From contig JBEKXW010000001.1 of the NCBI GenBank assembly GCA_049511615.1, positions 47,517 through 111,516 on the forward strand: DNA of 64,000 nucleotides, read 5' to 3'. This stretch comes from Candidatus Dormibacteria bacterium (GTDB taxonomy: Bacteria > Chloroflexota > Dormibacteria > Aeolococcales > Aeolococcaceae). Each line of letters begins with the position of its first letter. Position 1 is the stretch's first letter. Below the pieces are notes generated by a model, which was not told where the DNA came from, searched no databases, and was given only the letters and a program-made list of their open reading frames with translations. The position numbers were made by a program, and so were the translations under genes. Below are positions 1-64,000 of this stretch, piece after piece.

Positions 1-279
1 GGTGGGTACGACCTCGCCGTGTCCCGGGCCGCCGCTCCCGCCCCCGTGCTCTGCGAGCTGGCCTTGCCGCTGCTGCGCGCCGGCGGCCGGCTGGTGGCCC
101 TGGTGACCGACGCGCCGCGGGACGCGCGGGCCGCCGCCACGGCCGCGGCCGCCTGCGGGGGTGGGACGCCGGAGGTGGTCGCCCCCGGCATCCTGGCGAT
201 CACCAAGGTGGGGCCGACCCCGGAGCGCTTCCCCCGCCGCCCGGGGCTGCCGGCCCGGCGCCCGCTGGGCGGACCCTGA
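1..279 (+). CDS. rsmG: 16S rRNA (guanine527-N7)-methyltransferase RsmG/GidB, C-terminal fragment (runs off 5' edge)
   Basis: Frame-1 translation from nt 1 (GGYDLAVSRAAAPAPVLCELALPLLRAGGRLVAL...) matches the conserved RsmG C-terminal block (A..LPVL.E.ALPLLRPGGRL.A.KG). No start codon inside the window. Confidence 0.55.
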   Translation, partial: GGYDLAVSRAAAPAPVLCELALPLLRAGGRLVALVTDAPRDARAAATAAAACGGGTPEVVAPGILAITKVGPTPERFPRRPGLPARRPLGGP

Positions 280-459
280 CGCTCCGAGCTGGCGCCCCAA
301 CGGCCTCGAGGGCAGCGTGTCTGCCCTTGGTGAGCCGCAAGGCTATAGTGGAGCCGAACCTCGATGGTGAGGGCGGCCTGGACCACCTCCGCGTGGCCAC
401 GGTTCGGGATGGGGGTCTCCGCCACCTGGCCGAGAGCGTGGTGCCGTGGAGGCAGCCTC

Positions 460-1431
460 ATGAGAGCCGTCGTCTTCGACAGGTACGGGCCGCCGGAGGT
501 CCTGCGACTCCAGGACGTCAGGCGGCCTGTCCCCAGGGACAAGGAAGTTCGCGTGAGGATCCGCGCGACGACGATGAGCCGGACGGACTGCGCACTTCGC
601 GCGGGCGAGCCCTTCATCTCCCGCGTGGCCACCGGTCTTCGCCGGCCGAGGCGCAGGATCCTCGGCAGCGACCTGGCCGGAGAGGTGGAGAGAGTCGGCG
701 CCACCGTCAGCGAGTTCGAGGCGGGCGATCGCGTCTTCGGCATCAATCCGTGGAAGTTCGGCGCGCATGCCGAATACGTGTGCATGCGGGCAGGCGGCGC
801 CCTGTCGCGCATGCCGGCCGGGATGAGCTTCGAAGAGGCGGCCGCGATCTGCGACGGGGCGATCCTGGCACTGAACGCCCTGAGGCCGGCGCATCTCCGG
901 ACCGGGCAGAGGATCCTCGTCTACGGCGCATCGGGATCCATCGGCACCGCGGCGGTGCAGCTGGCCAGGCACCTCGGTGCCGACGTCGCTGCAGTCTGCA
1001 ACACCGGGAACGTCGAGCTGGTGAGATCGCTTGGAGCCGGCGAGGTCATCGACTACGCGCGGGAGGACTTCACCAAGAACGGCCAGACCTACGACGCCGT
1101 CCTCGACGCCGTCGGGAACCTCTCGTTCAGCCGCTGTCGCGGCTCCCTGAGACGGGGCGGGGTCTACCTCGCAACCGACGGGTTGCGCAACCTGTTCCTG
1201 GCCGTGTGGACCGCGCGGATCGGAGACAGGAGGGTGCGGTTCTCGATCCCGCCTCGATTCTCGAAGAGGGACGTCGTGCTCCTCAGGGAGCTGATCGAGG
1301 CGGGGAGGTACCGGGCGGTCATCGATCGGCGCTACCCGCTGGAGCAGGTGGTCGAGGCGGCCAGGTACGTCGACACGAAGCAGAAGACGGGAAACGTCGT
1401 CCTGACCGTCAGCGGCGAGAGCGGGACGTGA
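460..1431 (+). CDS. Zn-dependent alcohol dehydrogenase / NADPH:quinone oxidoreductase family (MDR superfamily) protein
   Basis: MRAVVFDRYGPPEVLRLQDV...GSDLAGEV...LVYGASGSIGTAAVQLA..., i.e. the GroES-like N-terminal domain followed by a Rossmann GxGxxG. ATG at 460 lies inside the longer track ORF 364..1431. Confidence 0.8.
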   Translation: MRAVVFDRYGPPEVLRLQDVRRPVPRDKEVRVRIRATTMSRTDCALRAGEPFISRVATGLRRPRRRILGSDLAGEVERVGATVSEFEAGDRVFGINPWKFGAHAEYVCMRAGGALSRMPAGMSFEEAAAICDGAILALNALRPAHLRTGQRILVYGASGSIGTAAVQLARHLGADVAAVCNTGNVELVRSLGAGEVIDYAREDFTKNGQTYDAVLDAVGNLSFSRCRGSLRRGGVYLATDGLRNLFLAVWTARIGDRRVRFSIPPRFSKRDVVLLRELIEAGRYRAVIDRRYPLEQVVEAARYVDTKQKTGNVVLTVSGESGT

Positions 1432-1452
1432 GCTGACCCTCTCGCCGCGTGG

Positions 1453-2964
1453 TCAGGCGCCGGCGCGTGGGCGCGGCGCCTGGCGCAGAGCGGCCTCCGC
1501 CACCGCGCGCTCGTCCCAGGGCACCGGGCCATCGGCCATCTCGATGGTCCGCTCGTGCCCCTTGCCCGCCAGCAGGATGGTGTCGCCCGCGGCCGCTCCG
1601 CGGATGGCGAAGTCGATCGCCGCGGTCCGGTCGGGGATGAGGTGAAGGCGGGTCCCCCGGGTCGCCCCCGCCGCCTCCGCCGCGGCCGCGATCTCCTCGA
1701 CGATGGCCACGCGGTCCTCGCCGCGCGGGTCCTCGTCGGCGACCACGACGACGTCGGCGAGCCGGGCCGCGACCCGCCCCATGGTCCCGCGCTTCTCGCG
1801 GTCGCGCTCACCCGCCGACCCGAACACGACCCAGAGCCGGCCGCCGGTCGCGGGGCGCAGCTCGCCGAGGACCGTCTCCAGCGCCGCGGCGCTGTGCGCG
1901 TAATCGACCACCACCGCGAAGTCCTGGCCCAGGTCGACGCGCTCCATCCTCCCGACCACCCTCTCCAGGCCGGTGAGACCCCGTGTCGCCAGCTCGAGGC
2001 CGGCGCCGCTCCCGCACGCGGCGGCGAGCGCCGCCAGTGCGTTGGCGGCGTTGAAGGCGCCCGCCAGGCGGAGCTCGACCGGGGTCCGGCCCCACGGCGT
2101 GGCCGCCACGAAATGGACACCTCTGGCATCAACGCGCAGGTCCTCGGCGATGAGGTCGGCGTCGGGGGAGCCTGCGGCGCTGTAGGTGAGCCGGCGGGCC
2201 ACGGGCGTGGCGGCGAGCCGGGCAAAGGCGAAGTCGTCGTCGCGGTCGAGCACGGCCAGCCCCCGGGGGCGGGTGCCCACCAGCTCCAAGAGGCGCCGCT
2301 TGGTCCGCAGGTACTCCTCCCGCGTTCCATGGATGTCGAGGTGCTCGGAGGTGATCCGCGTGTAGACCGCGATGTCGTAGTCGACGTCGTCGACCCGGTG
2401 GAGATGGAGGCCGTGCGAGGACGTCTCGAGCGCCACCCGGGTGCAGCCGGCGGCGGCCGCCTCGGCCAGCCAGCGGTGCAGCTCGGGGGCCTCGAGGGTG
2501 GTGATGCGGCCCGAGCTCGGACGGACGCCGTCACCGACCCGGACGTCCACGGTGGTGATGCTGGCCGCCCTCTCGCCGGCCGCCTGCCAGGCTGCCCAGA
2601 GCATGGTGGAGGTGGTGGTCTTGCCGTCGGTGCCGGTGATCCCGGCCACGGTCATCCGCCGGGACGGGTGGCCGGCGAGGCTGGCCGAGAGCGCGCTCAG
2701 GGCCCGCCGGCTGCTCGTGACCGTGAGCAGCGGTGTGGTCGCCGGGACGGGGGGGACGGGGGCCTGCTCGGCGACCACGGCGACCGCGCCGGCCCGGACC
2801 GCGGCGGCGGCGAAGCCGTGACCATCGACATGGAAGCCCGGAACGGCGACGAAGACGGCACCCGGGTGGCAGTTTCGGGAGTCGTACTCGACGGCGGTGA
2901 CCTCGGGGTCGGTCCCGACGGCGGGGGCGAGGCCCGATCGGTGGAGCAGCTCGGAGAGGCGCAT
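1453..2964 (-). CDS. murE: Mur ligase: UDP-N-acetylmuramoyl-L-alanyl-D-glutamate--2,6-diaminopimelate ligase (MurE)-like
   Basis: MRLSELL...VEYDSRNCHPGAVFVAVPGFHVDGHGF (MurE N-terminal block), GITGTDGKTTT P-loop, C-terminal LLAGKGHE and an EDPR (DNPR-like) motif. ATG at 2964 lies 23 nt after the menF stop, on the same strand. Confidence 0.75.
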   Translation of the reverse strand: MRLSELLHRSGLAPAVGTDPEVTAVEYDSRNCHPGAVFVAVPGFHVDGHGFAAAAVRAGAVAVVAEQAPVPPVPATTPLLTVTSSRRALSALSASLAGHPSRRMTVAGITGTDGKTTTSTMLWAAWQAAGERAASITTVDVRVGDGVRPSSGRITTLEAPELHRWLAEAAAAGCTRVALETSSHGLHLHRVDDVDYDIAVYTRITSEHLDIHGTREEYLRTKRRLLELVGTRPRGLAVLDRDDDFAFARLAATPVARRLTYSAAGSPDADLIAEDLRVDARGVHFVAATPWGRTPVELRLAGAFNAANALAALAAACGSGAGLELATRGLTGLERVVGRMERVDLGQDFAVVVDYAHSAAALETVLGELRPATGGRLWVVFGSAGERDREKRGTMGRVAARLADVVVVADEDPRGEDRVAIVEEIAAAAEAAGATRGTRLHLIPDRTAAIDFAIRGAAAGDTILLAGKGHERTIEMADGPVPWDERAVAEAALRQAPRPRAGA

Positions 2965-2987
2965 CGGGGAGTGTCCAGTTCCCGCGG

Positions 2988-4316
2988 CTAGGCCGGCGCC
3001 CCGCCGGACGTCCCCGCGCACGCCTCCAGCGCGTCGACCATGGTCCGGAACTTCACCTCCGTCTCCGCCACCTCGAGGTCCGGCCGCGACTCGGCCACGA
3101 TCCCGGCGCCGGCGTGGATCCTGACCGCCGCGCGGGTCACCAGGGCGCAGCGTAGGCTCACCGCCCACTCGCCGTCGCCGCGGCCGTCCACCCAGCCGAC
3201 CAGGCCCGCGTAGAGCCCTCGGGACGCGGGCTCGAGACGGGCGATCAGGGCACCCGCCACCGCCCTCGGCGTCCCGCAGACCGCCGGGGTGGGATGGAGC
3301 TCCGCCGCCAGGGCCAGGGCGCTCGGCGCCGAGGGGCGCAGGCGCCCCCGCACTGCGGTGGCAAGGTGCCAGACCGCGGCCGTCGCGGCGAGGTGCGGCT
3401 CGCTGTCGACGCGCAGATCCGCGCAGTGGGGCGCGAGGGTGTCGGCGACCACCTCCACCACCGCGGCGTGCTCGTGGAGGTCCTTCGCCGAATGGAGCAG
3501 GGCCTCCGCGGCCTGGCGGTCCCGGCCCGGATCGGGCGAGCGCGCCGCGGTGCCGGCGTGCGGAAGGGACACCACCCGGTCCCCCTCACGGCGGAGCAGG
3601 GTCTCGGGGGTGGCCCCCACGAAGGCGCCGCCTCCAGCCGCCGGGGCGGCGAAGAGGTGGCAGTCGGGATCGCGCCGGCGCAGCTCGGCGAGCAGCCGGA
3701 GAAGGTCGAGGCCGGGGTTGGCCGCCACCAGGCTCCGGGTCAGCACCACCTTCTCCAGCTCGCCGGCCCTGATCGTGGAGATCGCCTCGGTGACCGCTCG
3801 CACATAGGCGGCGGCGGACGGTTCAGCGCGCCAGCGCAGCACGGCGGCCGGGTGGGTGGGGGCCGGCGCGTGGGTGGTGGCTGGCCCGCGGGCGACGGCC
3901 GCCTCCTCGGGGACCGCGCGCTGTCGCCGGGGGGGTGTTCCGCAGGAGGCGCCGGCCGCCCGGCGAGCGCCGCGGGCTCGGAGGTCCAGGTCGCGGGGCT
4001 GGATCGAGGTGACCGTCACCCGCTCCGGTAGGAGCAGGCCGGCCGGCATGTCGCCTTCGTAGGGGAGCGCGGCGGCGACGACGGCGCCGCCGACGCCGAG
4101 GTCGCTGAGCGCGGCGTCGGCCATGAGCGCGGCCCGGGTCGCCTGCGCCGGCCCCGCCGGCACCTCGATCCGGCGCAGCTCGCCGGTGGCGACGATCCCC
4201 GCGCCCCGCCGTTCCATCAGGAAGCCGCCGGGCCGCCAGGCGGCGAGCAGGTCGACGGGGGCGTCCGGCGCGCCGGATGCTCCCTCGAGGGTGACCTCCC
4301 GGCACCCGGCGGTCAT
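2988..4316 (-). CDS. menF: isochorismate synthase (menaquinone-specific, MenF-like; chorismate-binding enzyme family)
   Basis: C-terminal chorismate-binding signature (...HAGAGIVAESRPDLEVAETEVKF...). ATG at 4316 (MTAGCREVTLEG...) inside the longer track ORF. Sits among other men genes. Confidence 0.75.
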   Translation of the reverse strand: MTAGCREVTLEGASGAPDAPVDLLAAWRPGGFLMERRGAGIVATGELRRIEVPAGPAQATRAALMADAALSDLGVGGAVVAAALPYEGDMPAGLLLPERVTVTSIQPRDLDLRARGARRAAGASCGTPPRRQRAVPEEAAVARGPATTHAPAPTHPAAVLRWRAEPSAAAYVRAVTEAISTIRAGELEKVVLTRSLVAANPGLDLLRLLAELRRRDPDCHLFAAPAAGGGAFVGATPETLLRREGDRVVSLPHAGTAARSPDPGRDRQAAEALLHSAKDLHEHAAVVEVVADTLAPHCADLRVDSEPHLAATAAVWHLATAVRGRLRPSAPSALALAAELHPTPAVCGTPRAVAGALIARLEPASRGLYAGLVGWVDGRGDGEWAVSLRCALVTRAAVRIHAGAGIVAESRPDLEVAETEVKFRTMVDALEACAGTSGGAPA

Positions 4317-4371
4317 CTCCACGGCTCCCCGGCCCGGCCGCGCCCCATGGCGCCGCCGTCGATCCCGGCGC

Positions 4372-5118
4372 TCATCTCCGGCTTCCGACCAGCAGCTGGA
4401 CCGTACCGAAGCCGAGCAGGAGGCGGCGGGTGTCGGGGAAGCCGGCATTGCGGAATATCGCGGTGAGCGTGGACCCGTCGGGCAGGTACGCGGTCGAGGC
4501 CGGAAGGTAGCGGTAGGCCTCGCCGTCCGAGAGGAGGGCGCCGAGGCGGGGCACGACCCCCTCGATCCAGGTCGACTGGATCCAGCGGGTCGCCGCCCGG
4601 GGCTCGGCGAGGTCGAGCACCGCGACCCGCCCGCCCGGGCGGACCACCCGCGCCATCTCGGCGACGCAGCGGCCGATGTCGACGACGTTGCGCAGCGCGA
4701 AGCCCGAGGTGACCCCGTCGACGCTCGCCGGCGCGAAGGGGAGGTCGAGGATGTCGGCACGGACGAACTGGTCTGCGCCGCGGGCGCGGGCCAGCATCCC
4801 AGCGGCGCTGTCCACGCCGATGGTCCGGTAGCCGGCTCGCCCCAGCGCCCGGCAGAACTGGCCGGTGCCGCAGGCGAGGTCGGCGACCAGCGCGCCCTGG
4901 GGCAGGCGCAGCTCGCCGACGGCGCGGCGCCGCCAGACCACGTCGAGCCCCCCGGTCATCAGGTGGTTGATGAGGCCGTAGCGCGGGGCGATCCGGTCGA
5001 ACATCGCCTCGACGACGCGCGCCTTCTCGGTCGCGTCGGGAAGGGGGGTGGGAAGGGTCACGGTTCCCCCATCATCGCCGAGCCGGCGACGGCGACGCCC
5101 GAGGCCAGGCCGCATCAC
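4372..5118 (-). CDS. menG: demethylmenaquinone methyltransferase UbiE/MenG (class I SAM-dependent methyltransferase)
   Basis: FDRIAPRYGLINHLMTGGLD...LDLACGTG...VRPGGRVAVLD is the UbiE/MenG signature. ATG at 5118 overlaps the menE stop (ATGA coupling). An alternative GTG at 5061 cannot be excluded. Confidence 0.85.
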   Translation of the reverse strand: MMRPGLGRRRRRLGDDGGTVTLPTPLPDATEKARVVEAMFDRIAPRYGLINHLMTGGLDVVWRRRAVGELRLPQGALVADLACGTGQFCRALGRAGYRTIGVDSAAGMLARARGADQFVRADILDLPFAPASVDGVTSGFALRNVVDIGRCVAEMARVVRPGGRVAVLDLAEPRAATRWIQSTWIEGVVPRLGALLSDGEAYRYLPASTAYLPDGSTLTAIFRNAGFPDTRRLLLGFGTVQLLVGSRR

Positions 5119-6311
5119 CCCGATGGTTCCACCTCACCGGCTCGCTGAGCCAGCCATCCCCGGCGCAGCTTTCCCAGCGGCGTCCGGGGCAGGGACTCCA
5201 TGACCACCAGCTCGCGGGGTGCACGGTGGCGGCCGAGCAGGGCCCCCACATGCTCCCGCAGGGCCTCCAGGGTCGGCGGCGCAGCCGGGTCGCGAGGTAC
5301 GACGGCCGCCACCACGCGCCGCCCCCAGGTGGGGTCGGGACGGCCAAACACGGCGCAGTCGGCGACCGCGGGATGGCTGCGCAGCGCCGCCTCGACGTCT
5401 CCCGGCCAGACGTTCTCGCCGCCGGTCACGATGAGGTCGTCCAGCCGCCCCTGGACGTGGAGCAGTCCCGCGCCGTCCAGCCAGCCGGCGTCGCCGGTGG
5501 GCAGCCATCCGCCCGCGGTCAGACCGGCGCCGGAGCCGTCGCGGTACCCGCGCAGCAGGGTCGGCCCCCCCAGCTGGATCTCCCCGGCGTCCGTGATCCG
5601 GAGCGAGACGCCGGGCAGCGGAGCTCCGTCGTAGACGACGCCCCCGCAGCTCTGGGTCAGCCCGTAGGTGACCACGCAGGGAGCCCTGGCGGTGGTCGCG
5701 CGGTCCCGGAGCGGCGCCTCCATCCCCCCTCCTCCCACCAGCATGGCCCGGTAGCCGCGGAGGTCGACGCCCGCGTCGAGCGCGCGCACCAGCTGGGTGG
5801 GGACGATCGAGATGAACGGGAACCCGCTCACCGGCTCCAGCTTTCCAGGGCGGCGGAAGAGCAGCGGGGCGCCGCCCAGGATCCCGCGCAGCAGCACCAG
5901 GAGGCCGCCGATGTGAGCGGGCGGCAGGCAGCTCACCCAGCCGTCGCCGGAGCCCGCCGCCAGGGCGCGCAGGGAGGACGTCACGGCGGCCTCGACCCCC
6001 GACCGGGGCAGCTCCACCAGGCGGGAGCGGCCCGAGGAGCCCGAGGTGGCGACGATCAGCGCCACCGCGGAATCCGCCGGCCGGCCCGACGGCGCGCGTC
6101 GCCGGCCCTCCGGGGAGACGATCACCGTCGGCTCGCCACGGGCCAGCAGGGCGCGCGCGGCGGCCGCCGGCAGCCGGTGGTCCACCGGGAAGAGGACAGC
6201 CTCGGAGCTCCACGTCTCGGCGGCGATCCCGAGCCACGCCTCCCCCGGGGGCAGGGTGACCGCGACCACGTCGCCGCGGTGCAGCCGGCCACCACCCGCA
6301 CCTTCACTCAC
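5115..6311 (-). CDS. menE: o-succinylbenzoate--CoA ligase (MenE), short actinobacterial form
   Basis: Adenylate-forming enzyme motifs ([34 protein letters not shown]). GTG at 6311 chosen because it does not overlap divergent menB (ATG 6337). The track ORF extends to 6401. Confidence 0.7.
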
Positions 6312-6336
6312 GTTGAGTACGCTAACCGACAGCGCG

Positions 6337-7179
6337 ATGAGCCCAGATGACGGCACCTCCCAGTCCCCCACATGGAGCCCCCACGGCGAGTTCACCGACA
6401 TACGCTACGAGACCGCCGCGGGGATCGCCAAGCTGACCATCAACCGGCCGGAGGTGCGCAACGCCTTCCGCCCGACCACCCTCTTCGAGCTGTCCCGGGC
6501 CTTCGAGATGGCCCGCGACGATCCGGAGGTGGGCGTGGTCATCCTCACCGGGGAGGGCCGCCAGGCCTTCTGCTCGGGTGGCGACCAGCGGGTCCGCGGC
6601 GACGACGGCTATCGCGACGCCCACGGCGTCGGCCGCCTCAACGTCCTCGACCTCCAGGTCCAGATCCGCCGCCTGCCCCAGCCGGTGATCGCCATGGTCG
6701 CGGGCTACGCCATCGGCGGCGGCCACGTCCTTCACCTGGTCTGCGACCTGACCGTCGCCGCCGACAACGCCGTCTTCGGCCAGACCGGGCCGAAGGTGGG
6801 CTCCTTCGACGCCGGTTATGGCGCCGGGCTGCTGGCCAGGACCGTCGGCCTCAAGCGGGCCAAGCAGGTGTGGTTCCTCTGCGAGCAGTACGACGCCGTC
6901 ACCGCCGAGCGGTGGGGCCTGGTCAACTGGGTGGTGCCGGTGGACGAGCTGGAGGCCCGCACGGTCGCGGTCTGCCGCCGGATCCTGGAGATGAGCCCGC
7001 TGGCCCTCCGGCTCCTCAAGGCCGGCTTCAACGCCGACGCCGACGGCCTGGCCGGGATCCAGCAGCTGGCCGGCGACGCCACCCTCCTCTACTACATGGG
7101 AGAGGAGGCCCGGGAGGGCCGCGACGCCTTCCTGGAGAAGCGCCCGCCCGACTTCTCCCGCTTCCCCCGCCGACCGTGA
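6337..7179 (+). CDS. menB: 1,4-dihydroxy-2-naphthoyl-CoA synthase (MenB, crotonase family)
   Basis: [28 protein letters not shown]...[14 protein letters not shown]...[23 protein letters not shown] is nearly invariant MenB sequence. ATG at 6337 inside the longer track ORF. Confidence 0.9.
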
Positions 7180-8132
7180 CCGACCTGGCGGCCGCGGGGC
7201 GGCGCGGCCCCGGCGCGGCCGCCCGGCTCTGGCTGATGGGGGCGCGGCCGCGCACCCTCGGGGTCGGCGCCGTCCCGGTCCTGCTCGGTGCGGCGGCGAG
7301 CGGCCACCCCAAGGCGCTGCCCACGCTGGCCGCGCTGGTGGTGGCCGTCGGGCTCCAGGTCGGCGCCAACCTCGCCAACGACTACTTCGACGGCCGCCGA
7401 GGGGTGGACACCGCGGCCAGGGTCGGGCCCCGGCGGCTCACCGCCAGCGGCCTGGTCCGGCCGGGTGCCGTCCTGGCCGCCGCCCTGGCGTGCCTGGCGG
7501 TCGCCGCCGCCATCGGACTCTGGCTGGCGCTGGCGAGCGGCCTCGGCTGGCTGGTCCTGGCCGGTGCCATCGCCCTCGCCGCCACCCTCCTCTACACCGG
7601 CGGGCCCCGCCCCTACGCGGCGACCGGGGTGGTGGCCGACCTGGCGGTGTTCGCCTTCTTCGGCCTGATGGCGACGGTGGCGACCGCCGCCGTGCAGGGC
7701 TCCGGCCTTGCGGCCCGGGTCTGGTGGGCGGCGGTTGCCATCGGCCTGCTCGCGGTCGCCGTGCTGGTCGCCAACAACCTCCGCGACCTCGCCACCGACC
7801 GGGACGCCGGCCGTCACACCCTGGTGGTCCGCCTCGGCGACGGCCCGGCCCGGCTCTTCTACAGCGCGCTGATCATGGGCGGCGTGCTGGTGCCGACGCT
7901 GGGTGTGCTGCTCGGCCAGCTGCCCCTCCTGGCCCTGGTCTCGCTCCTCGCTGTGCCCGCCCTGGTCAGCCCGCTGCGGGTGGCCGGCAGCCGCGCGTTG
8001 CAGGGCCGCGGCCTGGTGCCGCTCCTGCCCCTCACCACCCGCCTGCACCTGGCCCTCGGTGCCCTGCTTGCCGCGGCTCTCCTCGCCGCCGCGCTCCTGC
8101 CCCACCCGGTGGGCATGGCCCACCTCTGGTAG
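7176..8132 (+). CDS. menA: 1,4-dihydroxy-2-naphthoate polyprenyltransferase (MenA, UbiA family)
   Basis: UbiA-family membrane protein ([15 protein letters not shown]...[23 protein letters not shown]). GTG at 7176 overlaps the menB stop (GTGA). Confidence 0.8.
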
Positions 8133-8282
8133 GCCATGGGGGTCGAGGGCGACGGCGGCACCTCGCCGCTCGGAGCGCCGGCTGATCCTTGTGCGGCTGA
8201 TCCACCGCTCGCGGGCGTCCATACCACCACAGACCAGCGTCCAAATCACCAGGATCCCAGCCCTGCCAGCTAGAATGGCGGG

Positions 8283-9662
8283 GTGTCGACAACGCTGCGG
8301 CGCGAAATCCGGCGCCGCCATCTCCTCCCACGTCTCACCGACGCCCTGGCCGATACCCGCGTGGTCCTTATCACCGGGGCGCGGCAGGCCGGGAAGAGCA
8401 CGCTCGCTCGGATGCTTCTGGCTCGGGTCAACGGTGCCGTGGAGTACACGCTGGACGACCCTGCGACGCTGGCCGCGGCTCGAGTCGACCCGACTGGATT
8501 CGTCACGGACAGGGCGACGATCTTCATCGATGAGGTCCAGCGCGCCCCCGAGCTGCTGCTCGCCATCAAGGCGGCCGTTGACCGGTCACCCGCAACGGCC
8601 AGGTTCCTCCTCACCGGCTCCGCCAACGTTCTCTCGATGGCTCGCGTCGCGGACACCCTGCCAGGTCGGATGGAGGTGGTCGAGCTCTCGCCCTTCTCCC
8701 AGGGGGAGGTGGAGGGCGAGGTCGACACCTTCATCGATCGCGCCTTCGATGGCTGGACCGATCGCACCGGTTCGTCGCTGACCAAGGGCGACTATCTGGA
8801 CCGAGCGGTCCGCGGCGGCTTCCCCGAGATCGTGCTCCACCGTGCCACCGAGCGACGGCGCGCCGCCTGGTTCTCGAGCTACATCGCCGCCACCGTGCAG
8901 AGGGAAGCGCGCGACATCGCCGGCGTCGAGCGGCCAGCCGAGCTGAGCCGTCTTCTCCGGCTGCTCGCGGCCCGCAGCGGCCAGCTCCTCAAGATCGAGG
9001 AGGTAGCTCGCGACGCGGACCTGCCATCCACGACGGCGCGACGCTTCATCCGCCTGATGGAGGCGGCGTACATCGTCCGCACCGTGCCGGGATGGGCGAC
9101 GAGCCGGACCACGCGTGTGGTGCGCATGCCCAAGGTCTTCGTCTGCGACAGCGGGCTCCTGTGCCACGTGCTGGGCGTGAATGCCGAATTCCTCGCCCTC
9201 CCCACCTCCACCATGGCCGGCCACGTCATGGAGACCTTCGTCACCATGGAGCTCTGGCGGCAGCTCGGGTGGTCGCGGACCCGCGCCGACCTCTTTCACT
9301 TCCGCACCAAGGACGGCACCGAGGTCGATGCGGTGCTCGAGGCGCCGGATGGCCGCATCGTCGGGGTGGAGGTCAAGGCGCGCGCAACCGTGCGGAGCGA
9401 GGACTTTCGCGGTCTCCGGCTGCTCGCGGACGCGGCCGGCGACCAGCTTCGCGCGGGCCTCGTGCTCTACACAGGAACGGATACGCTCGCGTTCGGGGAC
9501 AGGCTGCGATGCCTTCCCCTCAGCGCGCTCTGGGAGAGGGAGGGTGGCCAGCTCGAGCCCACGGCGACGGCCCAACCGGCGACCTCCGTTGACGGCCCTG
9601 GGACGATGCTGAGGTCTCGTCACCGCATGCGCTCGCCGGGCACAGAGGAGCGCCGCCCATGA
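8283..9662 (+). CDS. AAA+ superfamily ATPase of the COG1373 (AAA_14 + DUF4143) type
   Basis: N-terminal Walker A ([16 protein letters not shown]) and Walker B (IFIDEVQ), with a C-terminal DUF4143-like region. Its stop overlaps the menC ATG (ATGA). TAGAAT -10-like hexamer ~8 nt before the GTG. Confidence 0.75.
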
Positions 9663-10537
9663 CCGCGCCACCTGCCGGCGCCCGCCGTCTCCCCTTCACG
9701 GTGGCGCTGCGCCAGCCGGTGCTCGGGGTCACCACCCGCGCCGGCTGGTTGATCCAAGGCGACGCCGGGTGGGCGGAGTGGTCCCCCCTCCCCAGCTGGA
9801 GCCGCGAGGAGAACGCGGCCGCCTACTTGGGGGCGCTGGAGGCCGCCGGCCTTCCCTTCCCGGAGCCCGTGCGCGGCTCCGTCGAGATCAACACCATGGT
9901 CCCCCGGGTCCCCCCGGGCGTCGCCGCCCGGATGGCGGTGATCTCGGGCTGCGCCACCGTCAAGGTCAAGGTCGGCGATGCCGACGGGGAGGCCCGGGTC
10001 CGCGCGGTGCGGGAGGCGGTCGGTCCCGGCGTCCGCATCCGGGTCGACGCCAACGGCGCCTGGGACCTCGACGAGGCGGAGCGCGCCCTGGACCGCCTCG
10101 CCGGCCTCGACATCGAGATGGTCGAGGACCCCGTGGACGGGCTCCGCGAGATGGCCGCGCTCCGCCGCCGCTGCGCGGTGCCGGTCGGCGCCGAGATGGC
10201 GATCCGGTGCCTGGAGGACGTGGTCGAGATGCGCCGCCTGGACGCCGCCGACGTGCTGGTCGTCAAGCCCCAGCGCATCGGGGGGATCGCCGCCGCGCTG
10301 CGCGCCGCCGAGCTGGCCGGGGTCCCGGTGGTCGTCTCCAGCGCCCTCGAGACCTCGGTCGGCCTGTCCGCCTGCCTGGCGGTGGCCGCGGCCCTCCCCG
10401 CCTCGCCCTACGCCCACGGCATCGGCACCGCCACGCTGCTCGCCGAGGACGTCACCGCCAACCCGCTCCTCCCCGTCCGGGGGCGGCTCGTCCCCCGCCG
10501 GGTCGAGCCCGACCTCCTGCTCGTACGCCGGCGGTGA
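9659..10537 (+). CDS. menC: o-succinylbenzoate synthase (MenC, enolase superfamily)
   Basis: Enolase-superfamily barrel motifs (KVKVG...[10 protein letters not shown]...DIEMVEDP...VVKPQRIGG) in men context. Confidence 0.8.
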
Positions 10538-12306
10538 CCGCCCCCACCCCGCCGGCGGACGGCGACGTCGCTCTCGCCTGCATGGCTCAATTCGCCGGCG
10601 AGCTCCACCGCCAGGGCCTCCGCGACGTCTGCATCTCGCCGGGGTCGCGCTCCACCCCGGTGGCCCTCGCCTTCGCCCGGCACGGCGGCTTCCGGCCTCA
10701 TGTCCACCTCGACGAGCGCTCCTCCGCCTTCTTCGCGCTGGGCCTGGCCCGCGCCACCGGCCGGCCCGTCGCCGTCGTCTGCACCTCCGGGACCGCGGTG
10801 GCCAACTGGCTGCCGGCGGTGGTCGAGGCCTCGATGTCGGGCGTCCCCCTGCTGCTGCTCTCCGCCGACCGGCCCCCCGCGCTGCGCGGCACCGGGGCCA
10901 ACCAGACCATCGACCAGGTGGGCATCTTCGGGAGCTTCGTCCGCTGGTCGGTCGACGCCCCTCTTCCCGAGGAGGGCCCCGGCGCCGCCCGCTCCTGGCG
11001 CTCGCTGGCGGCCGAGGCGGTGGCCCGGGCGTGGGGCGAGCCCTCGGGGCCGGTGCACCTCAACCTGCCCTTCGCCGAGCCGCTGGTGCCGCTGGGGGCG
11101 GCCGTCGATCTCGGAGCCACGCCCCGACCCGGTCGCGGCGGCGGCCCGCCCCGGGCGGCGCTCCCGTCCACACCCGACCCGGGCGTGGTGGAGGAGCTGG
11201 CCGCGCTCATCGGCAAGACCGAGCGCGGACTGGTGCTGGCCGGCGGCCTGCCGTCACCCCGCGATGCCGGCGGCGCTTCCGCCATCGCCGGGCTGGCCGC
11301 CGCCGCCGGCTGGCCGCTGATCGCCGAGCCCGGGTCGGGCCTGCGCACCGGTCCGCCGGCGCTGGCGGCGGGGGTGCTGCTGCTCGGCGCCGCCGGCTTC
11401 GTCGAAGCCCACGCCCCCGACCTGCTGATCCAATTCGGCTCCACCCCCACCAGCCGGACCGCGCTCGCCGTGGCCGCCCGCGCCCGGCGCCTGGTCGTGG
11501 TGAGCCGGCCGGGAACCGCGGCCGACCCCGGGCGGGCCGCCTGGAAGACGGTGTGCTGCGATCCGCCCGTCCTGGCGGCGGCACTGACCGACCGGCTGGC
11601 GCGGCGAGCCGGGACGGCCTGGCTGCGCACCTGGTTCGAGGCCGACCGGCTGGCGGCGGCCACCGTCGCCGCCTGGATGGAGGAGCTCGGCGAGGAGCTC
11701 TTCGAGGGCCGGGTGGCGCGCGACCTCGCCGTCTGCCTCCCGGACGGCGCCACCCTCTTCGCCGGGTCGAGCATGCCGGTGCGCGACCTGGATGGCTTCA
11801 TGCTGCCGCGGAGCGGGCTGCGGGTGGTCGGCAACCGCGGCGCGAGCGGGATCGACGGGTCGTTGTCGACCGCGCTGGGGCTGGCGGCGGGCGCCGATCC
11901 ACCGGCCGGCGCGACCGGCACGCGCAGCTTCGCCCTGGTCGGCGACCTCGCCTTCCTGCATGACGCCGGGGCGCTGCTCTGGAGCTCAGGCCGCGGCCAC
12001 GATCTGGTCATTGTTGTCATCAACAATGAGGGCGGGGGGATCTTCGGTCTCCTGGACCAGTCCCGGCTCGCCGAGCACGAAGCGCTCTTCGCCACTCCTC
12101 ACGGCGTCGACATCGGTGCCGTGTGCGCCGCCGCCGGCGCCAGCCATCGCACCGTCACGCGTACCGCGGAGCTGGTGCCCGCCGTCACCGCCGCACGGGC
12201 GGCCGGCGGCGTCCAGGTGGTCGAGATCCGCACCGAACGCCGGCGCAACGCGGAGCTGCATCGGGCGGTGGCTGTCGCCGTCGAGGAGGCGGTGTCGGGC
12301 GCCTAA
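10534..12306 (+). CDS. menD: 2-succinyl-5-enolpyruvyl-6-hydroxy-3-cyclohexene-1-carboxylate synthase (MenD, ThDP-dependent)
   Basis: N-terminal block [19 protein letters not shown]...[14 protein letters not shown]...[18 protein letters not shown] is the MenD/ThDP pyrimidine-binding domain. GTG at 10534 overlaps the menC stop (GTGA). Track ORF 9769..12306 is over-extended. Confidence 0.85.
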
Positions 12307-12728
12307 CGGCGTCGCGTTTCGGTGAGCTTCTCCAAGCGGCGCGCGTTCTCCACCATCCCCCGGATGGCCTGCAGGCTCGCCTCGGACAGACCGGAGGAGG
12401 CAAGCGCGATCGCCCTGACCCCCGCATCGCGCATCACCGCGAGCAGGGCGAGCTGGGCCTGGCTGTCGGTGTCCGACACCTCGTCGAAGAAGTAGCCGGG
12501 GTTCACCCCGAAGAAGCGGGCCAGGGCCTCGAGGTGCGCTTTGGTCGGGTTGGTCCGGAGGCCCCTGCGGAGCTGCCAGAGGTAGGTTGCGGACACGGTC
12601 GGGCCGCCCACCCGCTGGAGTGCCGCGGCGACCTCGGCGTTGCTGAGCGGTGGCCGCCCGGCAGGGTGCACCGTCTGGAAGAGGCGTTCGAGCTTCTCGG
12701 CGAGGCTCGGGCTCCCCTCAAACTTCAT
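12303..12728 (-). CDS. EspR-like nucleoid-associated HTH transcriptional regulator
   Basis: [37 protein letters not shown]...[37 protein letters not shown] aligns with mycobacterial EspR (FAARLNRLFDTVYPPGR...SAPYLSQLRSGNRTNP...AALANFF). ATG at 12728. Confidence 0.7.
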
Positions 12729-12844
12729 CGACGCTCCCCTCGTCAACTCGCAGTAGTCATAGCACACCGCCCCGATCCAGTCGAGTTGATGCGAATCCCG
12801 ACCCCCAAAGTCAAGATTCGCCCTTCACCGGGTAGACTTCGCCC

Positions 12845-14041
12845 ATGTCCCAAACCTCCCGAGATCTGCTCGCCGCCGCGCGCCGGACCGTCCGCGAGCT
12901 GACCCCCCACCAGGTGCGGGAGACCGGGGAGCGGGTTCTGATCGACGTCCGCGAGCAGGACGAGTGGGACCAGGGCCACATCCCCGGGGCGCTCCACCTG
13001 AGCAAGGGATACATCGAGATGCGGATCGAGGAGACGGTGCCCGACCGCTCCACCCCGATCACGCTCTACTGCGCCGCCGGGGTCCGCTCCCTGTTCGCCG
13101 CCCAGGTGCTCGACGGGATGGGCTACCACGACGTCGCCTCCATGTCGGGGGGCTTCGACGCCTGGAAGCAGGCCGGTTATGAGTTCGTGATCCCCCGAGC
13201 CCTGACCGTCGAGCAGAAGCTCCGCTACAGCCGCCACCTGCTCATGCCCGAGATCGGCGAGGAGGGCCAGGCCAAGCTCCTCGAGGCCAGGGTGCTGCTC
13301 ATCGGCACCGGCGGGCTGGGCTCGCCGGCCGCCCTCTACCTGGCCGCCGCCGGGGTGGGGACCCTCGGGCTGGTCGACTTCGACACCGTCGAGGTGAGCA
13401 ACCTGCAGCGCCAGATCCTCCACACCCAGGACCGGATCGGCATGCCCAAGACCCAGTCCGCCAGGATCGCCCTCAACGCGCTCAACCCCGACGTCCGGGT
13501 GGTCGAGCACGACGAGATCCTGAACAGCGAGAGCGCTCCCCGGCTCTTCCGCCAGTACGACATCATCGTCAACGGCTGCGACAACTTTCCGACCCGCTAC
13601 CTGGCCAACGACGTCGCCATCTTCGAGCGCAAGCCGCTGGTGGACGGCGGCATCTTCCGCTTCGAGGGTCAGGTGTCCACCATCCTGCCCTTCACGTCGC
13701 CTTGCTACCGCTGCCGCTACCCGGCGCCGCCGCCGCCCGAGGAGGCGCCGTCCTGCGCCGAGGCGGGGGTGCTCGGCGTGCTGCCCGGCATCGTCGGCGT
13801 GCTCCAGGCGACCGAGGTGGTCAAGCTGATCCTCGGGGTCGGCGCGCCGCTCACCGGACGCCTGCTCCACATCGACGCCCTGGACATGCGCTTCCGCGAG
13901 TTCCGCGTGCCCCGCGATCCCGAGTGCCCGGTCTGCGGTGAGCACCCGACCATCACCGAGCCGATCGACTACGAGGGCTTCTGCGCGGTCCCGCTCACCC
14001 GTCCCGCGGCGGCTCCCCCGGCGCTCGCGACCGCCGGCTGA
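12845..14041 (+). CDS. rhodanese-domain / ThiF-MoeB-type E1-like adenylyltransferase fusion (rhodanese N-terminal)
   Basis: Residues ~1-110 form a rhodanese domain with catalytic Cys (LYCAAGVRS). The rest is ThiF/MoeB (LLIGTGGLGSPAALYLAAAGVGTLGLVDFD, RQILH) with two CxxC pairs (CYRC, CPVC). Confidence 0.85.
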   Translation: MSQTSRDLLAAARRTVRELTPHQVRETGERVLIDVREQDEWDQGHIPGALHLSKGYIEMRIEETVPDRSTPITLYCAAGVRSLFAAQVLDGMGYHDVASMSGGFDAWKQAGYEFVIPRALTVEQKLRYSRHLLMPEIGEEGQAKLLEARVLLIGTGGLGSPAALYLAAAGVGTLGLVDFDTVEVSNLQRQILHTQDRIGMPKTQSARIALNALNPDVRVVEHDEILNSESAPRLFRQYDIIVNGCDNFPTRYLANDVAIFERKPLVDGGIFRFEGQVSTILPFTSPCYRCRYPAPPPPEEAPSCAEAGVLGVLPGIVGVLQATEVVKLILGVGAPLTGRLLHIDALDMRFREFRVPRDPECPVCGEHPTITEPIDYEGFCAVPLTRPAAAPPALATAG

Positions 14042-14085
14042 GCTGAGCCTGCACCCGAGCGGTGCGGCCAAGCCCAGCGCCCGGC

Positions 14086-14925
14086 TCAGCCGATCCTGTC
14101 CAGGAACCCGCGCAGCGCCGCGGTGAATGCGGGCGGGTCCTCGAGGTTGGTGAGGTGGCCCAGGCCGGGGAGGACGGCCAGCTCACCCCGGGGCAGGGCG
14201 GCGGCCACCGCGCGGGCCTCCTCGAGGCCCACGATGGCGTCCTGCTCGCCGTGGATCACGAGCGCGGGCACGTCCACCGAACCGAGCAGTGCCGTGCTGT
14301 CGGGCCGGACGGCCATCGCGGACTGGCAGGCGGCGATCCCCGCCGGCCGGCAGCGGCGGATCCGTCCCACCACCGGATCGGAGATGTGGGGGTCGTCGCG
14401 CGCCCGGGGGCCGAGCAGCCGCTTGACCATCGGGACGGCGGTCTCCACCCCGTCCCGCAGCGCCAGGAGGGCCATCCTGTGCCGGTTCTCCGCCTGCTCC
14501 GGGGTGTCGGCGGAGGCCCGCGTGGAGGCCAGCACCAGGGCGCGCACCCGCTCGGGGGCCAGGCGCAGCAGCGCCAGCGCGGCGTATCCACCCATGGACA
14601 GGCCGACCGTCACCACCTCGCCCACCCCGGCAGCGTCGAGGCTGCGCAGCACCGCGCCGGCGTAGCCGTCGAGGGTGGCGCTGAGCGGCTCGGCCAGCTC
14701 GGGCGATCCCCCGCACCCCCACATGTCCGGGCGGAGGCAGCGGAAGTCGCCGGAGAGAGCCGCCACCTGGTGATCCCACTGCGAGGCGTCCAGGGGGAAG
14801 GCGTGGAGGAGGAGGAGCGCGGGTCCGGCGCCGGTGTCGTGGACGGCGGGAGCGGGCGGCGTCTGAGGATCACGGGCCGGGTCGGGCGCCGGCCCCGGGG
14901 ACGAGCGGCCGCCGCCCTCCCTCAT
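14086..14925 (-). CDS. alpha/beta-fold hydrolase
   Basis: ALLLLHAFP...GLSMGGYAAL (GxSxG nucleophile elbow)...VIHGEQD. True start possibly internal. Confidence 0.7.
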   Translation of the reverse strand: MREGGGRSSPGPAPDPARDPQTPPAPAVHDTGAGPALLLLHAFPLDASQWDHQVAALSGDFRCLRPDMWGCGGSPELAEPLSATLDGYAGAVLRSLDAAGVGEVVTVGLSMGGYAALALLRLAPERVRALVLASTRASADTPEQAENRHRMALLALRDGVETAVPMVKRLLGPRARDDPHISDPVVGRIRRCRPAGIAACQSAMAVRPDSTALLGSVDVPALVIHGEQDAIVGLEEARAVAAALPRGELAVLPGLGHLTNLEDPPAFTAALRGFLDRIG

Positions 14926-14929
14926 TGAT

Positions 14930-16171
14930 TCAGGCGCTGTTGGAGATGGGTTGGAGCGGGAAGTCCTCGTCCAGCGTCGCCGGCTCGATGTGGGTCCGGG
15001 CGTGCCGCTCGACGTCGCGCAGCTTGAGGATCTCGGCCGGCGTGATCAGGGTGATGGCGACCCCGCTGCGTCCCGCCCGCCCGGTCCGGCCCACGCGGTG
15101 GAGGTAGTCGTCCGGAGTGGAGGGGATGTCGTAGTTGATGACGTGGCTGATGTCGTCGATGTCGAGGCCGCGCGCGGCCACGTTGGTGGCGATCAGCGAG
15201 CGCACGTGGGTGGCGACGAACCGGCGCATCGCCTCGTCGCGCTCCTTCTGGCTCAGATCGCCGTGCAGGACGCCGACCGTGTAGCCGCGCCGCTCGATCT
15301 GCACCTGGAGCAGGTCCGCGGTTCGCTTGGTCTCCACGAAGATGAGCGCCATGGTGACGTCGGGCTGGTCGAGGATGCGGCAGAGGGTGTCGACCTTGTC
15401 GGCCCAACTGGTGCGCACGTAGAGCTGGCGGACCTCTCCGGGGATCTCGGGCCGGGTGCTGACCTCGACCGTCACCGGCTCGTGCATGTGGCGGGCGGCG
15501 ATCCGGCGCACCCACTCCGGCATGGTGGCGCTGAACAGGAGCGTCTGGCGCTGCCGCGGGCACTCGCGCAGGATCGCCTCGACGTCGGGGGCGAAGCCCA
15601 TGTCGAGCATCCGGTCGGCCTCGTCCAGGACCGCGATCCGGATGCCTGTCAGCGACAGCGAGCGCCGCTGAAGGTGATCGCGGAGCCGGCCCGGGGTCGC
15701 CACCACGATCTGCGGATGACGGCGCAGAACGTCCATCTGGCGGGCCATGGAGTCGCCGCCGTAGATCGCCAGCGTGCGCAGCCGGCCCGCCGACAACCGG
15801 GCGAGGTCGTCGTGGACCTGGACCGCCAGCTCGCGGGTCGGACAGAGGACGAGCGCCTGCAGCGTGTCGCTGCTTGCGTCCAGGCGCTCCACCATCGGAA
15901 TCCCGAAGGCGGCCGTCTTGCCGCTGCCGGTGTGGGCCTGGCCGATGACGTCGCTCCCGGCCAGCGCCGGCGGAATGGCGCCGGTCTGGATCGGCGTGGT
16001 CTGCACAAAGCCCAGCTCGGCCACGGTGCGCAGCATCGCGGGGCTCAGTCCGAGGCTCTCGAAGCTCTGGGGAGAGTAGAGCGTGTCTCGGTCCTCTTCC
16101 GCTGCGACAGGAGTGGGTCGGGGTCTGAGGACCGGCGGTCGCCGTGACCGCATGGTGGTGGAGGAACGCAA
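14930..16171 (-). CDS. DEAD-box ATP-dependent RNA helicase
   Basis: Q-motif (TPIQ), AHTGSGKT, PTRELA, DEAD, SAT and HRVGRTGRAG motifs all present. Confidence 0.9.
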   Translation of the reverse strand: MRSSTTMRSRRPPVLRPRPTPVAAEEDRDTLYSPQSFESLGLSPAMLRTVAELGFVQTTPIQTGAIPPALAGSDVIGQAHTGSGKTAAFGIPMVERLDASSDTLQALVLCPTRELAVQVHDDLARLSAGRLRTLAIYGGDSMARQMDVLRRHPQIVVATPGRLRDHLQRRSLSLTGIRIAVLDEADRMLDMGFAPDVEAILRECPRQRQTLLFSATMPEWVRRIAARHMHEPVTVEVSTRPEIPGEVRQLYVRTSWADKVDTLCRILDQPDVTMALIFVETKRTADLLQVQIERRGYTVGVLHGDLSQKERDEAMRRFVATHVRSLIATNVAARGLDIDDISHVINYDIPSTPDDYLHRVGRTGRAGRSGVAITLITPAEILKLRDVERHARTHIEPATLDEDFPLQPISNSA

Positions 16172-16358
16172 ACTTGAGGATCAGTCTAACCGAGAGCCGG
16201 CGTTCCGGGACTCCTGGGGGCGGATCGGGACATTCGACCGCTCGGCGCCCGCGCCTCCGGGGCCGGTCCCGGCGCGCCGGGGTCCCCCGCCGAGGTCCGT
16301 CCGTCCTGCCACCGTCGGGCCCTGAGACCGCGGCGGTCGCCGGGTCCTGACCCGTACG

Positions 16359-17354
16359 ATGGGTGCGATGCCCGCGGTCCTGTGCACGCTGCCGCTCCCC
16401 GATCCCTTCACGGCGCTGATCTCCCCGGCCGCCTCGCTCCGGGTGCTGGGCCGGCTCCCCGGACACGCCGAGCTGTGCAGCGCGCTCCGGGAGGACCCCG
16501 CCGACATCCTCTGCCCCCAGCTCGCCGACGTCATCGACGCGGCGGTCCTCGACGCCGGCCTGCCCCGCCTGCGGGGCGTGTGCGTGTACGCCGTCGGCTA
16601 CAACAACGTGGACGTCACCGCCGCGACCGAGCGCGCGATCGCGGTCGGCCACACCCCCGGGGTGCTCACCGATGTCACCGCCGACCTCACCATGGCCCTG
16701 CTGCTGGCGGTGGCGCGGCGCGTCGTCGAGGGCGACACGGCCATGCGCACCGGCAGTTTCCGGGGCTGGGAGCCCGGCTACATGCTGGGGATGGAGCTGC
16801 GGGACGCGCTGCTCGGGATCGTCGGCTTCGGCCGGATCGGCCAGGCGGTGGCACGCCGCGCCCGTGGATTCGGGATGCGGCTGGCCGCCCACGGCCGCCA
16901 CGGCGTCCAGGTCCCCGAAGATCTCGCCGGGTCTGTCCAGATCTTCGACGACCTCGATCGCCTCCTCGCCGCGAGCGATGTGGTCTCGCTCCACACCCCC
17001 CTCACCCCGGAGACGCGCCACCTCATCGACGAGTCCGCCCTGCGGCGGATGAAGCCCACCGCGATCCTGGTCAACGCCGCGCGCGGTCCGGTGGTCGATG
17101 AGCGGGCGCTGGTCAGGGCCCTCCGGGAGGGTTGGATCGCCGGCTGCGGGCTGGACGTGTACGAGGACGAGCCACGGGTGGCGGCGGGGCTGACCGAGTG
17201 CCGCAACGTGGTGCTGACGCCCCACCTCGGCAGCGCCACGGTGAGGGCGCGCTCCGCGATGGCCGAGCTGACCGCCGCCAACGCCCTCGCGGTGCTGGCG
17301 GGTGATCTGCCTGTCCACTGCGTCAACCCCGAGGTCGCCGGGGTGCGCCGGTGA
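16359..17354 (+). CDS. D-isomer-specific 2-hydroxyacid dehydrogenase (glyoxylate/hydroxypyruvate reductase-like)
   Basis: GIVGFGRIGQAVARRA NAD-binding loop and catalytic R/E/H context (NAARGPVVDE...LDVYEDEP...TPHLGSAT). Confidence 0.85.
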   Translation: MGAMPAVLCTLPLPDPFTALISPAASLRVLGRLPGHAELCSALREDPADILCPQLADVIDAAVLDAGLPRLRGVCVYAVGYNNVDVTAATERAIAVGHTPGVLTDVTADLTMALLLAVARRVVEGDTAMRTGSFRGWEPGYMLGMELRDALLGIVGFGRIGQAVARRARGFGMRLAAHGRHGVQVPEDLAGSVQIFDDLDRLLAASDVVSLHTPLTPETRHLIDESALRRMKPTAILVNAARGPVVDERALVRALREGWIAGCGLDVYEDEPRVAAGLTECRNVVLTPHLGSATVRARSAMAELTAANALAVLAGDLPVHCVNPEVAGVRR

Positions 17355-18229
17355 CGGTTCGCGGCGCCCCCCCTCCGCTCGCCGAGGCGATCCTGCCCGA
17401 CCGGGTCGAGATGGTCGTCCTCGACCTGGATGGGACCTGCCTCGACTTCCACCAGCAGCTCCATCCCCGGATCGAGGCCGCGGTCCGCCAGGCGGGGGAG
17501 CGGGTGCCGGTGGTCATCGCCAGCGGGCGGATGTACCGCTCCGCGCTCCCCTGGGCGCGCCGCCTCGGGGTCCGGGCTCCCCTGATCTGCTACCAGGGCG
17601 CGCTGGTCCAGGCCATGCCGGACCCCGATCCCGGAGACGGCCTGGCCTATGGCCGGGTGGTCGCCACCGAGGTCCTCGACGCCGCCACGGCACAGCGGGC
17701 GATCGCCGTCGCCCGGGAGCACGGCTGGCACCGCCAGGCCTACGTCGACGACAACCTGCTCTGCGAGGAGGACCGTCCCGAGGCCCGCCTCTACGCCGGG
17801 GTCGGCGCCGTCCCCATCCAGTTCGTGGACGACCTCGCGCTGGCCATCGCCGGTGGGACGGTCAAGGTCGTCTGCGTGGTCCTCGACTCCGAGGAGGCGG
17901 TGCGCTGCCGGGTCTCGATGACCGCGGCGTTGGGAGCGCGGGCCCGGGTGACCCCGTCCTACCCGCAGTTCATCGAGATCGCCTCCCCCCGGGCCGGCAA
18001 GGGCCCGGCGGTGCGGCGGGTGGCCGGGGCCCTCGGCGTCGAGCTCTCCCGCGCGGTCGCCATCGGGGACGCCCCCAACGACTCGGACATGCTGGAGACC
18101 GTGGGGTTCGGGGTGGCGGTCGAGGGCGCGCTGGACGAGGTCCTCGAGGGCGCCGACTGCACCTGCCCGCCCCCCACGGAGGGCGGCGTCGCCGACGTCC
18201 TGGTCGCCCTCGGCCTGGCTCGCCCGTAG
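17351..18229 (+). CDS. HAD-superfamily hydrolase, Cof-like (HAD-IIB) phosphatase
   Basis: VVLDLDGTCLD (DxDGT motif I)...GDAPNDSDM (motif IV). GTG start overlaps the upstream stop. Confidence 0.8.
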   Translation: MTVRGAPPPLAEAILPDRVEMVVLDLDGTCLDFHQQLHPRIEAAVRQAGERVPVVIASGRMYRSALPWARRLGVRAPLICYQGALVQAMPDPDPGDGLAYGRVVATEVLDAATAQRAIAVAREHGWHRQAYVDDNLLCEEDRPEARLYAGVGAVPIQFVDDLALAIAGGTVKVVCVVLDSEEAVRCRVSMTAALGARARVTPSYPQFIEIASPRAGKGPAVRRVAGALGVELSRAVAIGDAPNDSDMLETVGFGVAVEGALDEVLEGADCTCPPPTEGGVADVLVALGLARP

Positions 18230-18230
18230 G

Positions 18231-18345
18231 GTCGGGGGAAGCCCTCGCCGGTTCGCGGGAAAGCCCTTCCGGGGGGGCGGGAAACCCTGTCCAGGATCGG
18301 GGGAAAGCCTTTCAAGATCGGGGGAAAACCCGGATTCGGGAGCCC
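18231..18345. repeat. five tandem imperfect ~21-23-bp direct repeats, core CGGGGGAAAGCCC
   Basis: ggtcgggggaagccctcgcc / ggttcgcgggaaagcccttcc / gggggggcgggaaaccctgtcc / aggatcgggggaaagcctttca / agatcgggggaaaacccggattc, read directly from the sequence. Lies in the 142-bp spacer upstream of the 18372 gene. Confidence 0.6.
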
Positions 18346-18371
18346 CCTCGCGCGCGCTCTAATCGACCCCG

Positions 18372-18911
18372 ATGTCCATCACCGAGTCCGGCACCTATCG
18401 ACGTCCCGAAGGGGGGGCTTCCATCTGGAGGCTGCCGGACGAGGCCGACCCCCGGCAGCTCATCGCCGCGCGCCACCTCCTGCGTGTGGAGGCCTACCTG
18501 GCCCCGGTCGGCGGCGGGCTGCTGGCGGGCCTGGCCCTGAGCGGGGCCGGAGCCTCGCCCATCGAGGACTGGCGGGTCTCGGGGGCCGGCCTCGCCCTCT
18601 GCGTCCTCCTGGTCGGCGCCGCGAGCGCCTGCTGGGTCGCGGTGAGCGTCCGGGTCGGACAGCGGGCGTGGGCGTACCGGGTCGCATTGGCCCTCCAGGT
18701 GGGGCTGATCCTGGCGGCGGTGGCGGGGCCCGGCGGGGCGATCAGCACGGCGCAGCAGAGCGGCGCCCCCGCTCCCGGGAGCCCTGCCCTCCTCCTCCCC
18801 TTTGGTCTCCTCTTCGTGGTGCCGGTCGCCACCCTCGTGCTGCTGCTGCATCCCGCCTCCCGCGGCTCCACCCCTACGGACCGCCGAGGGGGCGCTCCGT
18901 CGGGCCGCTAG
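18372..18911 (+). CDS. hypothetical integral membrane protein (3-4 predicted TM segments)
   Basis: Track ORF with hydrophobic helices (LLAGLALSGAGAS, LALCVLLVGAASACWVAV, LALQVGLILAAVAG, LLLPFGLLFVVPVATLVLLL). No recognisable family. Confidence 0.4.
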   Translation: MSITESGTYRRPEGGASIWRLPDEADPRQLIAARHLLRVEAYLAPVGGGLLAGLALSGAGASPIEDWRVSGAGLALCVLLVGAASACWVAVSVRVGQRAWAYRVALALQVGLILAAVAGPGGAISTAQQSGAPAPGSPALLLPFGLLFVVPVATLVLLLHPASRGSTPTDRRGGAPSGR

Positions 18912-19016
18912 GAGGCGGTCTCCCCCCGCCTCCGGCGGCCCCCTCGGGGGCCTGCAGGGCCGGGGGTGCCGCTGCGCCGCCCTTCACCCTGCCGGCGCCG
19001 CGGTGCGGGCGGGACG

Positions 19017-20792
19017 CTAGGAGGCGGCGCCCCCGCCCGCCTCGACGGCGACCCTCGCCGGCTCCTCCTCGATCTCGGCGTCCCGCCTCGCCGCGGCGGC
19101 CCGGCGCGCCGCCCGCGACTCCGCCGGCACCAGCGACGTGAGTGCGGCGAGCACGCTGAGGGCGGCTCCGATGGCGAAGGCGATGCGCAGCCCGGCGATG
19201 AAGGCGGGGCTCACCAGGCTCGGGAAGAAGCTGTGGCCGAGCAGGGTGGCCTGGGAGGCAGCCGGCAGGGCGTGGAGCGCCGCCGCCGGCACCAGCGTCT
19301 GGATCGGGTTGTAGCCGAGGAAGGCGGCGAAGAGCGCCGAGGTCGGGGGAACGTGGGAGATCTGGGCCGCCTGCGCGGCGGGGAGCCCCGCCGCGGTCAG
19401 ACCGTGGTTGAGGGCGGCGGGCAGGTTGCCGGCGAGGCCGAGGATGACCAGGGTGAAGAAGATGCCCATGGAGAGGAGCATCCCGGAGTTCTGGAAGGTC
19501 GCCCGGGTGCCGGAGGCGACGCCGCGGGCACCGGCGGGGACCGCGTTCATGATCCAGGCGGTGTTGGGGGAGAGGAAGCCGCCCATCCCCAGCCCCATCA
19601 CCACCAGGACGGCAGCGAACTCCAGGTAGGAGAAGTCCGCGGGCAGCAGCGCCAGCAGCACGAACCCCACCGCGGTGATGACCATGGCGCCGGCGGCGAA
19701 GGGACGCTGGCCGAAGCGGTCGGAGAGCAGGCCGAAGAGGGGCCCGAGCAGGATGAACCCGGCGAGCAGCGGGATCATGTAGATGCCGCTCCAGAGCGGG
19801 GTGTCCTGATAGCTGTAGCCGTGGATCGGCAGCCAGATCCCCTGCAGCCAGATGATCAGCATGAACTGGAGGCCGCCGCGGGCGATGGCCCCGAAGAGGG
19901 TGGCGGCATTGCCGGCCGCGAAGGCGCGGATGCGGAAGAGGGAGATGTCCAGCATCGGGTCCCTGACCCGCTGCTCGTAGAGGACGAAGGCCGCCAGGAG
20001 CAGCGGTCCGCCCACCAGGCCGGCGTCGACCCAGGGATTGAGCCAGCCCATCGACGAGGTCCCGTAGGGCAGCAGGCCGTACGTGATCCCGACCAGGAAG
20101 ACGATGAGCCCGCCGGCGAAGAGGAGGTTGCCGACGACGTCGATGCGCTGGCCGCGGCGGGCGACGGCGGTCTCGTGGAGGGCGATGAAGGCCCAGACGG
20201 TGCCGACCACGCCGACCGGGACGCTGACCAGGAAGACCAGGTGCCAGTCGATGGCGGCCAGGATCCCCCCCAGCACCAGGCCGAGGAGCTGGCCCGCCGT
20301 CCCCGCGATCATGTTGAGACCGAGGGCGAGGCCGCGCTGTTCGACCGGGAAGGCGTCGGTGAGGATGGCCGGCGCGTTGGCGAAGAGGAAGGCACCGCCG
20401 ACCGCCTGGACCACGCGGAAGACGATCAGCTCCAGCGCCGCCTGGTTGCCGGACCCGGGGGTGAGGAAGAGGAGGATGGATCCCGCCGTGAAGACGGCGA
20501 AGCCGAGGTTGTACATCCGGACCCGGCCCAGCATGTCCGAGATCCGGCCGGCGGTCACCACCAGCACCGCGGTGACCACCATGTAGCTGAGCAGCACCCA
20601 GAGCAGGTAGTCGATCTCGCTGGGAGCCAGGGGGTTGACCTTGATGCCGCGGAAGATCGCGGGCAGCGAGATCAGGACGATGGAGAGGTTGATGGTGGCC
20701 AGCAGCGACCCCAGGGTGGTGTTGGAGAGCGCCACCCACTTGTAGTGGGGGTGGTCGCGGCCGATCCCGATCAGCGAGGTCCGGGTGCTCAC
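19017..20792 (-). CDS. MFS transporter, DHA2 (EmrB/QacA, 14-TMS) drug:H+ antiporter family
   Basis: WVALSNTTLGSLLATINLSIVLISLPAI and GRISDMLGRVRMYNLGFAVFTAGS motifs. Its start overlaps the MarR stop. Confidence 0.85.
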   Translation of the reverse strand: MSTRTSLIGIGRDHPHYKWVALSNTTLGSLLATINLSIVLISLPAIFRGIKVNPLAPSEIDYLLWVLLSYMVVTAVLVVTAGRISDMLGRVRMYNLGFAVFTAGSILLFLTPGSGNQAALELIVFRVVQAVGGAFLFANAPAILTDAFPVEQRGLALGLNMIAGTAGQLLGLVLGGILAAIDWHLVFLVSVPVGVVGTVWAFIALHETAVARRGQRIDVVGNLLFAGGLIVFLVGITYGLLPYGTSSMGWLNPWVDAGLVGGPLLLAAFVLYEQRVRDPMLDISLFRIRAFAAGNAATLFGAIARGGLQFMLIIWLQGIWLPIHGYSYQDTPLWSGIYMIPLLAGFILLGPLFGLLSDRFGQRPFAAGAMVITAVGFVLLALLPADFSYLEFAAVLVVMGLGMGGFLSPNTAWIMNAVPAGARGVASGTRATFQNSGMLLSMGIFFTLVILGLAGNLPAALNHGLTAAGLPAAQAAQISHVPPTSALFAAFLGYNPIQTLVPAAALHALPAASQATLLGHSFFPSLVSPAFIAGLRIAFAIGAALSVLAALTSLVPAESRAARRAAAARRDAEIEEEPARVAVEAGGGAAS

Positions 20793-21313
20793 GCTCCGAC
20801 CCCCCGGAGGGCGTGGGTTGCCGCGGTGGGCGCCGTCGTCGTCTCGGAGGCCGCCCCTCCCTCGCGCGCCTGGACCCCGGCGGCCAGCCGGTCGAGCAGC
20901 GTGGCGAGCCGTTCCCGGTCCTCTCGGGAGAGTTCGCCGATGGACTGGGTGATGACCCCGCGCTTGCCCCGGTCCGTCTCCTCCAGGAGCAGCCGGCCCC
21001 GCTCGGAGAGGTGGAGGTCGGTGACCCGGCGGTCCCCCTCGTGGGCGCCGCGCTCCACCAGGCCCCGCCGGACGATCCGCTCGATCAGGGCGGTCGCGGT
21101 CGATGCCGTGATGCCCAGGTGCTCGGCGACCTGGCCGCAGCTCGCCGGGCGCTCGCGGAGGAGGTGGAGCACCCGGAGCTGGCTGATGGTCAGTCCGAGG
21201 TCACCCCAGCGCCGGAACTCGATCGCCTCGACGCTCGCCAGCAGCTGGACCAGCGCGCTCAGCGCTCTCTCGGCCGTGCCGCCATCGGCGGACGAGGGTG
21301 GGCTCCCCCTCAT
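20789..21313 (-). CDS. MarR-family transcriptional regulator
   Basis: ISQLRVLHLLRERPASCGQVAEHLGITASTATALIERIVRRGLVERGAHEGDRRV is a winged-HTH MarR core. ATG at 21313. The track ORF is over-extended to 21475. Confidence 0.85.
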   Translation of the reverse strand: MRGSPPSSADGGTAERALSALVQLLASVEAIEFRRWGDLGLTISQLRVLHLLRERPASCGQVAEHLGITASTATALIERIVRRGLVERGAHEGDRRVTDLHLSERGRLLLEETDRGKRGVITQSIGELSREDRERLATLLDRLAAGVQAREGGAASETTTAPTAATHALRGVGA

Positions 21314-21350
21314 GGTCACAGGGAGAATCTTACGCTTAGAGCGAACTATT

Positions 21351-21392
21351 CGGCAAGGGCGAACCAGGATGCCGGCAAAGGCGAACCGGGAT
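21351..21392. promoter_or_regulatory. tandem 20-21-bp direct repeat in the MarR/MFS promoter region (candidate operator)
   Basis: CGGCAAGGGCGAACCAGGAT followed directly by CGGCAAAGGCGAACCGGGAT, starting 38 nt upstream of the MarR ATG. Surrounding region is AT-richer than the genome. Confidence 0.45.
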
Positions 21393-21443
21393 CCCGCCCG
21401 CGCGGCCCGCCGGCGTGGCGGAGCCATACTCCGTTGCCGCGCC

Positions 21444-22103
21444 ATGTCGCTGCTCTTCTGCGACCTCGACAACACCCTGATCGACAGGGCGGCGGGATAC
21501 CGCGCCTGGGCCGAGCACTACGTGGCCGGCCTCGGCCGCGAGCCGGGGGAGGTCGAATGGCTGGTCCGCATCGACCATGACGGGACGCGGCCCCGCGAAC
21601 CCCTCTTCGAGGAGGCCCGGGCCCGGTGGGGCATCGCCACCCCGGTGACCGAGCTGATCGAGCAGTACCGGAGCGAGTACCCGGCATTCGTCCGAGCCAT
21701 CGACCCCGGGGTCGCGCGCCGCCTGGCCGGCCTGCGCCGGGGCGGCTGGAGCATCGCCGTGGTCACCAACGGACCTCCCTCGCAGCGGGTCAAGGTGGAG
21801 CGCTCCGGGCTCAGCCCGCTGGTGGACGTCGTGGTCATCTCCGACGAGCTCGGGGTGAGCAAGCCGGACCGCCGCATCTTCGAGGCCGCGGCGCGCCAGG
21901 CGGGCTCCGACATCGCCCAGGCGTGGCTGGTGGGTGACAACCCCGAGGCCGACATCGGCGCCGCCGTCGAGATGGGGATCCCCGGGATCTGGCTGCGCAG
22001 GGGCCGCAGCTGGACCGAGACCAGGTGGCGTCCCTTCGCCGTCGCGGACAGCCTGGAGGAGGCCCTGGACCTAGTGCCGCCGGCAGGGGAGGCGCGACGC
22101 TGA
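21444..22103 (+). CDS. HAD-superfamily hydrolase (subfamily IA-like)
   Basis: MSLLFCDLDNTLID (DxDxT motif I)...VVTNG...SKPD...GDNPEADIGAA. Track ORF 18966..22103 is a 1045-aa artefact; only this tail is coding. Confidence 0.8.
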   Translation: MSLLFCDLDNTLIDRAAGYRAWAEHYVAGLGREPGEVEWLVRIDHDGTRPREPLFEEARARWGIATPVTELIEQYRSEYPAFVRAIDPGVARRLAGLRRGGWSIAVVTNGPPSQRVKVERSGLSPLVDVVVISDELGVSKPDRRIFEAAARQAGSDIAQAWLVGDNPEADIGAAVEMGIPGIWLRRGRSWTETRWRPFAVADSLEEALDLVPPAGEARR

Positions 22104-22244
22104 CCCCGCGGGCCGATCAGACGATCGGCGGCCCCTCTCTGACCCGGGATCGCCGGCGCGCCCGGCAGGATTGAGCCGCCGGAGGGAACCGGGCCGGGCG
22201 ACGTCCGCGGCGGGCGCTCCCCGCCCCGGCCAGGCCCGCCGCGA

Positions 22245-23951
22245 TCACCCGACGACGGCCATCTCCGGTTCCTCGTCGGCCACCTCGGCCGCCGCGGCGC
22301 GGGCGGCCTGGCGGCTGCCGCGCAGGGGGAGCTCGCGGAGCAGCAGGGTGGCCAGGAAGCCGAGCACGGCACCCACCAGCGCCACCCAGAAGACGTCGCC
22401 GAGCGCCAGCGACATCGCGCTGTGCAGGGCGGCGACGATCTGACCGAGGTGGGGCTGGAGCGCGGGCCGCGCCGCCGCGGGAACCGCCTGCAGGATGGTC
22501 TGGCCCAGGTTGCCCACCGAGGCGATGTTGTTCTCGGAGAAGGCGCCGCCGGCCGAGAAGTGGGCGGTGAGCTGGCTGGGGAGGTGGGCGGCGCTCAGCT
22601 GCTGGGGCAGCTGGGTGGAGAGGCCCTGGCTGAAGACGGTGCCCGCGACCGCGAGCCCCACCACGCCGCCGACCTGGCGGAGGAAGGTGAGCGTGCTGGT
22701 CGCGGTGCCGAGCCGCTCCCGCGGTGCCGCGTTCTGGATCACCACCGTGAAGACCGACATCGAGGGTCCGATCCCGAGCCCGGTCAGGGCCAGCCAGAGC
22801 CACAGCGTGAGGGTCGAGGTTGCCGGGCTCAGGTGGGTGAGCAGGAAGCTGCCCACGACCAGGACGGCGAGCCCGATCAGGAGCAGTGCCTTGTAGCGGC
22901 CGGTCCGGGTCAGGTAGAAGCCGGCGCCGACGCTGGTGCTGATCAGCCCGAGCAGGAGCGGCCACATCGAGTAGCCGGAGGCGGTGGCGCTGACCCCCTT
23001 GACCACCTGGTAGTAGAGCGGGATGAAGATGACCGCCGCGAACATCGCGGAGGCGACCATGAACACGGCCACGTTGGTGGCGGCGAGGGTGCGGGTGGAG
23101 AAGAGGTCGAGGGGGATGATCGGGTGCCGGGCCCGCGCCTCGTTGACGATGAAGGCCGCCATGAGCAGGGCCCCGAGCAGGATCAGCCCACCCACCCGCC
23201 AGTCGGTCCAGCCGTAGAGGCTCCCGCTCGCGGTGGTGAGCCCCTTGAAGGTGAGGCCGAGCAGGATGGGCACCACCCCCACCGTGAAGATCGCGATCCC
23301 CGAGAAGTCCAGGTCGCGCAGCCGGGCGGCGGTGGTCCTGAGGTTGGGGAGGCGGGTGTAGATGGCGTAGAGGGCCACCATCCCCACCGGCACGTTGACG
23401 TAGAAGATCCAGTGCCAGCTGATGTCGTCGGTGATGATCCCGCCGAGGAAAGGTCCGACGATGAAGCTGATCCCGAAGACGGCTCCGAACAGCCCCTGGT
23501 AGCGACCCCGCTCGCGGGGGGTGAAGAGGTCCCCCACCACCGCCAGGGAGATCGGGAAGAGCGCCCCGGCGCCGCATCCCTGCAGGGCTCGGAAGGCGAT
23601 CAGCTCCCCCATGCTCTGGGAAAGCCCGGAGAGTGCGGAGCCGGCCAGGAAGATGAGGATCCCGACGATCAGCATCCGCTGCCTTCCGAAGACGTCGCCG
23701 AGCTTGCCGTAGATCGGCACCGTGATCGTGCTGGTGAGCAGGTAGGCGGTGACCACCCAGGTGTAGAGGTCGCTGCCCTTGAGGTCGCTGACGATCCGGG
23801 GGAGGGCGACCCCGACGATGGTCTGGTCCAGGGCGCTCAGGAAGAGGCCGAGGAGGACCGCCACCATGACGATCAGCTTCTCCCGGGTGGGCAGGTCGAG
23901 GGTGGCGTGCTCGGTCCTGGCGGGGAGAGGGGCGCTCACGCGCTCCGACAC
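22245..23951 (-). CDS. MFS transporter, DHA2 (EmrB-like) family
   Basis: LGLFLSALDQTIVGVALPRIVSDL and YGKLGDVFGRQRMLIVGI motifs, 14 predicted TMS. GTG at 23951 chosen to keep TM1 intact. Confidence 0.8.
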   Translation of the reverse strand: MSERVSAPLPARTEHATLDLPTREKLIVMVAVLLGLFLSALDQTIVGVALPRIVSDLKGSDLYTWVVTAYLLTSTITVPIYGKLGDVFGRQRMLIVGILIFLAGSALSGLSQSMGELIAFRALQGCGAGALFPISLAVVGDLFTPRERGRYQGLFGAVFGISFIVGPFLGGIITDDISWHWIFYVNVPVGMVALYAIYTRLPNLRTTAARLRDLDFSGIAIFTVGVVPILLGLTFKGLTTASGSLYGWTDWRVGGLILLGALLMAAFIVNEARARHPIIPLDLFSTRTLAATNVAVFMVASAMFAAVIFIPLYYQVVKGVSATASGYSMWPLLLGLISTSVGAGFYLTRTGRYKALLLIGLAVLVVGSFLLTHLSPATSTLTLWLWLALTGLGIGPSMSVFTVVIQNAAPRERLGTATSTLTFLRQVGGVVGLAVAGTVFSQGLSTQLPQQLSAAHLPSQLTAHFSAGGAFSENNIASVGNLGQTILQAVPAAARPALQPHLGQIVAALHSAMSLALGDVFWVALVGAVLGFLATLLLRELPLRGSRQAARAAAAEVADEEPEMAVVG

Positions 23952-24069
23952 GTCGAATCTCCTGGGGTGTGGGCTCCGCCCTCTAGTGTGCAGCCTCCGC
24001 GGTTCGCGGCGGCTTCCGCCGGCCCGGATCGCGTGATTCCGCCCAGGCGCGCCGGGTACACTGAGCCCG

Positions 24070-24528
24070 ATGAGGTCGCCCACGCCCACGGCGCCGCGCA
24101 ACGGCGAGGCGGCGACCCGGGAGACGATCCGTGCCGCCGGACTCCGGGCCACGCCGCAGCGGCTGGCCGTCCTGGCCGTCGCCGCCAGGGCCGGGGGAGC
24201 CCATCTCAGCGCCGAGGACGTCTGGCAGCGGCTCCGTCAGGGCACCGGGGAGATGGATCGCTCCACCGTCTACCGGGTCCTTGCCGATCTCACCGAGGCG
24301 GGGTTGCTGGAGCAGGTCCGGCTCGGCGACGGCGTCGCTCGCTTCGAGATCCAGGAGGTGGCGCACCACCACGCCGTCTGCACGCGCTGCGGCGCCACCG
24401 AGGACGTGAGCGTGGAGGCGGTCCACGCCCTGGCCTCTCGACTGCGCCGGGAGACCGGCTTCTCGCTCGCCCACCACCCCCTCCTTCTGCCGGGGCTGTG
24501 CGCCACCTGCGCCGCCTCGAGGACCTGA
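24070..24528 (+). CDS. Fur-family metalloregulator (Fur/Zur/PerR-like)
   Basis: RATPQRLAVLAVAARAGGAHLSAEDVWQRL...STVYRVLADLTEAGLLEQV, a HHHAVCTRCG metal site and C-terminal CATC. Divergent from the MFS pump. Confidence 0.8.
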   Translation: MRSPTPTAPRNGEAATRETIRAAGLRATPQRLAVLAVAARAGGAHLSAEDVWQRLRQGTGEMDRSTVYRVLADLTEAGLLEQVRLGDGVARFEIQEVAHHHAVCTRCGATEDVSVEAVHALASRLRRETGFSLAHHPLLLPGLCATCAASRT

Positions 24529-24829
24529 GGCGGCACGTTGCAGCTGCGAGGTTGTTCTGTCACTGCGTGTTAGCAGGCCAGGGACGGGGCACGCCGTATG
24601 TTGACGTGGTCGCCGTGCCTTCCAGCCCCCGGCTGGGGCGGTCCCCGGAGTGCTAGCCGTGCAGATCGGTCGGGGGGTCTCCCCCCCATCGCCCCTCGGG
24701 GGGGCCCGGAGCTGGCTGCGCGGCCGGGCTGAGGAGCCGCAGGCACCCCGCGCCGCCGCGCCCCGGGCCGGTCCGCTGCCGCTCCAGGTCCAGGCGTTCC
24801 CTCCCCCGCGCAAGGTGAACCTGCTCGTC

Positions 24830-25237
24830 ATGAGCAATAGCGATCTGGAGCGGCACCTGACCGGTCTCTTTGGCCGTCGCGGATACACGGTGTGGCCCGT
24901 GCCCAGCCGTGGCGAGGTGGGGGCCGCGCTGCTCATCTGCCGCGGCGACCAGGGCGTGGCCGTCCAGGTCAAGCGCTGGAACGCCCCCCTCGGTCCGGAG
25001 GTGGTCCGGGCCGTGCTCGCCGCGGTCACTCACCACGCCGGCACGCTGGGCCGCCTCGGCTGCACGCAGATCGGTGGCATGGTCGTCGCCACCGCGCCCT
25101 TCACCCCGGAGACCCGGGAGCTCGCCGCCGAGTCCGGGGTCCTGCTCTGGGACCGCCAGGAGCTGGAGACCCAGCTCGAGGCCGACCTCGCCCAGTCCGG
25201 TGGCGGCGGGGCGCGGCCGGCTCCGCACGGCCGCTGA
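24830..25237 (+). CDS. small restriction-endonuclease (Mrr_cat-like) domain protein
   Basis: LTGLFGRRGYTVWPVPSRGEVGAALLICRGDQGVAVQVKRWNAPLGPEVVRAVL...GMVVATAPFTPETRELAAESGVLLWD matches the Mrr catalytic-domain pattern (D..(Q/E)xK, then 'type IV' tail). ATG at 24830. No Mrr_N. Confidence 0.55.
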   Translation: MSNSDLERHLTGLFGRRGYTVWPVPSRGEVGAALLICRGDQGVAVQVKRWNAPLGPEVVRAVLAAVTHHAGTLGRLGCTQIGGMVVATAPFTPETRELAAESGVLLWDRQELETQLEADLAQSGGGGARPAPHGR

Positions 25238-25400
25238 GCTCGGCATCCAGGCCGGCTGCCGCGCGGCCGGCAGCGGGCGGCTCGGGGCGAGCCAGGTTCT
25301 TCGGGGCCGATCCAGCGCCACTCCACGGCGATGGCTGGCCCCATGGCCGGTGGTCGGGGCGCGGCGCCGCCGGGGACGACCCGGGGGAGCCGTGGGCGGG

Positions 25401-26834
25401 CTAACCTCCCCCGCCGCCGATCCGCCCCGGCGACGGCGCGGTCATCGCCTCCGGGTCGAGCAGCTCGTCCAGCTCCTCGTCGGTGAGCGAGGTCCGCTCG
25501 CGGGCCACCTCGCGCACCGTGCGCCCGGTGGCGAAGGCCTCCTTAGCGATCTTGGCGGCGCTGTCGTAGCCGATCCGGGGGGCGAGCCCGGTGCAGGTCA
25601 TCAGGCCCTGCTCCACCAGACGCGGGCCGTTGCCGGTGGCGGTGATCCCGTCGACCGCCTGGCTCGCGAAGTTGGCGGCCGCCGCGGCCAGGATGCCGAT
25701 CGACTCGAGAAGGCCGTGCGCGGCCACCGGCATCATCACGTTGAGCTCGAGGAGGGAGCCGGCCGCCCCCGCGAACGCCACGGTGGCGTCGTTGCCCACC
25801 ACCTGGGCGGCCACCATGGTGAGCGACTCGGCGATGACCGGGTTCACCTTGCCCGGCATGATCGATGAGCCCGGCTGCACCTCCGGCAGGGCGATCTCGG
25901 CGATGCCGGCGCGGGGGCCGCAGGCGATCAGGCGGATGTCGGCGGCGATGGCGTAGAGGGAGACGGCGACGCTGCGCAGGGCGCCGTGCGCGGCGACGAC
26001 TCCGTCCAGGGTGGCCTGGGCCTGGAAGTGGTTGTCGGTCTCCCGGAAGGGGAGGTCGCAGCTCGCCGCCAGCCCGGCGATGACCCGACCGGCGAACTGG
26101 GGATGGGAGTTGACCCCGGTGCCGACGGCCGTCCCGCCGAGGGCCAGCTCGCAGAGCTCGTCGAGGGCCTGGTGGCAGCGGCGCTGAGCCCGCTCCACCT
26201 GCCCCGCCCAGCCCAGGAACTCCTGGCCGAGCCGGATCGGGGTGGCGTCCTGGAGGTGGGTGCGGCCGGTCTTGACCACCGGCCAGAGCTCGCGGCTCTT
26301 GGCCCGGAGCGAGGCCTCCAGGGTGGCGAGCGCGGGCAGGAGGTCCCGCGCGAGCATCACCGCGCCGGCGACATGGATCGCGGTGGGGATCACGTCGTTG
26401 GACGACTGGCAGAGGTTGACGTGGTCGTTGGGGTGGACGGGCGTGCGCGACCCGAGGCTGCCGCCGAGCAGCTCGATCGCCCGGTTCCCGATCACCTCGT
26501 TGGCGTTCATGTTGGTGGAGGTGCCGCTCCCGGTCTGGAACACGTCGACCACGAACTGGGCGTCGAACCCTCCGCCGGCCACCTCCCCGGCGGCCTGGGC
26601 GATCGCCGCGCTCAGCCGGGGGTCGAGCAGCCCCAGCTCGGCGTTGACGATGGCGGCCTGCTGCTTGATCAGACCGAGAGCGCGGATGAAATCACGCGGG
26701 AGCCGCAGCGGGCTGATCGGGAAGTTGAGCCTCGCCCTCATGGTGCTGGCGCCGTAGTAGGCGTCGGCGGGGACCTCCAGCTCGCCCATCGAGTCGCGCT
26801 CACGGCGGGAGGAGGACACGCTGTCCCCGCCCAT
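25401..26834 (-). CDS. class II fumarase / aspartate ammonia-lyase family enzyme (AspA-like)
   Basis: VPADAYYGASTMRA...TGSGTSTNMNANEV...GSSIMPGKVNP is the signature of this lyase family. The AYYG variant is closer to AspA than FumC. Confidence 0.85.
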   Translation of the reverse strand: MGGDSVSSSRRERDSMGELEVPADAYYGASTMRARLNFPISPLRLPRDFIRALGLIKQQAAIVNAELGLLDPRLSAAIAQAAGEVAGGGFDAQFVVDVFQTGSGTSTNMNANEVIGNRAIELLGGSLGSRTPVHPNDHVNLCQSSNDVIPTAIHVAGAVMLARDLLPALATLEASLRAKSRELWPVVKTGRTHLQDATPIRLGQEFLGWAGQVERAQRRCHQALDELCELALGGTAVGTGVNSHPQFAGRVIAGLAASCDLPFRETDNHFQAQATLDGVVAAHGALRSVAVSLYAIAADIRLIACGPRAGIAEIALPEVQPGSSIMPGKVNPVIAESLTMVAAQVVGNDATVAFAGAAGSLLELNVMMPVAAHGLLESIGILAAAAANFASQAVDGITATGNGPRLVEQGLMTCTGLAPRIGYDSAAKIAKEAFATGRTVREVARERTSLTDEELDELLDPEAMTAPSPGRIGGGGG

Positions 26835-27946
26835 CAGTGTCGCTCGCCCGCGGGCACGCTGATCTCGAACTCGGCACCCTTGCCGGGTTCCGAGCGGGCG
26901 GTCACGCTGCCGCCGTGGCGCTCGGCCACGGTCTTGACGATGTAGAGGCCGAGCCCGCTGCCGGGGACCTTGCGGTGGCGTTCGGCGACCGAGCGGTAGT
27001 ACTTCTCGAAGAGCTTGTCGCCGTCCTCGGGCACGAAGCCGGGTCCCTGGTCCCGGACCGCGATGTGCACCTGGTGGTCCTGTTCCCAGCCCCGGACCGT
27101 GATCGTGGAGCCGTCCGGCGAGTGCTTGACGGCGTTGCCCAGGATGTTGGTCAGGGCCAGGGTCAGCCGGCGCTTGTCGCCCCGGAAGGTGATCTCGGAC
27201 GACACCTCCTGGACCACCGTCAGGGCGCGGAGCTTGGCCTCCATCGTCACCGTCTCGACGCCCCCGCTGAGCAGGTCGGCGAGGCTGATCGGCTCGATGG
27301 TCAGCTTGTCGTCGGGGTCCTCCAGCCGCGACAGCTCGGCGAGGGCGTTGACCATCCGCACCATCATCTCGGTGCTCGCCGTGATCCCGTCGATGGCCAC
27401 GGTCGCCGTGTCCGGCATCTGGCCCAGCATGCCCGTGGAGAGCAGCTGGCCATAGCTGTTGAGGATGGTCAGCGGCCGGCGCAGCTCGTGCATGGTGATG
27501 GAGAGAGAGGTCCCCCGCGCGCTGCTCGCCGTGTTCATGGCCGAGATCTGCTGAGCCAGCCGCCGGGCCACGGTCACGCTCAGGCGGGTGGCGATGGAGG
27601 TCAGGTCCTCCGCCGCGTCCAGCGCGAGCGAGAGCTGGGAGGCGGTGTCGAGGCCGGTCTCGACCGCGACCTTGGCGGTCGCCGGGCGGAGGGCGGCGAG
27701 ATGGAGCAGGGCCTTCTCCAGGTGCTGGTCCAGCTCGAACGCCCGGTCGAAGTCGACCTCGTAGAAGGCCATCAGGGGGCTCAGGTCGTCCGCCGAGAGC
27801 GCCACCAGGACCGCGCTCAGGAAGTGGCGCGGTCCCCGGCTGCCGCCGGAGGCCCGCTGCTCAGGTGCGCTCCCCTGCAGTTGAGCCCAGATCTCCGCGA
27901 CGCGCTCGGAATGGGCGGCCAGGAAGTCGGCGAGCTGCCCGGTCAT
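26834..27946 (-). CDS. cytoplasmic sensor histidine kinase (HisKA/HATPase_c), no adjacent response regulator
   Basis: MHELRRPLTILNSY (H-box)...NILGNAVKHSP (N)...DQGPGF (G1)...GSGLGLYIV (G2). No TM helix. ATG at 27946. Its stop (TGA) shares one nt with the downstream lyase ATG. Confidence 0.8.
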   Translation of the reverse strand: MTGQLADFLAAHSERVAEIWAQLQGSAPEQRASGGSRGPRHFLSAVLVALSADDLSPLMAFYEVDFDRAFELDQHLEKALLHLAALRPATAKVAVETGLDTASQLSLALDAAEDLTSIATRLSVTVARRLAQQISAMNTASSARGTSLSITMHELRRPLTILNSYGQLLSTGMLGQMPDTATVAIDGITASTEMMVRMVNALAELSRLEDPDDKLTIEPISLADLLSGGVETVTMEAKLRALTVVQEVSSEITFRGDKRRLTLALTNILGNAVKHSPDGSTITVRGWEQDHQVHIAVRDQGPGFVPEDGDKLFEKYYRSVAERHRKVPGSGLGLYIVKTVAERHGGSVTARSEPGKGAEFEISVPAGERH

Positions 27947-28214
27947 ATCCGGCCGAGTGTACTCGCGCCCGCCGCGAACGGCTCTGATGGTCGGGATGAA
28001 GGTCTTCGCGGCTCTGGAAGCCCCAGAAGCCGCGGCCCGGCGGTGGATGCCGCCGGCGCCGGCCGCGGCTCGCCGTCGGAGACCGAACGGATACCGGCGC
28101 CGCCAGCGGCGCACGGGCAGCCGCCGCGGGTGGCGTGCCCGGGATCGCTCGTCCCAAGGTGTGCGTCGCCGCCAGGGCCCGCCGCAGCGGCCCCAGGGCT
28201 CGCCCCTCTGCCGC

Positions 28215-30869
28215 TTACTCTCGTGCCGGCTCGTAGAAGACCATCTGGTTGGCCTGGAAGTGGAGATCGATCTTGGTCGTCGGGCCGTTCCGGTTCTTCT
28301 CCACCAGCAGCTCCGTCACCGAGCGGTCGATGTCCTCCTTGTGCATTCCCGGGCGGTAGAGGAAGAGCACCACGTCCGCGTCCTGCTCAATTGAGTTATG
28401 GACTACTATGTCATTTACTATGAGATCATGCAGGCCGTCAACCGTGATGTCATACACCGCCTCGGTGCCGTCCGCTGTGATGGCTGACACCGGGTCCCAG
28501 TAGACGTCACTTTCGGCGAGCCGGAAGAGCTCCTCGCTCTCCAGGATCGCGGCCGCCTGGCCGGCACGGGCGCGATCGAGTCCGTGCGCGAACAGGGCGC
28601 TCCCGTGATAGTGGGTGCCCATGGCTGCCTGAAGACTGCGCTGCCTCATCGCGGCTGCACTCATGGCTGGTATCACGACCGCTCTCCAGGCGGCCGCCGG
28701 GACGACGTCGCGATTGGGGTTCCTGTCGGTGCGGTCGAGCCGGTCGGCGATCCTGGCGATGTGGTCGGCGGCGCCCGGGCGCACGCCTCCCACCAGGGCG
28801 ATGAACCGCAACAGGTCGTCGCCCCCGGAGATTCCGACGTGGTACTGATCTCGACCCTTGCCGCTCTGGGTGACCCTGCGGATGTGGGTGGCGATGTTGA
28901 GCTGCAGGAGCAGCGAGCGGACACCGAAGGCCAGGTCGCGGCTGCTGCTCGCGTAGTAGACGCCGGGAACCTCGTGCAGGGCCTCGGACATGTGGATGCA
29001 GCCGTCGGTGGCCCAGAGGTGGCGCAGGAAGGTGGCGATCCCGCTCACCGTCTGCGCGAAGACGGCGTCGGGAACCCGCTTCTCATACGAGCGCAGACCG
29101 AAGGCGCCGAGCCCATCCAGCCACGCGGCGACGGGGTTGCGACGGCCGTGGGTGAGCCGTTCGGCCGACGCCAGGTACACCTGGTACCAGGTGCGCTCTT
29201 GGTTGATCCTCGGGACCACCTCGTCCCCGAACACCCGGCGCGCAAGACCCGCCACCAGCTCCGCCAGCTCACGGTCCTTGGTCGTGTACTGGATGACGTG
29301 GCGGGGGAGGGTGCAGCCGTCGCCGATGAGGTGACCGAGGAGAGCGAGCTCGTCGTCGCTCATGGTGGCGTGGTCACCGCAGGGCAGCCATCGCGGAGTC
29401 GCCAGGTGGGTGCCCGGGGTGAGCTCGTCGAGCCGGCGCCACCCCTCCACGGTGAGGAACCGGTGGTTGGCCGAGGCGCGGATGGCACGCCCCGAGCGGA
29501 GCTGGAGCCGGAAGACCGGTTTGACCCCGGAATGGAATGCCCGGACCGCCCGCCGCGGCTCCAGCTGCCACGTCTCCGGGTTGAGCGCCAGCACCTCGAA
29601 GTCCTCTCTGCCCACCAGGTCACGGATCGGGACGGGGCGGCACTCGCCGGCCAGCCACACCAGGCTCTCCCCGGTGAGACACCCGGAGTCACGGAGGTCG
29701 CTCAGCTGGGGCTTGCGGTTCTCCCGGCGCTCCGACTCGCGGGAGAGCTGGGAGAGGGCGAGCACCGGGATGTGGAGCTCCTTGGCGATGGTCTTGAGGC
29801 CGCTCGAGATCTCCGACACCTCCTGGACCCGTGAGTCCTGACGGCCGCCCCGCATCAGCTGGAGGTAGTCGACCACCACCAGGTCGACGTTGTGCTGCGC
29901 CTTCATCCGCCGGGCCCGGGCGCGCAGCTCGCTGATCGGGAGCGCGGGGGTGTCGTCGATCCAGATGTTGGCCTGGGAGAGCCGGTCCATGGCGCCGGCG
30001 ATGCGCTCGAAGGCGTGAGCGTCGGCCTGGCCGGTGCTGATCAGGTAGGCGTCCACCTTGGCCTCGCTGCAGATGAGCCGCTGCACCAGCGCCTGCTTGC
30101 TCATCTCCAGGGAGAAGATGACCACCCGCCGCTCGGCGAGCACCGCGGCGTTGCGGGCGATGTTGAGGGCGAACGAGGTCTTGCCCACCGCCGGTCTCGC
30201 CGCCAGCACGATCAGCTCGTCGGGCTGGAGGCCCTGCGTCACCGCGTCCAGCCGGCTGTAGTTGGTCGGCACGCCGTGGACGATCTGGCGGCTCTGGGCC
30301 CGCCGCTCCATCAGCTCCCAGGTGTCGGTGAGCATCTGGGCGATGTGGCTGATCTCCAGGCTGCGCTGGGAGTCGGCGATCGAGAAGATCCGCCTCTCCG
30401 CGGTGTCCAGGATGTCCTCGGTCCGCTGACCGGCGTCGAAGCCCAGCTGGGCCATGTCACCGGCGGCCGCGATGAGACGGCGGCGCAGCGAATGGTCGAC
30501 CACGATCTGGGCGTAGTGGCGCACCGAGGCGGCGGTGGGCATCTTCTGGCTCAGCTCGGCCAGGTACTCGATGCCCCCGCTGTGGGCCAGGGTGCCGTCG
30601 CGTTCCAGCTGCACCTTGAGGGTGAGGACGTCGACGGGTTCGCCGCGGTCGGAGAGTGCCAGCGCGGCGCGGAAGATGTGCCCGTGGCGCTCCGCGTAGA
30701 AGTCGCCCGGAGCGAGGATGTCGCGGATCGTGAGGATGGCGTTCGCGTCGATGAGCAGGCAGCCCAGCACCGCCTGCTCAGCGTCCAAGTCGTGTGGCAG
30801 GACGCGCCCTGACGGCGCGGCCGGCCCGACTGTTGCCGGCCCCCGCAACTCCTGCGGAGGCGTGCTCAC
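28215..30869 (-). CDS. dnaB: replicative DNA helicase DnaB, interrupted by an in-frame intein
   Basis: DnaB N-terminal domain, Walker A (GKTSFALN) and Walker B. An insertion beginning 'CLTGESLVW' after ...SDLRDSG and ending '...VVHN' before 'SIEQDADVV' interrupts the frame. Confidence 0.95.
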   Translation of the reverse strand: MSTPPQELRGPATVGPAAPSGRVLPHDLDAEQAVLGCLLIDANAILTIRDILAPGDFYAERHGHIFRAALALSDRGEPVDVLTLKVQLERDGTLAHSGGIEYLAELSQKMPTAASVRHYAQIVVDHSLRRRLIAAAGDMAQLGFDAGQRTEDILDTAERRIFSIADSQRSLEISHIAQMLTDTWELMERRAQSRQIVHGVPTNYSRLDAVTQGLQPDELIVLAARPAVGKTSFALNIARNAAVLAERRVVIFSLEMSKQALVQRLICSEAKVDAYLISTGQADAHAFERIAGAMDRLSQANIWIDDTPALPISELRARARRMKAQHNVDLVVVDYLQLMRGGRQDSRVQEVSEISSGLKTIAKELHIPVLALSQLSRESERRENRKPQLSDLRDSGCLTGESLVWLAGECRPVPIRDLVGREDFEVLALNPETWQLEPRRAVRAFHSGVKPVFRLQLRSGRAIRASANHRFLTVEGWRRLDELTPGTHLATPRWLPCGDHATMSDDELALLGHLIGDGCTLPRHVIQYTTKDRELAELVAGLARRVFGDEVVPRINQERTWYQVYLASAERLTHGRRNPVAAWLDGLGAFGLRSYEKRVPDAVFAQTVSGIATFLRHLWATDGCIHMSEALHEVPGVYYASSSRDLAFGVRSLLLQLNIATHIRRVTQSGKGRDQYHVGISGGDDLLRFIALVGGVRPGAADHIARIADRLDRTDRNPNRDVVPAAAWRAVVIPAMSAAAMRQRSLQAAMGTHYHGSALFAHGLDRARAGQAAAILESEELFRLAESDVYWDPVSAITADGTEAVYDITVDGLHDLIVNDIVVHNSIEQDADVVLFLYRPGMHKEDIDRSVTELLVEKNRNGPTTKIDLHFQANQMVFYEPARE
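28395..29681 (-). mobile_element. DnaB intein (429 aa) with LAGLIDADG homing-endonuclease domain
   Basis: Block A Cys1 (CLTGESLV), LAGLIDADG-type motifs (LLGHLIGDGC, FLRHLWATDGC) and a terminal HN followed by Ser+1. Removing it restores a contiguous DnaB. Confidence 0.85.
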
Positions 30870-31312
30870 TTTGCGGCGACGACGACCCGGAGCGTCTCGG
30901 TGACCTCGGGGTGGAGCTCGATCTCGACCTCGTGGGGGCCGAGGGACTTGATCGGCGGCTCCACCGCGATCTTGCGCTTGTCGATCTCGAGGCCGGCCTC
31001 ACGCTTGAGCTGCTGGGCGATGTCCGCGTTGGTGACCGAGCCGAACAGCCGCCCCGCCTCGCCGGTCTTGGCGTAGATGGTGACGGTGAGCTTGCGCAGC
31101 CGGGCACTGACCTCGCGGGCGTCATGGAGCGCCTTCTCGGCGCGGCGGCGAGCCGCCTCCTCGCGCTGCCGGATCTGCTCCACCATCCGGTCGTCGGCCG
31201 CGACCGCCAGCTTGTGGGGGAGCAGGTGGTTGCGCGCGTAGCCGGGGGCGACCTCCTTGACCTCTCCGGCCCGCGCCGTCCCGGCGACCTCCTTGAGGAA
31301 TAACACCTTCAT
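30866..31312 (-). CDS. rplI: 50S ribosomal protein L9
   Basis: MKVLFLKEVAGTARAGEVKEVAPGYARNHLLP... is a highly conserved L9 N-terminus, immediately upstream of dnaB. ATG at 31312. Confidence 0.9.
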   Translation of the reverse strand: MKVLFLKEVAGTARAGEVKEVAPGYARNHLLPHKLAVAADDRMVEQIRQREEAARRRAEKALHDAREVSARLRKLTVTIYAKTGEAGRLFGSVTNADIAQQLKREAGLEIDKRKIAVEPPIKSLGPHEVEIELHPEVTETLRVVVAAK

Positions 31313-31767
31313 GCGACCGCACCCCTCCGCTCCTGCGCCAGGTCGGCGCCGCTCTGCTCGGTTCCTGTCTCGAGGTCGATCCAGCCGGTTTCGCTGGTGG
31401 GCTCCGGCTGGGGCCTCACCCGCCGCCAGATGAACAGGGCCACTCGCTCGCCGGCACGGACGTCGTCGTCGAAGCGGCTCCGCCGCTCGGCGATGAGGCG
31501 CTCCTGCTCGGTCACCACCTCGGGTGGGCAGACGGCGATGAAGACCCGCAGCGCCACCATGGTGACGGCGAGCACGTCCAGCTCTCCGACCAGCGGAATC
31601 GCGTCGGGAAGGTCGATGACCGGGGTGACGGCGAGGCCGAGCACGGCGAGGATGCCCGCCTTGGGGGCGATGGGCACGCGCGGGTCGCGCACCAGGCAGT
31701 AGGCGAGCCGCAGCTGCCGGGGAAGGTCGTGAAAGAGGTTCTTGAACCAGCGCAGCCTGTCGAACAT
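31309..31767 (-). CDS. DUF1232 (YkvA-like) small membrane protein
   Basis: PRVPIAPKAGILAVLGLAVTPVIDLPDAIPLVGELDVLAVTMVAL is the DUF1232 core. Its stop overlaps the rplI ATG (ATGA). Confidence 0.6.
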   Translation of the reverse strand: MFDRLRWFKNLFHDLPRQLRLAYCLVRDPRVPIAPKAGILAVLGLAVTPVIDLPDAIPLVGELDVLAVTMVALRVFIAVCPPEVVTEQERLIAERRSRFDDDVRAGERVALFIWRRVRPQPEPTSETGWIDLETGTEQSGADLAQERRGAVA

Positions 31768-31835
31768 GGCCGACCGATTCTACGCGCCACCCCCCCGGCG
31801 CCGGGCCCGCCCGGCTGGGGCATGATTGCCGTCCC

Positions 31836-33059
31836 ATGGAGGTGGAGATCCGGCCCATCGGTCCGGGCGAGGAGGAGGCGTTCCTCGATGTGCTGTCGGC
31901 CGCCTTCGGGCAGCGTCACACTGCCGAGGCGATCGCGGCCGACGTCGCGGACGCCGCCGGCGTGCGTTGCTGGATGGCGCTGACGGAGGGCCGCCCGATC
32001 GGGGTGGCCGGGTTGATCGGCCTGCAGCTCACCATGCCGGGGGGCGCGCGGCTGCCGCTCTCCGGCGTCACCGAGGTCGGGGTCCTCCCGACCCACCGCC
32101 GCCGGGGAGTGCTCCGCCGGCTGATGGGCGTGGTGCTGGACGACGCGCGCGAGCGCGGCCACCCGGTCGCCGGCCTGATGGCCAGTGAGGCGCCGATCTA
32201 CGGTCGCTTCGGCTTCGGGGCCGCAGAGCGGGTCGCCCGGGTCGAGGTCGACACCGGCGGTGCCTCCTTTCGCGAGCCCCCCACCGACACCGGCCAGCTG
32301 GAGGTCGTCGAAGCGTCGGTCGCCGTGGCCGAGCTGCCCCGGCTTCACGAGACGGTCTGCGCCGCGCGGAACGGGATGGTCAGCCGTCCCCTCTTTCGCC
32401 ATCATCGCCGCTACCGGGACGCCAGCCGCGAGCTCGGCGGCTTCGACCCGATGCGCTTCGCCCTCCACCGCGATGCCGCGGGCGGGGTCGACGGCCTCCT
32501 CGCCTACCGGACCAGGCTCGACTGGGACGCCTCCCCGCCGCGCGCGGACCTCCAGGTGCACGAGCTGTGGGCCGCCACCGACGAGAGCGAGACGTCGCTC
32601 TGGCGCATGTGCCTCGAGCACGACCTGATCACCCGGGTCAGCGCGCGCTGGCGGCCCGCGGACGGGACGGTCGCCGGCCGGCTCACCGATCCGCGCGCCT
32701 GGCGGCAGACCCTGAGCGACGGCCTCTGGGTGCGCCCCCTCGACCCGGCCGTGCTGCTCGCGGCTCGCCGCTACGGGCGGGAGGACGGTCTGGTGCTCGA
32801 GGTTCACGAGCCGGAGGGCTCGGCGCCGCGGCGCCTTCGCCTCGAGGGGGGCCTCGACGGCGCCACCTGCGTCGCTTCCACGGCCTCCCCCGACCTCCGC
32901 CTCGGTGTCGCCGCCCTCGGCTCCATCTGCCTCGGCGACGCCCCGGTGGAGCGGCTGCACCGCGCCGGGCAGATCGGGGAGCTCAGCCCTGGGGCCGTCG
33001 CCCGGGCGACGGCGATGTTCGGCTGGTCGCCCGCCCCCTGGTCGGGCGACATCTTCTGA
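31836..33059 (+). CDS. Eis-like GNAT N-acetyltransferase (GNAT + SCP2-like C-terminal)
   Basis: N-terminal GNAT (VEIRPIGPGEEEAFLDVLSAAF...GVLPTHRRRGVLRRLMGVVLDDARERG). Length ~400 aa and C-terminal region consistent with Eis architecture. Confidence 0.7.
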   Translation: MEVEIRPIGPGEEEAFLDVLSAAFGQRHTAEAIAADVADAAGVRCWMALTEGRPIGVAGLIGLQLTMPGGARLPLSGVTEVGVLPTHRRRGVLRRLMGVVLDDARERGHPVAGLMASEAPIYGRFGFGAAERVARVEVDTGGASFREPPTDTGQLEVVEASVAVAELPRLHETVCAARNGMVSRPLFRHHRRYRDASRELGGFDPMRFALHRDAAGGVDGLLAYRTRLDWDASPPRADLQVHELWAATDESETSLWRMCLEHDLITRVSARWRPADGTVAGRLTDPRAWRQTLSDGLWVRPLDPAVLLAARRYGREDGLVLEVHEPEGSAPRRLRLEGGLDGATCVASTASPDLRLGVAALGSICLGDAPVERLHRAGQIGELSPGAVARATAMFGWSPAPWSGDIF

Positions 33060-33108
33060 GCGTCCAGCTCGCCCGGGCCGCAGGCCTCCCCATCGTCTGG
33101 ACGGTGAG

Positions 33109-34500
33109 TCAGTCGCCCTCCAGCAGATGGGGGTGGCCGTCCAGCCAGCGCCGGGCCGCGTCCGGGTCGTCGGCCGCGAGCTCGCCGTCGAGGATGGCCT
33201 CCAGCAACGCCCTCTGCGCCCGCCCCACCCACGGCCCCGGCCCGCGGCCGGCCAGGCCCATCAGCTCGTGGCCGTCGAGGGGCGGCCGGAGCCGGGACAC
33301 CTGGCTGCCGGCGTCGAGGCCGGCCGCCCGCCGGTCCAGCTCGTCGATCGCCTCCACGTCCGGGTAGGCGGAGGCCCGGGTGTCGGCCCGGGCCAGCTCG
33401 AGCATCCGCGGCCGCAGCTCTCCGAGGGCGCGGATGAATCGGCGCACCGCGCCGTCCCCCACCTCTCCCGGCCGGTACTGGATCGGCCACATGTGGTGGA
33501 GCACCAGGGTGCGTACCTGCTCGACCTCGTCATTGCTGTAACGAAGCCTGCCCATCACCGCTGCGGCGATCGCGGCCCCCGCGCGCGGATGGTCGTAGAA
33601 CGTGTGCCGACCGTCCGGCGCGACGGCGTGGGTCGGAGGCTTGCCGGCGTCATGGAAGAGGCAGGCGAGGCGGGTCACCAGGTCGGGGGGAGCCAGCTCG
33701 ACCGCCCGCAGGCTGTGCTCCCAGACGTCGTAGAGATGCCAGCCTCCCTGCTCGACGCCGACCATCGGGAGCAGCTCCGGGGCCGAGACGTCCAGGAGTC
33801 CGGTGCGCCGGAGCACCTCCATCCCCTCCCGGGGGTGCGTGGACATCAGCAGCCGGCTCAGCTCGTCCCGCACCCGTTCCGCGGAGAGGATGGCGGCGCG
33901 GCGGGCCATCGCCCGCATCGCCTCCTCGAGCCCGTCGGCGAGGCGGAAGTCGAGCTGGGCCACGAACCTGGCTGCCCGGAACATCCGGAGAGGATCCTCG
34001 GAGAAGGTGTCGGCCGGATCGAGCGGGGTTCGGAGGATGCCGTCGTGGAGGTCGTCGAGCCCCCGCCCGGTGAGGTCGAGGACCCGGCCCTCGAGGGTCT
34101 GAGCCAGGGCGTTGACAGTGAAGTCGCGCCGGGCGATGTCGTCCTCCAGGCTCCCCGGTCGGACATCCGGCTTGCGCGACTCCGGGTCGTACCGCTCGGC
34201 GCGAGCCTGGACGACCTCGACGACGAACTCACCGCCCCGGACCTGCGCCGTCGCGAAGCGCTCGAAGACGGCCGGCCGGGCCCAGCCCAGCCGCCCGGCC
34301 ACCCGCTCCAGCAGGCGCACGCCGCCGGCGCCGACGACCACCACGTCGATGTCCTTGCCCGCCCGGCCGAGCAGCCGGTCACGGACGAATCCCCCGACCA
34401 GGTAGGCCTCGATCCCCAGCTCGGAGGCGGCTGACCCGATCGTCTCCAGCACCCGGGCGAGGTCGACCCGCGGAGGGACGGTGTGAACGTGGGCCGGCAT
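33109..34500 (-). CDS. CCA-adding tRNA nucleotidyltransferase / poly(A) polymerase family with HD domain
   Basis: LVGGFVRDRLLGRAGKDIDVVVVGAGG...RRDFTVNALA is the Pol-beta NTase head. HD motif present (VLHHMWPIQYR...). Confidence 0.85.
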   Translation of the reverse strand: MPAHVHTVPPRVDLARVLETIGSAASELGIEAYLVGGFVRDRLLGRAGKDIDVVVVGAGGVRLLERVAGRLGWARPAVFERFATAQVRGGEFVVEVVQARAERYDPESRKPDVRPGSLEDDIARRDFTVNALAQTLEGRVLDLTGRGLDDLHDGILRTPLDPADTFSEDPLRMFRAARFVAQLDFRLADGLEEAMRAMARRAAILSAERVRDELSRLLMSTHPREGMEVLRRTGLLDVSAPELLPMVGVEQGGWHLYDVWEHSLRAVELAPPDLVTRLACLFHDAGKPPTHAVAPDGRHTFYDHPRAGAAIAAAVMGRLRYSNDEVEQVRTLVLHHMWPIQYRPGEVGDGAVRRFIRALGELRPRMLELARADTRASAYPDVEAIDELDRRAAGLDAGSQVSRLRPPLDGHELMGLAGRGPGPWVGRAQRALLEAILDGELAADDPDAARRWLDGHPHLLEGD

Positions 34501-34577
34501 GAGGCTGGAGTGTAGAGACGTCGGCGCTCCCCGACCGAAGGGGGACGGCCTCGCCCCGGGGGGGCGGGCGACGCCGG

Positions 34578-35171
34578 CTACAGGGAGCGGCCGAGAAAGG
34601 CGGCCAGGCGGTCGATGGCGGGGGCGTTTGCCGGGGCCGGCTGCTCCGGGCCGAACCCCCTGCCGTCGCGGGGGCGGCCGGCCAGGGTCACCCGCACGGT
34701 GGCCAGGGTCTGCTCGGCGACCGCCTCGGGGAATGCCGCCGTCTGACCGGTCGCGCGCGCGAGGTCCCAGCCGTGGATCAGCCCCTCCGTGGTCCGCATG
34801 TGGATGAGGAACTCGCCGGCCTGCTCGCCCGCATGCGTCGGGTAGGTCCCCTCCGGGAAGTCGGGGTCCGAGAAGGCTTCGCGAAGCTCCCGCGCCGAGC
34901 TGAGGAACGCCGCCACCGGGTCGTCCTCCGCTGACGGAGCCACCCGGGCCCGGAGCCGCTGGAACCCCTCACCTCCCTCGGGCCGCTCCCCGCCCGCGAT
35001 GAGCGCGAACATCCGGTTGCCGGCGGTCAGGTGGTCCACCAGCTTGCGCACGTCCCACTCCGCGCAGGGCGTGGGCAGCCCCCACTGGTCGGGGCGCACG
35101 CCCTCCACCAGCCGGGTGCAGGCATCGATGACCCGATCGAAGTCGGCGAGGGCGATCGCGGTGGCCGGCAT
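34578..35171 (-). CDS. DinB_2 / mycothiol-dependent maleylpyruvate-isomerase-like N-terminal domain protein (TIGR03086-like)
   Basis: LADFDRVIDACTRLVEGVRPDQWGLPTPCAEWDVRKLVDHL is the MDMPI_N block. ATG at 35171 inside the longer track ORF. Confidence 0.6.
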   Translation of the reverse strand: MPATAIALADFDRVIDACTRLVEGVRPDQWGLPTPCAEWDVRKLVDHLTAGNRMFALIAGGERPEGGEGFQRLRARVAPSAEDDPVAAFLSSARELREAFSDPDFPEGTYPTHAGEQAGEFLIHMRTTEGLIHGWDLARATGQTAAFPEAVAEQTLATVRVTLAGRPRDGRGFGPEQPAPANAPAIDRLAAFLGRSL

Positions 35172-35256
35172 GCCCGCATGGTACGAGGCGGGATGCCGCG
35201 GCCGGAGATCCAGGGTGGAGGCGCCGCCGGCCCCGCGCCGGCGCCGCCCGCCCCGG

Positions 35257-37161
35257 CTACGCGCCCAGCGCGGCCGCCATCGCTCCCGGGTCCCGCCCAC
35301 GGCGGCGTCGCAGCATGGCGGCCCCGATCGCCCCCGCCGCCCCCGTGCACACCGCGGCGGCCAGGAAGATGGTGCGCAGCTCGTCGAGCAGCGCCTGCTG
35401 CGCCAGGGTGTTGTAGGCGGCGCAGCTGAGCGGGTGCGCCGGGCAGAGGGTCGCCGCCGGCGGGATCGTCGAGGCTTCCTGGTAGTAGCGGTGCAGCCCG
35501 ATCGCGGTGAGCAGGGAGATCCCGACCAGCATCCCGACCATCCGCGCCACCACCACCAGGGCGGCGGCGAGCCCGTGGCTGGCCGCGGCGACGGCTCCGA
35601 GGATGGCCGCATTGATGGGGGCGATGGCCAGCCCGAAGCCGAGGCCACAGCCGACCAGCACCACGTCGCTGAGCCGGAGCCCCGGCCCCAGCGAGCTCGC
35701 GCTCCACCCGCCCATGAGGACGAACATCGCGGTGGTCAGGGCCATCCCCAGCAGCGTGGTCAGCCGGTAGCCGAGGCGCTCGCAGAGGAAGCCGCCGAGC
35801 ACGGCCCCGACCGGAACCGCGGCCAGCAGGCGGAGCAGCACCAGGGCGGCTCCGAGCTGCGAGCCGTAGGCGGTGGCCCGCGCAAAGATGGGGACGTCGA
35901 CCAGCGCCGCCATCAGGCCGGCGCCGATCGCCAGGTTGGCCAGCAGGGCTCCGGCCGCCGCGGGATCGCGCAGCTCGCCCAGTGGCAACAGGGCGCTGGC
36001 GACCCGGGTTTCGCGCACCGCGAAGGCGGCGGCGACCACCAGGGCGAGGGGGAGCAGAACGGCGGCGGCGGGCGCCACCAGGCCCTGGCTCGGGTCCGCG
36101 GCCGAGAAGCTGACCACCACGAAGGCGAGCACCACGGCGAGCAGGGCCCCACCCAGGCCGTCGACCCGTCTCCAGATGTCGGGGAGGCGGCGCAGGGGGA
36201 GGAGCCGCGGCCGGCCGGCCTTCCCCGACAGACCCCATGCGATGGAGAGGGCCGTCGCGACCAGCGCGACCACGGCGAGCGGGGTGGTCCACGCCGAGCT
36301 GCCGGCGAGCGGAGCCCAGAGGACGCCCCAGACCTCGCTCTCGGCGAGGGGCCCGGGGGCCGCCACCGCCAGGCCCCCCGCGACCACGCCGGTGGCGAGG
36401 AGGAGCGTTCCGGTCAGGTCCATCCGGCGTCCTGAAACGGGGCGGCGCCGAGCCGGGGGTTCGGGATCCACCGCTGAAGGACCCGAGAGCGCGCCGGCGT
36501 CCGCGGCCGGCCGCAGTCCCGCCGGCCGCGACAGCACGAAGCCGGCTCCGAGCAGGGCCGCCAGGGGCAGGTTCAGCCAGAAGATCAACCGCCAGGTCGA
36601 GAAGCTGAGGATCGCGGCACCGTAGAGGGGGCCGAGCACCGAGCCCAGCTCCTGGACCCCGCCGACCACGCCGAGCGGGACGCCCCGCCTCCCCGCCGGC
36701 CAGAGGTCGGCGACGATGGCCAGGGTGACCGGCACCAGCCCGCCGCCGCCGGCTCCCTGGAGGGCCCGGCCCACCACCGCTCCGGTGAGGTCCTGTGCCG
36801 AGGAGGTGACCAGCGATCCGAAGGCGAACACCAGGAGGCAGCCGGCGAAGACCGGGGCCCGGCCGAGGATGTCGGAGAGCCGGCCCAGGAGTGGCAGCAG
36901 CGCGACGTAGCCGAGCAGGAAGCCGCTGATGATGGGGGTCGCCGCCTCCAGGTGGTCGAGGCTCAACCCGATGTCGCTCATGATCGCGGGCAGGGCGAGC
37001 ACTACCACGTAGGTGTCGGCGGCCGCCAGCATGACTCCGGCGGCGGCGAAGCCCAGCCGCCAGCCGGAGCGTCGCGGTGCCCCAGTGTCCCCCGGCTCCT
37101 CGCCGAGGAGATTCACGACCGCTCCGCCGTCGGTCCCGCGGCCGGGATTCGGGCCCTCCAC
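35257..37161 (-). CDS. MFS transporter, 14-TMS DHA2-like (P55/Rv1410c-like; operonic with LprG-like lipoprotein)
   Basis: GFAAAGVMLAAADTYVVVLALPAIMSDIGLS... and GRLSDILGRAPVF motifs. Starts 5 nt after the stop of the lipoprotein gene. Confidence 0.8.
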   Translation of the reverse strand: MEGPNPGRGTDGGAVVNLLGEEPGDTGAPRRSGWRLGFAAAGVMLAAADTYVVVLALPAIMSDIGLSLDHLEAATPIISGFLLGYVALLPLLGRLSDILGRAPVFAGCLLVFAFGSLVTSSAQDLTGAVVGRALQGAGGGGLVPVTLAIVADLWPAGRRGVPLGVVGGVQELGSVLGPLYGAAILSFSTWRLIFWLNLPLAALLGAGFVLSRPAGLRPAADAGALSGPSAVDPEPPARRRPVSGRRMDLTGTLLLATGVVAGGLAVAAPGPLAESEVWGVLWAPLAGSSAWTTPLAVVALVATALSIAWGLSGKAGRPRLLPLRRLPDIWRRVDGLGGALLAVVLAFVVVSFSAADPSQGLVAPAAAVLLPLALVVAAAFAVRETRVASALLPLGELRDPAAAGALLANLAIGAGLMAALVDVPIFARATAYGSQLGAALVLLRLLAAVPVGAVLGGFLCERLGYRLTTLLGMALTTAMFVLMGGWSASSLGPGLRLSDVVLVGCGLGFGLAIAPINAAILGAVAAASHGLAAALVVVARMVGMLVGISLLTAIGLHRYYQEASTIPPAATLCPAHPLSCAAYNTLAQQALLDELRTIFLAAAVCTGAAGAIGAAMLRRRRGRDPGAMAAALGA

Positions 37162-37165
37162 CTGT

Positions 37166-37849
37166 TCAGGGGGTGGGGGGCGGGGTGATGCTCACGTTCT
37201 CGCCATAGTTGTCGAGAACAAGGTGGAACGTGCTCTGGTGCCCGGCCTCGAAGATGGGGCCGGTGAGGTCGACCTCCCGGACCTGGTTGTCGGAGGTGTC
37301 GATGGAGAAGACCGCCGCGACGGGCTGGCTGGGCTGGGCATCCACGAGCAGTGAGGCCACCAGCTTGCCCGGGAGGGTGGCAACGACCTGCTGGAGCGAT
37401 TCGCCGGTGAGCCGCACCTGGGAGCCGATGCTGGGCTTCTGAGCCGACGTGAGCAGGGTGGAGATCCCCGTGCTGGGGTTGAGCAGCTGGCCGGGGTCCG
37501 CAAACCCGTACTGCGCTGGGGTCGCCTTCTGCCAGTCGAGGGTGAAGGGGGGCAGGACGTAGAACTGGCCTCCGGTGGACACCACCTTCACCTGGAGGGG
37601 GAATCCGCTCTCCTCGACGGTGAGCGTGCCCGAGAAGCCGTCGGGTCGCAGCGCGTCCCCCACCGCCGAGGTCAGCTCCAGGCCGCTCCCCGGCGTGTTC
37701 TGGCTGGTGAGCTGGACGTGGAAGGCCGTGGTCTGGTCGAAGGTGGCCTTCGCCCGCTGGAGCAGCGTCGTCGCGGACGGCCCCGAGTAGCCACAGGCTG
37801 CGGCGGCCGCGGCCAGGCCGGCCACGGCGGCGAGACGCCAGCGCTTGAT
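37166..37849 (-). CDS. LppX/LprG (LprAFG) family lipoprotein; start reassigned to ATC at 37849
   Basis: Mature part (TLLQRAKATFDQTTAFHVQLTSQ...GENVSITPP) matches the LppX_LprAFG fold family. Track ORF starts at GTG 37825 (MAGLAAAAAAC). An in-frame upstream extension gives MKRWRLAAVAGLAAAAAAC, a canonical lipoprotein signal with a lipobox. Confidence 0.65.
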   Translation of the reverse strand: MKRWRLAAVAGLAAAAAACGYSGPSATTLLQRAKATFDQTTAFHVQLTSQNTPGSGLELTSAVGDALRPDGFSGTLTVEESGFPLQVKVVSTGGQFYVLPPFTLDWQKATPAQYGFADPGQLLNPSTGISTLLTSAQKPSIGSQVRLTGESLQQVVATLPGKLVASLLVDAQPSQPVAAVFSIDTSDNQVREVDLTGPIFEAGHQSTFHLVLDNYGENVSITPPPTP

Positions 37850-37947
37850 GGTCGAGCCCTCCCGTCGATCAGATCCCCATCGGCCGCCGAGTATGACCGA
37901 CCCGCGCCGGGAGTGGAAGCCGGCATGGCTGCCACCGCTCCCGATCC

Positions 37948-38655
37948 GTGCCGGCGAGGGCGGTGGGTGGGCGCTCCGGCACGCGGGCCGGGCCGGTGCG
38001 ACATGGTCCGCCGTTCGTGGCGCTATCGTGGCAGGCCGTGTCCGCGCCGACCCGCTGCCGGCATCGCGTCCTCCGGCTCGTCTCGCTGCTCCTCCTCGTC
38101 GCTGCGATCGGCAGCTTCGGGCTCAGCATGGTGCGGATCTCCTTCTCGCCCGCGTTCATTGCCGGGCTCCAGCAGCTCCCCCGGCCGGTCACGCTTCCCG
38201 CCGCCTGCGTGAACGGCGGCATCGCCGCCTACAGCGGCCTGTCGCTGGCCGCCGGGGGGGCTCCCACCGTGAATGCCGGATGCCTGCGGCAGATCCAGGA
38301 TCCCGGTCAGGCGAACCTGGGCATCCAGCCACTGGCCCTGCTGGCGGCCCTGGCCATCCTCGGGGCGGCGGCGGTGACGGCGTGGGGGCCACCCGGCCAC
38401 CGCCGCGCCACCGGCGTGCTCTCGGTCGTCTCGGCCGCCCTGCTGGTGGTGAACACGCTGCGCCTGGTGGACGTCTTCGCCGGGCATTTCGGCCAGGGCA
38501 CGGCGGCGATCACCAGCGGCCCGGATCTCGGGCTCTGGGTGGTCGGCGGGCTGCTCCTCCTGGCCGTGCTCGCCCAGGTGGGCTCCGCCGGTCTGGGCTG
38601 GGCGCGACAGGCCCTGGCTCCCCTCGAGGACGGGGCTCCGGCGCCCCACCCCTGA
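37948..38655 (+). CDS. hypothetical membrane protein
   Basis: Track ORF with ~4 hydrophobic helices (LRLVSLLLLVAAIGSFGL, LALLAALAILGAAAV, VLSVVSAALLVVNTL, LWVVGGLLLLAVLAQV). Start uncertain. No family recognised. Confidence 0.35.
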   Translation: MPARAVGGRSGTRAGPVRHGPPFVALSWQAVSAPTRCRHRVLRLVSLLLLVAAIGSFGLSMVRISFSPAFIAGLQQLPRPVTLPAACVNGGIAAYSGLSLAAGGAPTVNAGCLRQIQDPGQANLGIQPLALLAALAILGAAAVTAWGPPGHRRATGVLSVVSAALLVVNTLRLVDVFAGHFGQGTAAITSGPDLGLWVVGGLLLLAVLAQVGSAGLGWARQALAPLEDGAPAPHP

Positions 38656-38682
38656 TCCTGGCGCATGCGGAAACCACGGACC

Positions 38683-39612
38683 TCAGCCCGGTCTCCGCAC
38701 CCCGGCTGACCCTGACCGCCCGCTGTCGCCGGGGATGGGCGGCAGCGGCTCCAGGCCCGCGCACTCCCGCAGCAGGCTCACCTGCTCGCGGTCCGGGCCT
38801 CTCCGATCAGGGCCGGGCACCTCGAGGACCCAGGGGACCCGGCGCATCCGCGGGTCGCTCAGCAGCAGCCGGAACCCGGTCTCGCCGATCTCCCCCTCCC
38901 CGATGTCGGCGTGCCGGTCGGCGCTGCTGCCCAGGCCCGACGCCGAGTCGTTGGCGTGGACCAGGCAGAGCCGCTCGAACCCGATGACGCGGGCGAGCTC
39001 GCCCAGCGTCCGGCTCACCCCCGGCGCATCGCGCAGGTCGTAACCGCTCGCGAACGCGTGCTGGGTGTCGAGGCAGACCCCGATCCGCGGGGACCCGGCG
39101 GCCTCGACGATGCGGGCGACCTCCTCGAAGCTGCGCCCCAGGTACCCGCCCGCGCCGGCGCTGTTCTCCACCAGCAGCCGGGCCCGGCCCGGTGGGCTGC
39201 GGTCGAGGACCTCCCGGATCGCCGCCGTCATCCGGGGGAGCACAGCCGCGAATCCCGCCCCGAGGTGGGACCCCGGGTGGAAGACGACCCCGTTGGCGTC
39301 GAGGGCGGCCGCCACCTCCATGTAGTGGACCAGGGATTCGACCGACGATCGCAGCAGCGGCTCCTTGGGGGACGCGAGGTTGATCAGGTAGACCGCGTGG
39401 AGGTAATGGCCGCGCAGCCCGGAGGCCGCGTACTTGCGGAGGTAGAGTTCCCGGTCCGCCTGCTCGAGCCGCAGCGGCCGCCACATCTGGGCCGGGGTGG
39501 GGTGGGTCTGGATGACCTCGGCCCCGATCGCCACGGCGCTGTCGACGGCCGTGTGGATGCCACCGCGTGCCCGGACGTGGGCTCCGATCAGCACGGGGGA
39601 CGGTTCTGCCAA
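38683..39612 (-). CDS. nfo: deoxyribonuclease IV / endonuclease IV (Nfo, AP endonuclease family 2)
   Basis: IGAHV...HPGSHLG...LVENSAG...CLDTQHAFASGYD...LVHANDS are the Nfo metal-binding motifs. Confidence 0.85.
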   Translation of the reverse strand: MAEPSPVLIGAHVRARGGIHTAVDSAVAIGAEVIQTHPTPAQMWRPLRLEQADRELYLRKYAASGLRGHYLHAVYLINLASPKEPLLRSSVESLVHYMEVAAALDANGVVFHPGSHLGAGFAAVLPRMTAAIREVLDRSPPGRARLLVENSAGAGGYLGRSFEEVARIVEAAGSPRIGVCLDTQHAFASGYDLRDAPGVSRTLGELARVIGFERLCLVHANDSASGLGSSADRHADIGEGEIGETGFRLLLSDPRMRRVPWVLEVPGPDRRGPDREQVSLLRECAGLEPLPPIPGDSGRSGSAGVRRPG

Positions 39613-39628
39613 GGCGACGGATCGGGCC

Positions 39629-40375
39629 TCAGGGGGCGACCAGCAGCTTCACCGCCAGGCCGATGCCGACGGCCGCGACCCCGTAGCGGAGCGGCGTGGG
39701 TGGGATGCGCCGTCCGGCCATGGCGCCGAGCACGCCGCCCACCGTGGTCCCCGCCGCGAGCACCAGGGCGTCGAGCCAGTGAACCGGCCCGAAGATGGCG
39801 AAGCCGACGGCGGCGATGGCGTTGACCGTGGTGGTGCAGACGACCTTGGCCGCGTTGAGCCGCTGGAGGGTGTCATCGATGAAGAGCGCGAGGACGGCGA
39901 GCAGCATCACGCCCAGGGCGGCGCCGAAGTAGGCCCCGTACACCCCACCGAGCACCAGCCCGCCGCGGAACACGAGCGAGCTCTCCCCGGCCTCACCGCG
40001 GATCAGCCTGGCCAGCAGGGGCTGGAAGAGGAGGGCGAGGCAGCCGGCGATGATCAGCCAGGGGACCACCCGGGTGAAGACGCCCGGCGAGGTCCTGAGC
40101 AGCAGCACCGTCCCGAGCAGCCCGCCGATCGACATCGGCACCAGCAGGCGGCCGACGCGGCGGCCCTGGCCCACCAGCTCGGCGCGGTAGCCGTGGCTCC
40201 CGGTCGCCAGGCCGGGGACCAGGCCGACGGTGTTGGTCACGTTGGCGGCGAGCGGGTTGAGGCCGGCGCCGAGCAGCGCCGGGTAGCTGAGCAGCGAGCC
40301 ACCGCCCCCGATGGTGTTGGCGGTGCCGGCGAGGACGCCGGCCCCGGCGATGAACCCGGCCTCGAGCCCGGTCAC
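39629..40375 (-). CDS. sulfite exporter TauE/SafE family membrane protein
   Basis: AGVLAGTANTIGGGGSLLSYPALLGAG is the TauE/SafE N-terminal repeat. 7-8 TMS. Confidence 0.8.
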   Translation of the reverse strand: MTGLEAGFIAGAGVLAGTANTIGGGGSLLSYPALLGAGLNPLAANVTNTVGLVPGLATGSHGYRAELVGQGRRVGRLLVPMSIGGLLGTVLLLRTSPGVFTRVVPWLIIAGCLALLFQPLLARLIRGEAGESSLVFRGGLVLGGVYGAYFGAALGVMLLAVLALFIDDTLQRLNAAKVVCTTTVNAIAAVGFAIFGPVHWLDALVLAAGTTVGGVLGAMAGRRIPPTPLRYGVAAVGIGLAVKLLVAP

Positions 40376-40520
40376 GTCGGTCCGCGGTCAGTCCAACCGT
40401 TCACGGCCGCATCTTCGCAACGACGGGGCTGCGCGCGCGCGGCAGGTCGCTGCGGCCAGCCGATCGGTGCCCGGAGTCCGCGGGGGTGACCCTCGCCGTG
40501 CACGCCGGACGCCGCCGGCG

Positions 40521-41954
40521 CTAGGCGGCGGACTCGGCGACCAGGACCGGGGCCGTCTCCGGGGCGGACGCGGCGTCGAGGCTGTGGCCGCTCTTCTCCG
40601 GCAGCACCCGGGTGAGCAGCGCCCCCGCGACCCCCAGGCCGGAGCAGAAGATCAGCACTCCTCCCAGGCCGAGCGCTGAGCTGAGCACGGGGAAGAGGAA
40701 GACGCCGAGGAAGGCGCCCAGCTTGCCCACTCCCGCGGCGATGCCGTGCCCGGTGGTCCGCTCCCCGACCCCGAACACCTCGGTCGGGATCAGGAAGGTG
40801 GTCACGTTGGGCCCGAACTCGGTGAAGAAGTAGCTGATCCCGTAGATGAGGAGGAAGGGGACGATGACGTGGGTCAGCCCCGGGATGAACCCGATCAGCC
40901 CGAAGCAGACCGCCATGGCCAGGAAGCCGATCCACTGGAGCCGGCGATGGCCGATCCGGTCCACGGTGAGGAACGCGAAGACGTAACCCGGGACCGCGAA
41001 GAGGGCAAAGATGATCAGGGTCCACGCGGTCGACTGGAGGAGGTTGGCCCCGGGCGCCACCCCCCGCAGGATGACCGGGGCGGAGATGGTGTTCCCGTAG
41101 TAGACGTAGTCGAGCAGGAACCACGAGCCCGCCGTGCCGAGGATGAGGAGCAGCGACTTGCGGTCGGTGAAGAACGCGCGGAGGCTGGTGGGGCCCGCGG
41201 CATTGCCCTCTGCGGCCGCCCGCACCACACCCCGGGTGTACTTCTCCATGGCGGCGGTCGCCTCGGTCTCGCGGCCCTGGACCTGGGCGGCGTAGCGCGG
41301 CGACTCGGGTGTCTTGATCCGCAGGTAGAGGACGCTCAGCGCGGGGAGGGCGCCGAGCCCCAGCATCAGCCGCCAGGCCAGCTCGTGGTTCACCCCGGAG
41401 GCCAGCAGGGCGAGCGCCACCACCGGTCCGATGATCAGACCGGCGGCCTGGGAGGAGAAGACCAGCGAGACCAGCAGCCCTCGCCGCTCGCGATTCGCGT
41501 ACTCGCTGGCCATCACCGCGCTCACCGGGTAGTCGCCGCCGATCCCGATGCCGAGGACGAAGCGGAAGGCGACCAGCCAGAGGTAGCTCGGCGCCAGCGC
41601 GGTGGCGAAGGCGCCCAGGGCCATGATCCCCGCCACCAGCCCGTACACCCGGGTCCGTCCCAGGATGTCGGCGACCCGGCCGAAGACGAGCGCTCCGACC
41701 AGGGTTGCGAGCAGGGTGGCGCCGCCCAGGAAGCTGGTCTGGACGGCGCTGAGGTGCCATTCGCCCTTGATGAGGACGAGAGCGACGCCGATGATGAAGA
41801 GGTCGTAGGCGTCGGTGAAGAAGCCCATCGCGGCGGTGAACGCCGCCTTCAGGTGGAAGAGGCTCAGCGGTGCCTCGTCCAGAGCCTCGCCGAGGGTCCG
41901 ATGTGAGGGGGCGGTCGTCGAACTGGCGGTGCTGCCGTCCACGCAGTGCTCCAT
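40521..41954 (-). CDS. MFS transporter, phosphate:H+ symporter (PHS) family
   Basis: AMGFFTDAYDLFIIGVAL...GRVADILGRTR...GIGIGGDYPVSAVMASEYAN is PHS-family signature. Divergent from phoU. Confidence 0.8.
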   Translation of the reverse strand: MEHCVDGSTASSTTAPSHRTLGEALDEAPLSLFHLKAAFTAAMGFFTDAYDLFIIGVALVLIKGEWHLSAVQTSFLGGATLLATLVGALVFGRVADILGRTRVYGLVAGIMALGAFATALAPSYLWLVAFRFVLGIGIGGDYPVSAVMASEYANRERRGLLVSLVFSSQAAGLIIGPVVALALLASGVNHELAWRLMLGLGALPALSVLYLRIKTPESPRYAAQVQGRETEATAAMEKYTRGVVRAAAEGNAAGPTSLRAFFTDRKSLLLILGTAGSWFLLDYVYYGNTISAPVILRGVAPGANLLQSTAWTLIIFALFAVPGYVFAFLTVDRIGHRRLQWIGFLAMAVCFGLIGFIPGLTHVIVPFLLIYGISYFFTEFGPNVTTFLIPTEVFGVGERTTGHGIAAGVGKLGAFLGVFLFPVLSSALGLGGVLIFCSGLGVAGALLTRVLPEKSGHSLDAASAPETAPVLVAESAA

Positions 41955-42002
41955 ACTCTTCGGATTGGGGCTCTGTTAAAGAGTGGAGAACTCAGGATTA
42001 AG

Positions 42003-42677
42003 ATGTCCTTAACGACACAGGGCGCCTCGGAGTCCGGTACCACCGACCAGGTCCTGGCCGACGTCTGGCGCCTCGCGCAGCTGGTGGAGGGTCAGGTCGC
42101 CGAGTCCCTCCGTACCCTGGGCGCCTCCGACCTGGAGGGGGCCGATGCCGTCGTCCACGCCGACCTCGAGGTCAACGCGCTCCGCTACCGGATCGAGGAG
42201 CTGGTCACCGCCGAGCTGGCTCCGGGGGCCGGTGGGGAGCGCCTCCGCCTGCTCATCGCCGTCCTCTACGTCATCAGCGACCTGGAGCGGATCGCCGATC
42301 ACGCCGCCGGCACTGCCAAGGTCGCCCTCATGCTGGGGCGCCCGCCGATGCGGGCCCTGCCGTCCAGCATCCTGCACCTGGGGGACCAGGTGCAGGCGAT
42401 GCTCTCGGCGGGCGTGGCGGTGCTGCGCGACCGGGATGTCGAAGCCGCCCGCCGGCTGGTCGGGGAGGACGACGCCATCGACCGCCTCTACGACGACATC
42501 TACGGCGAGCTGATCGCGACCATGACCGCGGAGCCGGACACCATCGTCCCCTGCACCTACCAGCTGTGGGCCACCCACAACCTGGAGCGGATCGCCGACC
42601 GGGTCACCAACCTCTGCGAGCGCACCGTCTACCTCGCCACCGGCCGGATCGAAGACCTCAACATCTCGACCTACTGA
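42003..42677 (+). CDS. phoU: phosphate transport system regulatory protein PhoU
   Basis: Two PhoU repeats (DLERIADHA... and NLERIADRVTNLCE). ATG at 42003 inside the longer track ORF, after an AT-richer spacer. Confidence 0.9.
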   Translation: MSLTTQGASESGTTDQVLADVWRLAQLVEGQVAESLRTLGASDLEGADAVVHADLEVNALRYRIEELVTAELAPGAGGERLRLLIAVLYVISDLERIADHAAGTAKVALMLGRPPMRALPSSILHLGDQVQAMLSAGVAVLRDRDVEAARRLVGEDDAIDRLYDDIYGELIATMTAEPDTIVPCTYQLWATHNLERIADRVTNLCERTVYLATGRIEDLNISTY

Positions 42678-42686
42678 GGGGCCTCG

Positions 42687-43424
42687 GTGCCCACGGTTCT
42701 CTTGATCGACGTGCCCGAGCCCCGCGCGGCGGGCCTCGAGGAGCGTCTGGCGGTCGACGGGCACCTGGTGCGCCGGGCCACCGGCTGGCCCGCCGAGCGC
42801 CCCGACGCCGCCGAGGTGGACGTGGTGCTGGCCCACACCGCCAACCCCGCCGCCCTCGCCCTGGCGGTGCGCCGGCTGAGCAGGGCACCGCTCATCCTGG
42901 TCAGCGGGGCCGCGGCGACCGACCGGGTCGCAGCCCTGGCCTGCGGTGCCGACGTCTGCCTGGCCGAGTCCGAGTCCGATCCCGTGGTCGAGGCCCATGT
43001 GATCGCGCTGCTGCGCCGCTGGCAGCCGCGCGTCCGCCACCAGACGGAGACGGTCCAGGTCGGCGAGCTGGCCCTCGACCCGCCGGCGCGCCGCGCCCAG
43101 GTGGGCGGCGCCGATCTCGAGCTGAGGCCCCGCGAGTTCGACCTCCTGGTGGCCCTGGCCCGCTCCGCGGGGCGCGCCCTCCGGCGCCACGAGCTTCTCG
43201 ACCTGGTCTGGGGCCCTCGCTTCTCCGGTGGGGTCAACACGGTCGACGTTCACATCTCCTGGCTGCGCCAGAAGCTGCCGGCGGAAGCCCGGGTCCGGAT
43301 CACCACCCTCCGCGGGGTCGGTTACCGGCTGGACGAGCTGAGCCGGCCGCCGGCGGACGTGCCGGTCCCGGAGCCGATGCCCGAGCCGGTGGCCGCGGCT
43401 GCGGGATCGCCCACGGATCGGTGA
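42687..43424 (+). CDS. OmpR/PhoB-family winged-helix regulator with atypical (pseudo-)receiver domain
   Basis: C-terminal trans_reg_C (VQVGELALDPPARRAQVGGADLELRPREFDLLVALAR...TVDVHISWLRQKL...TLRGVGYRL). N-terminal receiver-like fold lacks the acidic DD pair, the phospho-acceptor Asp and the conserved Lys. Confidence 0.7.
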   Translation: MPTVLLIDVPEPRAAGLEERLAVDGHLVRRATGWPAERPDAAEVDVVLAHTANPAALALAVRRLSRAPLILVSGAAATDRVAALACGADVCLAESESDPVVEAHVIALLRRWQPRVRHQTETVQVGELALDPPARRAQVGGADLELRPREFDLLVALARSAGRALRRHELLDLVWGPRFSGGVNTVDVHISWLRQKLPAEARVRITTLRGVGYRLDELSRPPADVPVPEPMPEPVAAAAGSPTDR

Positions 43425-43489
43425 GCACCGCTCGCCACCCGGGCAGGTGACGGGCCGCCTCGCCGGTCCGTCACCATGCGCTGCGCGCC

Positions 43490-44338
43490 GTGATCTACGT
43501 CCTCGTGCTCACCGCCGTCACCGCGGTCTGGGGATGGACGTTCGTGGTCATCAAGGACTCGATCGCCCAGTACCCGGTGGCCCCCTTCCTCGCGCTCCGT
43601 TTCGCGCTGGCCGTCCTGGTGCTGCTCGTCGTCGGCCGCCGCCTCCCGGAGCGCCGGTCGCTCCGGGTCGGGGGGGTGATCGGCGTCGCGGTCGCCGCCG
43701 GCTACGCCCTCCAGACCTACGGCCTGCAGAGCACCGCGCCCGGGACCGCGGGGCTCATCACCGGCCTCTTCGTCGTCTTCACCCCGCTGATCGACCGCGC
43801 CTTCGGGACCAGGGTGCCCCGCCGGACCGCGCTGGCGGTCGCCGTCGCGCTGATCGGCACCGCTCTGCTCGCGGGCGGCAACCCCTCCGTCGGGGTCGGC
43901 CTGGGCGACCTGCTCGTGCTCGGCGGCGCGGTCTGCTTCGCCCTTCAGGTGGTCCTCCTCTCACGCCACAGCGCCGGCCTCCGCCCCGTCGACCTGGCCC
44001 TCCTCCAGATGGCGGTGAGCTTCGTCGTCTTCAGCGCCGCCGGCTCCGCCTCCTTCGCCCCTCCGACCGGGGAGGTCTGGTTCGGGGTGGTCATCACCGG
44101 GGTCTTCGCCAGTGCACTCGCCTTTCCCCTGCAGGCGTGGGCCCAGGCGAGGATGAGCGCCACCCGGGCCGCTCTGATCATGGCCATGGAGCCGGCCTGG
44201 GCTCTCTTCTTCGCCGTGATCCTCGCCGGTCAGCGCCTCGACCCGGTCCAGGCCGCGGGAGCGGTCCTGGTGCTGGCCGCGGTGGTCGGTCACGAGGCGG
44301 TCCCGCAGCGGGCGGCCGCGCGGCGAAGCCCGGCCTAG
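43490..44338 (+). CDS. EamA/DMT-family transporter
   Basis: Two EamA repeats, 10 TMS (LTAVTAVWGWTFVVIKD...; LLQMAVSFVVFSAAG...). Confidence 0.8.
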   Translation: MIYVLVLTAVTAVWGWTFVVIKDSIAQYPVAPFLALRFALAVLVLLVVGRRLPERRSLRVGGVIGVAVAAGYALQTYGLQSTAPGTAGLITGLFVVFTPLIDRAFGTRVPRRTALAVAVALIGTALLAGGNPSVGVGLGDLLVLGGAVCFALQVVLLSRHSAGLRPVDLALLQMAVSFVVFSAAGSASFAPPTGEVWFGVVITGVFASALAFPLQAWAQARMSATRAALIMAMEPAWALFFAVILAGQRLDPVQAAGAVLVLAAVVGHEAVPQRAAARRSPA

Positions 44339-44426
44339 CAGGGTCCCGGAACGGCCCGGGCGCAGCCGGCAGGGGAGGTGGGAAGCTGGTCGCGTCGCGG
44401 GCCGCGAGATGGGGTGACGTCTGCTC

Positions 44427-44756
44427 TCAGCCACCTCCGGGCTGCGGGACCAGGCGGGGATTGGCCGCCTGGGCCTGGTCCACCTGCTCGAAGGCGGCGA
44501 GGATCCGCTCGAGGGCCTGGACGATCCCGGTGCACCCGCCGGTCCCGAGCGAGTCGAGGGAGTGGACCAGGGTCGTGACCTGCTCGCTCAGGGTGACGCA
44601 CTGGCTGCCGCCGACGCTCGGGTCGCCGAGGGGGGCGCAGTCGGCGCCCAGCTGGCCGGCGAGTGCCACCACCGTCCGGCCCTGGGTGGTGAACGCCAGC
44701 GCGCATTCCTCGAACGCCGGGATGACCACCCGCAGGTCAGAGGATCCGCTCACCAC
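44427..44756 (-). CDS. small hypothetical protein downstream of WXG100 gene (possible EspC-like / T7SS-associated partner)
   Basis: 109-aa track ORF, 37 nt downstream of the WXG100 gene on the same strand. Ends in a Gly/Pro-rich tail. Only weak resemblance to the EspC (PF10824) family. Confidence 0.35.
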   Translation of the reverse strand: MVSGSSDLRVVIPAFEECALAFTTQGRTVVALAGQLGADCAPLGDPSVGGSQCVTLSEQVTTLVHSLDSLGTGGCTGIVQALERILAAFEQVDQAQAANPRLVPQPGGG

Positions 44757-44793
44757 CCCACCTCCGGCGGGTCCAGCGTCAAGCCGGGCGCGC

Positions 44794-45096
44794 TCACTGG
44801 GCCCGGATCGTCCCGGCGATCGCCTGGTCGTGCTCGTCGTAGGACTGCCCGGACCTCTCCAGGCGGGTCGCCACCGCCATCAGCGCGTCGTGGCAGGTCT
44901 GGGCAGCCCGGTGCCAGTCGGCGAAGAGGTCGCCGAAGGCGTTGGCGCCGAGACCCAGCCAGGAGTCGAGGAGCGCCTGGACCCGCTGCTGGGTCTGGGA
45001 GATGGTCTGGTCCATCTGGCTCGCGTAGCTCCTGACCTGGACCGCGTGGGCCTGGAGCTCCCCCTTGCCGACCTTGAGGAGATCGCTGGTTGCCAT
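44794..45096 (-). CDS. WXG100-family (EsxA/EsxB-like) protein
   Basis: 100 aa with a central W-L-G turn (LLDSWLGLGANAFGDLFADW) and predicted helix-turn-helix. ATG at 45096, with a GGGGAGGGA SD ~9 nt upstream. Confidence 0.65.
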   Translation of the reverse strand: MATSDLLKVGKGELQAHAVQVRSYASQMDQTISQTQQRVQALLDSWLGLGANAFGDLFADWHRAAQTCHDALMAVATRLERSGQSYDEHDQAIAGTIRAQ

Positions 45097-45295
45097 CGGC
45101 GCCGTCCCTCCCCGGATGTGATGCGGGTGGTCCGCCCCGGCCCGCGGGCCGGCGGCGGCCATGGGAGCCAGTCTCGGGTCCGGGTGCGGACATCCCACGG
45201 ACAAAGTCCCGGTCACCGAGCGGCGACCGGCGTGCCGGCCCGACCCGTCTGCGAAGCCGCCCTTCCGGGCTGTCTCCGGGGTGGCCGCGCCTACC

Positions 45296-46093
45296 TCAGC
45301 GATCCGCCGCTCCGGTCGCACCTTTATCACGGCCGGCGGCCGCCTCCAGCGCGATGAGGCGCCGCACCCCGCCCACCGCGATGTCGATGGCGGCGTCGAC
45401 GGGGAGGCGGCGCGCATCGGGGAGCCCCGCGACTCCCTCCGACGCGCTGTCGATGACCGCGAGCACCGCCCCGGCGCGCACCCGGCGCACGGCGGCGACG
45501 GTGAGCAGGGTGGCCGACTCCATCTCCGCCGCGATGCAGCCGGCGCGGGCCCAGGCGTCCCAACGCGCCCGGATCAGCCCCTCCTCCGGGAAGCTCTCGG
45601 GCTCCATCTCGGCGTAGAAGGCGTCGTTGCTGAGCACGACCCCCACCCGGCATGGGTGGCCGGCCACCCGGGCGGTCTCGCGCAGGGCGAGCACGACGTC
45701 GAGGTCGGCGACCGCGGGGAATCCGGCGGGGGCGTAGTGGTCGGGGGTCCCGTCCCCGCGCGCCGCCGCCTGCACCACCACGACGTCGCCGAAGCGCAGG
45801 CTCGGGTCGAGGGCGCCGCAGCTGCCCACCCGGACGAGGGTCCGGGCACCGGCCCTGACCAGCTCCTCCACCGCGATCGCCGTCGAGGGACCGCCGATCC
45901 CGGTGGAGGTGACGCTGACGTCCACCCCGTCCAGGCTTCCGGTGTAGGTGGTGAACTCGCGGTGAGCGGCGATCCGCCGCGCACCGTCGAGCCGCGACGC
46001 GATGACCTCGCACCGGCCCGGGTCGCCGGGGAGCAGCACGTAGCCGCCGATGTCGCCGGCCTCCACCTGGAGGTGGTACTGCCGCTCGCCCAC
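45296..46093 (-). CDS. nucleoside phosphorylase (PNP_UDP_1 family; uridine/purine nucleoside phosphorylase-like)
   Basis: VLLPGDPGR...TGIGGPSTAIAVEEL...RVGSCGAL...EMESATL is the PNP/UDP phosphorylase family-1 signature. Confidence 0.8.
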   Translation of the reverse strand: MGERQYHLQVEAGDIGGYVLLPGDPGRCEVIASRLDGARRIAAHREFTTYTGSLDGVDVSVTSTGIGGPSTAIAVEELVRAGARTLVRVGSCGALDPSLRFGDVVVVQAAARGDGTPDHYAPAGFPAVADLDVVLALRETARVAGHPCRVGVVLSNDAFYAEMEPESFPEEGLIRARWDAWARAGCIAAEMESATLLTVAAVRRVRAGAVLAVIDSASEGVAGLPDARRLPVDAAIDIAVGGVRRLIALEAAAGRDKGATGAADR

Positions 46094-46182
46094 GATCGCC
46101 GAAATGTACCAGGGGTGACGGTCCCGCTCCGCGTACCATCCCTGCCGTGTCCACAGCCAGCCGGACGGCCGCCGACGGTGAC

Positions 46183-46668
46183 ATGCGATCCAGCCGGGTC
46201 GCCGTCGGCAGCGACAGCCGCGACCCGGTCGCCGACTCGATCGCCGCGAACCTCGAGGACGCGGGGTTCGCCGTGATCCGCTGCGGGGCGGTGGAGGCCG
46301 CCGCCACGCCCTGGCCGGAGGTGGCCGAGCAGGTGGGCCGGCTGGTGGCCCAGGGGGCTGCCGAGGCCGGCGTCGTCTGCTGCTGGACCGGGACCGGCGT
46401 CAGCATCGCCGCCAACAAGGTTCCCGGCATCCGGGCGGCGCTCTGTAAGGACGCCGAGACGGCCCGCGCCGCCCGCCGCTGGAATGGCGCCAACGTTCTG
46501 GCGCTCAGCCTCGACGGCGCCACCCCGGACTCCGCTCAGGCCATAGTCGACGCCTTCCTGGGAAGCGGCGGCGTCGATCCCGAGGAGGTCGCCAACGTCG
46601 AGCGCGTCGCCGGGATGGAGCGCCGCTACGGCGCGAGCGGGAGCGCGCAGCGGACCCGGCGGGCCTGA
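46183..46668 (+). CDS. rpiB: ribose-5-phosphate isomerase B (RpiB/LacAB family)
   Basis: MRSSRVAVGSDSRDPVADSI...GAVEAA...VVCCWTGTGVSIAANKVPGIRAALC is the RpiB fold. ATG at 46183 inside the track ORF. Confidence 0.85.
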   Translation: MRSSRVAVGSDSRDPVADSIAANLEDAGFAVIRCGAVEAAATPWPEVAEQVGRLVAQGAAEAGVVCCWTGTGVSIAANKVPGIRAALCKDAETARAARRWNGANVLALSLDGATPDSAQAIVDAFLGSGGVDPEEVANVERVAGMERRYGASGSAQRTRRA

Positions 46669-46720
46669 CCGTGACCCACCGCGCCCCGGCCTCCCCGGCG
46701 GGCCGCCCGCGCTGCGTAGG

Positions 46721-48025
46721 ATGGATCCGGTGACGGGCGCTCGCATCCTCTGCGTCATGGGCTCCGGGGAGACCGCCCCGACCATGGCCCCCGTCCACCG
46801 CGAGCTCATCGAGCGGGTGGGGGGGGACGCCGCGCGAGCGGTGCTTCTCGACACCCCCTTCGGCTTCCAGGAGAACGCCGACGAGCTGGTGGCGCGGGCC
46901 CAGGAGCACTTCGACCGCAGCATCGGCCACCCTCTGGAGCTGGCCAGCCTGCGCCGCGCCGAGACCGCCACCGAGGTCGAGCGGGAGGCCGCCTACAGCC
47001 GCATCCACGCGGCGGACTACGTCTTCTCCGGGCCGGGCAGCCCCAGCTACACCCTCCGCCAGTGGCGCCAGACCGAGGTCCCCGGTCTGCTGCGCGACAA
47101 GCTGGAGCAGGGCGGCTGCGTCACCCTCGCCTCGGCGGCGGCGATCACCCTCGGGATCGTCTCCCTCCCCGTCTACGAGATCTACAAGGTGGGCGAGCCG
47201 GTCCACTGGCTGGACGGTCTCGACCTGCTCGCCGTCGCCGGCATCCGCGCCGCGCTGATCACCCACTGGGACAACGCCGAGGGCGGGACCCACGACACCC
47301 GCTTCTGCTACATGGGCGAGGGTCGCCTCACCCAGCTCGAATCCCTCCTCCCCGACGGGGTGGCCATCCTGGGGGTCGACGAGCACACCGCTCTGATCCT
47401 CGACCTCGGCGCCGAGCGGGTCGAGGTGCGCGGCCGGGGGCGGGCGGTGGTGCGCCGGAGCGGGGTGGAGTCGAGCCTCCCCGCCGGCACCGAGACCACC
47501 CTCGGGGAGCTGCGGGCGATGCTCACCGGCGCCGGCGGGCCAGCGGCCCGGTCCACGGTCCCGGCCCGGGTGGAGGTCCCCCCGGAGCCCGCCGGGCGGG
47601 AGGAGCCGTTCATGGCGCTCCTCGGTGAGCGTCAGGATGAATTCGACCGCGCCCGTGACCGCAGCGACGTGGCGGGGATGGTCGCCGCCATCCTGGGCCT
47701 CGAGACGACCATGGCCGAATGGTCGAGTGAGACCTTCTCCGGCGACGAGCGCGAGCGGGGCCGGTCGCTGCTCCGGCGGATGGTGACCCGGCTGGGGGAG
47801 CTCGCCACCGAGGGGGCCGCCGACCCCCGGGAGCGGGTCGCCCCCTTCGTGGAGGCGATGCTGGCGATGCGCCGGCAGTTCCGGGCGGAGCGGCGCTTCG
47901 ACGACGCCGACCACCTCCGCGACCTGCTCACCGGGTGCGGGATCGAGGTGCGCGACGGCCACCGGGGCGAGGGCAGCGGCTGGGAGCTCGCGCCCCGGGC
48001 GGCGGGCCGCCCGGGGACCCCGTGA
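46721..48025 (+). CDS. fusion protein: peptidase S51/cyanophycinase-like (class-I glutamine amidotransferase-like) N-domain + cysteinyl-tRNA synthetase C-terminal (DALR_2-like) domain
   Basis: N-terminus ILCVMGSGETAP...YVFSGPGSPSY...LGVDEHTALILD resembles S51/cyanophycinase. The C-terminal ~140 aa (FMALLGERQDEFDRARDRSDVAG...ERRFDDADHLRDLLTGCGIEVRDGHRGEGSGWEL) parallels the CysRS C-terminus (FMEAMDDDFNTP...[33 protein letters not shown]). Confidence 0.55.
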   Translation: MDPVTGARILCVMGSGETAPTMAPVHRELIERVGGDAARAVLLDTPFGFQENADELVARAQEHFDRSIGHPLELASLRRAETATEVEREAAYSRIHAADYVFSGPGSPSYTLRQWRQTEVPGLLRDKLEQGGCVTLASAAAITLGIVSLPVYEIYKVGEPVHWLDGLDLLAVAGIRAALITHWDNAEGGTHDTRFCYMGEGRLTQLESLLPDGVAILGVDEHTALILDLGAERVEVRGRGRAVVRRSGVESSLPAGTETTLGELRAMLTGAGGPAARSTVPARVEVPPEPAGREEPFMALLGERQDEFDRARDRSDVAGMVAAILGLETTMAEWSSETFSGDERERGRSLLRRMVTRLGELATEGAADPRERVAPFVEAMLAMRRQFRAERRFDDADHLRDLLTGCGIEVRDGHRGEGSGWELAPRAAGRPGTP

Positions 48026-48153
48026 CCATCAGGGGGCGTGCCGCCCCCTCGCCCCCGTGGCAGAGCCACAAGGGGCTCACCCCTGGCTCGGCGCGACTCC
48101 GCGCCGCCAGGCCGCCCGGGGACCCCGTGACCATCAGGGGGCGTGCCGCCCCC
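48006..48153. repeat. two 43-bp direct repeats (GCCGCCCGGGGACCCCGTGACCATCAGGGGGCGTGCCGCCCCC), 105 bp apart, each with a GGGGGCG-TG-CCGCCCCC hairpin
   Basis: Copy 1 at 48006-48048 contains the stop of the upstream gene. Copy 2 at 48111-48153 ends 28 nt before the AKR ATG. A GGCGCGACTCCGCGCC palindrome lies between them. Confidence 0.6.
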
Positions 48154-48181
48154 CATCCCTCCATCACCTGAGGACGTTGAG

Positions 48182-49192
48182 ATGACCGTCTACTACGAGA
48201 TCCCGCCCCGGCACCTCGGCCTCTCCAGCATCAAGCTGAGCCCGATGGGCCTCGGTTGCTGGGCCATTGGGGGTCCGACGGTCGGGGATGATGGCCGGGT
48301 GACCGGCTGGGGTGACGTGGACGACGCCGAGTCCATCCGCGCCATCCAGCGAGGCTTCGACCTCGGGGTGACCTTCTTCGACACCGCCGACACCTATGGC
48401 GCCGGCCACAGTGAGCGGATCCTCGCCCGCGCCCTGGGCCTCCACGGCGACGAGGTGGTCATCGCCACCAAGTTCGGCTGGACGTTCGACGACGACGGCA
48501 GTCGGAGGGGCCACGGCATGAACGTCAGCCCCGCCTACATCCGCGCCGCCTGCCAGGCCTCCCTCCGGCGGCTGGAGCGGGATGACATCGACCTCTACCA
48601 GCTCCACATCGGCAGCCTGCCCGACGACCAGGCGGATGAGGTGGTGGAGACGCTGGAGGGCCTCCAGGCCGAGGGTCTGATCCGCCATTTCGGCTGGAGC
48701 TGCGACGTGGTCGAGCAGGCCCAGCGCTGGGCCGACCGCGTCACCTGCTCGGCGCTGCAGTTCATCTGCAACGTGCTCCAGGAGACCCCCGGGATGATCC
48801 AGCTCTGTGAGAAGAGCCGGATGACCGCCGTCATCCGCAGCCCGCTCGCCTCCGGCTTCCTGAGCGGCAAGTACGGGGCCGACGCCCGGCTCCCCGGGGA
48901 CGACTGGAGGACCCAGGTGCTGGAGCGGGGCTGGGGCGACCTCTTCAACCCCGACGGCAGCGGCAACGCCCGCTGGCTCGCCAAGCTGGACTCGCTCCGC
49001 GAGGTGCTCACCGATGGCGGGCGCAGCCTGGTGCAGGGGGCGCTCGGCTGGCTCTGGGCCCGCAGCCGCGTGACCGTGCCCATCACCGGCTTCCGGACGG
49101 TCGCCCAGGTCGAGGAGAACGTCGGAGCGATGAACTTCGGTCCGCTCTCGGCGGCGCAGATGGCCCGCATCGAGCAGATCCTCGGCAACTGA
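48182..49192 (+). CDS. aldo/keto reductase family oxidoreductase
   Basis: MGLGCWAIGG...FFDTADTYGAGHSE...DLYQLH are AKR catalytic tetrad regions. ATG at 48182. Confidence 0.9.
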   Translation: MTVYYEIPPRHLGLSSIKLSPMGLGCWAIGGPTVGDDGRVTGWGDVDDAESIRAIQRGFDLGVTFFDTADTYGAGHSERILARALGLHGDEVVIATKFGWTFDDDGSRRGHGMNVSPAYIRAACQASLRRLERDDIDLYQLHIGSLPDDQADEVVETLEGLQAEGLIRHFGWSCDVVEQAQRWADRVTCSALQFICNVLQETPGMIQLCEKSRMTAVIRSPLASGFLSGKYGADARLPGDDWRTQVLERGWGDLFNPDGSGNARWLAKLDSLREVLTDGGRSLVQGALGWLWARSRVTVPITGFRTVAQVEENVGAMNFGPLSAAQMARIEQILGN

Positions 49193-49325
49193 CCGGGTTC
49201 CATCTCAGCCGCCCCCGTCTCCCGGCGGCTCCGCCCCTCGAAACACTCCCGCAACGTTGGGGCGTCAGCCTCGTCCGGACCGCCTCTCCGGGGCGGTCGC
49301 ACCGGAACAGGGAGGAACCAGCGCG

Positions 49326-50126
49326 ATGTCCCTTCGACACGCGATTCGCACGGCTTCGGCAAGGTCAGCCGGCGTGATCGGCGCCGCGGCCCTGACGCTC
49401 GTCGCGGGCGCGACCGTGACCGCTCACGCCGAGAGCTATCAGCCCACCGTCCTCTACACGCAGAGCAACGACGACGCCGCGCAGGGCGGCAACACGATCC
49501 TGGCGTTTCGCGCCCAGAGCGATCACGTCATCCCGTTCGCCAGCTTCGCCACCGGCGGTGACGGCACCGGGTCGGCGCTGGGTTCCCAGGGTGCCCTGAC
49601 GCTGGCGGATTCCGGGCAGCGCCTGATCGCCGTCAACGCCGCGTCCGACGCCGTGTCGGCCTTCGCCGTCGAGGCGGACGGCAGCCTCCGCCTGCTCGAC
49701 ACCGCGCCGTCGGGCGGGAGCGGCCCCATCAGCGTGACCGCCTGGGGACGGCTGGTCGAGGTCCTCAACGCGGGGGACAGCTCCGTCTCCGGTCTGTGGC
49801 TGGACGGCGGGGGGCTGCACCCCCTGACCGCGGCGGACGCCACCGCCAGCCTGTCGGCCGGGGCGAGCTCACCCGAGCAGGTCTCCTTCACCCCTGACGG
49901 GCGGCGCCTGGTGGTCACCGAGAAGGGGAGCAGCACCATCGACACCTTCACCGTGGACGCCAGCGGCCGCCTCGGCTCCGCCGTGACCACGCCGGCGACC
50001 GGGGCCGCGCCCTATGGCTTCGGATTCGACAGCCGGGGCGACCCCGTCGTCTCGGACGCCGCCGGCGGACCGGGCGGCACCAGCGCCGTGACGACCTACA
50101 AGGTCGAAGGCGTGGCCTCCGCATGA
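49326..50126 (+). CDS. secreted protein, putative beta-propeller (lactonase-like) fold
   Basis: Signal peptide MSLRHAIRTASARSAGVIGAAALTLVAGATVTAHA, then Gly/Ser/Thr-rich beta-strand repeats (e.g. LVVTEKGSSTIDTF). Its stop overlaps the HK ATG (ATGA). Confidence 0.5.
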   Translation: MSLRHAIRTASARSAGVIGAAALTLVAGATVTAHAESYQPTVLYTQSNDDAAQGGNTILAFRAQSDHVIPFASFATGGDGTGSALGSQGALTLADSGQRLIAVNAASDAVSAFAVEADGSLRLLDTAPSGGSGPISVTAWGRLVEVLNAGDSSVSGLWLDGGGLHPLTAADATASLSAGASSPEQVSFTPDGRRLVVTEKGSSTIDTFTVDASGRLGSAVTTPATGAAPYGFGFDSRGDPVVSDAAGGPGGTSAVTTYKVEGVASA

Positions 50127-51310
50127 AGCGCCTCGGCGCCGTGCTGACGGCCGTGCGCCGGGCCTGGGGCTGGCTCGGCCTGCGCTGGCAGCTGGTGGTG
50201 CTCAACGCCGTGGTCATCGCGGCCACGGTCGCCACCATCGTGCTGCTGATGCACCACATCGCCGAGCCGAGCTTCATGAGCATCGTGCATGCCGCCGGTC
50301 AACCGGTCGACCCGGCGGCGGGCCAGCGCGCCTACGACGCCGCCGTTGCCGCCGAGGTGTACCCGACCATCGCCATCGGCGCGCTGGTGGCGGTGCTCCT
50401 CAACTTCCTCTTCGTCACCCTGGCGCTGCGGCCCCTGCGCGCCGTCACCGAGAGCATGGCCTCGGGTGCCGCCCCCGCCCCGATCGAGAGCCTGCGCCGG
50501 GACGAGATCGGCGACATCGCCGAGTCGGTGAACGAGCTCGCCCGCTCCCTGAAGCGTCTCGAGGACCTGCGCCGCCAGGTGACCAACGACGTGGCCCACG
50601 AGCTGCGCACCCCGCTGCACAACCTGCTGGGCCTGCTCGAGGGGATGCGGGATGGCGTGATGCCGGCCTCGTCAGAACAGCTCGACCGCGCCCACCACGA
50701 GCTGCGCCGGCTGATCGCCCTGGTCGAGGACCTGCGGGCGCTCTCCGACGCGCAGCTGGCCCGCGACCGCATGGATCGCCGCCCTCTCGATCTGGTCGCC
50801 CTGCTGCGCGACACGATCGGAGGCTTCGCCCCCGCCATGGCCGGGCGCAGCCTCACCGGGAACGTGGAGAGCCATGGATGGTCGCCCACCGTGCTGGGCG
50901 ACCGGGTGCGGCTGGCCCAGGTCGTGGGGAACGTGATCGACAACGCGATCCGCCACGCGGCGCCCGGGACCACGATCACCGCGCTGGTCGTTCCGGGCGG
51001 AGACGAGGCGGTCCGGGTGGGCATCACCGACGTCGGCGACGTCATCGCGCCGGAGGCGCTTCCCTACCTCTTCGAGCGCTTCTTCCGGGTCGACCCGAGC
51101 CGCGCGCGGGGGAGCGGGGGTGCGGGCATCGGTCTCGCCATCGTGCGCGAGCTGGTGGATGCCCACGGCGGCAACGTCGGCGCGAGCTCGGACGCCCGCG
51201 GGGTCACCGTCTGGTTCGAGCTGCCGGTAGCCCAGGCCGATGCGGTGGGGATGGTCGAGCCGTGGCCCCGGGACCAGCGCCGCGGAGCCGCCGCGCCCGC
51301 CGGGGGATGA
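50123..51310 (+). CDS. membrane sensor histidine kinase (HAMP-HisKA-HATPase_c), no adjacent response regulator
   Basis: Two TM segments, HAMP (LRPLRAVTESMAS...), H-box VAHELRTPLHNLLGLLE, N-box NVIDNAIRHA, G-boxes GSGGAGIGLAIV. ATGA-coupled to the next ORF. Confidence 0.85.
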   Translation: MKRLGAVLTAVRRAWGWLGLRWQLVVLNAVVIAATVATIVLLMHHIAEPSFMSIVHAAGQPVDPAAGQRAYDAAVAAEVYPTIAIGALVAVLLNFLFVTLALRPLRAVTESMASGAAPAPIESLRRDEIGDIAESVNELARSLKRLEDLRRQVTNDVAHELRTPLHNLLGLLEGMRDGVMPASSEQLDRAHHELRRLIALVEDLRALSDAQLARDRMDRRPLDLVALLRDTIGGFAPAMAGRSLTGNVESHGWSPTVLGDRVRLAQVVGNVIDNAIRHAAPGTTITALVVPGGDEAVRVGITDVGDVIAPEALPYLFERFFRVDPSRARGSGGAGIGLAIVRELVDAHGGNVGASSDARGVTVWFELPVAQADAVGMVEPWPRDQRRGAAAPAGG

Positions 51311-52368
51311 TCGGACCGCCGGCGGCCGTCTCCGCGCCGACGGGTAGCATGGCCCCCGTGGCCAGCCTTTCCGACGCGAGGTGGAGTTCGGCTGTTGGCG
51401 AGGCCGCCTGGATCGGCGGGCGGCTCGCCCCCTTCGAGGTCCGCTGGGTCGCATCGGTGATCCCCGGCGGCTTCGAGGCATACGCCCGAGTCCTGCACCC
51501 CGCCTCCGTCCGCGCTCCTGGTGAGGGGGCTCCGGTGCGCTGGCGCGACGTGGCTGCCTGGAGTGGGGGTTCGGTCGACCGCGGCACCCAGTTCCACTCG
51601 ATCGCCCTGCCCCCGGTCCGACCGGCCGGGGAGCCGCCCTGGCGGGGCCAGGGTCCGCTCACCGGAACCCCCTACCCGCCGGACGCTGCGGTCCTCGTCG
51701 AGGTCCTGCGGGCGGCGACCACGACGCCCGAGCGGTGCTGCTTCTGCCTCTGGGACGGCTACGGCTGGGAGCGGGGGAGGAACTTGCTCACCCGCCGCGG
51801 GGAGCCTCCGGTCCGGCTCCCCGGCCCCATCCCCGAGCGGGTGCTCACCGGACCGCGGGTGCGCCTGCCGCACCGCGACTACCTCCTCTACACGGGACCG
51901 GCGGAGGCCGTGTTCGCCCCCCTGCTCCTCGGCGAACGGCACCAGCAGGCGGCGAACCTCTGGTGGCCGGCGGATCGGGCCTGGTGCGTCGCCAGCGAGA
52001 CCGATCTGGCCTGGACCTACGTCGGAGGGACCGCTGCGGCCATCGACCGCCTGCTCGGTGACGCCCGGGTCGAGGCCGTCCCCGCGGCTGCCGACGACCC
52101 TCTCACCCGGGTCGAGGCGTGGGTGCAGCGCTGGGTGGACGAGGCCACCGAGGCTCTCCTCGCCACCGGTCGGGCCACCATCGCCACGTCGATGGGGTCG
52201 CTCGAGGCTCTCCTGGAGCGTCCGCGAGGGCGCCGGCCGGGACGGCTGCGCATCCACCGGGACGGCTGGAGCGCAGACACCGTGGTCCGCCACGCCGGGA
52301 AGGAGGGACTTCGCCGGGCGGTATCCTCCTACGTCACCCATGCGGTGATCGAGCTTGTCGGCGGATAG
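51307..52368 (+). CDS. hypothetical protein (353 aa), operonic with sensor kinase
   Basis: Track ORF trimmed to ATG 51307, which overlaps the HK stop. No recognisable family. Contains a CCFCLWDGYGW block. Confidence 0.45.
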   Translation: MIGPPAAVSAPTGSMAPVASLSDARWSSAVGEAAWIGGRLAPFEVRWVASVIPGGFEAYARVLHPASVRAPGEGAPVRWRDVAAWSGGSVDRGTQFHSIALPPVRPAGEPPWRGQGPLTGTPYPPDAAVLVEVLRAATTTPERCCFCLWDGYGWERGRNLLTRRGEPPVRLPGPIPERVLTGPRVRLPHRDYLLYTGPAEAVFAPLLLGERHQQAANLWWPADRAWCVASETDLAWTYVGGTAAAIDRLLGDARVEAVPAAADDPLTRVEAWVQRWVDEATEALLATGRATIATSMGSLEALLERPRGRRPGRLRIHRDGWSADTVVRHAGKEGLRRAVSSYVTHAVIELVGG

Positions 52369-52930
52369 CGGGGAGGGCCCGGGGATGGCGGGACGGACCA
52401 GGCCACGCCACGTCATCGCCCGGTTCCTGGGCTCCCCCGCTGATCAGGTGGCCGTTGTGGGCGGGAGCGTCACCGAGGCGGGGAGCGCGCGGGTCCTGGA
52501 CAGCGTGGCCGTGGCGGGGAGCGCGCGGGTCGTGGAGAGTGCCGCCGTCGCGGGCAGCGTCGCGGTGCTGCGCAGCGCCGGGGTGGCGGGGAGCGCGGCG
52601 ACGGCCTACTCGGCCGGGATCGCGGGCAGCGCGGCCACCGCGGTGTCGGCGGCGGTGGCGGGGAGCGCTGCGACCGCCGGCTCCGCCGCCGTGGCGGGGA
52701 GCGCACTGACCCTGGCCAGCACCGCGGTCGCGGGCAGCGTGCTCACGCTCCTCGGTGCCGTCATCGGGGGATGCGTCGCCACCCTGGCATGCCTGCGCTG
52801 CACCCGGTGCGTGGCCTGTTTCGCCTGCGCCGACTGTGTCGACTGCATCGGTTGCCTCGGCTGCCGGGGCCGGCGCGGAGCGGTGGGCCGGGTCGGGGAG
52901 CGCGCGACACTCCCCGCCCGCCGGCGCTAA
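52355..52930 (+). CDS. low-complexity tandem-repeat protein: ~8 x 12-aa (V/I)AGSAxxAxSAA repeats + hydrophobic segment + C-terminal (CXX)9 cysteine ladder
   Basis: The DNA shows ~36-nt periodic repeats (recurring gtggcggggagcgc). These are followed by a 9-nt periodic tgc-containing array encoding CVATLACLRCTRCVACFACADCVDCIGCLGC. Overlaps the upstream ORF end by 14 nt. Coding status unproven. Confidence 0.4.
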   Translation: MSADSGEGPGMAGRTRPRHVIARFLGSPADQVAVVGGSVTEAGSARVLDSVAVAGSARVVESAAVAGSVAVLRSAGVAGSAATAYSAGIAGSAATAVSAAVAGSAATAGSAAVAGSALTLASTAVAGSVLTLLGAVIGGCVATLACLRCTRCVACFACADCVDCIGCLGCRGRRGAVGRVGERATLPARRR

Positions 52931-52939
52931 CCTCGTCGC

Positions 52940-53143
52940 ATGTGTCGCAGCATCAAGACGCTCCGCGGCGCCGTTCCCCCGGCGTCGACCGGCGATATCG
53001 AGGCCGCCGCGCTCCAGTACGTGCGCAAGGTGAGCGGCTACCGCCAGCCCGCGCAGCGCAACCGGGACGCGTTCGAGGCCGCGGTTGCCGAGATCTCGGC
53101 GGCCACCGACCGGTTGCTGGCGCAGCTGGTGCCGGGGCGCTGA
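52940..53143 (+). CDS. DUF2277-family small protein
   Basis: MCRSIKTLRGAVPPASTGDIEAAALQYVRKVSGYRQPAQRNRDAFEAAVAEI matches the conserved actinobacterial DUF2277 consensus (MCRNIKTL...AALQYVRK(I/V)SG). Confidence 0.8.
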   Translation: MCRSIKTLRGAVPPASTGDIEAAALQYVRKVSGYRQPAQRNRDAFEAAVAEISAATDRLLAQLVPGR

Positions 53144-53216
53144 GCCCCCTCCGTTCCCGGCCGACCGGCACGCGCGGATTGCCGCGGGCGGGAGCCCGGC
53201 GAGCCATGCCCCCGTC

Positions 53217-53582
53217 TCAGGCGGCGCTGCGGTCGTCCCCGTCCAGCACGATCGTCCTCTGATCGCGGGCGATCCGGGTCAGCTCGTCGTCCCGACCCTG
53301 CCACATCATGGCGATCATGCGGAGGTCGCCGCGCAGGCTCCAGAGCGGATGCCCGAGGCTGGCCGGCCGGTTCTTCTCGATCGCGAGGTGGCTGTACCAG
53401 GCCAGGCCGCAGCCGATCGCCGGGAGCGCGAGGACGCCGGCGGGCCGCCGCGCGACCAGTGCCGCCGCCGCCGCCGCCACCCCCAGGTGGGCGCCCGTGA
53501 AGTGCAGCCAGCGGGTCGCCGGCCGGCTGTGCTGGCTGACGTAGTAGGGAAAGAAGTCCTCGTAGCTGCGGAACTCCCGCAC
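53217..53582 (-). CDS. DUF962 (Mpo1-like) family membrane protein
   Basis: FRSYEDFFPYYVSQHSRPATRWLHFTGAHLGV...AWYSHLAIEKNRPA is the DUF962/Mpo1 signature. Confidence 0.7.
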   Translation of the reverse strand: MREFRSYEDFFPYYVSQHSRPATRWLHFTGAHLGVAAAAAALVARRPAGVLALPAIGCGLAWYSHLAIEKNRPASLGHPLWSLRGDLRMIAMMWQGRDDELTRIARDQRTIVLDGDDRSAA

Positions 53583-53831
53583 CCCGGCGCCTCCGTGCCC
53601 GCTGATCCTGGGGGCCAGGGTACGCCCCCGGCCGCAGGCCTGTGACGAGGCGGTTGCCCGCCGGCGGCGATTCCCGGGCCGCGTGGGATGCTGGATCCGC
53701 TCGATCTTCCCCGTCCTCCTCAGTCCTCCTCAGACCCGGTGACCCGGAAGCCACGGGCATCGTCGCCGGCGCTCCCCGCGTCGGAACCGCGCGGGGAGCC
53801 TCGTCCCCTCCTGACCCACGCCCGCCCCGGG

Positions 53832-54461
53832 TCAGCGCTGCGGCCGCCGGGCCTCTGCCAGGAACACCGGGACCACCGGGCCGAAGAGCGACCGGCGCCG
53901 CCAGGCGCTGAACCCCGCGTCCCGCAGCAGCCCGGCCAGCTCCGCGGCGTTGCGGTATCCGACCCCGTGACGGCCCGCCGCCGGGCGCAGGAGGCGACCG
54001 ACGAAGCCGATGCCGAAGATGTCGGCGATGAGCAGCCGGCCCCCCGGTCCCAGCACCCGGGCCACCTCCCGCAGCGATGCCTCCTGCCGCTCCCAGTGGT
54101 GGAAGGAGAGGGTCGTCGTGACCACGTCGGCGCACCCGTCGTCGAGGGGCAGGTGGTCGGCGGTCGCCACCTCGAACCGGACGTGCGGCTCGCCCGCGAA
54201 GCGGCTGCGGGCCACCGAGATCATCCCCTCGGCGGGATCGACGCCGACCAGCTCGGCGCCGGGCAGGCGTGCCAGCAGCGCCTCCAGCAGCCGGCCGGTG
54301 CCGCAGCCGACGTCGACGACCCGCTGCGGGACGCTCCCCGCGCAGACGGCATCGACCACCGGGCGGTGGACCCGCGCGAAGAGCGACTGCCCCGGGGTGC
54401 GGTCGTAGCTGGCCGCCCAGCGGTTGAAGTGGGCGACGTCGCCGTGATGCGCTCTCTTCAT
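53832..54461 (-). CDS. class I SAM-dependent methyltransferase
   Basis: VVDVGCGTGRL (motif I)...PGGRLLIAD (post-II). Methyltransf_11/25-type. Confidence 0.8.
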   Translation of the reverse strand: MKRAHHGDVAHFNRWAASYDRTPGQSLFARVHRPVVDAVCAGSVPQRVVDVGCGTGRLLEALLARLPGAELVGVDPAEGMISVARSRFAGEPHVRFEVATADHLPLDDGCADVVTTTLSFHHWERQEASLREVARVLGPGGRLLIADIFGIGFVGRLLRPAAGRHGVGYRNAAELAGLLRDAGFSAWRRRSLFGPVVPVFLAEARRPQR

Positions 54462-54529
54462 GGGCCCCGTGCATCAGACCACATCCGACCGGGCGCGAGC
54501 CCGGGGTGCATACTTCCGCTGCTCCTCCG

Positions 54530-55222
54530 ATGAGTGTTCGGGACGTCGTCGTCACCTCTCCCCAGGCCCGCCTCCGCGGCTGCTTGGCGCTGCCCGACGG
54601 CCCCGGCCCCCACCCCGGCGTGGTGGTGATCCACGAGATCTACGGTCTCAACGACAACATCCGCGACATCACCGGGCGCCTCGCCGCGGAGGGCTACGCG
54701 TCCCTGGCGGTCGACCTCTTCTCCGATCGCAACCGGGTGATCTGCATGGCCCGCCTGATGGGTGGATCGCTCACCGGCCGCACCTCCTTCGCCGTCCGCG
54801 ATTTGAGGGCGAGCGCGGAGTTCCTGAGTTCGCAACCGGAAGTGGACGGTGCCCGAGTCGGCGTGATCGGCTTCTGCATGGGAGGCGGCCTCGCCCTCGC
54901 CTGGGGATGCCGCGACCGGCGGCTCCGCGCCATCGCTCCCTTCTACGCCACCAACCCCCGGCCGGCCAGCGCGGTGCGCCGGCTGTGTCCGGTGGTCGGC
55001 AGCTATCCGGGCCAGGACTTCACGGCGCGTGCTGGACGCACGCTCGACGCCCGCCTCTCCGAACTCGGGATCGTCCACGACATCAAGGTCTACCCGGGGG
55101 CGCGGCACTCGTTCTTCAACGACCAGGGCAGGGCGTACGACGCCGCCGCCGCAGCCGACGCCTGGGAGCGCGTCCTCGCGTTCTTCGCGGAGCACGTCCG
55201 CGCCGCGCCGGCACCCAGCTAG
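54530..55222 (+). CDS. dienelactone hydrolase family protein
   Basis: PGVVVIHEIYGLNDNIRDITGRLAAEGYASLAVDLF...GVIGFCMGGGLAL...GARHSFF is the DLH fold, with the catalytic Cys/Asp/His context. ATG at 54530. Confidence 0.8.
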   Translation: MSVRDVVVTSPQARLRGCLALPDGPGPHPGVVVIHEIYGLNDNIRDITGRLAAEGYASLAVDLFSDRNRVICMARLMGGSLTGRTSFAVRDLRASAEFLSSQPEVDGARVGVIGFCMGGGLALAWGCRDRRLRAIAPFYATNPRPASAVRRLCPVVGSYPGQDFTARAGRTLDARLSELGIVHDIKVYPGARHSFFNDQGRAYDAAAAADAWERVLAFFAEHVRAAPAPS

Positions 55223-55275
55223 CCCGCCGCGACCGAGGGCCGGATGCCGGACCCCGCCGTGGCAGACTCCGGGGC

Positions 55276-55863
55276 ATGAGCGGGCACGACCCCAAGCCGG
55301 AGCTTCATCGCTACCTGCAGGAGGCCCGTGAGGCGCTGCTCTGGAAGCTCGAGGGCCTGTCCGAGCACGACGTCCGCCGGCCGATGACGCCGACCGGCAC
55401 CAACCTGCTGGGGCTGGTCAAGCATCTCGCCGGCCTGGAGATCGGCTACTTCGGTGACACCTTCGGACGGCCGGCCGAGGAGTCGCTGCCGCCCTTCGAC
55501 GAGTCCGACCCCAACGCGGACATGTGGGCCACCGCTCGGGAGTCGCGCGAGCAGGTCGTCGGGCTGTACCGGCGGGCGTGGGTGCACGCGGATGCCACCA
55601 TCGCCGCCCTGGACCTGGACGCCATCGGTCATGTGCCGTGGTGGCCGCCGGAGCGGAGCGAGGTGACGCTGCACACGGTCCTGGTGCGCATGATCGCCGA
55701 GACCAACCGCCACGCCGGCCACGCCGACATCGTCCGGGAGCTCCTCGACGGGGCTGTCGGGGTGCGCCCCGGCAACGACGGCATGCCTGCGGTCGACGCT
55801 GCGTGGTGGGAGAGCTACCGCAGCCGCCTGGAGCGCGTCGCGCGCGGGTTCCGCGACGATTGA
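55276..55863 (+). CDS. DinB_2/DUF664-family (mycothiol-dependent-enzyme-like) protein
   Basis: HRYLQEAREALLWKLEGLSEHDVRRPMTPTGTNLLGLVKHLAGLE...WWPPERSEVTLHTVLVRMIAETNRHAGHADIVRELLDG is the typical DUF664 consensus. ATG at 55276 inside the long track ORF. Confidence 0.7.
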   Translation: MSGHDPKPELHRYLQEAREALLWKLEGLSEHDVRRPMTPTGTNLLGLVKHLAGLEIGYFGDTFGRPAEESLPPFDESDPNADMWATARESREQVVGLYRRAWVHADATIAALDLDAIGHVPWWPPERSEVTLHTVLVRMIAETNRHAGHADIVRELLDGAVGVRPGNDGMPAVDAAWWESYRSRLERVARGFRDD

Positions 55864-55929
55864 GGCCGCGGGCGCCGGCCGGTGGGTGCCCGGCGACGGT
55901 CGGGGTGCCGGCACCGCGTGCGGTCGAAC

Positions 55930-56595
55930 CTACGACTGCGCCTCGCCGGCATCCCCCCGCAGCCAGGTGAGCACCGAGAGCACCCGGCGGTTGTCGTCGG
56001 AGGTGTCCTCGATGCCCAGCTTGGAGAAGATCCCCGAGACGTGGGTCTCCACCGTCTTGGGGCTGAGGAAGAGGCGCTCTCCGATGGCTCGATTGGACCT
56101 CCCCTCGGCCATCAGACCCAGGACCTCCCGCTCCCGGACGGTCAGCCTCTCCATCGGGTCGTCCTGGCGGCGGCGGCCGACCAGCCGGCTCACCACGGCG
56201 GGGTCGATCACCGAGCGTCCCGCCGCCACCGCGCGCAGCCCCGCCAGCAGCTCCGAGACGTCGCCGACGCGATCCTTGAGCAGGTAGCCGACCCCGTCGG
56301 CACCGCGGGCCAGGAGCTCGATCGCGTAGCGGGTCTCGACGTACTGGGAGAGCACCAGGACGGCGACCGAGGGATGCCGGATGCGCAGCTGGAGCGCGGC
56401 CTGGAGGCCCTCGGTGGTGTTGGTTGGCGGCATGCGGATGTCGACGATGCAGACGTCGGGCGGGTCGGCGTCGACGGCGGCCAGCAGGGCCTCGGCATCG
56501 CCCACCTGGGCCACCACCTCGAAGCCGGATTCGACCAGCATGCGGGCCAGGCCCTCGCGCAGCAGCACCGAGTCGTCGGCGAGGATCACCCGCAT
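55930..56595 (-). CDS. NarL/LuxR-family two-component response regulator
   Basis: MRVILADDSVLLREGL...DVCIVDIRMPP (receiver with conserved D's), then GerE/LuxR HTH (LTVREREVLGLMAEGRSNRAIGERLFLSPKTVETHVS). ATG at 56595. Confidence 0.9.
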   Translation of the reverse strand: MRVILADDSVLLREGLARMLVESGFEVVAQVGDAEALLAAVDADPPDVCIVDIRMPPTNTTEGLQAALQLRIRHPSVAVLVLSQYVETRYAIELLARGADGVGYLLKDRVGDVSELLAGLRAVAAGRSVIDPAVVSRLVGRRRQDDPMERLTVREREVLGLMAEGRSNRAIGERLFLSPKTVETHVSGIFSKLGIEDTSDDNRRVLSVLTWLRGDAGEAQS

Positions 56596-58499
56596 GGCAG
56601 GTCGATCTCCAGACGGGTTCCCTTGCCGGTCGGGCTGTCGAGGGTGAGGTGGCCGTCCAGGGCGCTGATCCGATCCACCAGCCCGTTGAGGCCGGTCCCT
56701 CCACCGAACTCCGCGCCGCCGACGCCGTCGTCGCTGACCTCGATCAGGAGGTGGTCGTTGTCGAGGCGGGCGGTGATCGTGACCGAGGTGGCGTGGGCGT
56801 GCTTGGCGGCGTTGGTCAGCGCCTCGCAGATCGCGAAGTAGGCGGCGGACTCCACCGAGTCGGGAAGGCGGCGATCCGCCGCGATGCGCAGCGTCACCGG
56901 GAGGGGCGCGTTCTCGGCCAGCGACTCCAGGGCGGGGCCGAGGCCGGCATCGGAGAGGATGGCCGGCCGGATCCCGGCGGCCAGCCGGCGCAGCTCCTCC
57001 AGCGCCTTCTGGAGCTGCCGCTCGCCATCCCGCAGGAGCTCCCCGCTCCCCTCCCGGCCGTCGTTGAGGCGCTCGGCGGCCCTGCTCAGGGTGAGGGCCA
57101 GGGCGACCAGCCGCTGCTGGGCCCCGTCGTGGAGGTCGCGCTCCAGCCGTCTGCGCTCCTGGTCGGCGACGGTCACCAGGCGGGCCCGCGACTCCCGGAC
57201 CTCGGCCAGCCGGGCCAGCACGTCGGCCTGGAGCCGCTCGTTCTCGATGGCGAGCGCCGCCGCCCCCGCCACCGCCGCCACCAGGGTGGGGTCGTTCTCC
57301 AGCGAGCGGTCGTGGATCAGCGCCGCCACCGCCTCGCCGCCGCGCTCCAGGACGGTGATGGCGCGGGCGGACCGGCCGTCGGGGAGGCTGAGCGGCCTTC
57401 CCTCGGCATCGACCCATCCCTCCCTCTCCGGCACCTGGTAGGCGAGCGCGAGCGAGGGGTCGTGCAGGGTCTCCGCCAGGGCGTCGCGGATCCGTCCCGG
57501 CGGGGGCGACGCCCCGAGCTCCACCACCAGGTGGCCGACGTCGGCGACGGCGAGGCGGCTGCGCAGCAGGCCGAAGATGAAGGAGACGGGAAGCGAGGCG
57601 AGCGCGATCGGCGTCAAATACGGCACCGCGCTGCTCAGCACCGGGGCCGAGCCCACCACTCCCGGGAGGGACAGCAGGATGGCGGCCAGCAGCATCGGTC
57701 CGCTGGCCCAGACCGCGGGTCCGAGGGCTCGCCGGGCCGGCGGGGTGCCGCGGGCGTAGTGGACGGCCACCAGAGCGACGACGACGACGGCGAGGGTCGC
57801 GTCGAGTCCCTGCTGGAGGGCGTCGAAGATGGCGTACTGGGTGGCGTCCCGGTGGAGCACGAAGAGCTCGGTGCTCCCGGCCGGGGCGAAGAGCACGTGG
57901 GTGAAGAGGTTGCCCCCCAGGGCCCAGAGGTAGGCGGCGGTCACCACCACGCGGTCGGTCCTGGTCTCCAGGCGGCCGCTCGGGAAGGCCACGACCAGGT
58001 GGCCGAGGAAGCCGAAGTAGGCGACGAAGAAGAAGTCCCCCAGGGCATAGGGGAGCGGGGCTGTGGCGTGGGTCAGGTCCTGGACGAACCAGGCGATGCC
58101 GACCGCCACCATCAGCTGGCCGGTCCGGTTGCGCGGGCGCCGCCACCAGGCGGCGCCGCCGACCAGCACGTAGGTCAGCCCGCCGGCGATATGGAGCGCG
58201 ATCCCCGCCGCCGTCTGGCCGGCGGGGTGGATCAGGTCGAGGCGCAGGGCCAGGGCCGCAACCACCACGCCAAGAGCCGTCGCCGCGACGGGCAGCGCAA
58301 CGCCGCCGCGAGGGGCGGATGCCGTGCGAGGGAGGAGGACCGCCCGGGCCACCGCGGGATTGTCACATGGCCGGACGCCCGTCGAATCCGGGAAACCCCT
58401 CGGGTCATCTCCCGGCGTCTGGCGTCGCGGGGTCGCGACGGTGACGGCGACCGGCCGCGACTCATGGCACACTCGGCCGGTGCTCCTCCCGATCACCAC
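56586..58499 (-). CDS. multi-TM sensor histidine kinase (HisKA_3/HATPase_c, NarX/LiaS-like), cognate to the 55930 regulator
   Basis: N-terminal ~6 TM helices, a GAF-like middle region, and an H-box LERDLHDGAQQRLVAL (HisKA_3). HATPase_c present (EALTNAAKHA...DDGVGG...GLNGLVDR). Its 3' end overlaps the regulator start by 10 nt. Start codon uncertain. Confidence 0.8.
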   Translation of the reverse strand: MVIGRSTGRVCHESRPVAVTVATPRRQTPGDDPRGFPDSTGVRPCDNPAVARAVLLPRTASAPRGGVALPVAATALGVVVAALALRLDLIHPAGQTAAGIALHIAGGLTYVLVGGAAWWRRPRNRTGQLMVAVGIAWFVQDLTHATAPLPYALGDFFFVAYFGFLGHLVVAFPSGRLETRTDRVVVTAAYLWALGGNLFTHVLFAPAGSTELFVLHRDATQYAIFDALQQGLDATLAVVVVALVAVHYARGTPPARRALGPAVWASGPMLLAAILLSLPGVVGSAPVLSSAVPYLTPIALASLPVSFIFGLLRSRLAVADVGHLVVELGASPPPGRIRDALAETLHDPSLALAYQVPEREGWVDAEGRPLSLPDGRSARAITVLERGGEAVAALIHDRSLENDPTLVAAVAGAAALAIENERLQADVLARLAEVRESRARLVTVADQERRRLERDLHDGAQQRLVALALTLSRAAERLNDGREGSGELLRDGERQLQKALEELRRLAAGIRPAILSDAGLGPALESLAENAPLPVTLRIAADRRLPDSVESAAYFAICEALTNAAKHAHATSVTITARLDNDHLLIEVSDDGVGGAEFGGGTGLNGLVDRISALDGHLTLDSPTGKGTRLEIDLPCG

Positions 58500-59406
58500 C
58501 GACGTCCTCGTCGAGGAGGCGCGGCGGCTCGGCGACGGCGACCACCGCTACACCTCCCGCCAGCTGTACTACGCGGCCTGCCGGGCTGTGGAGCGGCCGC
58601 CGGAGTCCGCGACCCGCGGTTTCATCGGCCTGGGCGCGGTCCTGGTCGTCCTCGCCGGAGCGTTGCTCTGGGTGCACTCCGTCCCCCTCTCCCCCGTCCT
58701 TGCCGGTCTCGGGGTCGTGTCCCTGCTCGCCGCACCGGTCAACGCTCGCGTCGAGCGCGCCCGCGCCCGACGGCGTGCCCAGGGGAGCCGGACCCTGGCG
58801 ACGAGCTACACCGGTTTCTGTGCCGGGCCCCTGGAGGAGGCGCAGAGGAGCCGGCCCGAGGAGTTCGGCGCCCTGGTCGCCGGCACCCCGCCCCCGGCCC
58901 GCGCGCCCACCCTGCCGGAGCTGACGGTAGCCGGTGGGCGGGGCCGCGCCGCCCCCCTCATCGTCTGTGATCGCGGCGAGACGGCGGAACTGCTCGCCGC
59001 CAACGCCGGCCGGCTCCCGGAGGGTGCCGCGGTGGCCGACCTCGCTGGGCTCCTGGATGGCGACGGTGACGGCTTGCCGCCGGAGGTGCGGGGGCGCCGG
59101 CTGGTGGCGGTCCACGACGCCGACCCCGCCGGCTGCGGGATGCCGGCGGCGCTGCGCCGGGCCGGCGCCGTTGACCTCGTCGACGCCGGCCTCCGCCCTC
59201 CCGCCTGCGACGCCGGGCTCCACGTCATCGAGGGCGCCCCGGCCCGCCTGCCCGCCGGGATCGAGGCCGACCTGAGCGTCCCCGAGCTCCACTGGCTGCG
59301 GAGCGGCCGCCGTCTCGAGCTGGCCACCCTGACCCCGCGCGAGGTCGTGGCGCTGGTGCTCGACGCGGTTCCGGCCGTCTCCGGCGAGGTGCGCTCGGTC
59401 AGCTGA
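58480..59406 (+). CDS. hypothetical protein with two predicted TM helices
   Basis: Track ORF 58324..59406. GTG at 58480 proposed to avoid overlap with the divergent HK. No family recognised. Confidence 0.3.
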   Translation: MLLPITTDVLVEEARRLGDGDHRYTSRQLYYAACRAVERPPESATRGFIGLGAVLVVLAGALLWVHSVPLSPVLAGLGVVSLLAAPVNARVERARARRRAQGSRTLATSYTGFCAGPLEEAQRSRPEEFGALVAGTPPPARAPTLPELTVAGGRGRAAPLIVCDRGETAELLAANAGRLPEGAAVADLAGLLDGDGDGLPPEVRGRRLVAVHDADPAGCGMPAALRRAGAVDLVDAGLRPPACDAGLHVIEGAPARLPAGIEADLSVPELHWLRSGRRLELATLTPREVVALVLDAVPAVSGEVRSVS

Positions 59407-59429
59407 CCAGAGCCCGGCCGGAGCCCGGC

Positions 59430-60107
59430 TCAGCGCCGGCCTTCCAGCGCCCGGCGGATGTGGTCGATCAGGAATCCGTAGAACTGGCCGCGCTCGGCGG
59501 CGTCGACGTCGGGTGTCACCTCCCGGTGCGCCTGCCGCCGGCTGACCCAGGGCGGCACCGCGACCGCCATCACGGAGTCGTCGACCTGGAGCGATATCCG
59601 GGCGTCGTCCACCTCGTCGACGCAGATCACCACCTTGCCGGTGAGGCCGCTGCGGTCACCGATCCGCCAACCCCGCTCCCACCGCCGCTGTCCGTTCGGC
59701 AGGCGGACCACGTTGACGGCGCGGTCATCGAAGACGACCTCTCCCGGTCGGAGCCCGGAGGCCACCGCGGCGTGCAGGGCCGTGAGCCCCTCGGTCCAGA
59801 TCCAGTTCACCAGCGAGGCGCCGCGGTAGTCGACGGGGGGAAGCGCCCTGGGGTCGCTGGCCCGGCCGCCCAGCGCGGCCACGGTGCTGGCGTGGCGGCG
59901 GCAGTAGCCGGTGGAACCGACCATGCGCAGGTGCCGGTGGCACCAGCGGGTCGCGCAGGCGTGGCCGCGGCTGTCGACGTAGGCGCACCGGAGGGATCCC
60001 GGGGTGGAGCAGCCCCCCTCCCGGCATGCGGCCGTGACCGTCACGGTCGCCCCCGCCAGGGCGCGCGCCTCGACGACGGATGCCATCGTCAGATCCGACA
60101 CCGCCAT
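59430..60107 (-). CDS. hypothetical protein with N-terminal Cys/His-rich putative zinc-binding region
   Basis: Track ORF. N-terminus reads CREGGCSTPGSLRCAYVDSRGHACATRWCHRHLRMVGSTGYCRRH (≥7 Cys, 5 His in 45 aa). C-terminal ~150 aa of unknown fold. Confidence 0.4.
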   Translation of the reverse strand: MAVSDLTMASVVEARALAGATVTVTAACREGGCSTPGSLRCAYVDSRGHACATRWCHRHLRMVGSTGYCRRHASTVAALGGRASDPRALPPVDYRGASLVNWIWTEGLTALHAAVASGLRPGEVVFDDRAVNVVRLPNGQRRWERGWRIGDRSGLTGKVVICVDEVDDARISLQVDDSVMAVAVPPWVSRRQAHREVTPDVDAAERGQFYGFLIDHIRRALEGRR

Positions 60108-60483
60108 CCACTTATCCTCGACACACCACCACTCACCTCGACGTCGAGGCGCCTCTCGCTTGACAGCTTAGGGCCATTTGCGCCGAACGCCCCGAGATTA
60201 ACCGGCTTGTAACGCTTCCGACGTTCCGCGCATCCGCTCTCGTATCCTCGCGGCCATACCCACCGTCGGCGCCTGCCTCGACGCGGCCGCCGCCCTGCTC
60301 GTCGAGCAGGGACGCGACATCGACCGCGACCTCGCGGAGCGGCTGGTCCTGATCGGTGACGACGACCTCTCCCGGCTGAGCCGAGGCCGTCCCGCCGCCG
60401 CCACCGCGTCGCCGCATCCATAGAGGTTTGCGACGGGGTCCGGTTTCGTTCGTTACCGCGCCGACGTAGCCTGAGCCACGCCG

Positions 60484-61527
60484 ATGCAAGTGACGGCGGA
60501 GCGGGGGGCTGGCGCTGGCTCGTCCCCGTCGGGTCGCCCCGGGGTCGCGCCTGCCGTCCGGGCGGTGCTCCCGGCGGCCCCGGCCGGGGCGGTCACCCGC
60601 AGGTCGACGTGGATGGTCCCGGTGGCCGCCATCGGGGTCAGCCTGGTCGCCGTGCCCCTGGTGGCGGCCGCCGCGGTCGCCCTCCACCTCACCAGCTGGG
60701 CGGACCTGGTGGCCCTGGGGTTGGGCGCCGCCGTGCTCACCGTGTGCCTGGTGGTGCTGCCCCTCCAGCTCCGGCTGGCCCAGCTGGCCGGGAGCCAGAC
60801 CGGCCATTGGTGGCGAGAGGCGGAGCGCTCGGTCGAGCGCGAGGCCGATCTCTCCGCCGAGCGAGAGAAGCTTCTCCACGAGGCCCTGGTCGCGTCCGAC
60901 CGGGAGCGGCGTCAGCTCGCCGCCGACCTCCACGACGGGGTCATCCAGCTGGTCAGCGCCGTCACCCTCCGGACCGCCACCCTGGCCCGGGGGCTGCGCC
61001 GCGAGGGCGGACAGTCGCCGGAGCGGGTGGCCGCGACGGTGGAGGGCCTTGAGCGGATCACCGTCGACCTGCAGGCGGTGACCGCCGATCTCCGAGGACT
61101 GATGGGCACCCTGGCGGGGGACCAGATCGAGCGCGACGGTCTGACCGGCGCGCTCTCGAGCCTTCTGGTTCCGCTCGCCGAGAGCGGCGTCGAGGTGGAC
61201 ATCTCCATCGGCGAGCTGGACTGCGACGCCCGGGTGCGGAGCCTGATCCACCGGGTCGTCCAGGAGCTGGTGCGCAACACCGCGCGGCACGCGGCGGCGC
61301 ATCGGGTGCAGCTCACGGTCACCCAGGACCGTGACGGGATGCGGCTGGAGATGACCGACGACGGGCAGGGCTTCGACGTCGGGACCCTGGGGGACCAGCA
61401 GCGTCGGGGTCACATGGGACTGCTGCTGCTCGAGCAGCGGGTGGAGGACGCCGGCGGGGTGCTGCGGGTGGGCTCCGACCCCGGACACGGCACCACGGTC
61501 GTGATGAGGCTGCCCCTGGCGAGCTAG
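60484..61527 (+). CDS. membrane sensor histidine kinase (HisKA_3/HATPase_c)
   Basis: Two TM helices, H-box RRQLAADLHDGVIQLVSA, HATPase_c (ELVRNTARHAA...DDGQGFD...GHMGLLLLEQR). True start may be internal (M44). Confidence 0.8.
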   Translation: MQVTAERGAGAGSSPSGRPGVAPAVRAVLPAAPAGAVTRRSTWMVPVAAIGVSLVAVPLVAAAAVALHLTSWADLVALGLGAAVLTVCLVVLPLQLRLAQLAGSQTGHWWREAERSVEREADLSAEREKLLHEALVASDRERRQLAADLHDGVIQLVSAVTLRTATLARGLRREGGQSPERVAATVEGLERITVDLQAVTADLRGLMGTLAGDQIERDGLTGALSSLLVPLAESGVEVDISIGELDCDARVRSLIHRVVQELVRNTARHAAAHRVQLTVTQDRDGMRLEMTDDGQGFDVGTLGDQQRRGHMGLLLLEQRVEDAGGVLRVGSDPGHGTTVVMRLPLAS

Positions 61528-61599
61528 TTGCAGCGCCCCCGGAGCGGTGGTCCGGAGCGGAGCCGGCCCGCCCCCGCGGCCCCGCGAGGAGCGGGGAGC

Positions 61600-62265
61600 T
61601 CAGTACTCGTTGCCCGGCGCGGTGATGAGGCCTTCGCGGATGGCGATCGAGACCGCCTCGAGCTTGGAGTGGGCCCCGAGCTTGCTGATGATGCTCTGGA
61701 TGTGGTTGCGCAGGGTGTGGATGCTGATGAAGAGCCGCTTGGCGATCTCCTCGTTGCTCATCCCGTCGGCCAGGAAGAGGAGCACCGCTGTCTCCCGCGG
61801 CGTCAGCGGCTCGGTCAGCGCGGAGCCGTTGACGTCGGGGCTGGTCAGCCGGTTCAGCATCGCCGGCGAGACGGGGGTGGCGCCGGAGGCGGCGGCCCGG
61901 ACCGCGGCGGCCAGCGCGTCGATGCTGTCCCCCTTGGTCACGAACCCGGCGCAGCCGGCGGCCAGGGCCTCGTTGAGGACGCTGGGCTCCATCGCCGCCG
62001 TGACCAGGACGACCTTGGCGCCAGGGCGGATGGCGCGCAGCTCGGCCGCGGCGTGGGTCCCCTGGCCGTCGGGGAGACGCTGGTCCAGCAGGATCACGTC
62101 CACCTCGACCTCCTCCAGCCGGCGCCGCGCCTCGGCCAGGTTCTCGACGGTGTCGACCACCTCCATGTCGGGCTCCTCGGCGAGGGCTGCGGCCACGGCC
62201 TGGGTGAACATGCGGTGGTCATCGATGATGAACACCCGGATGGTCCGAGACAGCGCACCCGGCAC
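61600..62265 (-). CDS. NarL/LuxR-family response regulator
   Basis: IRVFIIDDHRMF...VDVILLDQRLPDG receiver, C-terminal LuxR HTH (LTPRETAVLLFLADGMSNEEIAKRLFISIHTLRNHI). Convergent with the 60484 kinase. Confidence 0.9.
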   Translation of the reverse strand: MPGALSRTIRVFIIDDHRMFTQAVAAALAEEPDMEVVDTVENLAEARRRLEEVEVDVILLDQRLPDGQGTHAAAELRAIRPGAKVVLVTAAMEPSVLNEALAAGCAGFVTKGDSIDALAAAVRAAASGATPVSPAMLNRLTSPDVNGSALTEPLTPRETAVLLFLADGMSNEEIAKRLFISIHTLRNHIQSIISKLGAHSKLEAVSIAIREGLITAPGNEY

Positions 62266-62581
62266 AGGGGTCTCCTTCGAGGTTCGCGGCGGTCCGCTCT
62301 CGCCGCCATTGTTCGAGGGATGCCCGATCCGGGGGGTGGTTTTCGTTGGACTGTCACGGCGGCGTGTCCGGGTTGGGGTGCCGTTGCACCGCCGTCACCC
62401 GTCCGTCCGGCCGCCGCGCGGGGCCGCCCGCGCGACCGGGTGGCGCGGAGAGCGTGCCCTTCGCCTCGCCGGCCTGGGAACGCCAATCCTCGCCGGGGGT
62501 TCTTCAGCACCCCGCTAGTGCACGCGCACCAGGGGAATACCGGCAGTCCGCGTCTGGCCAGGGCGCCCCGGCGGGCACACG

Positions 62582-63031
62582 ATGGTGACGGACCTCCCGC
62601 CCCCCCGAGGATCGGACGTGATCAGCACCGTCAGTCTCCGCCCCCAGATAGCCAGCTTCCCGACCCGGCTGCTGACCAGCTGCTGGGCCGACATCGCCGG
62701 GTACGCTCACGGTGTGATCCGCGACTTCGGCGCGCTTGCCGCGGACACGGCGACCAGCTGGCTGGCGCTGTCCGTGGTCGTGTCACAGCTTGCTGACGCG
62801 ACCACGACCGTGGCCGCGCTTGCCAATAATCTGCCGGAACAGAACCCGATCAGCGCCGCCGTGATTGGCCGGTGGGGCATACCCGGGTTGCTCATCGAGA
62901 AGGCAGTGGTGGCCTCCGTCGTGGTTTTCAACATGGCCAGGCTGCGCGGTCGCGGCGCGCGGGCGCTGGGGCTGCTCGCCGTCCTGGTGGGGCTCGCGGC
63001 GGTGGTCTGGAACCTTCATGTCGCCGCGTAG
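62582..63031 (+). CDS. hypothetical small membrane protein
   Basis: Track ORF with hydrophobic segments (WLALSVVVSQL, AVVASVVVFNMA, LGLLAVLVGLAAVVWNL). No family assigned. Confidence 0.35.
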   Translation: MVTDLPPPRGSDVISTVSLRPQIASFPTRLLTSCWADIAGYAHGVIRDFGALAADTATSWLALSVVVSQLADATTTVAALANNLPEQNPISAAVIGRWGIPGLLIEKAVVASVVVFNMARLRGRGARALGLLAVLVGLAAVVWNLHVAA

Positions 63032-64000
63032 GGTCAGGGCGGGCCCGGATCCGGTCACCGCCCAGGTCGCCCTTCTCGCCCTCGCCGGCGGCGGTCGCGA
63101 GGAGCTGCACCACCAGATCCTGGGCGCGCTCGCCGCGGGAAGCGGCGCCAATGTCGTCGCCCTGCTCGCGCTGAGGCCGTCCGACCGTGGGATCTCGGTG
63201 GTCGCCCAGATCGGCCTGAGCCCTCTCCCCGAGGGCCTGGTCCCCACCGAGGCCGACCTGAAGCTGGTCGATGCGGAGGCCAGCGTCCTCCGGCCGAGTG
63301 CGGGCCCGCGGGCGGGCGCGATCGCCGTCCTGCTCCACCAGAACGGCCAGCGGGCGGCCATCGCCGCCGGTCTCGCACCTCATGGCATCAGCCAGCTCCT
63401 GGTCGCCGCCCGGGCCCGGGGACCGTTCGGCACCGACGCGCGGACGGCCGTGGCCGGCGTCGCCGGAGTGCTCGCCGCGGTGGAGCGGAGACATTGGGCC
63501 TCCGAGCTCGCCGATCGCCGGCTGCGCGAGCAGGCGGCTGTCGCCGCGCTCGGTCGAGGCGCGCTGGTCGGCGGCGAGGAGCTGGTGGAGCTGGCCCAGG
63601 CCAGCTGCGAGGCGGTCGCGGCCAACCTGACCGCGGACATCGTCGCCGTGCTGGAGCGGGGCCCCGACGGCGCCGTCCCCACGGCCGGGATCGGCTGCCC
63701 TGCCGAGGCCCTGAGCCAGGAGCTGGCCTGGGTGGAGGCGCTCTGCTCCAGGGTGGCGCACAGTGGTGAGCCGCTCGTCATCCCCGACATCAGGGAGGAG
63801 CCGGACCTCACCCGAGGCGCACACGACCCGCCCACCGCCCGCAGCGTGCTGATCGTGCCCATCCGCACCGGCCTCCGGGTGGCGGGCTTCCTGCTGGCCG
63901 CGTCGCGCCAGCCGGCCGCGTACTCGGAGGAGGACGTGACCTTCGTCCGCGGCCTCGCCAACGTGGTCGCTCTGGTGGGCGACCGCGCCCGGGTGCAGGC
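63018..64000 (+). CDS. GAF-domain-containing protein, N-terminal part (runs off 3' edge; not in ORF track because no stop in window)
   Basis: Open frame from ATG 63018 to the window end. Its last ~80 aa show a classical GAF core (GEPLVIPDIREEPDLTRG...SVLIVPIRTGLRVAGFLLAASRQPAAYSEEDVTFVRGLANVVALV). Confidence 0.5.
   Translation, partial: MSPRRVRAGPDPVTAQVALLALAGGGREELHHQILGALAAGSGANVVALLALRPSDRGISVVAQIGLSPLPEGLVPTEADLKLVDAEASVLRPSAGPRAGAIAVLLHQNGQRAAIAAGLAPHGISQLLVAARARGPFGTDARTAVAGVAGVLAAVERRHWASELADRRLREQAAVAALGRGALVGGEELVELAQASCEAVAANLTADIVAVLERGPDGAVPTAGIGCPAEALSQELAWVEALCSRVAHSGEPLVIPDIREEPDLTRGAHDPPTARSVLIVPIRTGLRVAGFLLAASRQPAAYSEEDVTFVRGLANVVALVGDRARVQ

Follow-up and report, generated by a model that had tools for sequence, protein, structure and literature searches.

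A predicted period-6 repeat protein with a cysteine ladder in a Dormibacteria genome and its relatives in soil bacteria

The locus described here raises the question whether a block of tandem repeats encodes a protein and, if so, what kind of protein it would be. It lies in a 64-kb stretch of DNA that was analysed as a whole and is called the window below. An earlier note on this DNA had proposed a coding ORF on the plus strand, had suggested looking among relatives for an open frame with variable repeat number, and had said that frames disrupted by frameshift or stop codon in orthologues, or repeats that are only non-coding satellite DNA, would count against the proposal. The features of the locus are collected in Table 1.

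Table 1. Predicted features of the repeat-protein locus (window positions)
Feature	Position	Strand	Remarks
GGAGG ribosome-binding site	52372..52376	+	read from sequence; 8 nt 5′ of ATG 52385
Hexad-repeat/Cys-ladder protein CDS	52385..52930	+	181 aa; stop TAA 52928-52930
N-terminal segment, residues 1-24	52385..52456	+	Arg-rich, then weakly hydrophobic (MAGRTRPRHVIARFLGSPADQVAV)
Hexad array, 16 hexads, residues 25-120	52457..52744	+	consensus [V/T/I]-A-G-S-[V/A]-x
Hydrophobic junction (TLLGAV IGGCVA)	52745..52780	+	hexad register kept; holds C130
Cys ladder, nine contiguous Cys-x-x rungs, C136-C160	52790..52864	+	CLRCTRCVACFACADCVDCIGCLGC; triplet consensus C-[V/I/L]-[G/A/D/R]
Basic tail, RGRRGAVGRVGERATLPARRR	52865..52927	+	family consensus x-G-L-R-G-A-V-G-x-R-G-x-R-A; G and R invariant

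Start site and coding status

The longest ORF, 52355..52930 on the plus strand, is the one given in the earlier note and has 191 aa when counted from TTG. Its likely start, however, is ATG 52385, and the predicted protein then has 181 aa. This ATG is favoured by the ribosome-binding site in front of it, and start and site are both kept in two syntenic orthologues (L002 and L004). The TTG at 52355, 30 nt 5′ of the ATG, falls within the 3′ end of the preceding gene and is the less likely start.

A total of 267 species-genome loci of the family were found. The frame is open in all 80 of those that were retrieved, and invariant residues are kept through synonymous changes (six codons for R46, four each for G41 and G44). 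The C-terminal module has a median dN/dS of ~0.26, the Cys codons of the family loci are TGC in 587 cases and TGT in 133, and the codon-position GC of the CDS is 0.74/0.70/0.91. Orthologues vary in length by one whole 36-nt unit. A spurious ORF, arising by chance in a high-GC genome over a non-coding satellite or RNA element, could be suspected from the low-complexity sequence, from one antisense frame that is likewise high in third-position GC, and from the database relatives P0008, P0024, P0025 and P0119, which are frameshifted in the ladder. Such an origin has a negligible probability and is effectively refuted by the open frames, by indels that are multiples of whole codon units, by the conserved ribosome-binding site and start codon, and by repeat units that differ inside the window protein most at third positions. 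Rfam gave no match over the whole window, and the antisense ORFs over the gene reach only 78-80 aa, in line with the shorter minus-strand ORFs of the earlier note. These comparisons indicate that 52385..52930 encodes a real 181-aa protein under clear purifying selection. The coding ORF is thus borne out by the open frames and the synonymous codon changes, relatives show the expected variation in repeat number, and neither disrupted orthologues nor a non-coding satellite was encountered.

One repeat register from the hexad array to the cysteine ladder

The ~36-nt tandem array of about eight copies had been recognised before and was recovered here by TRF, by its lattice and by autocorrelation. 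TRF reported a 36-nt period across 52466-52704, together with 18-nt and 9-nt periods, and the autocorrelation of the array DNA at lag 36 is 0.69. Eight 36-nt units form an exact lattice over 52475-52762 (52475, 52511, 52547, 52583, 52619, 52655, 52691 and 52727). The sequence GTGGCGGGGAGCGC has four perfect copies in the 64-kb window, all of them inside the array, and four degenerate copies complete the lattice. While the 36-nt copies are real, the underlying repeat is 6 aa (18 nt) long, and the 12-residue unit described in the earlier note is a pair of hexads. Across the family, the six positions are occupied by V/T (85%), A (58%), G (65%), S (88%), V/A (74%) and A (59%). The number of hexads ranges from 3 to 14 among 78 loci, while the C-terminal module barely varies.

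The window protein has 25 consecutive hexads, which run unbroken into the ladder. In the 78 loci, 648 of 662 xGS serines (98%) stand in one mod-6 register with the ladder, in which Cys takes both the Ser and the V/T positions of the hexad. Within the junction, an S-x2-T-x8-C spacing is kept in 71-72 of 72 loci, and 60 of the 72 have a conserved Arg in the middle, often flanked by Asn or Arg. The array and the ladder had been presented earlier as two arrays; both are real, but they share one continuous hexad register. The protein is a single repeat of period 6 (and of period 3), passing without interruption from the array through the junction into a nearly invariant C-terminal module. No counterpart has been described for this architecture, in which an unbroken hexad array becomes a strict Cys-x-x ladder.

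The ladder had been described as nine C-x2-C repeats at 52790-52880. Its nine rungs stand, its end moves to 52864, and a tenth Cys, C130 (52772-52774), precedes it as the first Cys in its period-3 register. A ladder of nine rungs is unique in the six frames of the window, and third-order Markov simulations of the window (200 runs) gave at most 3 Cys-x-x rungs. The autocorrelation of the ladder DNA is 0.62, 0.63 and 0.58 at lags 9, 18 and 27. All ten Cys are invariant in the 72 loci with the canonical pattern, and the module is ~32% Cys across 31 residues. Among 124 family proteins the module carries 8-13 Cys, in odd as well as even numbers, with 10 the commonest count (90/124), and a single Cys in all 124 lies outside the period-3 register. 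The evolving unit of the ladder is one Cys-x-x triplet, the residue preceding Cys is mostly small (G/A/D), and the ladder is ~65-75% identical between phyla.

The window protein matched no Pfam or NCBIfam family at E<=1 and no PADLOC anti-phage defence model at E<=0.1, as expected from the earlier statement that no characterised family has this architecture. Of the analogies offered in the same place (RiPP precursor, metallothionein-like binder and beta-solenoid), none was borne out by a match to TIGR03601, PF00132 or PF02420; the protein may still be a RiPP precursor or a metal binder, and both readings are weighed below. Profile searches of the PDB with the whole protein and with the ladder gave only sub-threshold matches, to LpxD (E 0.9-1.5), a lantibiotic and PsaC, and ferredoxin-type CxxCxxC matches to the ladder were not significant (E > 3). 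AlphaFold returned no confident fold, with a mean pLDDT of 48.7 for the window protein and 46.6 for the most regular relative, which makes the protein a good target for structure determination. The hexad array could be disordered. In the window protein only the ladder was modelled by AF2 at pLDDT ~70, and in the most regular relative a 24-residue helix lies over the junction (pLDDT 66-71). Two independent losses of the middle rung and the bridges in the AF2 model of the window protein prompted the idea of a symmetric hairpin with four Cys pairs across its strands; rung indels in other subfamilies keep no fixed centre, and the hairpin was retained as a hint only.

A known solenoid class, either the LbetaH hexapeptide, the Tenebrio-type antifreeze or a collagen/PPII-like fold, would suggest a protein that could be ice- or surface-binding. 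The hexapeptide rule is [LIV]-[GAED]-X2-[STAV]-X, and the hexad consensus V/T-A-G-S-V/A-A satisfies it if Thr is allowed at position i. With PF00132 proteins (LpxA, LpxD) the window protein shares the six-residue period, an aliphatic residue or Thr followed by a small one, a small residue at +4 and long uninterrupted runs. It lacks their HMM or profile similarity, a predicted beta-helix, the bulky Leu/Ile core and a catalytic domain. A left-handed beta-helix was rejected after hhalign comparison with E. coli LpxD and LpxA (probability 0.1-0.2%); neither AF2 model contained a beta-helix, and Foldseek of the window-protein model against the PDB gave 0 matches. The sub-threshold LpxD hits and the relative P0115, a genuine Hexapep acetyltransferase that continues into a ladder, speak for this class. 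So does subfamily 2, with Gly at every third residue and a near-threshold Collagen match (25.2 vs 27.2 bits). The third positions of the window array are G in 11 cases, A in 10 and other residues in 11 (n=32). Gly at every third residue (PF01391) was thus not found there, nor any Pfam match to it, and the 21 of 32 third positions that are G or A exclude a collagen-type helix.

In the Tenebrio antifreeze protein (PF02420) every third residue (Cys, Ser, Ala) faces into the coil, and the GAGAGS of silk fibroin is an Ala/Gly/Ser hexapeptide that forms stacked beta-sheets. The 12-residue unit of small residues is common to these and the window protein, an analogy of shape only. The window protein has neither a Pfam match nor a T-C-T face, and most family members lack a secretion signal. 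The PF02420 model (TCTxSxxCxxAx) did not match the window protein or the ladder relatives at E<=1, as was the case for the Hexapep and Collagen models with the window protein. For phage CPt10, the E-values behind the antifreeze annotations are 2-29. Words like 'palsa', 'fen' and 'SPRUCE' in the isolate names suggest that many source samples come from peat- or permafrost-type soils, which would suit an ice-binding protein. With these points taken together, a known solenoid class is very improbable.

Family, relatives and genomic neighbourhood

Homologous protein searches returned 28 and later 69 proteins. Their hosts are high-GC soil bacteria (Dormibacterota, Acidimicrobiia, Pseudonocardiaceae and Solirubrobacterales), and the alignments indicate a conserved protein family, not previously described, in hundreds of soil Actinomycetota and Dormibacterota genomes. 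A conserved, largely unannotated gene is thereby added to these genomes, including those of the poorly understood Dormibacterota. An exact-sequence look-up found no identical protein on record, and nothing on the family was found in the literature under CXXC repeats, cysteine ladders or its signature peptide strings. Few members are annotated at NCBI. Small genes of low complexity and high GC, even under purifying selection, are overlooked by gene callers and domain libraries.

Comparison of the N-termini showed that they differ by clade and that this segment is not conserved between clades. In Dormibacterota a conserved M-x-x-E-RRRR-IV-AAGLGLLATITAT-RVLA, which is signal- or anchor-like, is followed by an acidic linker; in Pseudonocardiaceae the N-terminus is short and acidic. 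A signal peptide or first helix is missing from most family members. In-frame CYTH fusions occur in three divergent proteins, two of which exceed the Pfam cut-off, and a Ble/VOC-like region follows the ladder in two further proteins, with Pfam and NCBIfam matches under the curated cut-offs.

Ladders with the xLRG ending and without hexads were found in low-GC bacterial and phage proteins that match the phage protein family phrog_15341 at 1e-4 to 1e-39. The window protein matches the same profile at E=0.0019 (18.7 bits) over residues 130-160, which are 31 low-complexity residues only. The likeness consists in runs of C-hydrophobic-[D/N/G/A] triplets, some closed by G-L-R-G; the phage proteins differ in that they have 15-40 rungs, carry other N-terminal regions and lack an array of AGS hexads. 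Their genes are located in replication modules without peptide-modifying enzymes. A scan of viral contigs gave ladder-type relatives only, and tblastn with the C-terminal module of the window protein had no match in cultured phage genomes.

The gene is syntenic and single-copy across Dormibacterota. Clustering of ~1,200 neighbour ORFs revealed no partner gene conserved across clades, and synteny is clade-level only. An MFS transporter and DUF2277 were rejected as partners, the former being adjacent only within Dormibacterota and the latter following the gene in its closest relatives alone. In this sense the gene is solitary. A Pfam screen found no recurrent maturase family among 111 neighbours of 39 non-syntenic loci, and no maturase recurs within ~5 kb at any of 80 loci from several phyla. 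Genes for a cyclodehydratase, a dehydrogenase or a scaffold protein were absent within +/-8 kb of each locus and from the 64-kb window. The 20 larger ORFs scanned in the window include no maturase, as the earlier note had observed; the sole ThiF-family protein in the window, a ThiF-rhodanese fusion resembling MoeZ, is encoded 38 kb away.

These absences bear on the possibility that the protein is a large RiPP precursor. Enzymes encoded elsewhere in the genome would then turn its Cys residues into thiazoles and the Ser of its Gly-Ser pairs into oxazoles, or join Ser/Thr and Cys as lanthionines. Gly-Ser, which is frequent in the hexads, is where azoles classically form in microcin B17. The small residue before most Cys, the failure of AF2 to give a fold, as expected of a precursor, the scarcity of NCBI annotations and a weak TIGR03601 match of a distant ladder relative (E=6.8e-4, under cut-off) are all in keeping with such a precursor. 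So is the evolution of the ladder by single triplets, as in the heterocycloanthracins with their remote enzymes (PMC2674419, PMC4603692). The Cys-Xaa-Xaa repeats of heterocycloanthracin precursors vary by indels of whole units, and gene callers miss these precursors; a precursor can be encoded 1.27 Mb away from the genes of its maturases, a cyclodehydratase, a dehydrogenase and a scaffold protein (PMC2674419). A precursor of this type is found if and only if these three genes are in the genome (PMC2674419), and remote precursors have been confirmed to exist (PMC4603692). The absence of a maturase in the window is, in view of this precedent (PMC2674419), weaker evidence than it looks.

The heterocycloanthracin/sonorensin-type TOMM precursors (TIGR03601; Haft 2009, PMC2674419) have a C-terminal Cys-Xaa-Xaa run, with 13 Cys in BA_2677. 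Like them, the window family evolves by whole triplets that are gained or lost (the window protein has 9-10 rungs, the 124 proteins 8-13), is frequently omitted by gene callers and may have remote partners. The window protein differs in that it has no homologous leader, is ~twice as long and adds a conserved hexad array and a basic tail, and TIGR03601 gave no match to it at E<=1. The spacers are Gly-Gly or Trp-Ser in the TOMM precursors and hydrophobic (V/I) in the window ladder, whose module is, unlike theirs, fused to enzyme domains in relatives. The family shows no conserved leader and is most conserved at its C-terminus, and identity of the ladder between phyla at the level given above is unusual for RiPP cores. 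The silence of TIGR03601 and of all other NCBIfam and Pfam models, the lack of a maturase near the loci and in the window, the in-frame CYTH fusions, the syntenic single-copy gene of Dormibacterota and the phage relatives in replication modules also argue against a RiPP, which we regard as doubtful but as a serious rival. Were it one, the precursor would be unusually large and another case of an unlinked precursor and maturase.

Proposed nature of the protein

The window protein is tentatively considered an autonomous cytoplasmic repeat protein whose Cys ladder may bind metal or drive assembly. Its role in the cytoplasm would be that of a structural module or a tether, with no enzymatic activity. 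The array of hexads would form an extended, beta-rich rod or spacer, its length tuned by gain and loss of 36-nt units, and the Cys ladder would be the constant working end, the thiolates of which may bind Zn, Fe-S or Cu in the reducing cytoplasm. The ladder might fold into a compact knot and would probably hold copies of the protein together. Tethering could differ by lineage, through an N-terminal hydrophobic anchor in Dormibacterota and a CYTH enzyme domain in some Actinomycetota. A cytoplasmic setting is suggested by the lack of a signal peptide in most members and by the CYTH fusions. That the ladder is a self-contained domain is suggested by its recurrence without hexads in low-GC bacterial and phage proteins and by its being the sole part modelled at pLDDT ~70.

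Metallothioneins and CxxC zinc-knuckle or ferredoxin-type motifs are exemplified by SmtA, MymT and PsaC. The window module is likewise Cys-rich, with overlapping CxxC and CxxCxxC motifs and a setting that is probably cytoplasmic and reducing. It differs from them in its strict period of 3, its hydrophobic spacers, its conserved Arg/Asp and the long repeat array attached to it. The variable Cys count, odd as well as even, makes a poor fit to fixed four-Cys sites. If the ladder binds metals, it would represent a new metal-thiolate motif that phage proteins also have.

The RRRR and the hydrophobic N-terminus, which resemble a Tat/Sec signal or an anchor, suggest that at least the Dormibacterota members are exported or membrane-inserted, and this argues against a cytoplasmic setting. 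The protein could then belong to the cell envelope, with the uncharged array outside as a silk-like or solenoid surface layer or an adhesin of variable length, the junction as a TM helix and the ladder and tail in the cytoplasm, or it could be exported with a disulfide-bonded ladder. By our own application of the positive-inside rule, the RRRR N-terminus of Dormibacterota and the RCRRC/basic tail after the junction would give an in-out-in topology, and the AF2 helix over the junction of the relative would agree with it. In-frame variation in repeat number between close relatives is typical of surface proteins, and the commonest Cys count is even, yet odd counts occur. Most members lack a signal peptide or first helix, the CYTH fusions place the protein's N-terminal side on the cytoplasmic side, and a conserved Arg stands in the middle of the junction. 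Neither junction nor ladder is a clear membrane helix on the Hessa hydrophobicity scale, applied by hand. An envelope location is thus unlikely.

In a more speculative vein, the family could represent a new period-3 polymer of the form [Ser/Thr/Val/Cys]-hydrophobic-small, which would be either a new fibrous or solenoid fold, its Ser ladder passing into a metal-bridged Cys ladder that zips copies into a cytoplasmic filament, or a giant polyazole precursor (>100 residues) with remote enzymes in Dormibacterota and Actinomycetota; we give this little weight. The residues between the Cys are hydrophobic (V/I/L), unlike those of classical metallothioneins, a point against the metal reading. Carriers of the gene include cultured Actinomycetospora, Pseudonocardia and Desertimonas strains that are usable for experiments.

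Coding status and start of the gene

The ORF noticed earlier was present in the window as described, and its 36-nt tandem array was recovered by Tandem Repeats Finder together with sub-periods of 18 and 9 nt (Table). The core GTGGCGGGGAGCGC occurs in four perfect copies, all in the array and nowhere else in the 64-kb window; these and four degenerate copies fall at exact 36-nt intervals between 52475 and 52727. Nine ladder rungs were observed, against a maximum of three in 200 Markov simulations of the window.

The window has a G+C content of 73.6%, and GC by codon position in the gene frame is about 0.73/0.70/0.91. Since one antisense frame shows the same high third-position GC, composition alone is not decisive for coding. 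The differences among the 36-nt units are greatest at third codon positions. Among 5.8 billion proteins, 28 relatives share the layout of AGS repeats, hydrophobic stretch, Cys ladder and GLRGAVG tail; their upstream parts are unrelated and probably represent over-extended ORFs. When one genome per species was scanned with the C-terminal module, 267 loci came up and 80 of them were retrieved. The full ladder lies in an open frame in 78 of these; in the other two, likewise open, one Cys substitution is the only difference. With all 80 frames open and 3 to 14 xGS hexads per protein (78 loci), the comparative test proposed in the earlier note, an open frame with variable repeat number, came out as expected. 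A codon alignment of 72 module sequences, with the caveat that their loci were picked up by a Cys pattern, shows invariant residues specified by multiple codons (Arg 6, Gly 4, Thr 3-5), Cys by TGC 587 times versus TGT 133, and a median dN/dS of ~0.26. An Rfam scan of the whole window found no RNA family.

Synteny with the window was seen at two orthologous loci, L002 and L004, where the proteins of the flanking genes are 77-91% identical to those of the window. Both loci have a GGAGG site and a start codon matching ATG 52385, and differ from the window in length by a whole 36-nt unit. Thus, the frame is coding and its product is most likely a protein of 181 aa (52385..52930); the frame proposed earlier stands, but ATG 52385 is a more likely start than TTG 52355. 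That the ORF is spurious, as the ambiguous composition might allow, is extremely unlikely. Six database relatives (P0008, P0024, P0025, P0119, P0125, P0127) carry a frameshift inside or just before the ladder, read there as LRRLRRL...; these may be pseudogenised copies or the result of sequencing errors in the repeats, and no such frameshift was seen among the 80 species-genome loci.

A single hexad register

With six residues to a row and the last Cys as reference point, the window protein falls into 25 consecutive hexads without insertion or deletion. The first sixteen are of the form x-x-x-S-x-x (VAGSAA, TAGSAA and the like); subsequent hexads are TLLGAV, IGGCVA, TLACLR, CTRCVA, CFACAD, CVDCIG, CLGCRG and RRGAVG. 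The ladder, lying in unbroken register, is therefore the same repeat with Cys at both the Ser and the V/T positions. Both arrays distinguished in the earlier note are real, but they form one repeat. At the 78 loci, 648 of 662 xGS serines fall in the mod-6 register of the ladder, and the hexad consensus is V/T 85%, A 58%, G 65%, S 88%, V/A 74%, A 59%. The module contains 8-13 Cys (10 in 90 of 124 family proteins), only one Cys in the 124 proteins lies outside the period-3 register, and rungs are gained or lost by single triplets. Thr, Arg and two Asp are also conserved in the module, and G-x-R in the tail is invariant.

A second subfamily (P0049, P0051, P0052, P0061, P0064, P0071, P0073, P0096, P0111, P0128) has GSAGV[V/I] hexads with Gly every third residue, a ladder of 8-9 rungs preceded by G-[IL]-[GA]-N-[VLA]-G-C, and near-threshold Collagen matches in Pfam. 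For the window protein collagen was rejected, Gly or Ala occupying only 21 of 32 third positions.

No description of the family was found in Pfam, NCBIfam, PADLOC or the papers searched, in line with the earlier note, which knew of no characterised family. The ingredients, hexapeptide-like repeats and CxxC or Cys-Xaa-Xaa runs, are familiar; novelty lies in their being joined in one register, in how strictly they are conserved and in the phyletic pattern, and the protein is therefore placed in no family. That the fold is truly new, or the protein a giant RiPP (ribosomally made, post-translationally modified peptide), is rather improbable.

Distribution, setting and candidate roles

The retrieved loci are labelled Dormibacterota (27), Acidimicrobiia (27, Ilumatobacteraceae and Desertimonas among them) and Pseudonocardiaceae (10; Actinomycetospora, Pseudonocardia), with further Solirubrobacterales, Mycobacteriales, unclassified Actinomycetota and a few implausibly labelled bins. 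When 1.84 billion cluster representatives were searched exhaustively with an HMM of the module, only 91 matched at E<=1e-3; the family is thus narrow and its members are seldom found in protein databases. Five bins of 66-69% G+C labelled Saccharimonadales, Acidiferrales, Chitinophagaceae and Polyangiaceae (L007, L026, L034, L073, L077) hold copies of Dormibacterota or Acidimicrobiia type, and these contigs are probably mis-binned.

Clustering of ~1,200 neighbouring ORFs confined synteny to Dormibacterota, where the order is MarR, MFS transporter, the gene, then ilvD and other branched-chain amino-acid genes. No neighbour is common to different clades, and the gene is autonomous. In the window a DUF2277 gene starts 9 nt after it; this neighbour and the 339-aa ORF upstream are kept only in the closest relatives, the latter, among fetched loci, only in L004. 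Insertions of ~5.5 kb lie beside the gene in close relatives at differing points (compared with window 52930-53832: L002 8381-13938, between DUF2277 and an Mpo1-like gene; L004 8189-13721, between the gene and DUF2277), and L002 is without the three upstream genes of the window (lactonase-like, histidine kinase, 339-aa ORF). The locus is a rearrangement hotspot.

The reading ranked first, though only tentatively, is an autonomous cytoplasmic repeat protein, for which the data establish coding status, family, register and autonomy, and for which we infer location, metal binding and shape: the hexad array would form an extended segment of variable length, and the invariant Cys ladder would bind metal or mediate assembly. 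The main rival, to which we assign a low probability, is a RiPP precursor served by remote maturases. A Pfam screen of 111 neighbours at 39 loci outside the Dormibacterota synteny gave 128 families, and YcaO, SagB-type, Lan and radical-SAM proteins were absent from the 25 most frequent (down to 2 members); nor was any maturase, as noted earlier, present in the 20 larger window ORFs scanned. This absence is not decisive, because heterocycloanthracins, the Cys-Xaa-Xaa precedent, have precursors encoded away from their maturases (PMC2674419), and remote precursors are confirmed in PMC4603692. A RiPP is opposed by the missing leader, by the fusions to other domains, by conservation in several phyla and by the gene being a single copy in synteny.

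Most members have a short hydrophilic N-terminus and no signal peptide. A CYTH domain precedes the hexads in frame in three divergent proteins (28.0, 26.5 and 20.9 bits; cut-off 23.2), a Hexapep acetyltransferase lies ahead of the ladder in one, and a Ble/VOC-like region follows it in two, with matches below curated cut-offs. The CYTH fusions and absent signals argue for a cytoplasmic module. In three further proteins from short metagenome contigs (0.9-4.9 kb; P0107, P0110, P0112) the module is in frame with housekeeping-domain fragments (guanylate cyclase, SRP54 GTPase, branched-chain permease), probably as chimeras of assembly at the repeats, or else through insertion of the gene into other genes. 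The main observation that does not fit a cytoplasmic module is the N-terminus of Dormibacterota members, a conserved RRRR and hydrophobic stretch followed by an acidic linker. Together with the 24-residue helix predicted over the junction in a modelled relative (pLDDT 66-71), it favours the second rival, an envelope protein with its array outside the cell, to which we give the same low probability as the RiPP.

AlphaFold models had a mean pLDDT of 48.7 for the window protein (18 aligned sequences) and 46.6 for the relative (29); the window ladder reached about 70-74, with beta-bridges roughly symmetric about residue 148. Foldseek returned no structural match to the model. The middle rung is lost in both of two independent single-Cys losses, a hint of a hairpin whose apex is unpaired; rung indels in other subfamilies show no fixed centre, counter to a hairpin. 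Left-handed beta-helices follow a written hexapeptide rule, to which the hexads conform if Thr is allowed at its first position. Such a helix was rejected, with no Pfam match and hhalign probabilities of 0.1-0.2% against LpxD and LpxA, and membership of a known solenoid class is very unlikely.

Proteins of low-GC bacteria and phages also contain the ladder, without hexads and frequently closed by xLRG; they match the phage family phrog_15341 at 1e-4 to 1e-39 (window protein, E=0.0019). On two viral contigs the genes for such proteins lie amid DNA polymerase A, clamp-like, methyltransferase and nuclease genes; in Campylobacter phages they are annotated hypothetical. The occurrence of the ladder without hexads and in phage replication settings suggests that it is a self-contained small domain. 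The phage proteins (viral contigs L084, 5712-7165, and L085, 5418-5834; Campylobacter phage CPt10, L090, 3001-3426) have a conserved ~35-aa N-terminal region and 15-30 Cys rungs and lie in replication modules. L084 carries its ladder gene as a tandem duplication, and 0.9 kb downstream of the one in CPt10 is a radical-SAM gene.

Other ORFs of the window

Coordinates of features in the window
Feature	Position	Strand	Remark
Mur-ligase-family gene	1453-3021		in stretch 1453-14041
Chorismate-binding enzyme	2988-4322		menaquinone-type set
AMP-binding ligase	5115-6311		menaquinone-type set
590-aa ORF	10534-12306		size fits MenD
MoeZ-like ThiF-rhodanese gene	12845-14041		in stretch 1453-14041
884-aa ORF	28215-30869	-	
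434-aa ORF	46721-48025	+	no Pfam match at 1e-6
339-aa ORF	51349-52368	+	ends 16 nt before gene; no Pfam or NCBIfam match
Hexad/ladder ORF	52355-52930	+	
36-nt tandem array	52466-52704		
Cys ladder CLRCTRCVACFACADCVDCIGCLGC	52790-52864	+	sole Cys-x-x ladder in any frame of window
321-aa ORF	58441-59406	+	no Pfam match at 1e-6

The first part of the window carries a menaquinone-type gene set, in which a candidate MenD is suggested by size. The 434- and 321-aa ORFs are well formed, and the former has ~90% protein identity in L002 and L004. The 884-aa ORF, with 'LPHDLDAEQAVLGCLLI' near its N-terminus, lies upstream of a 148-aa ORF of the size of ribosomal protein L9; it is a candidate DnaB helicase, with a length that points to a possible intein.
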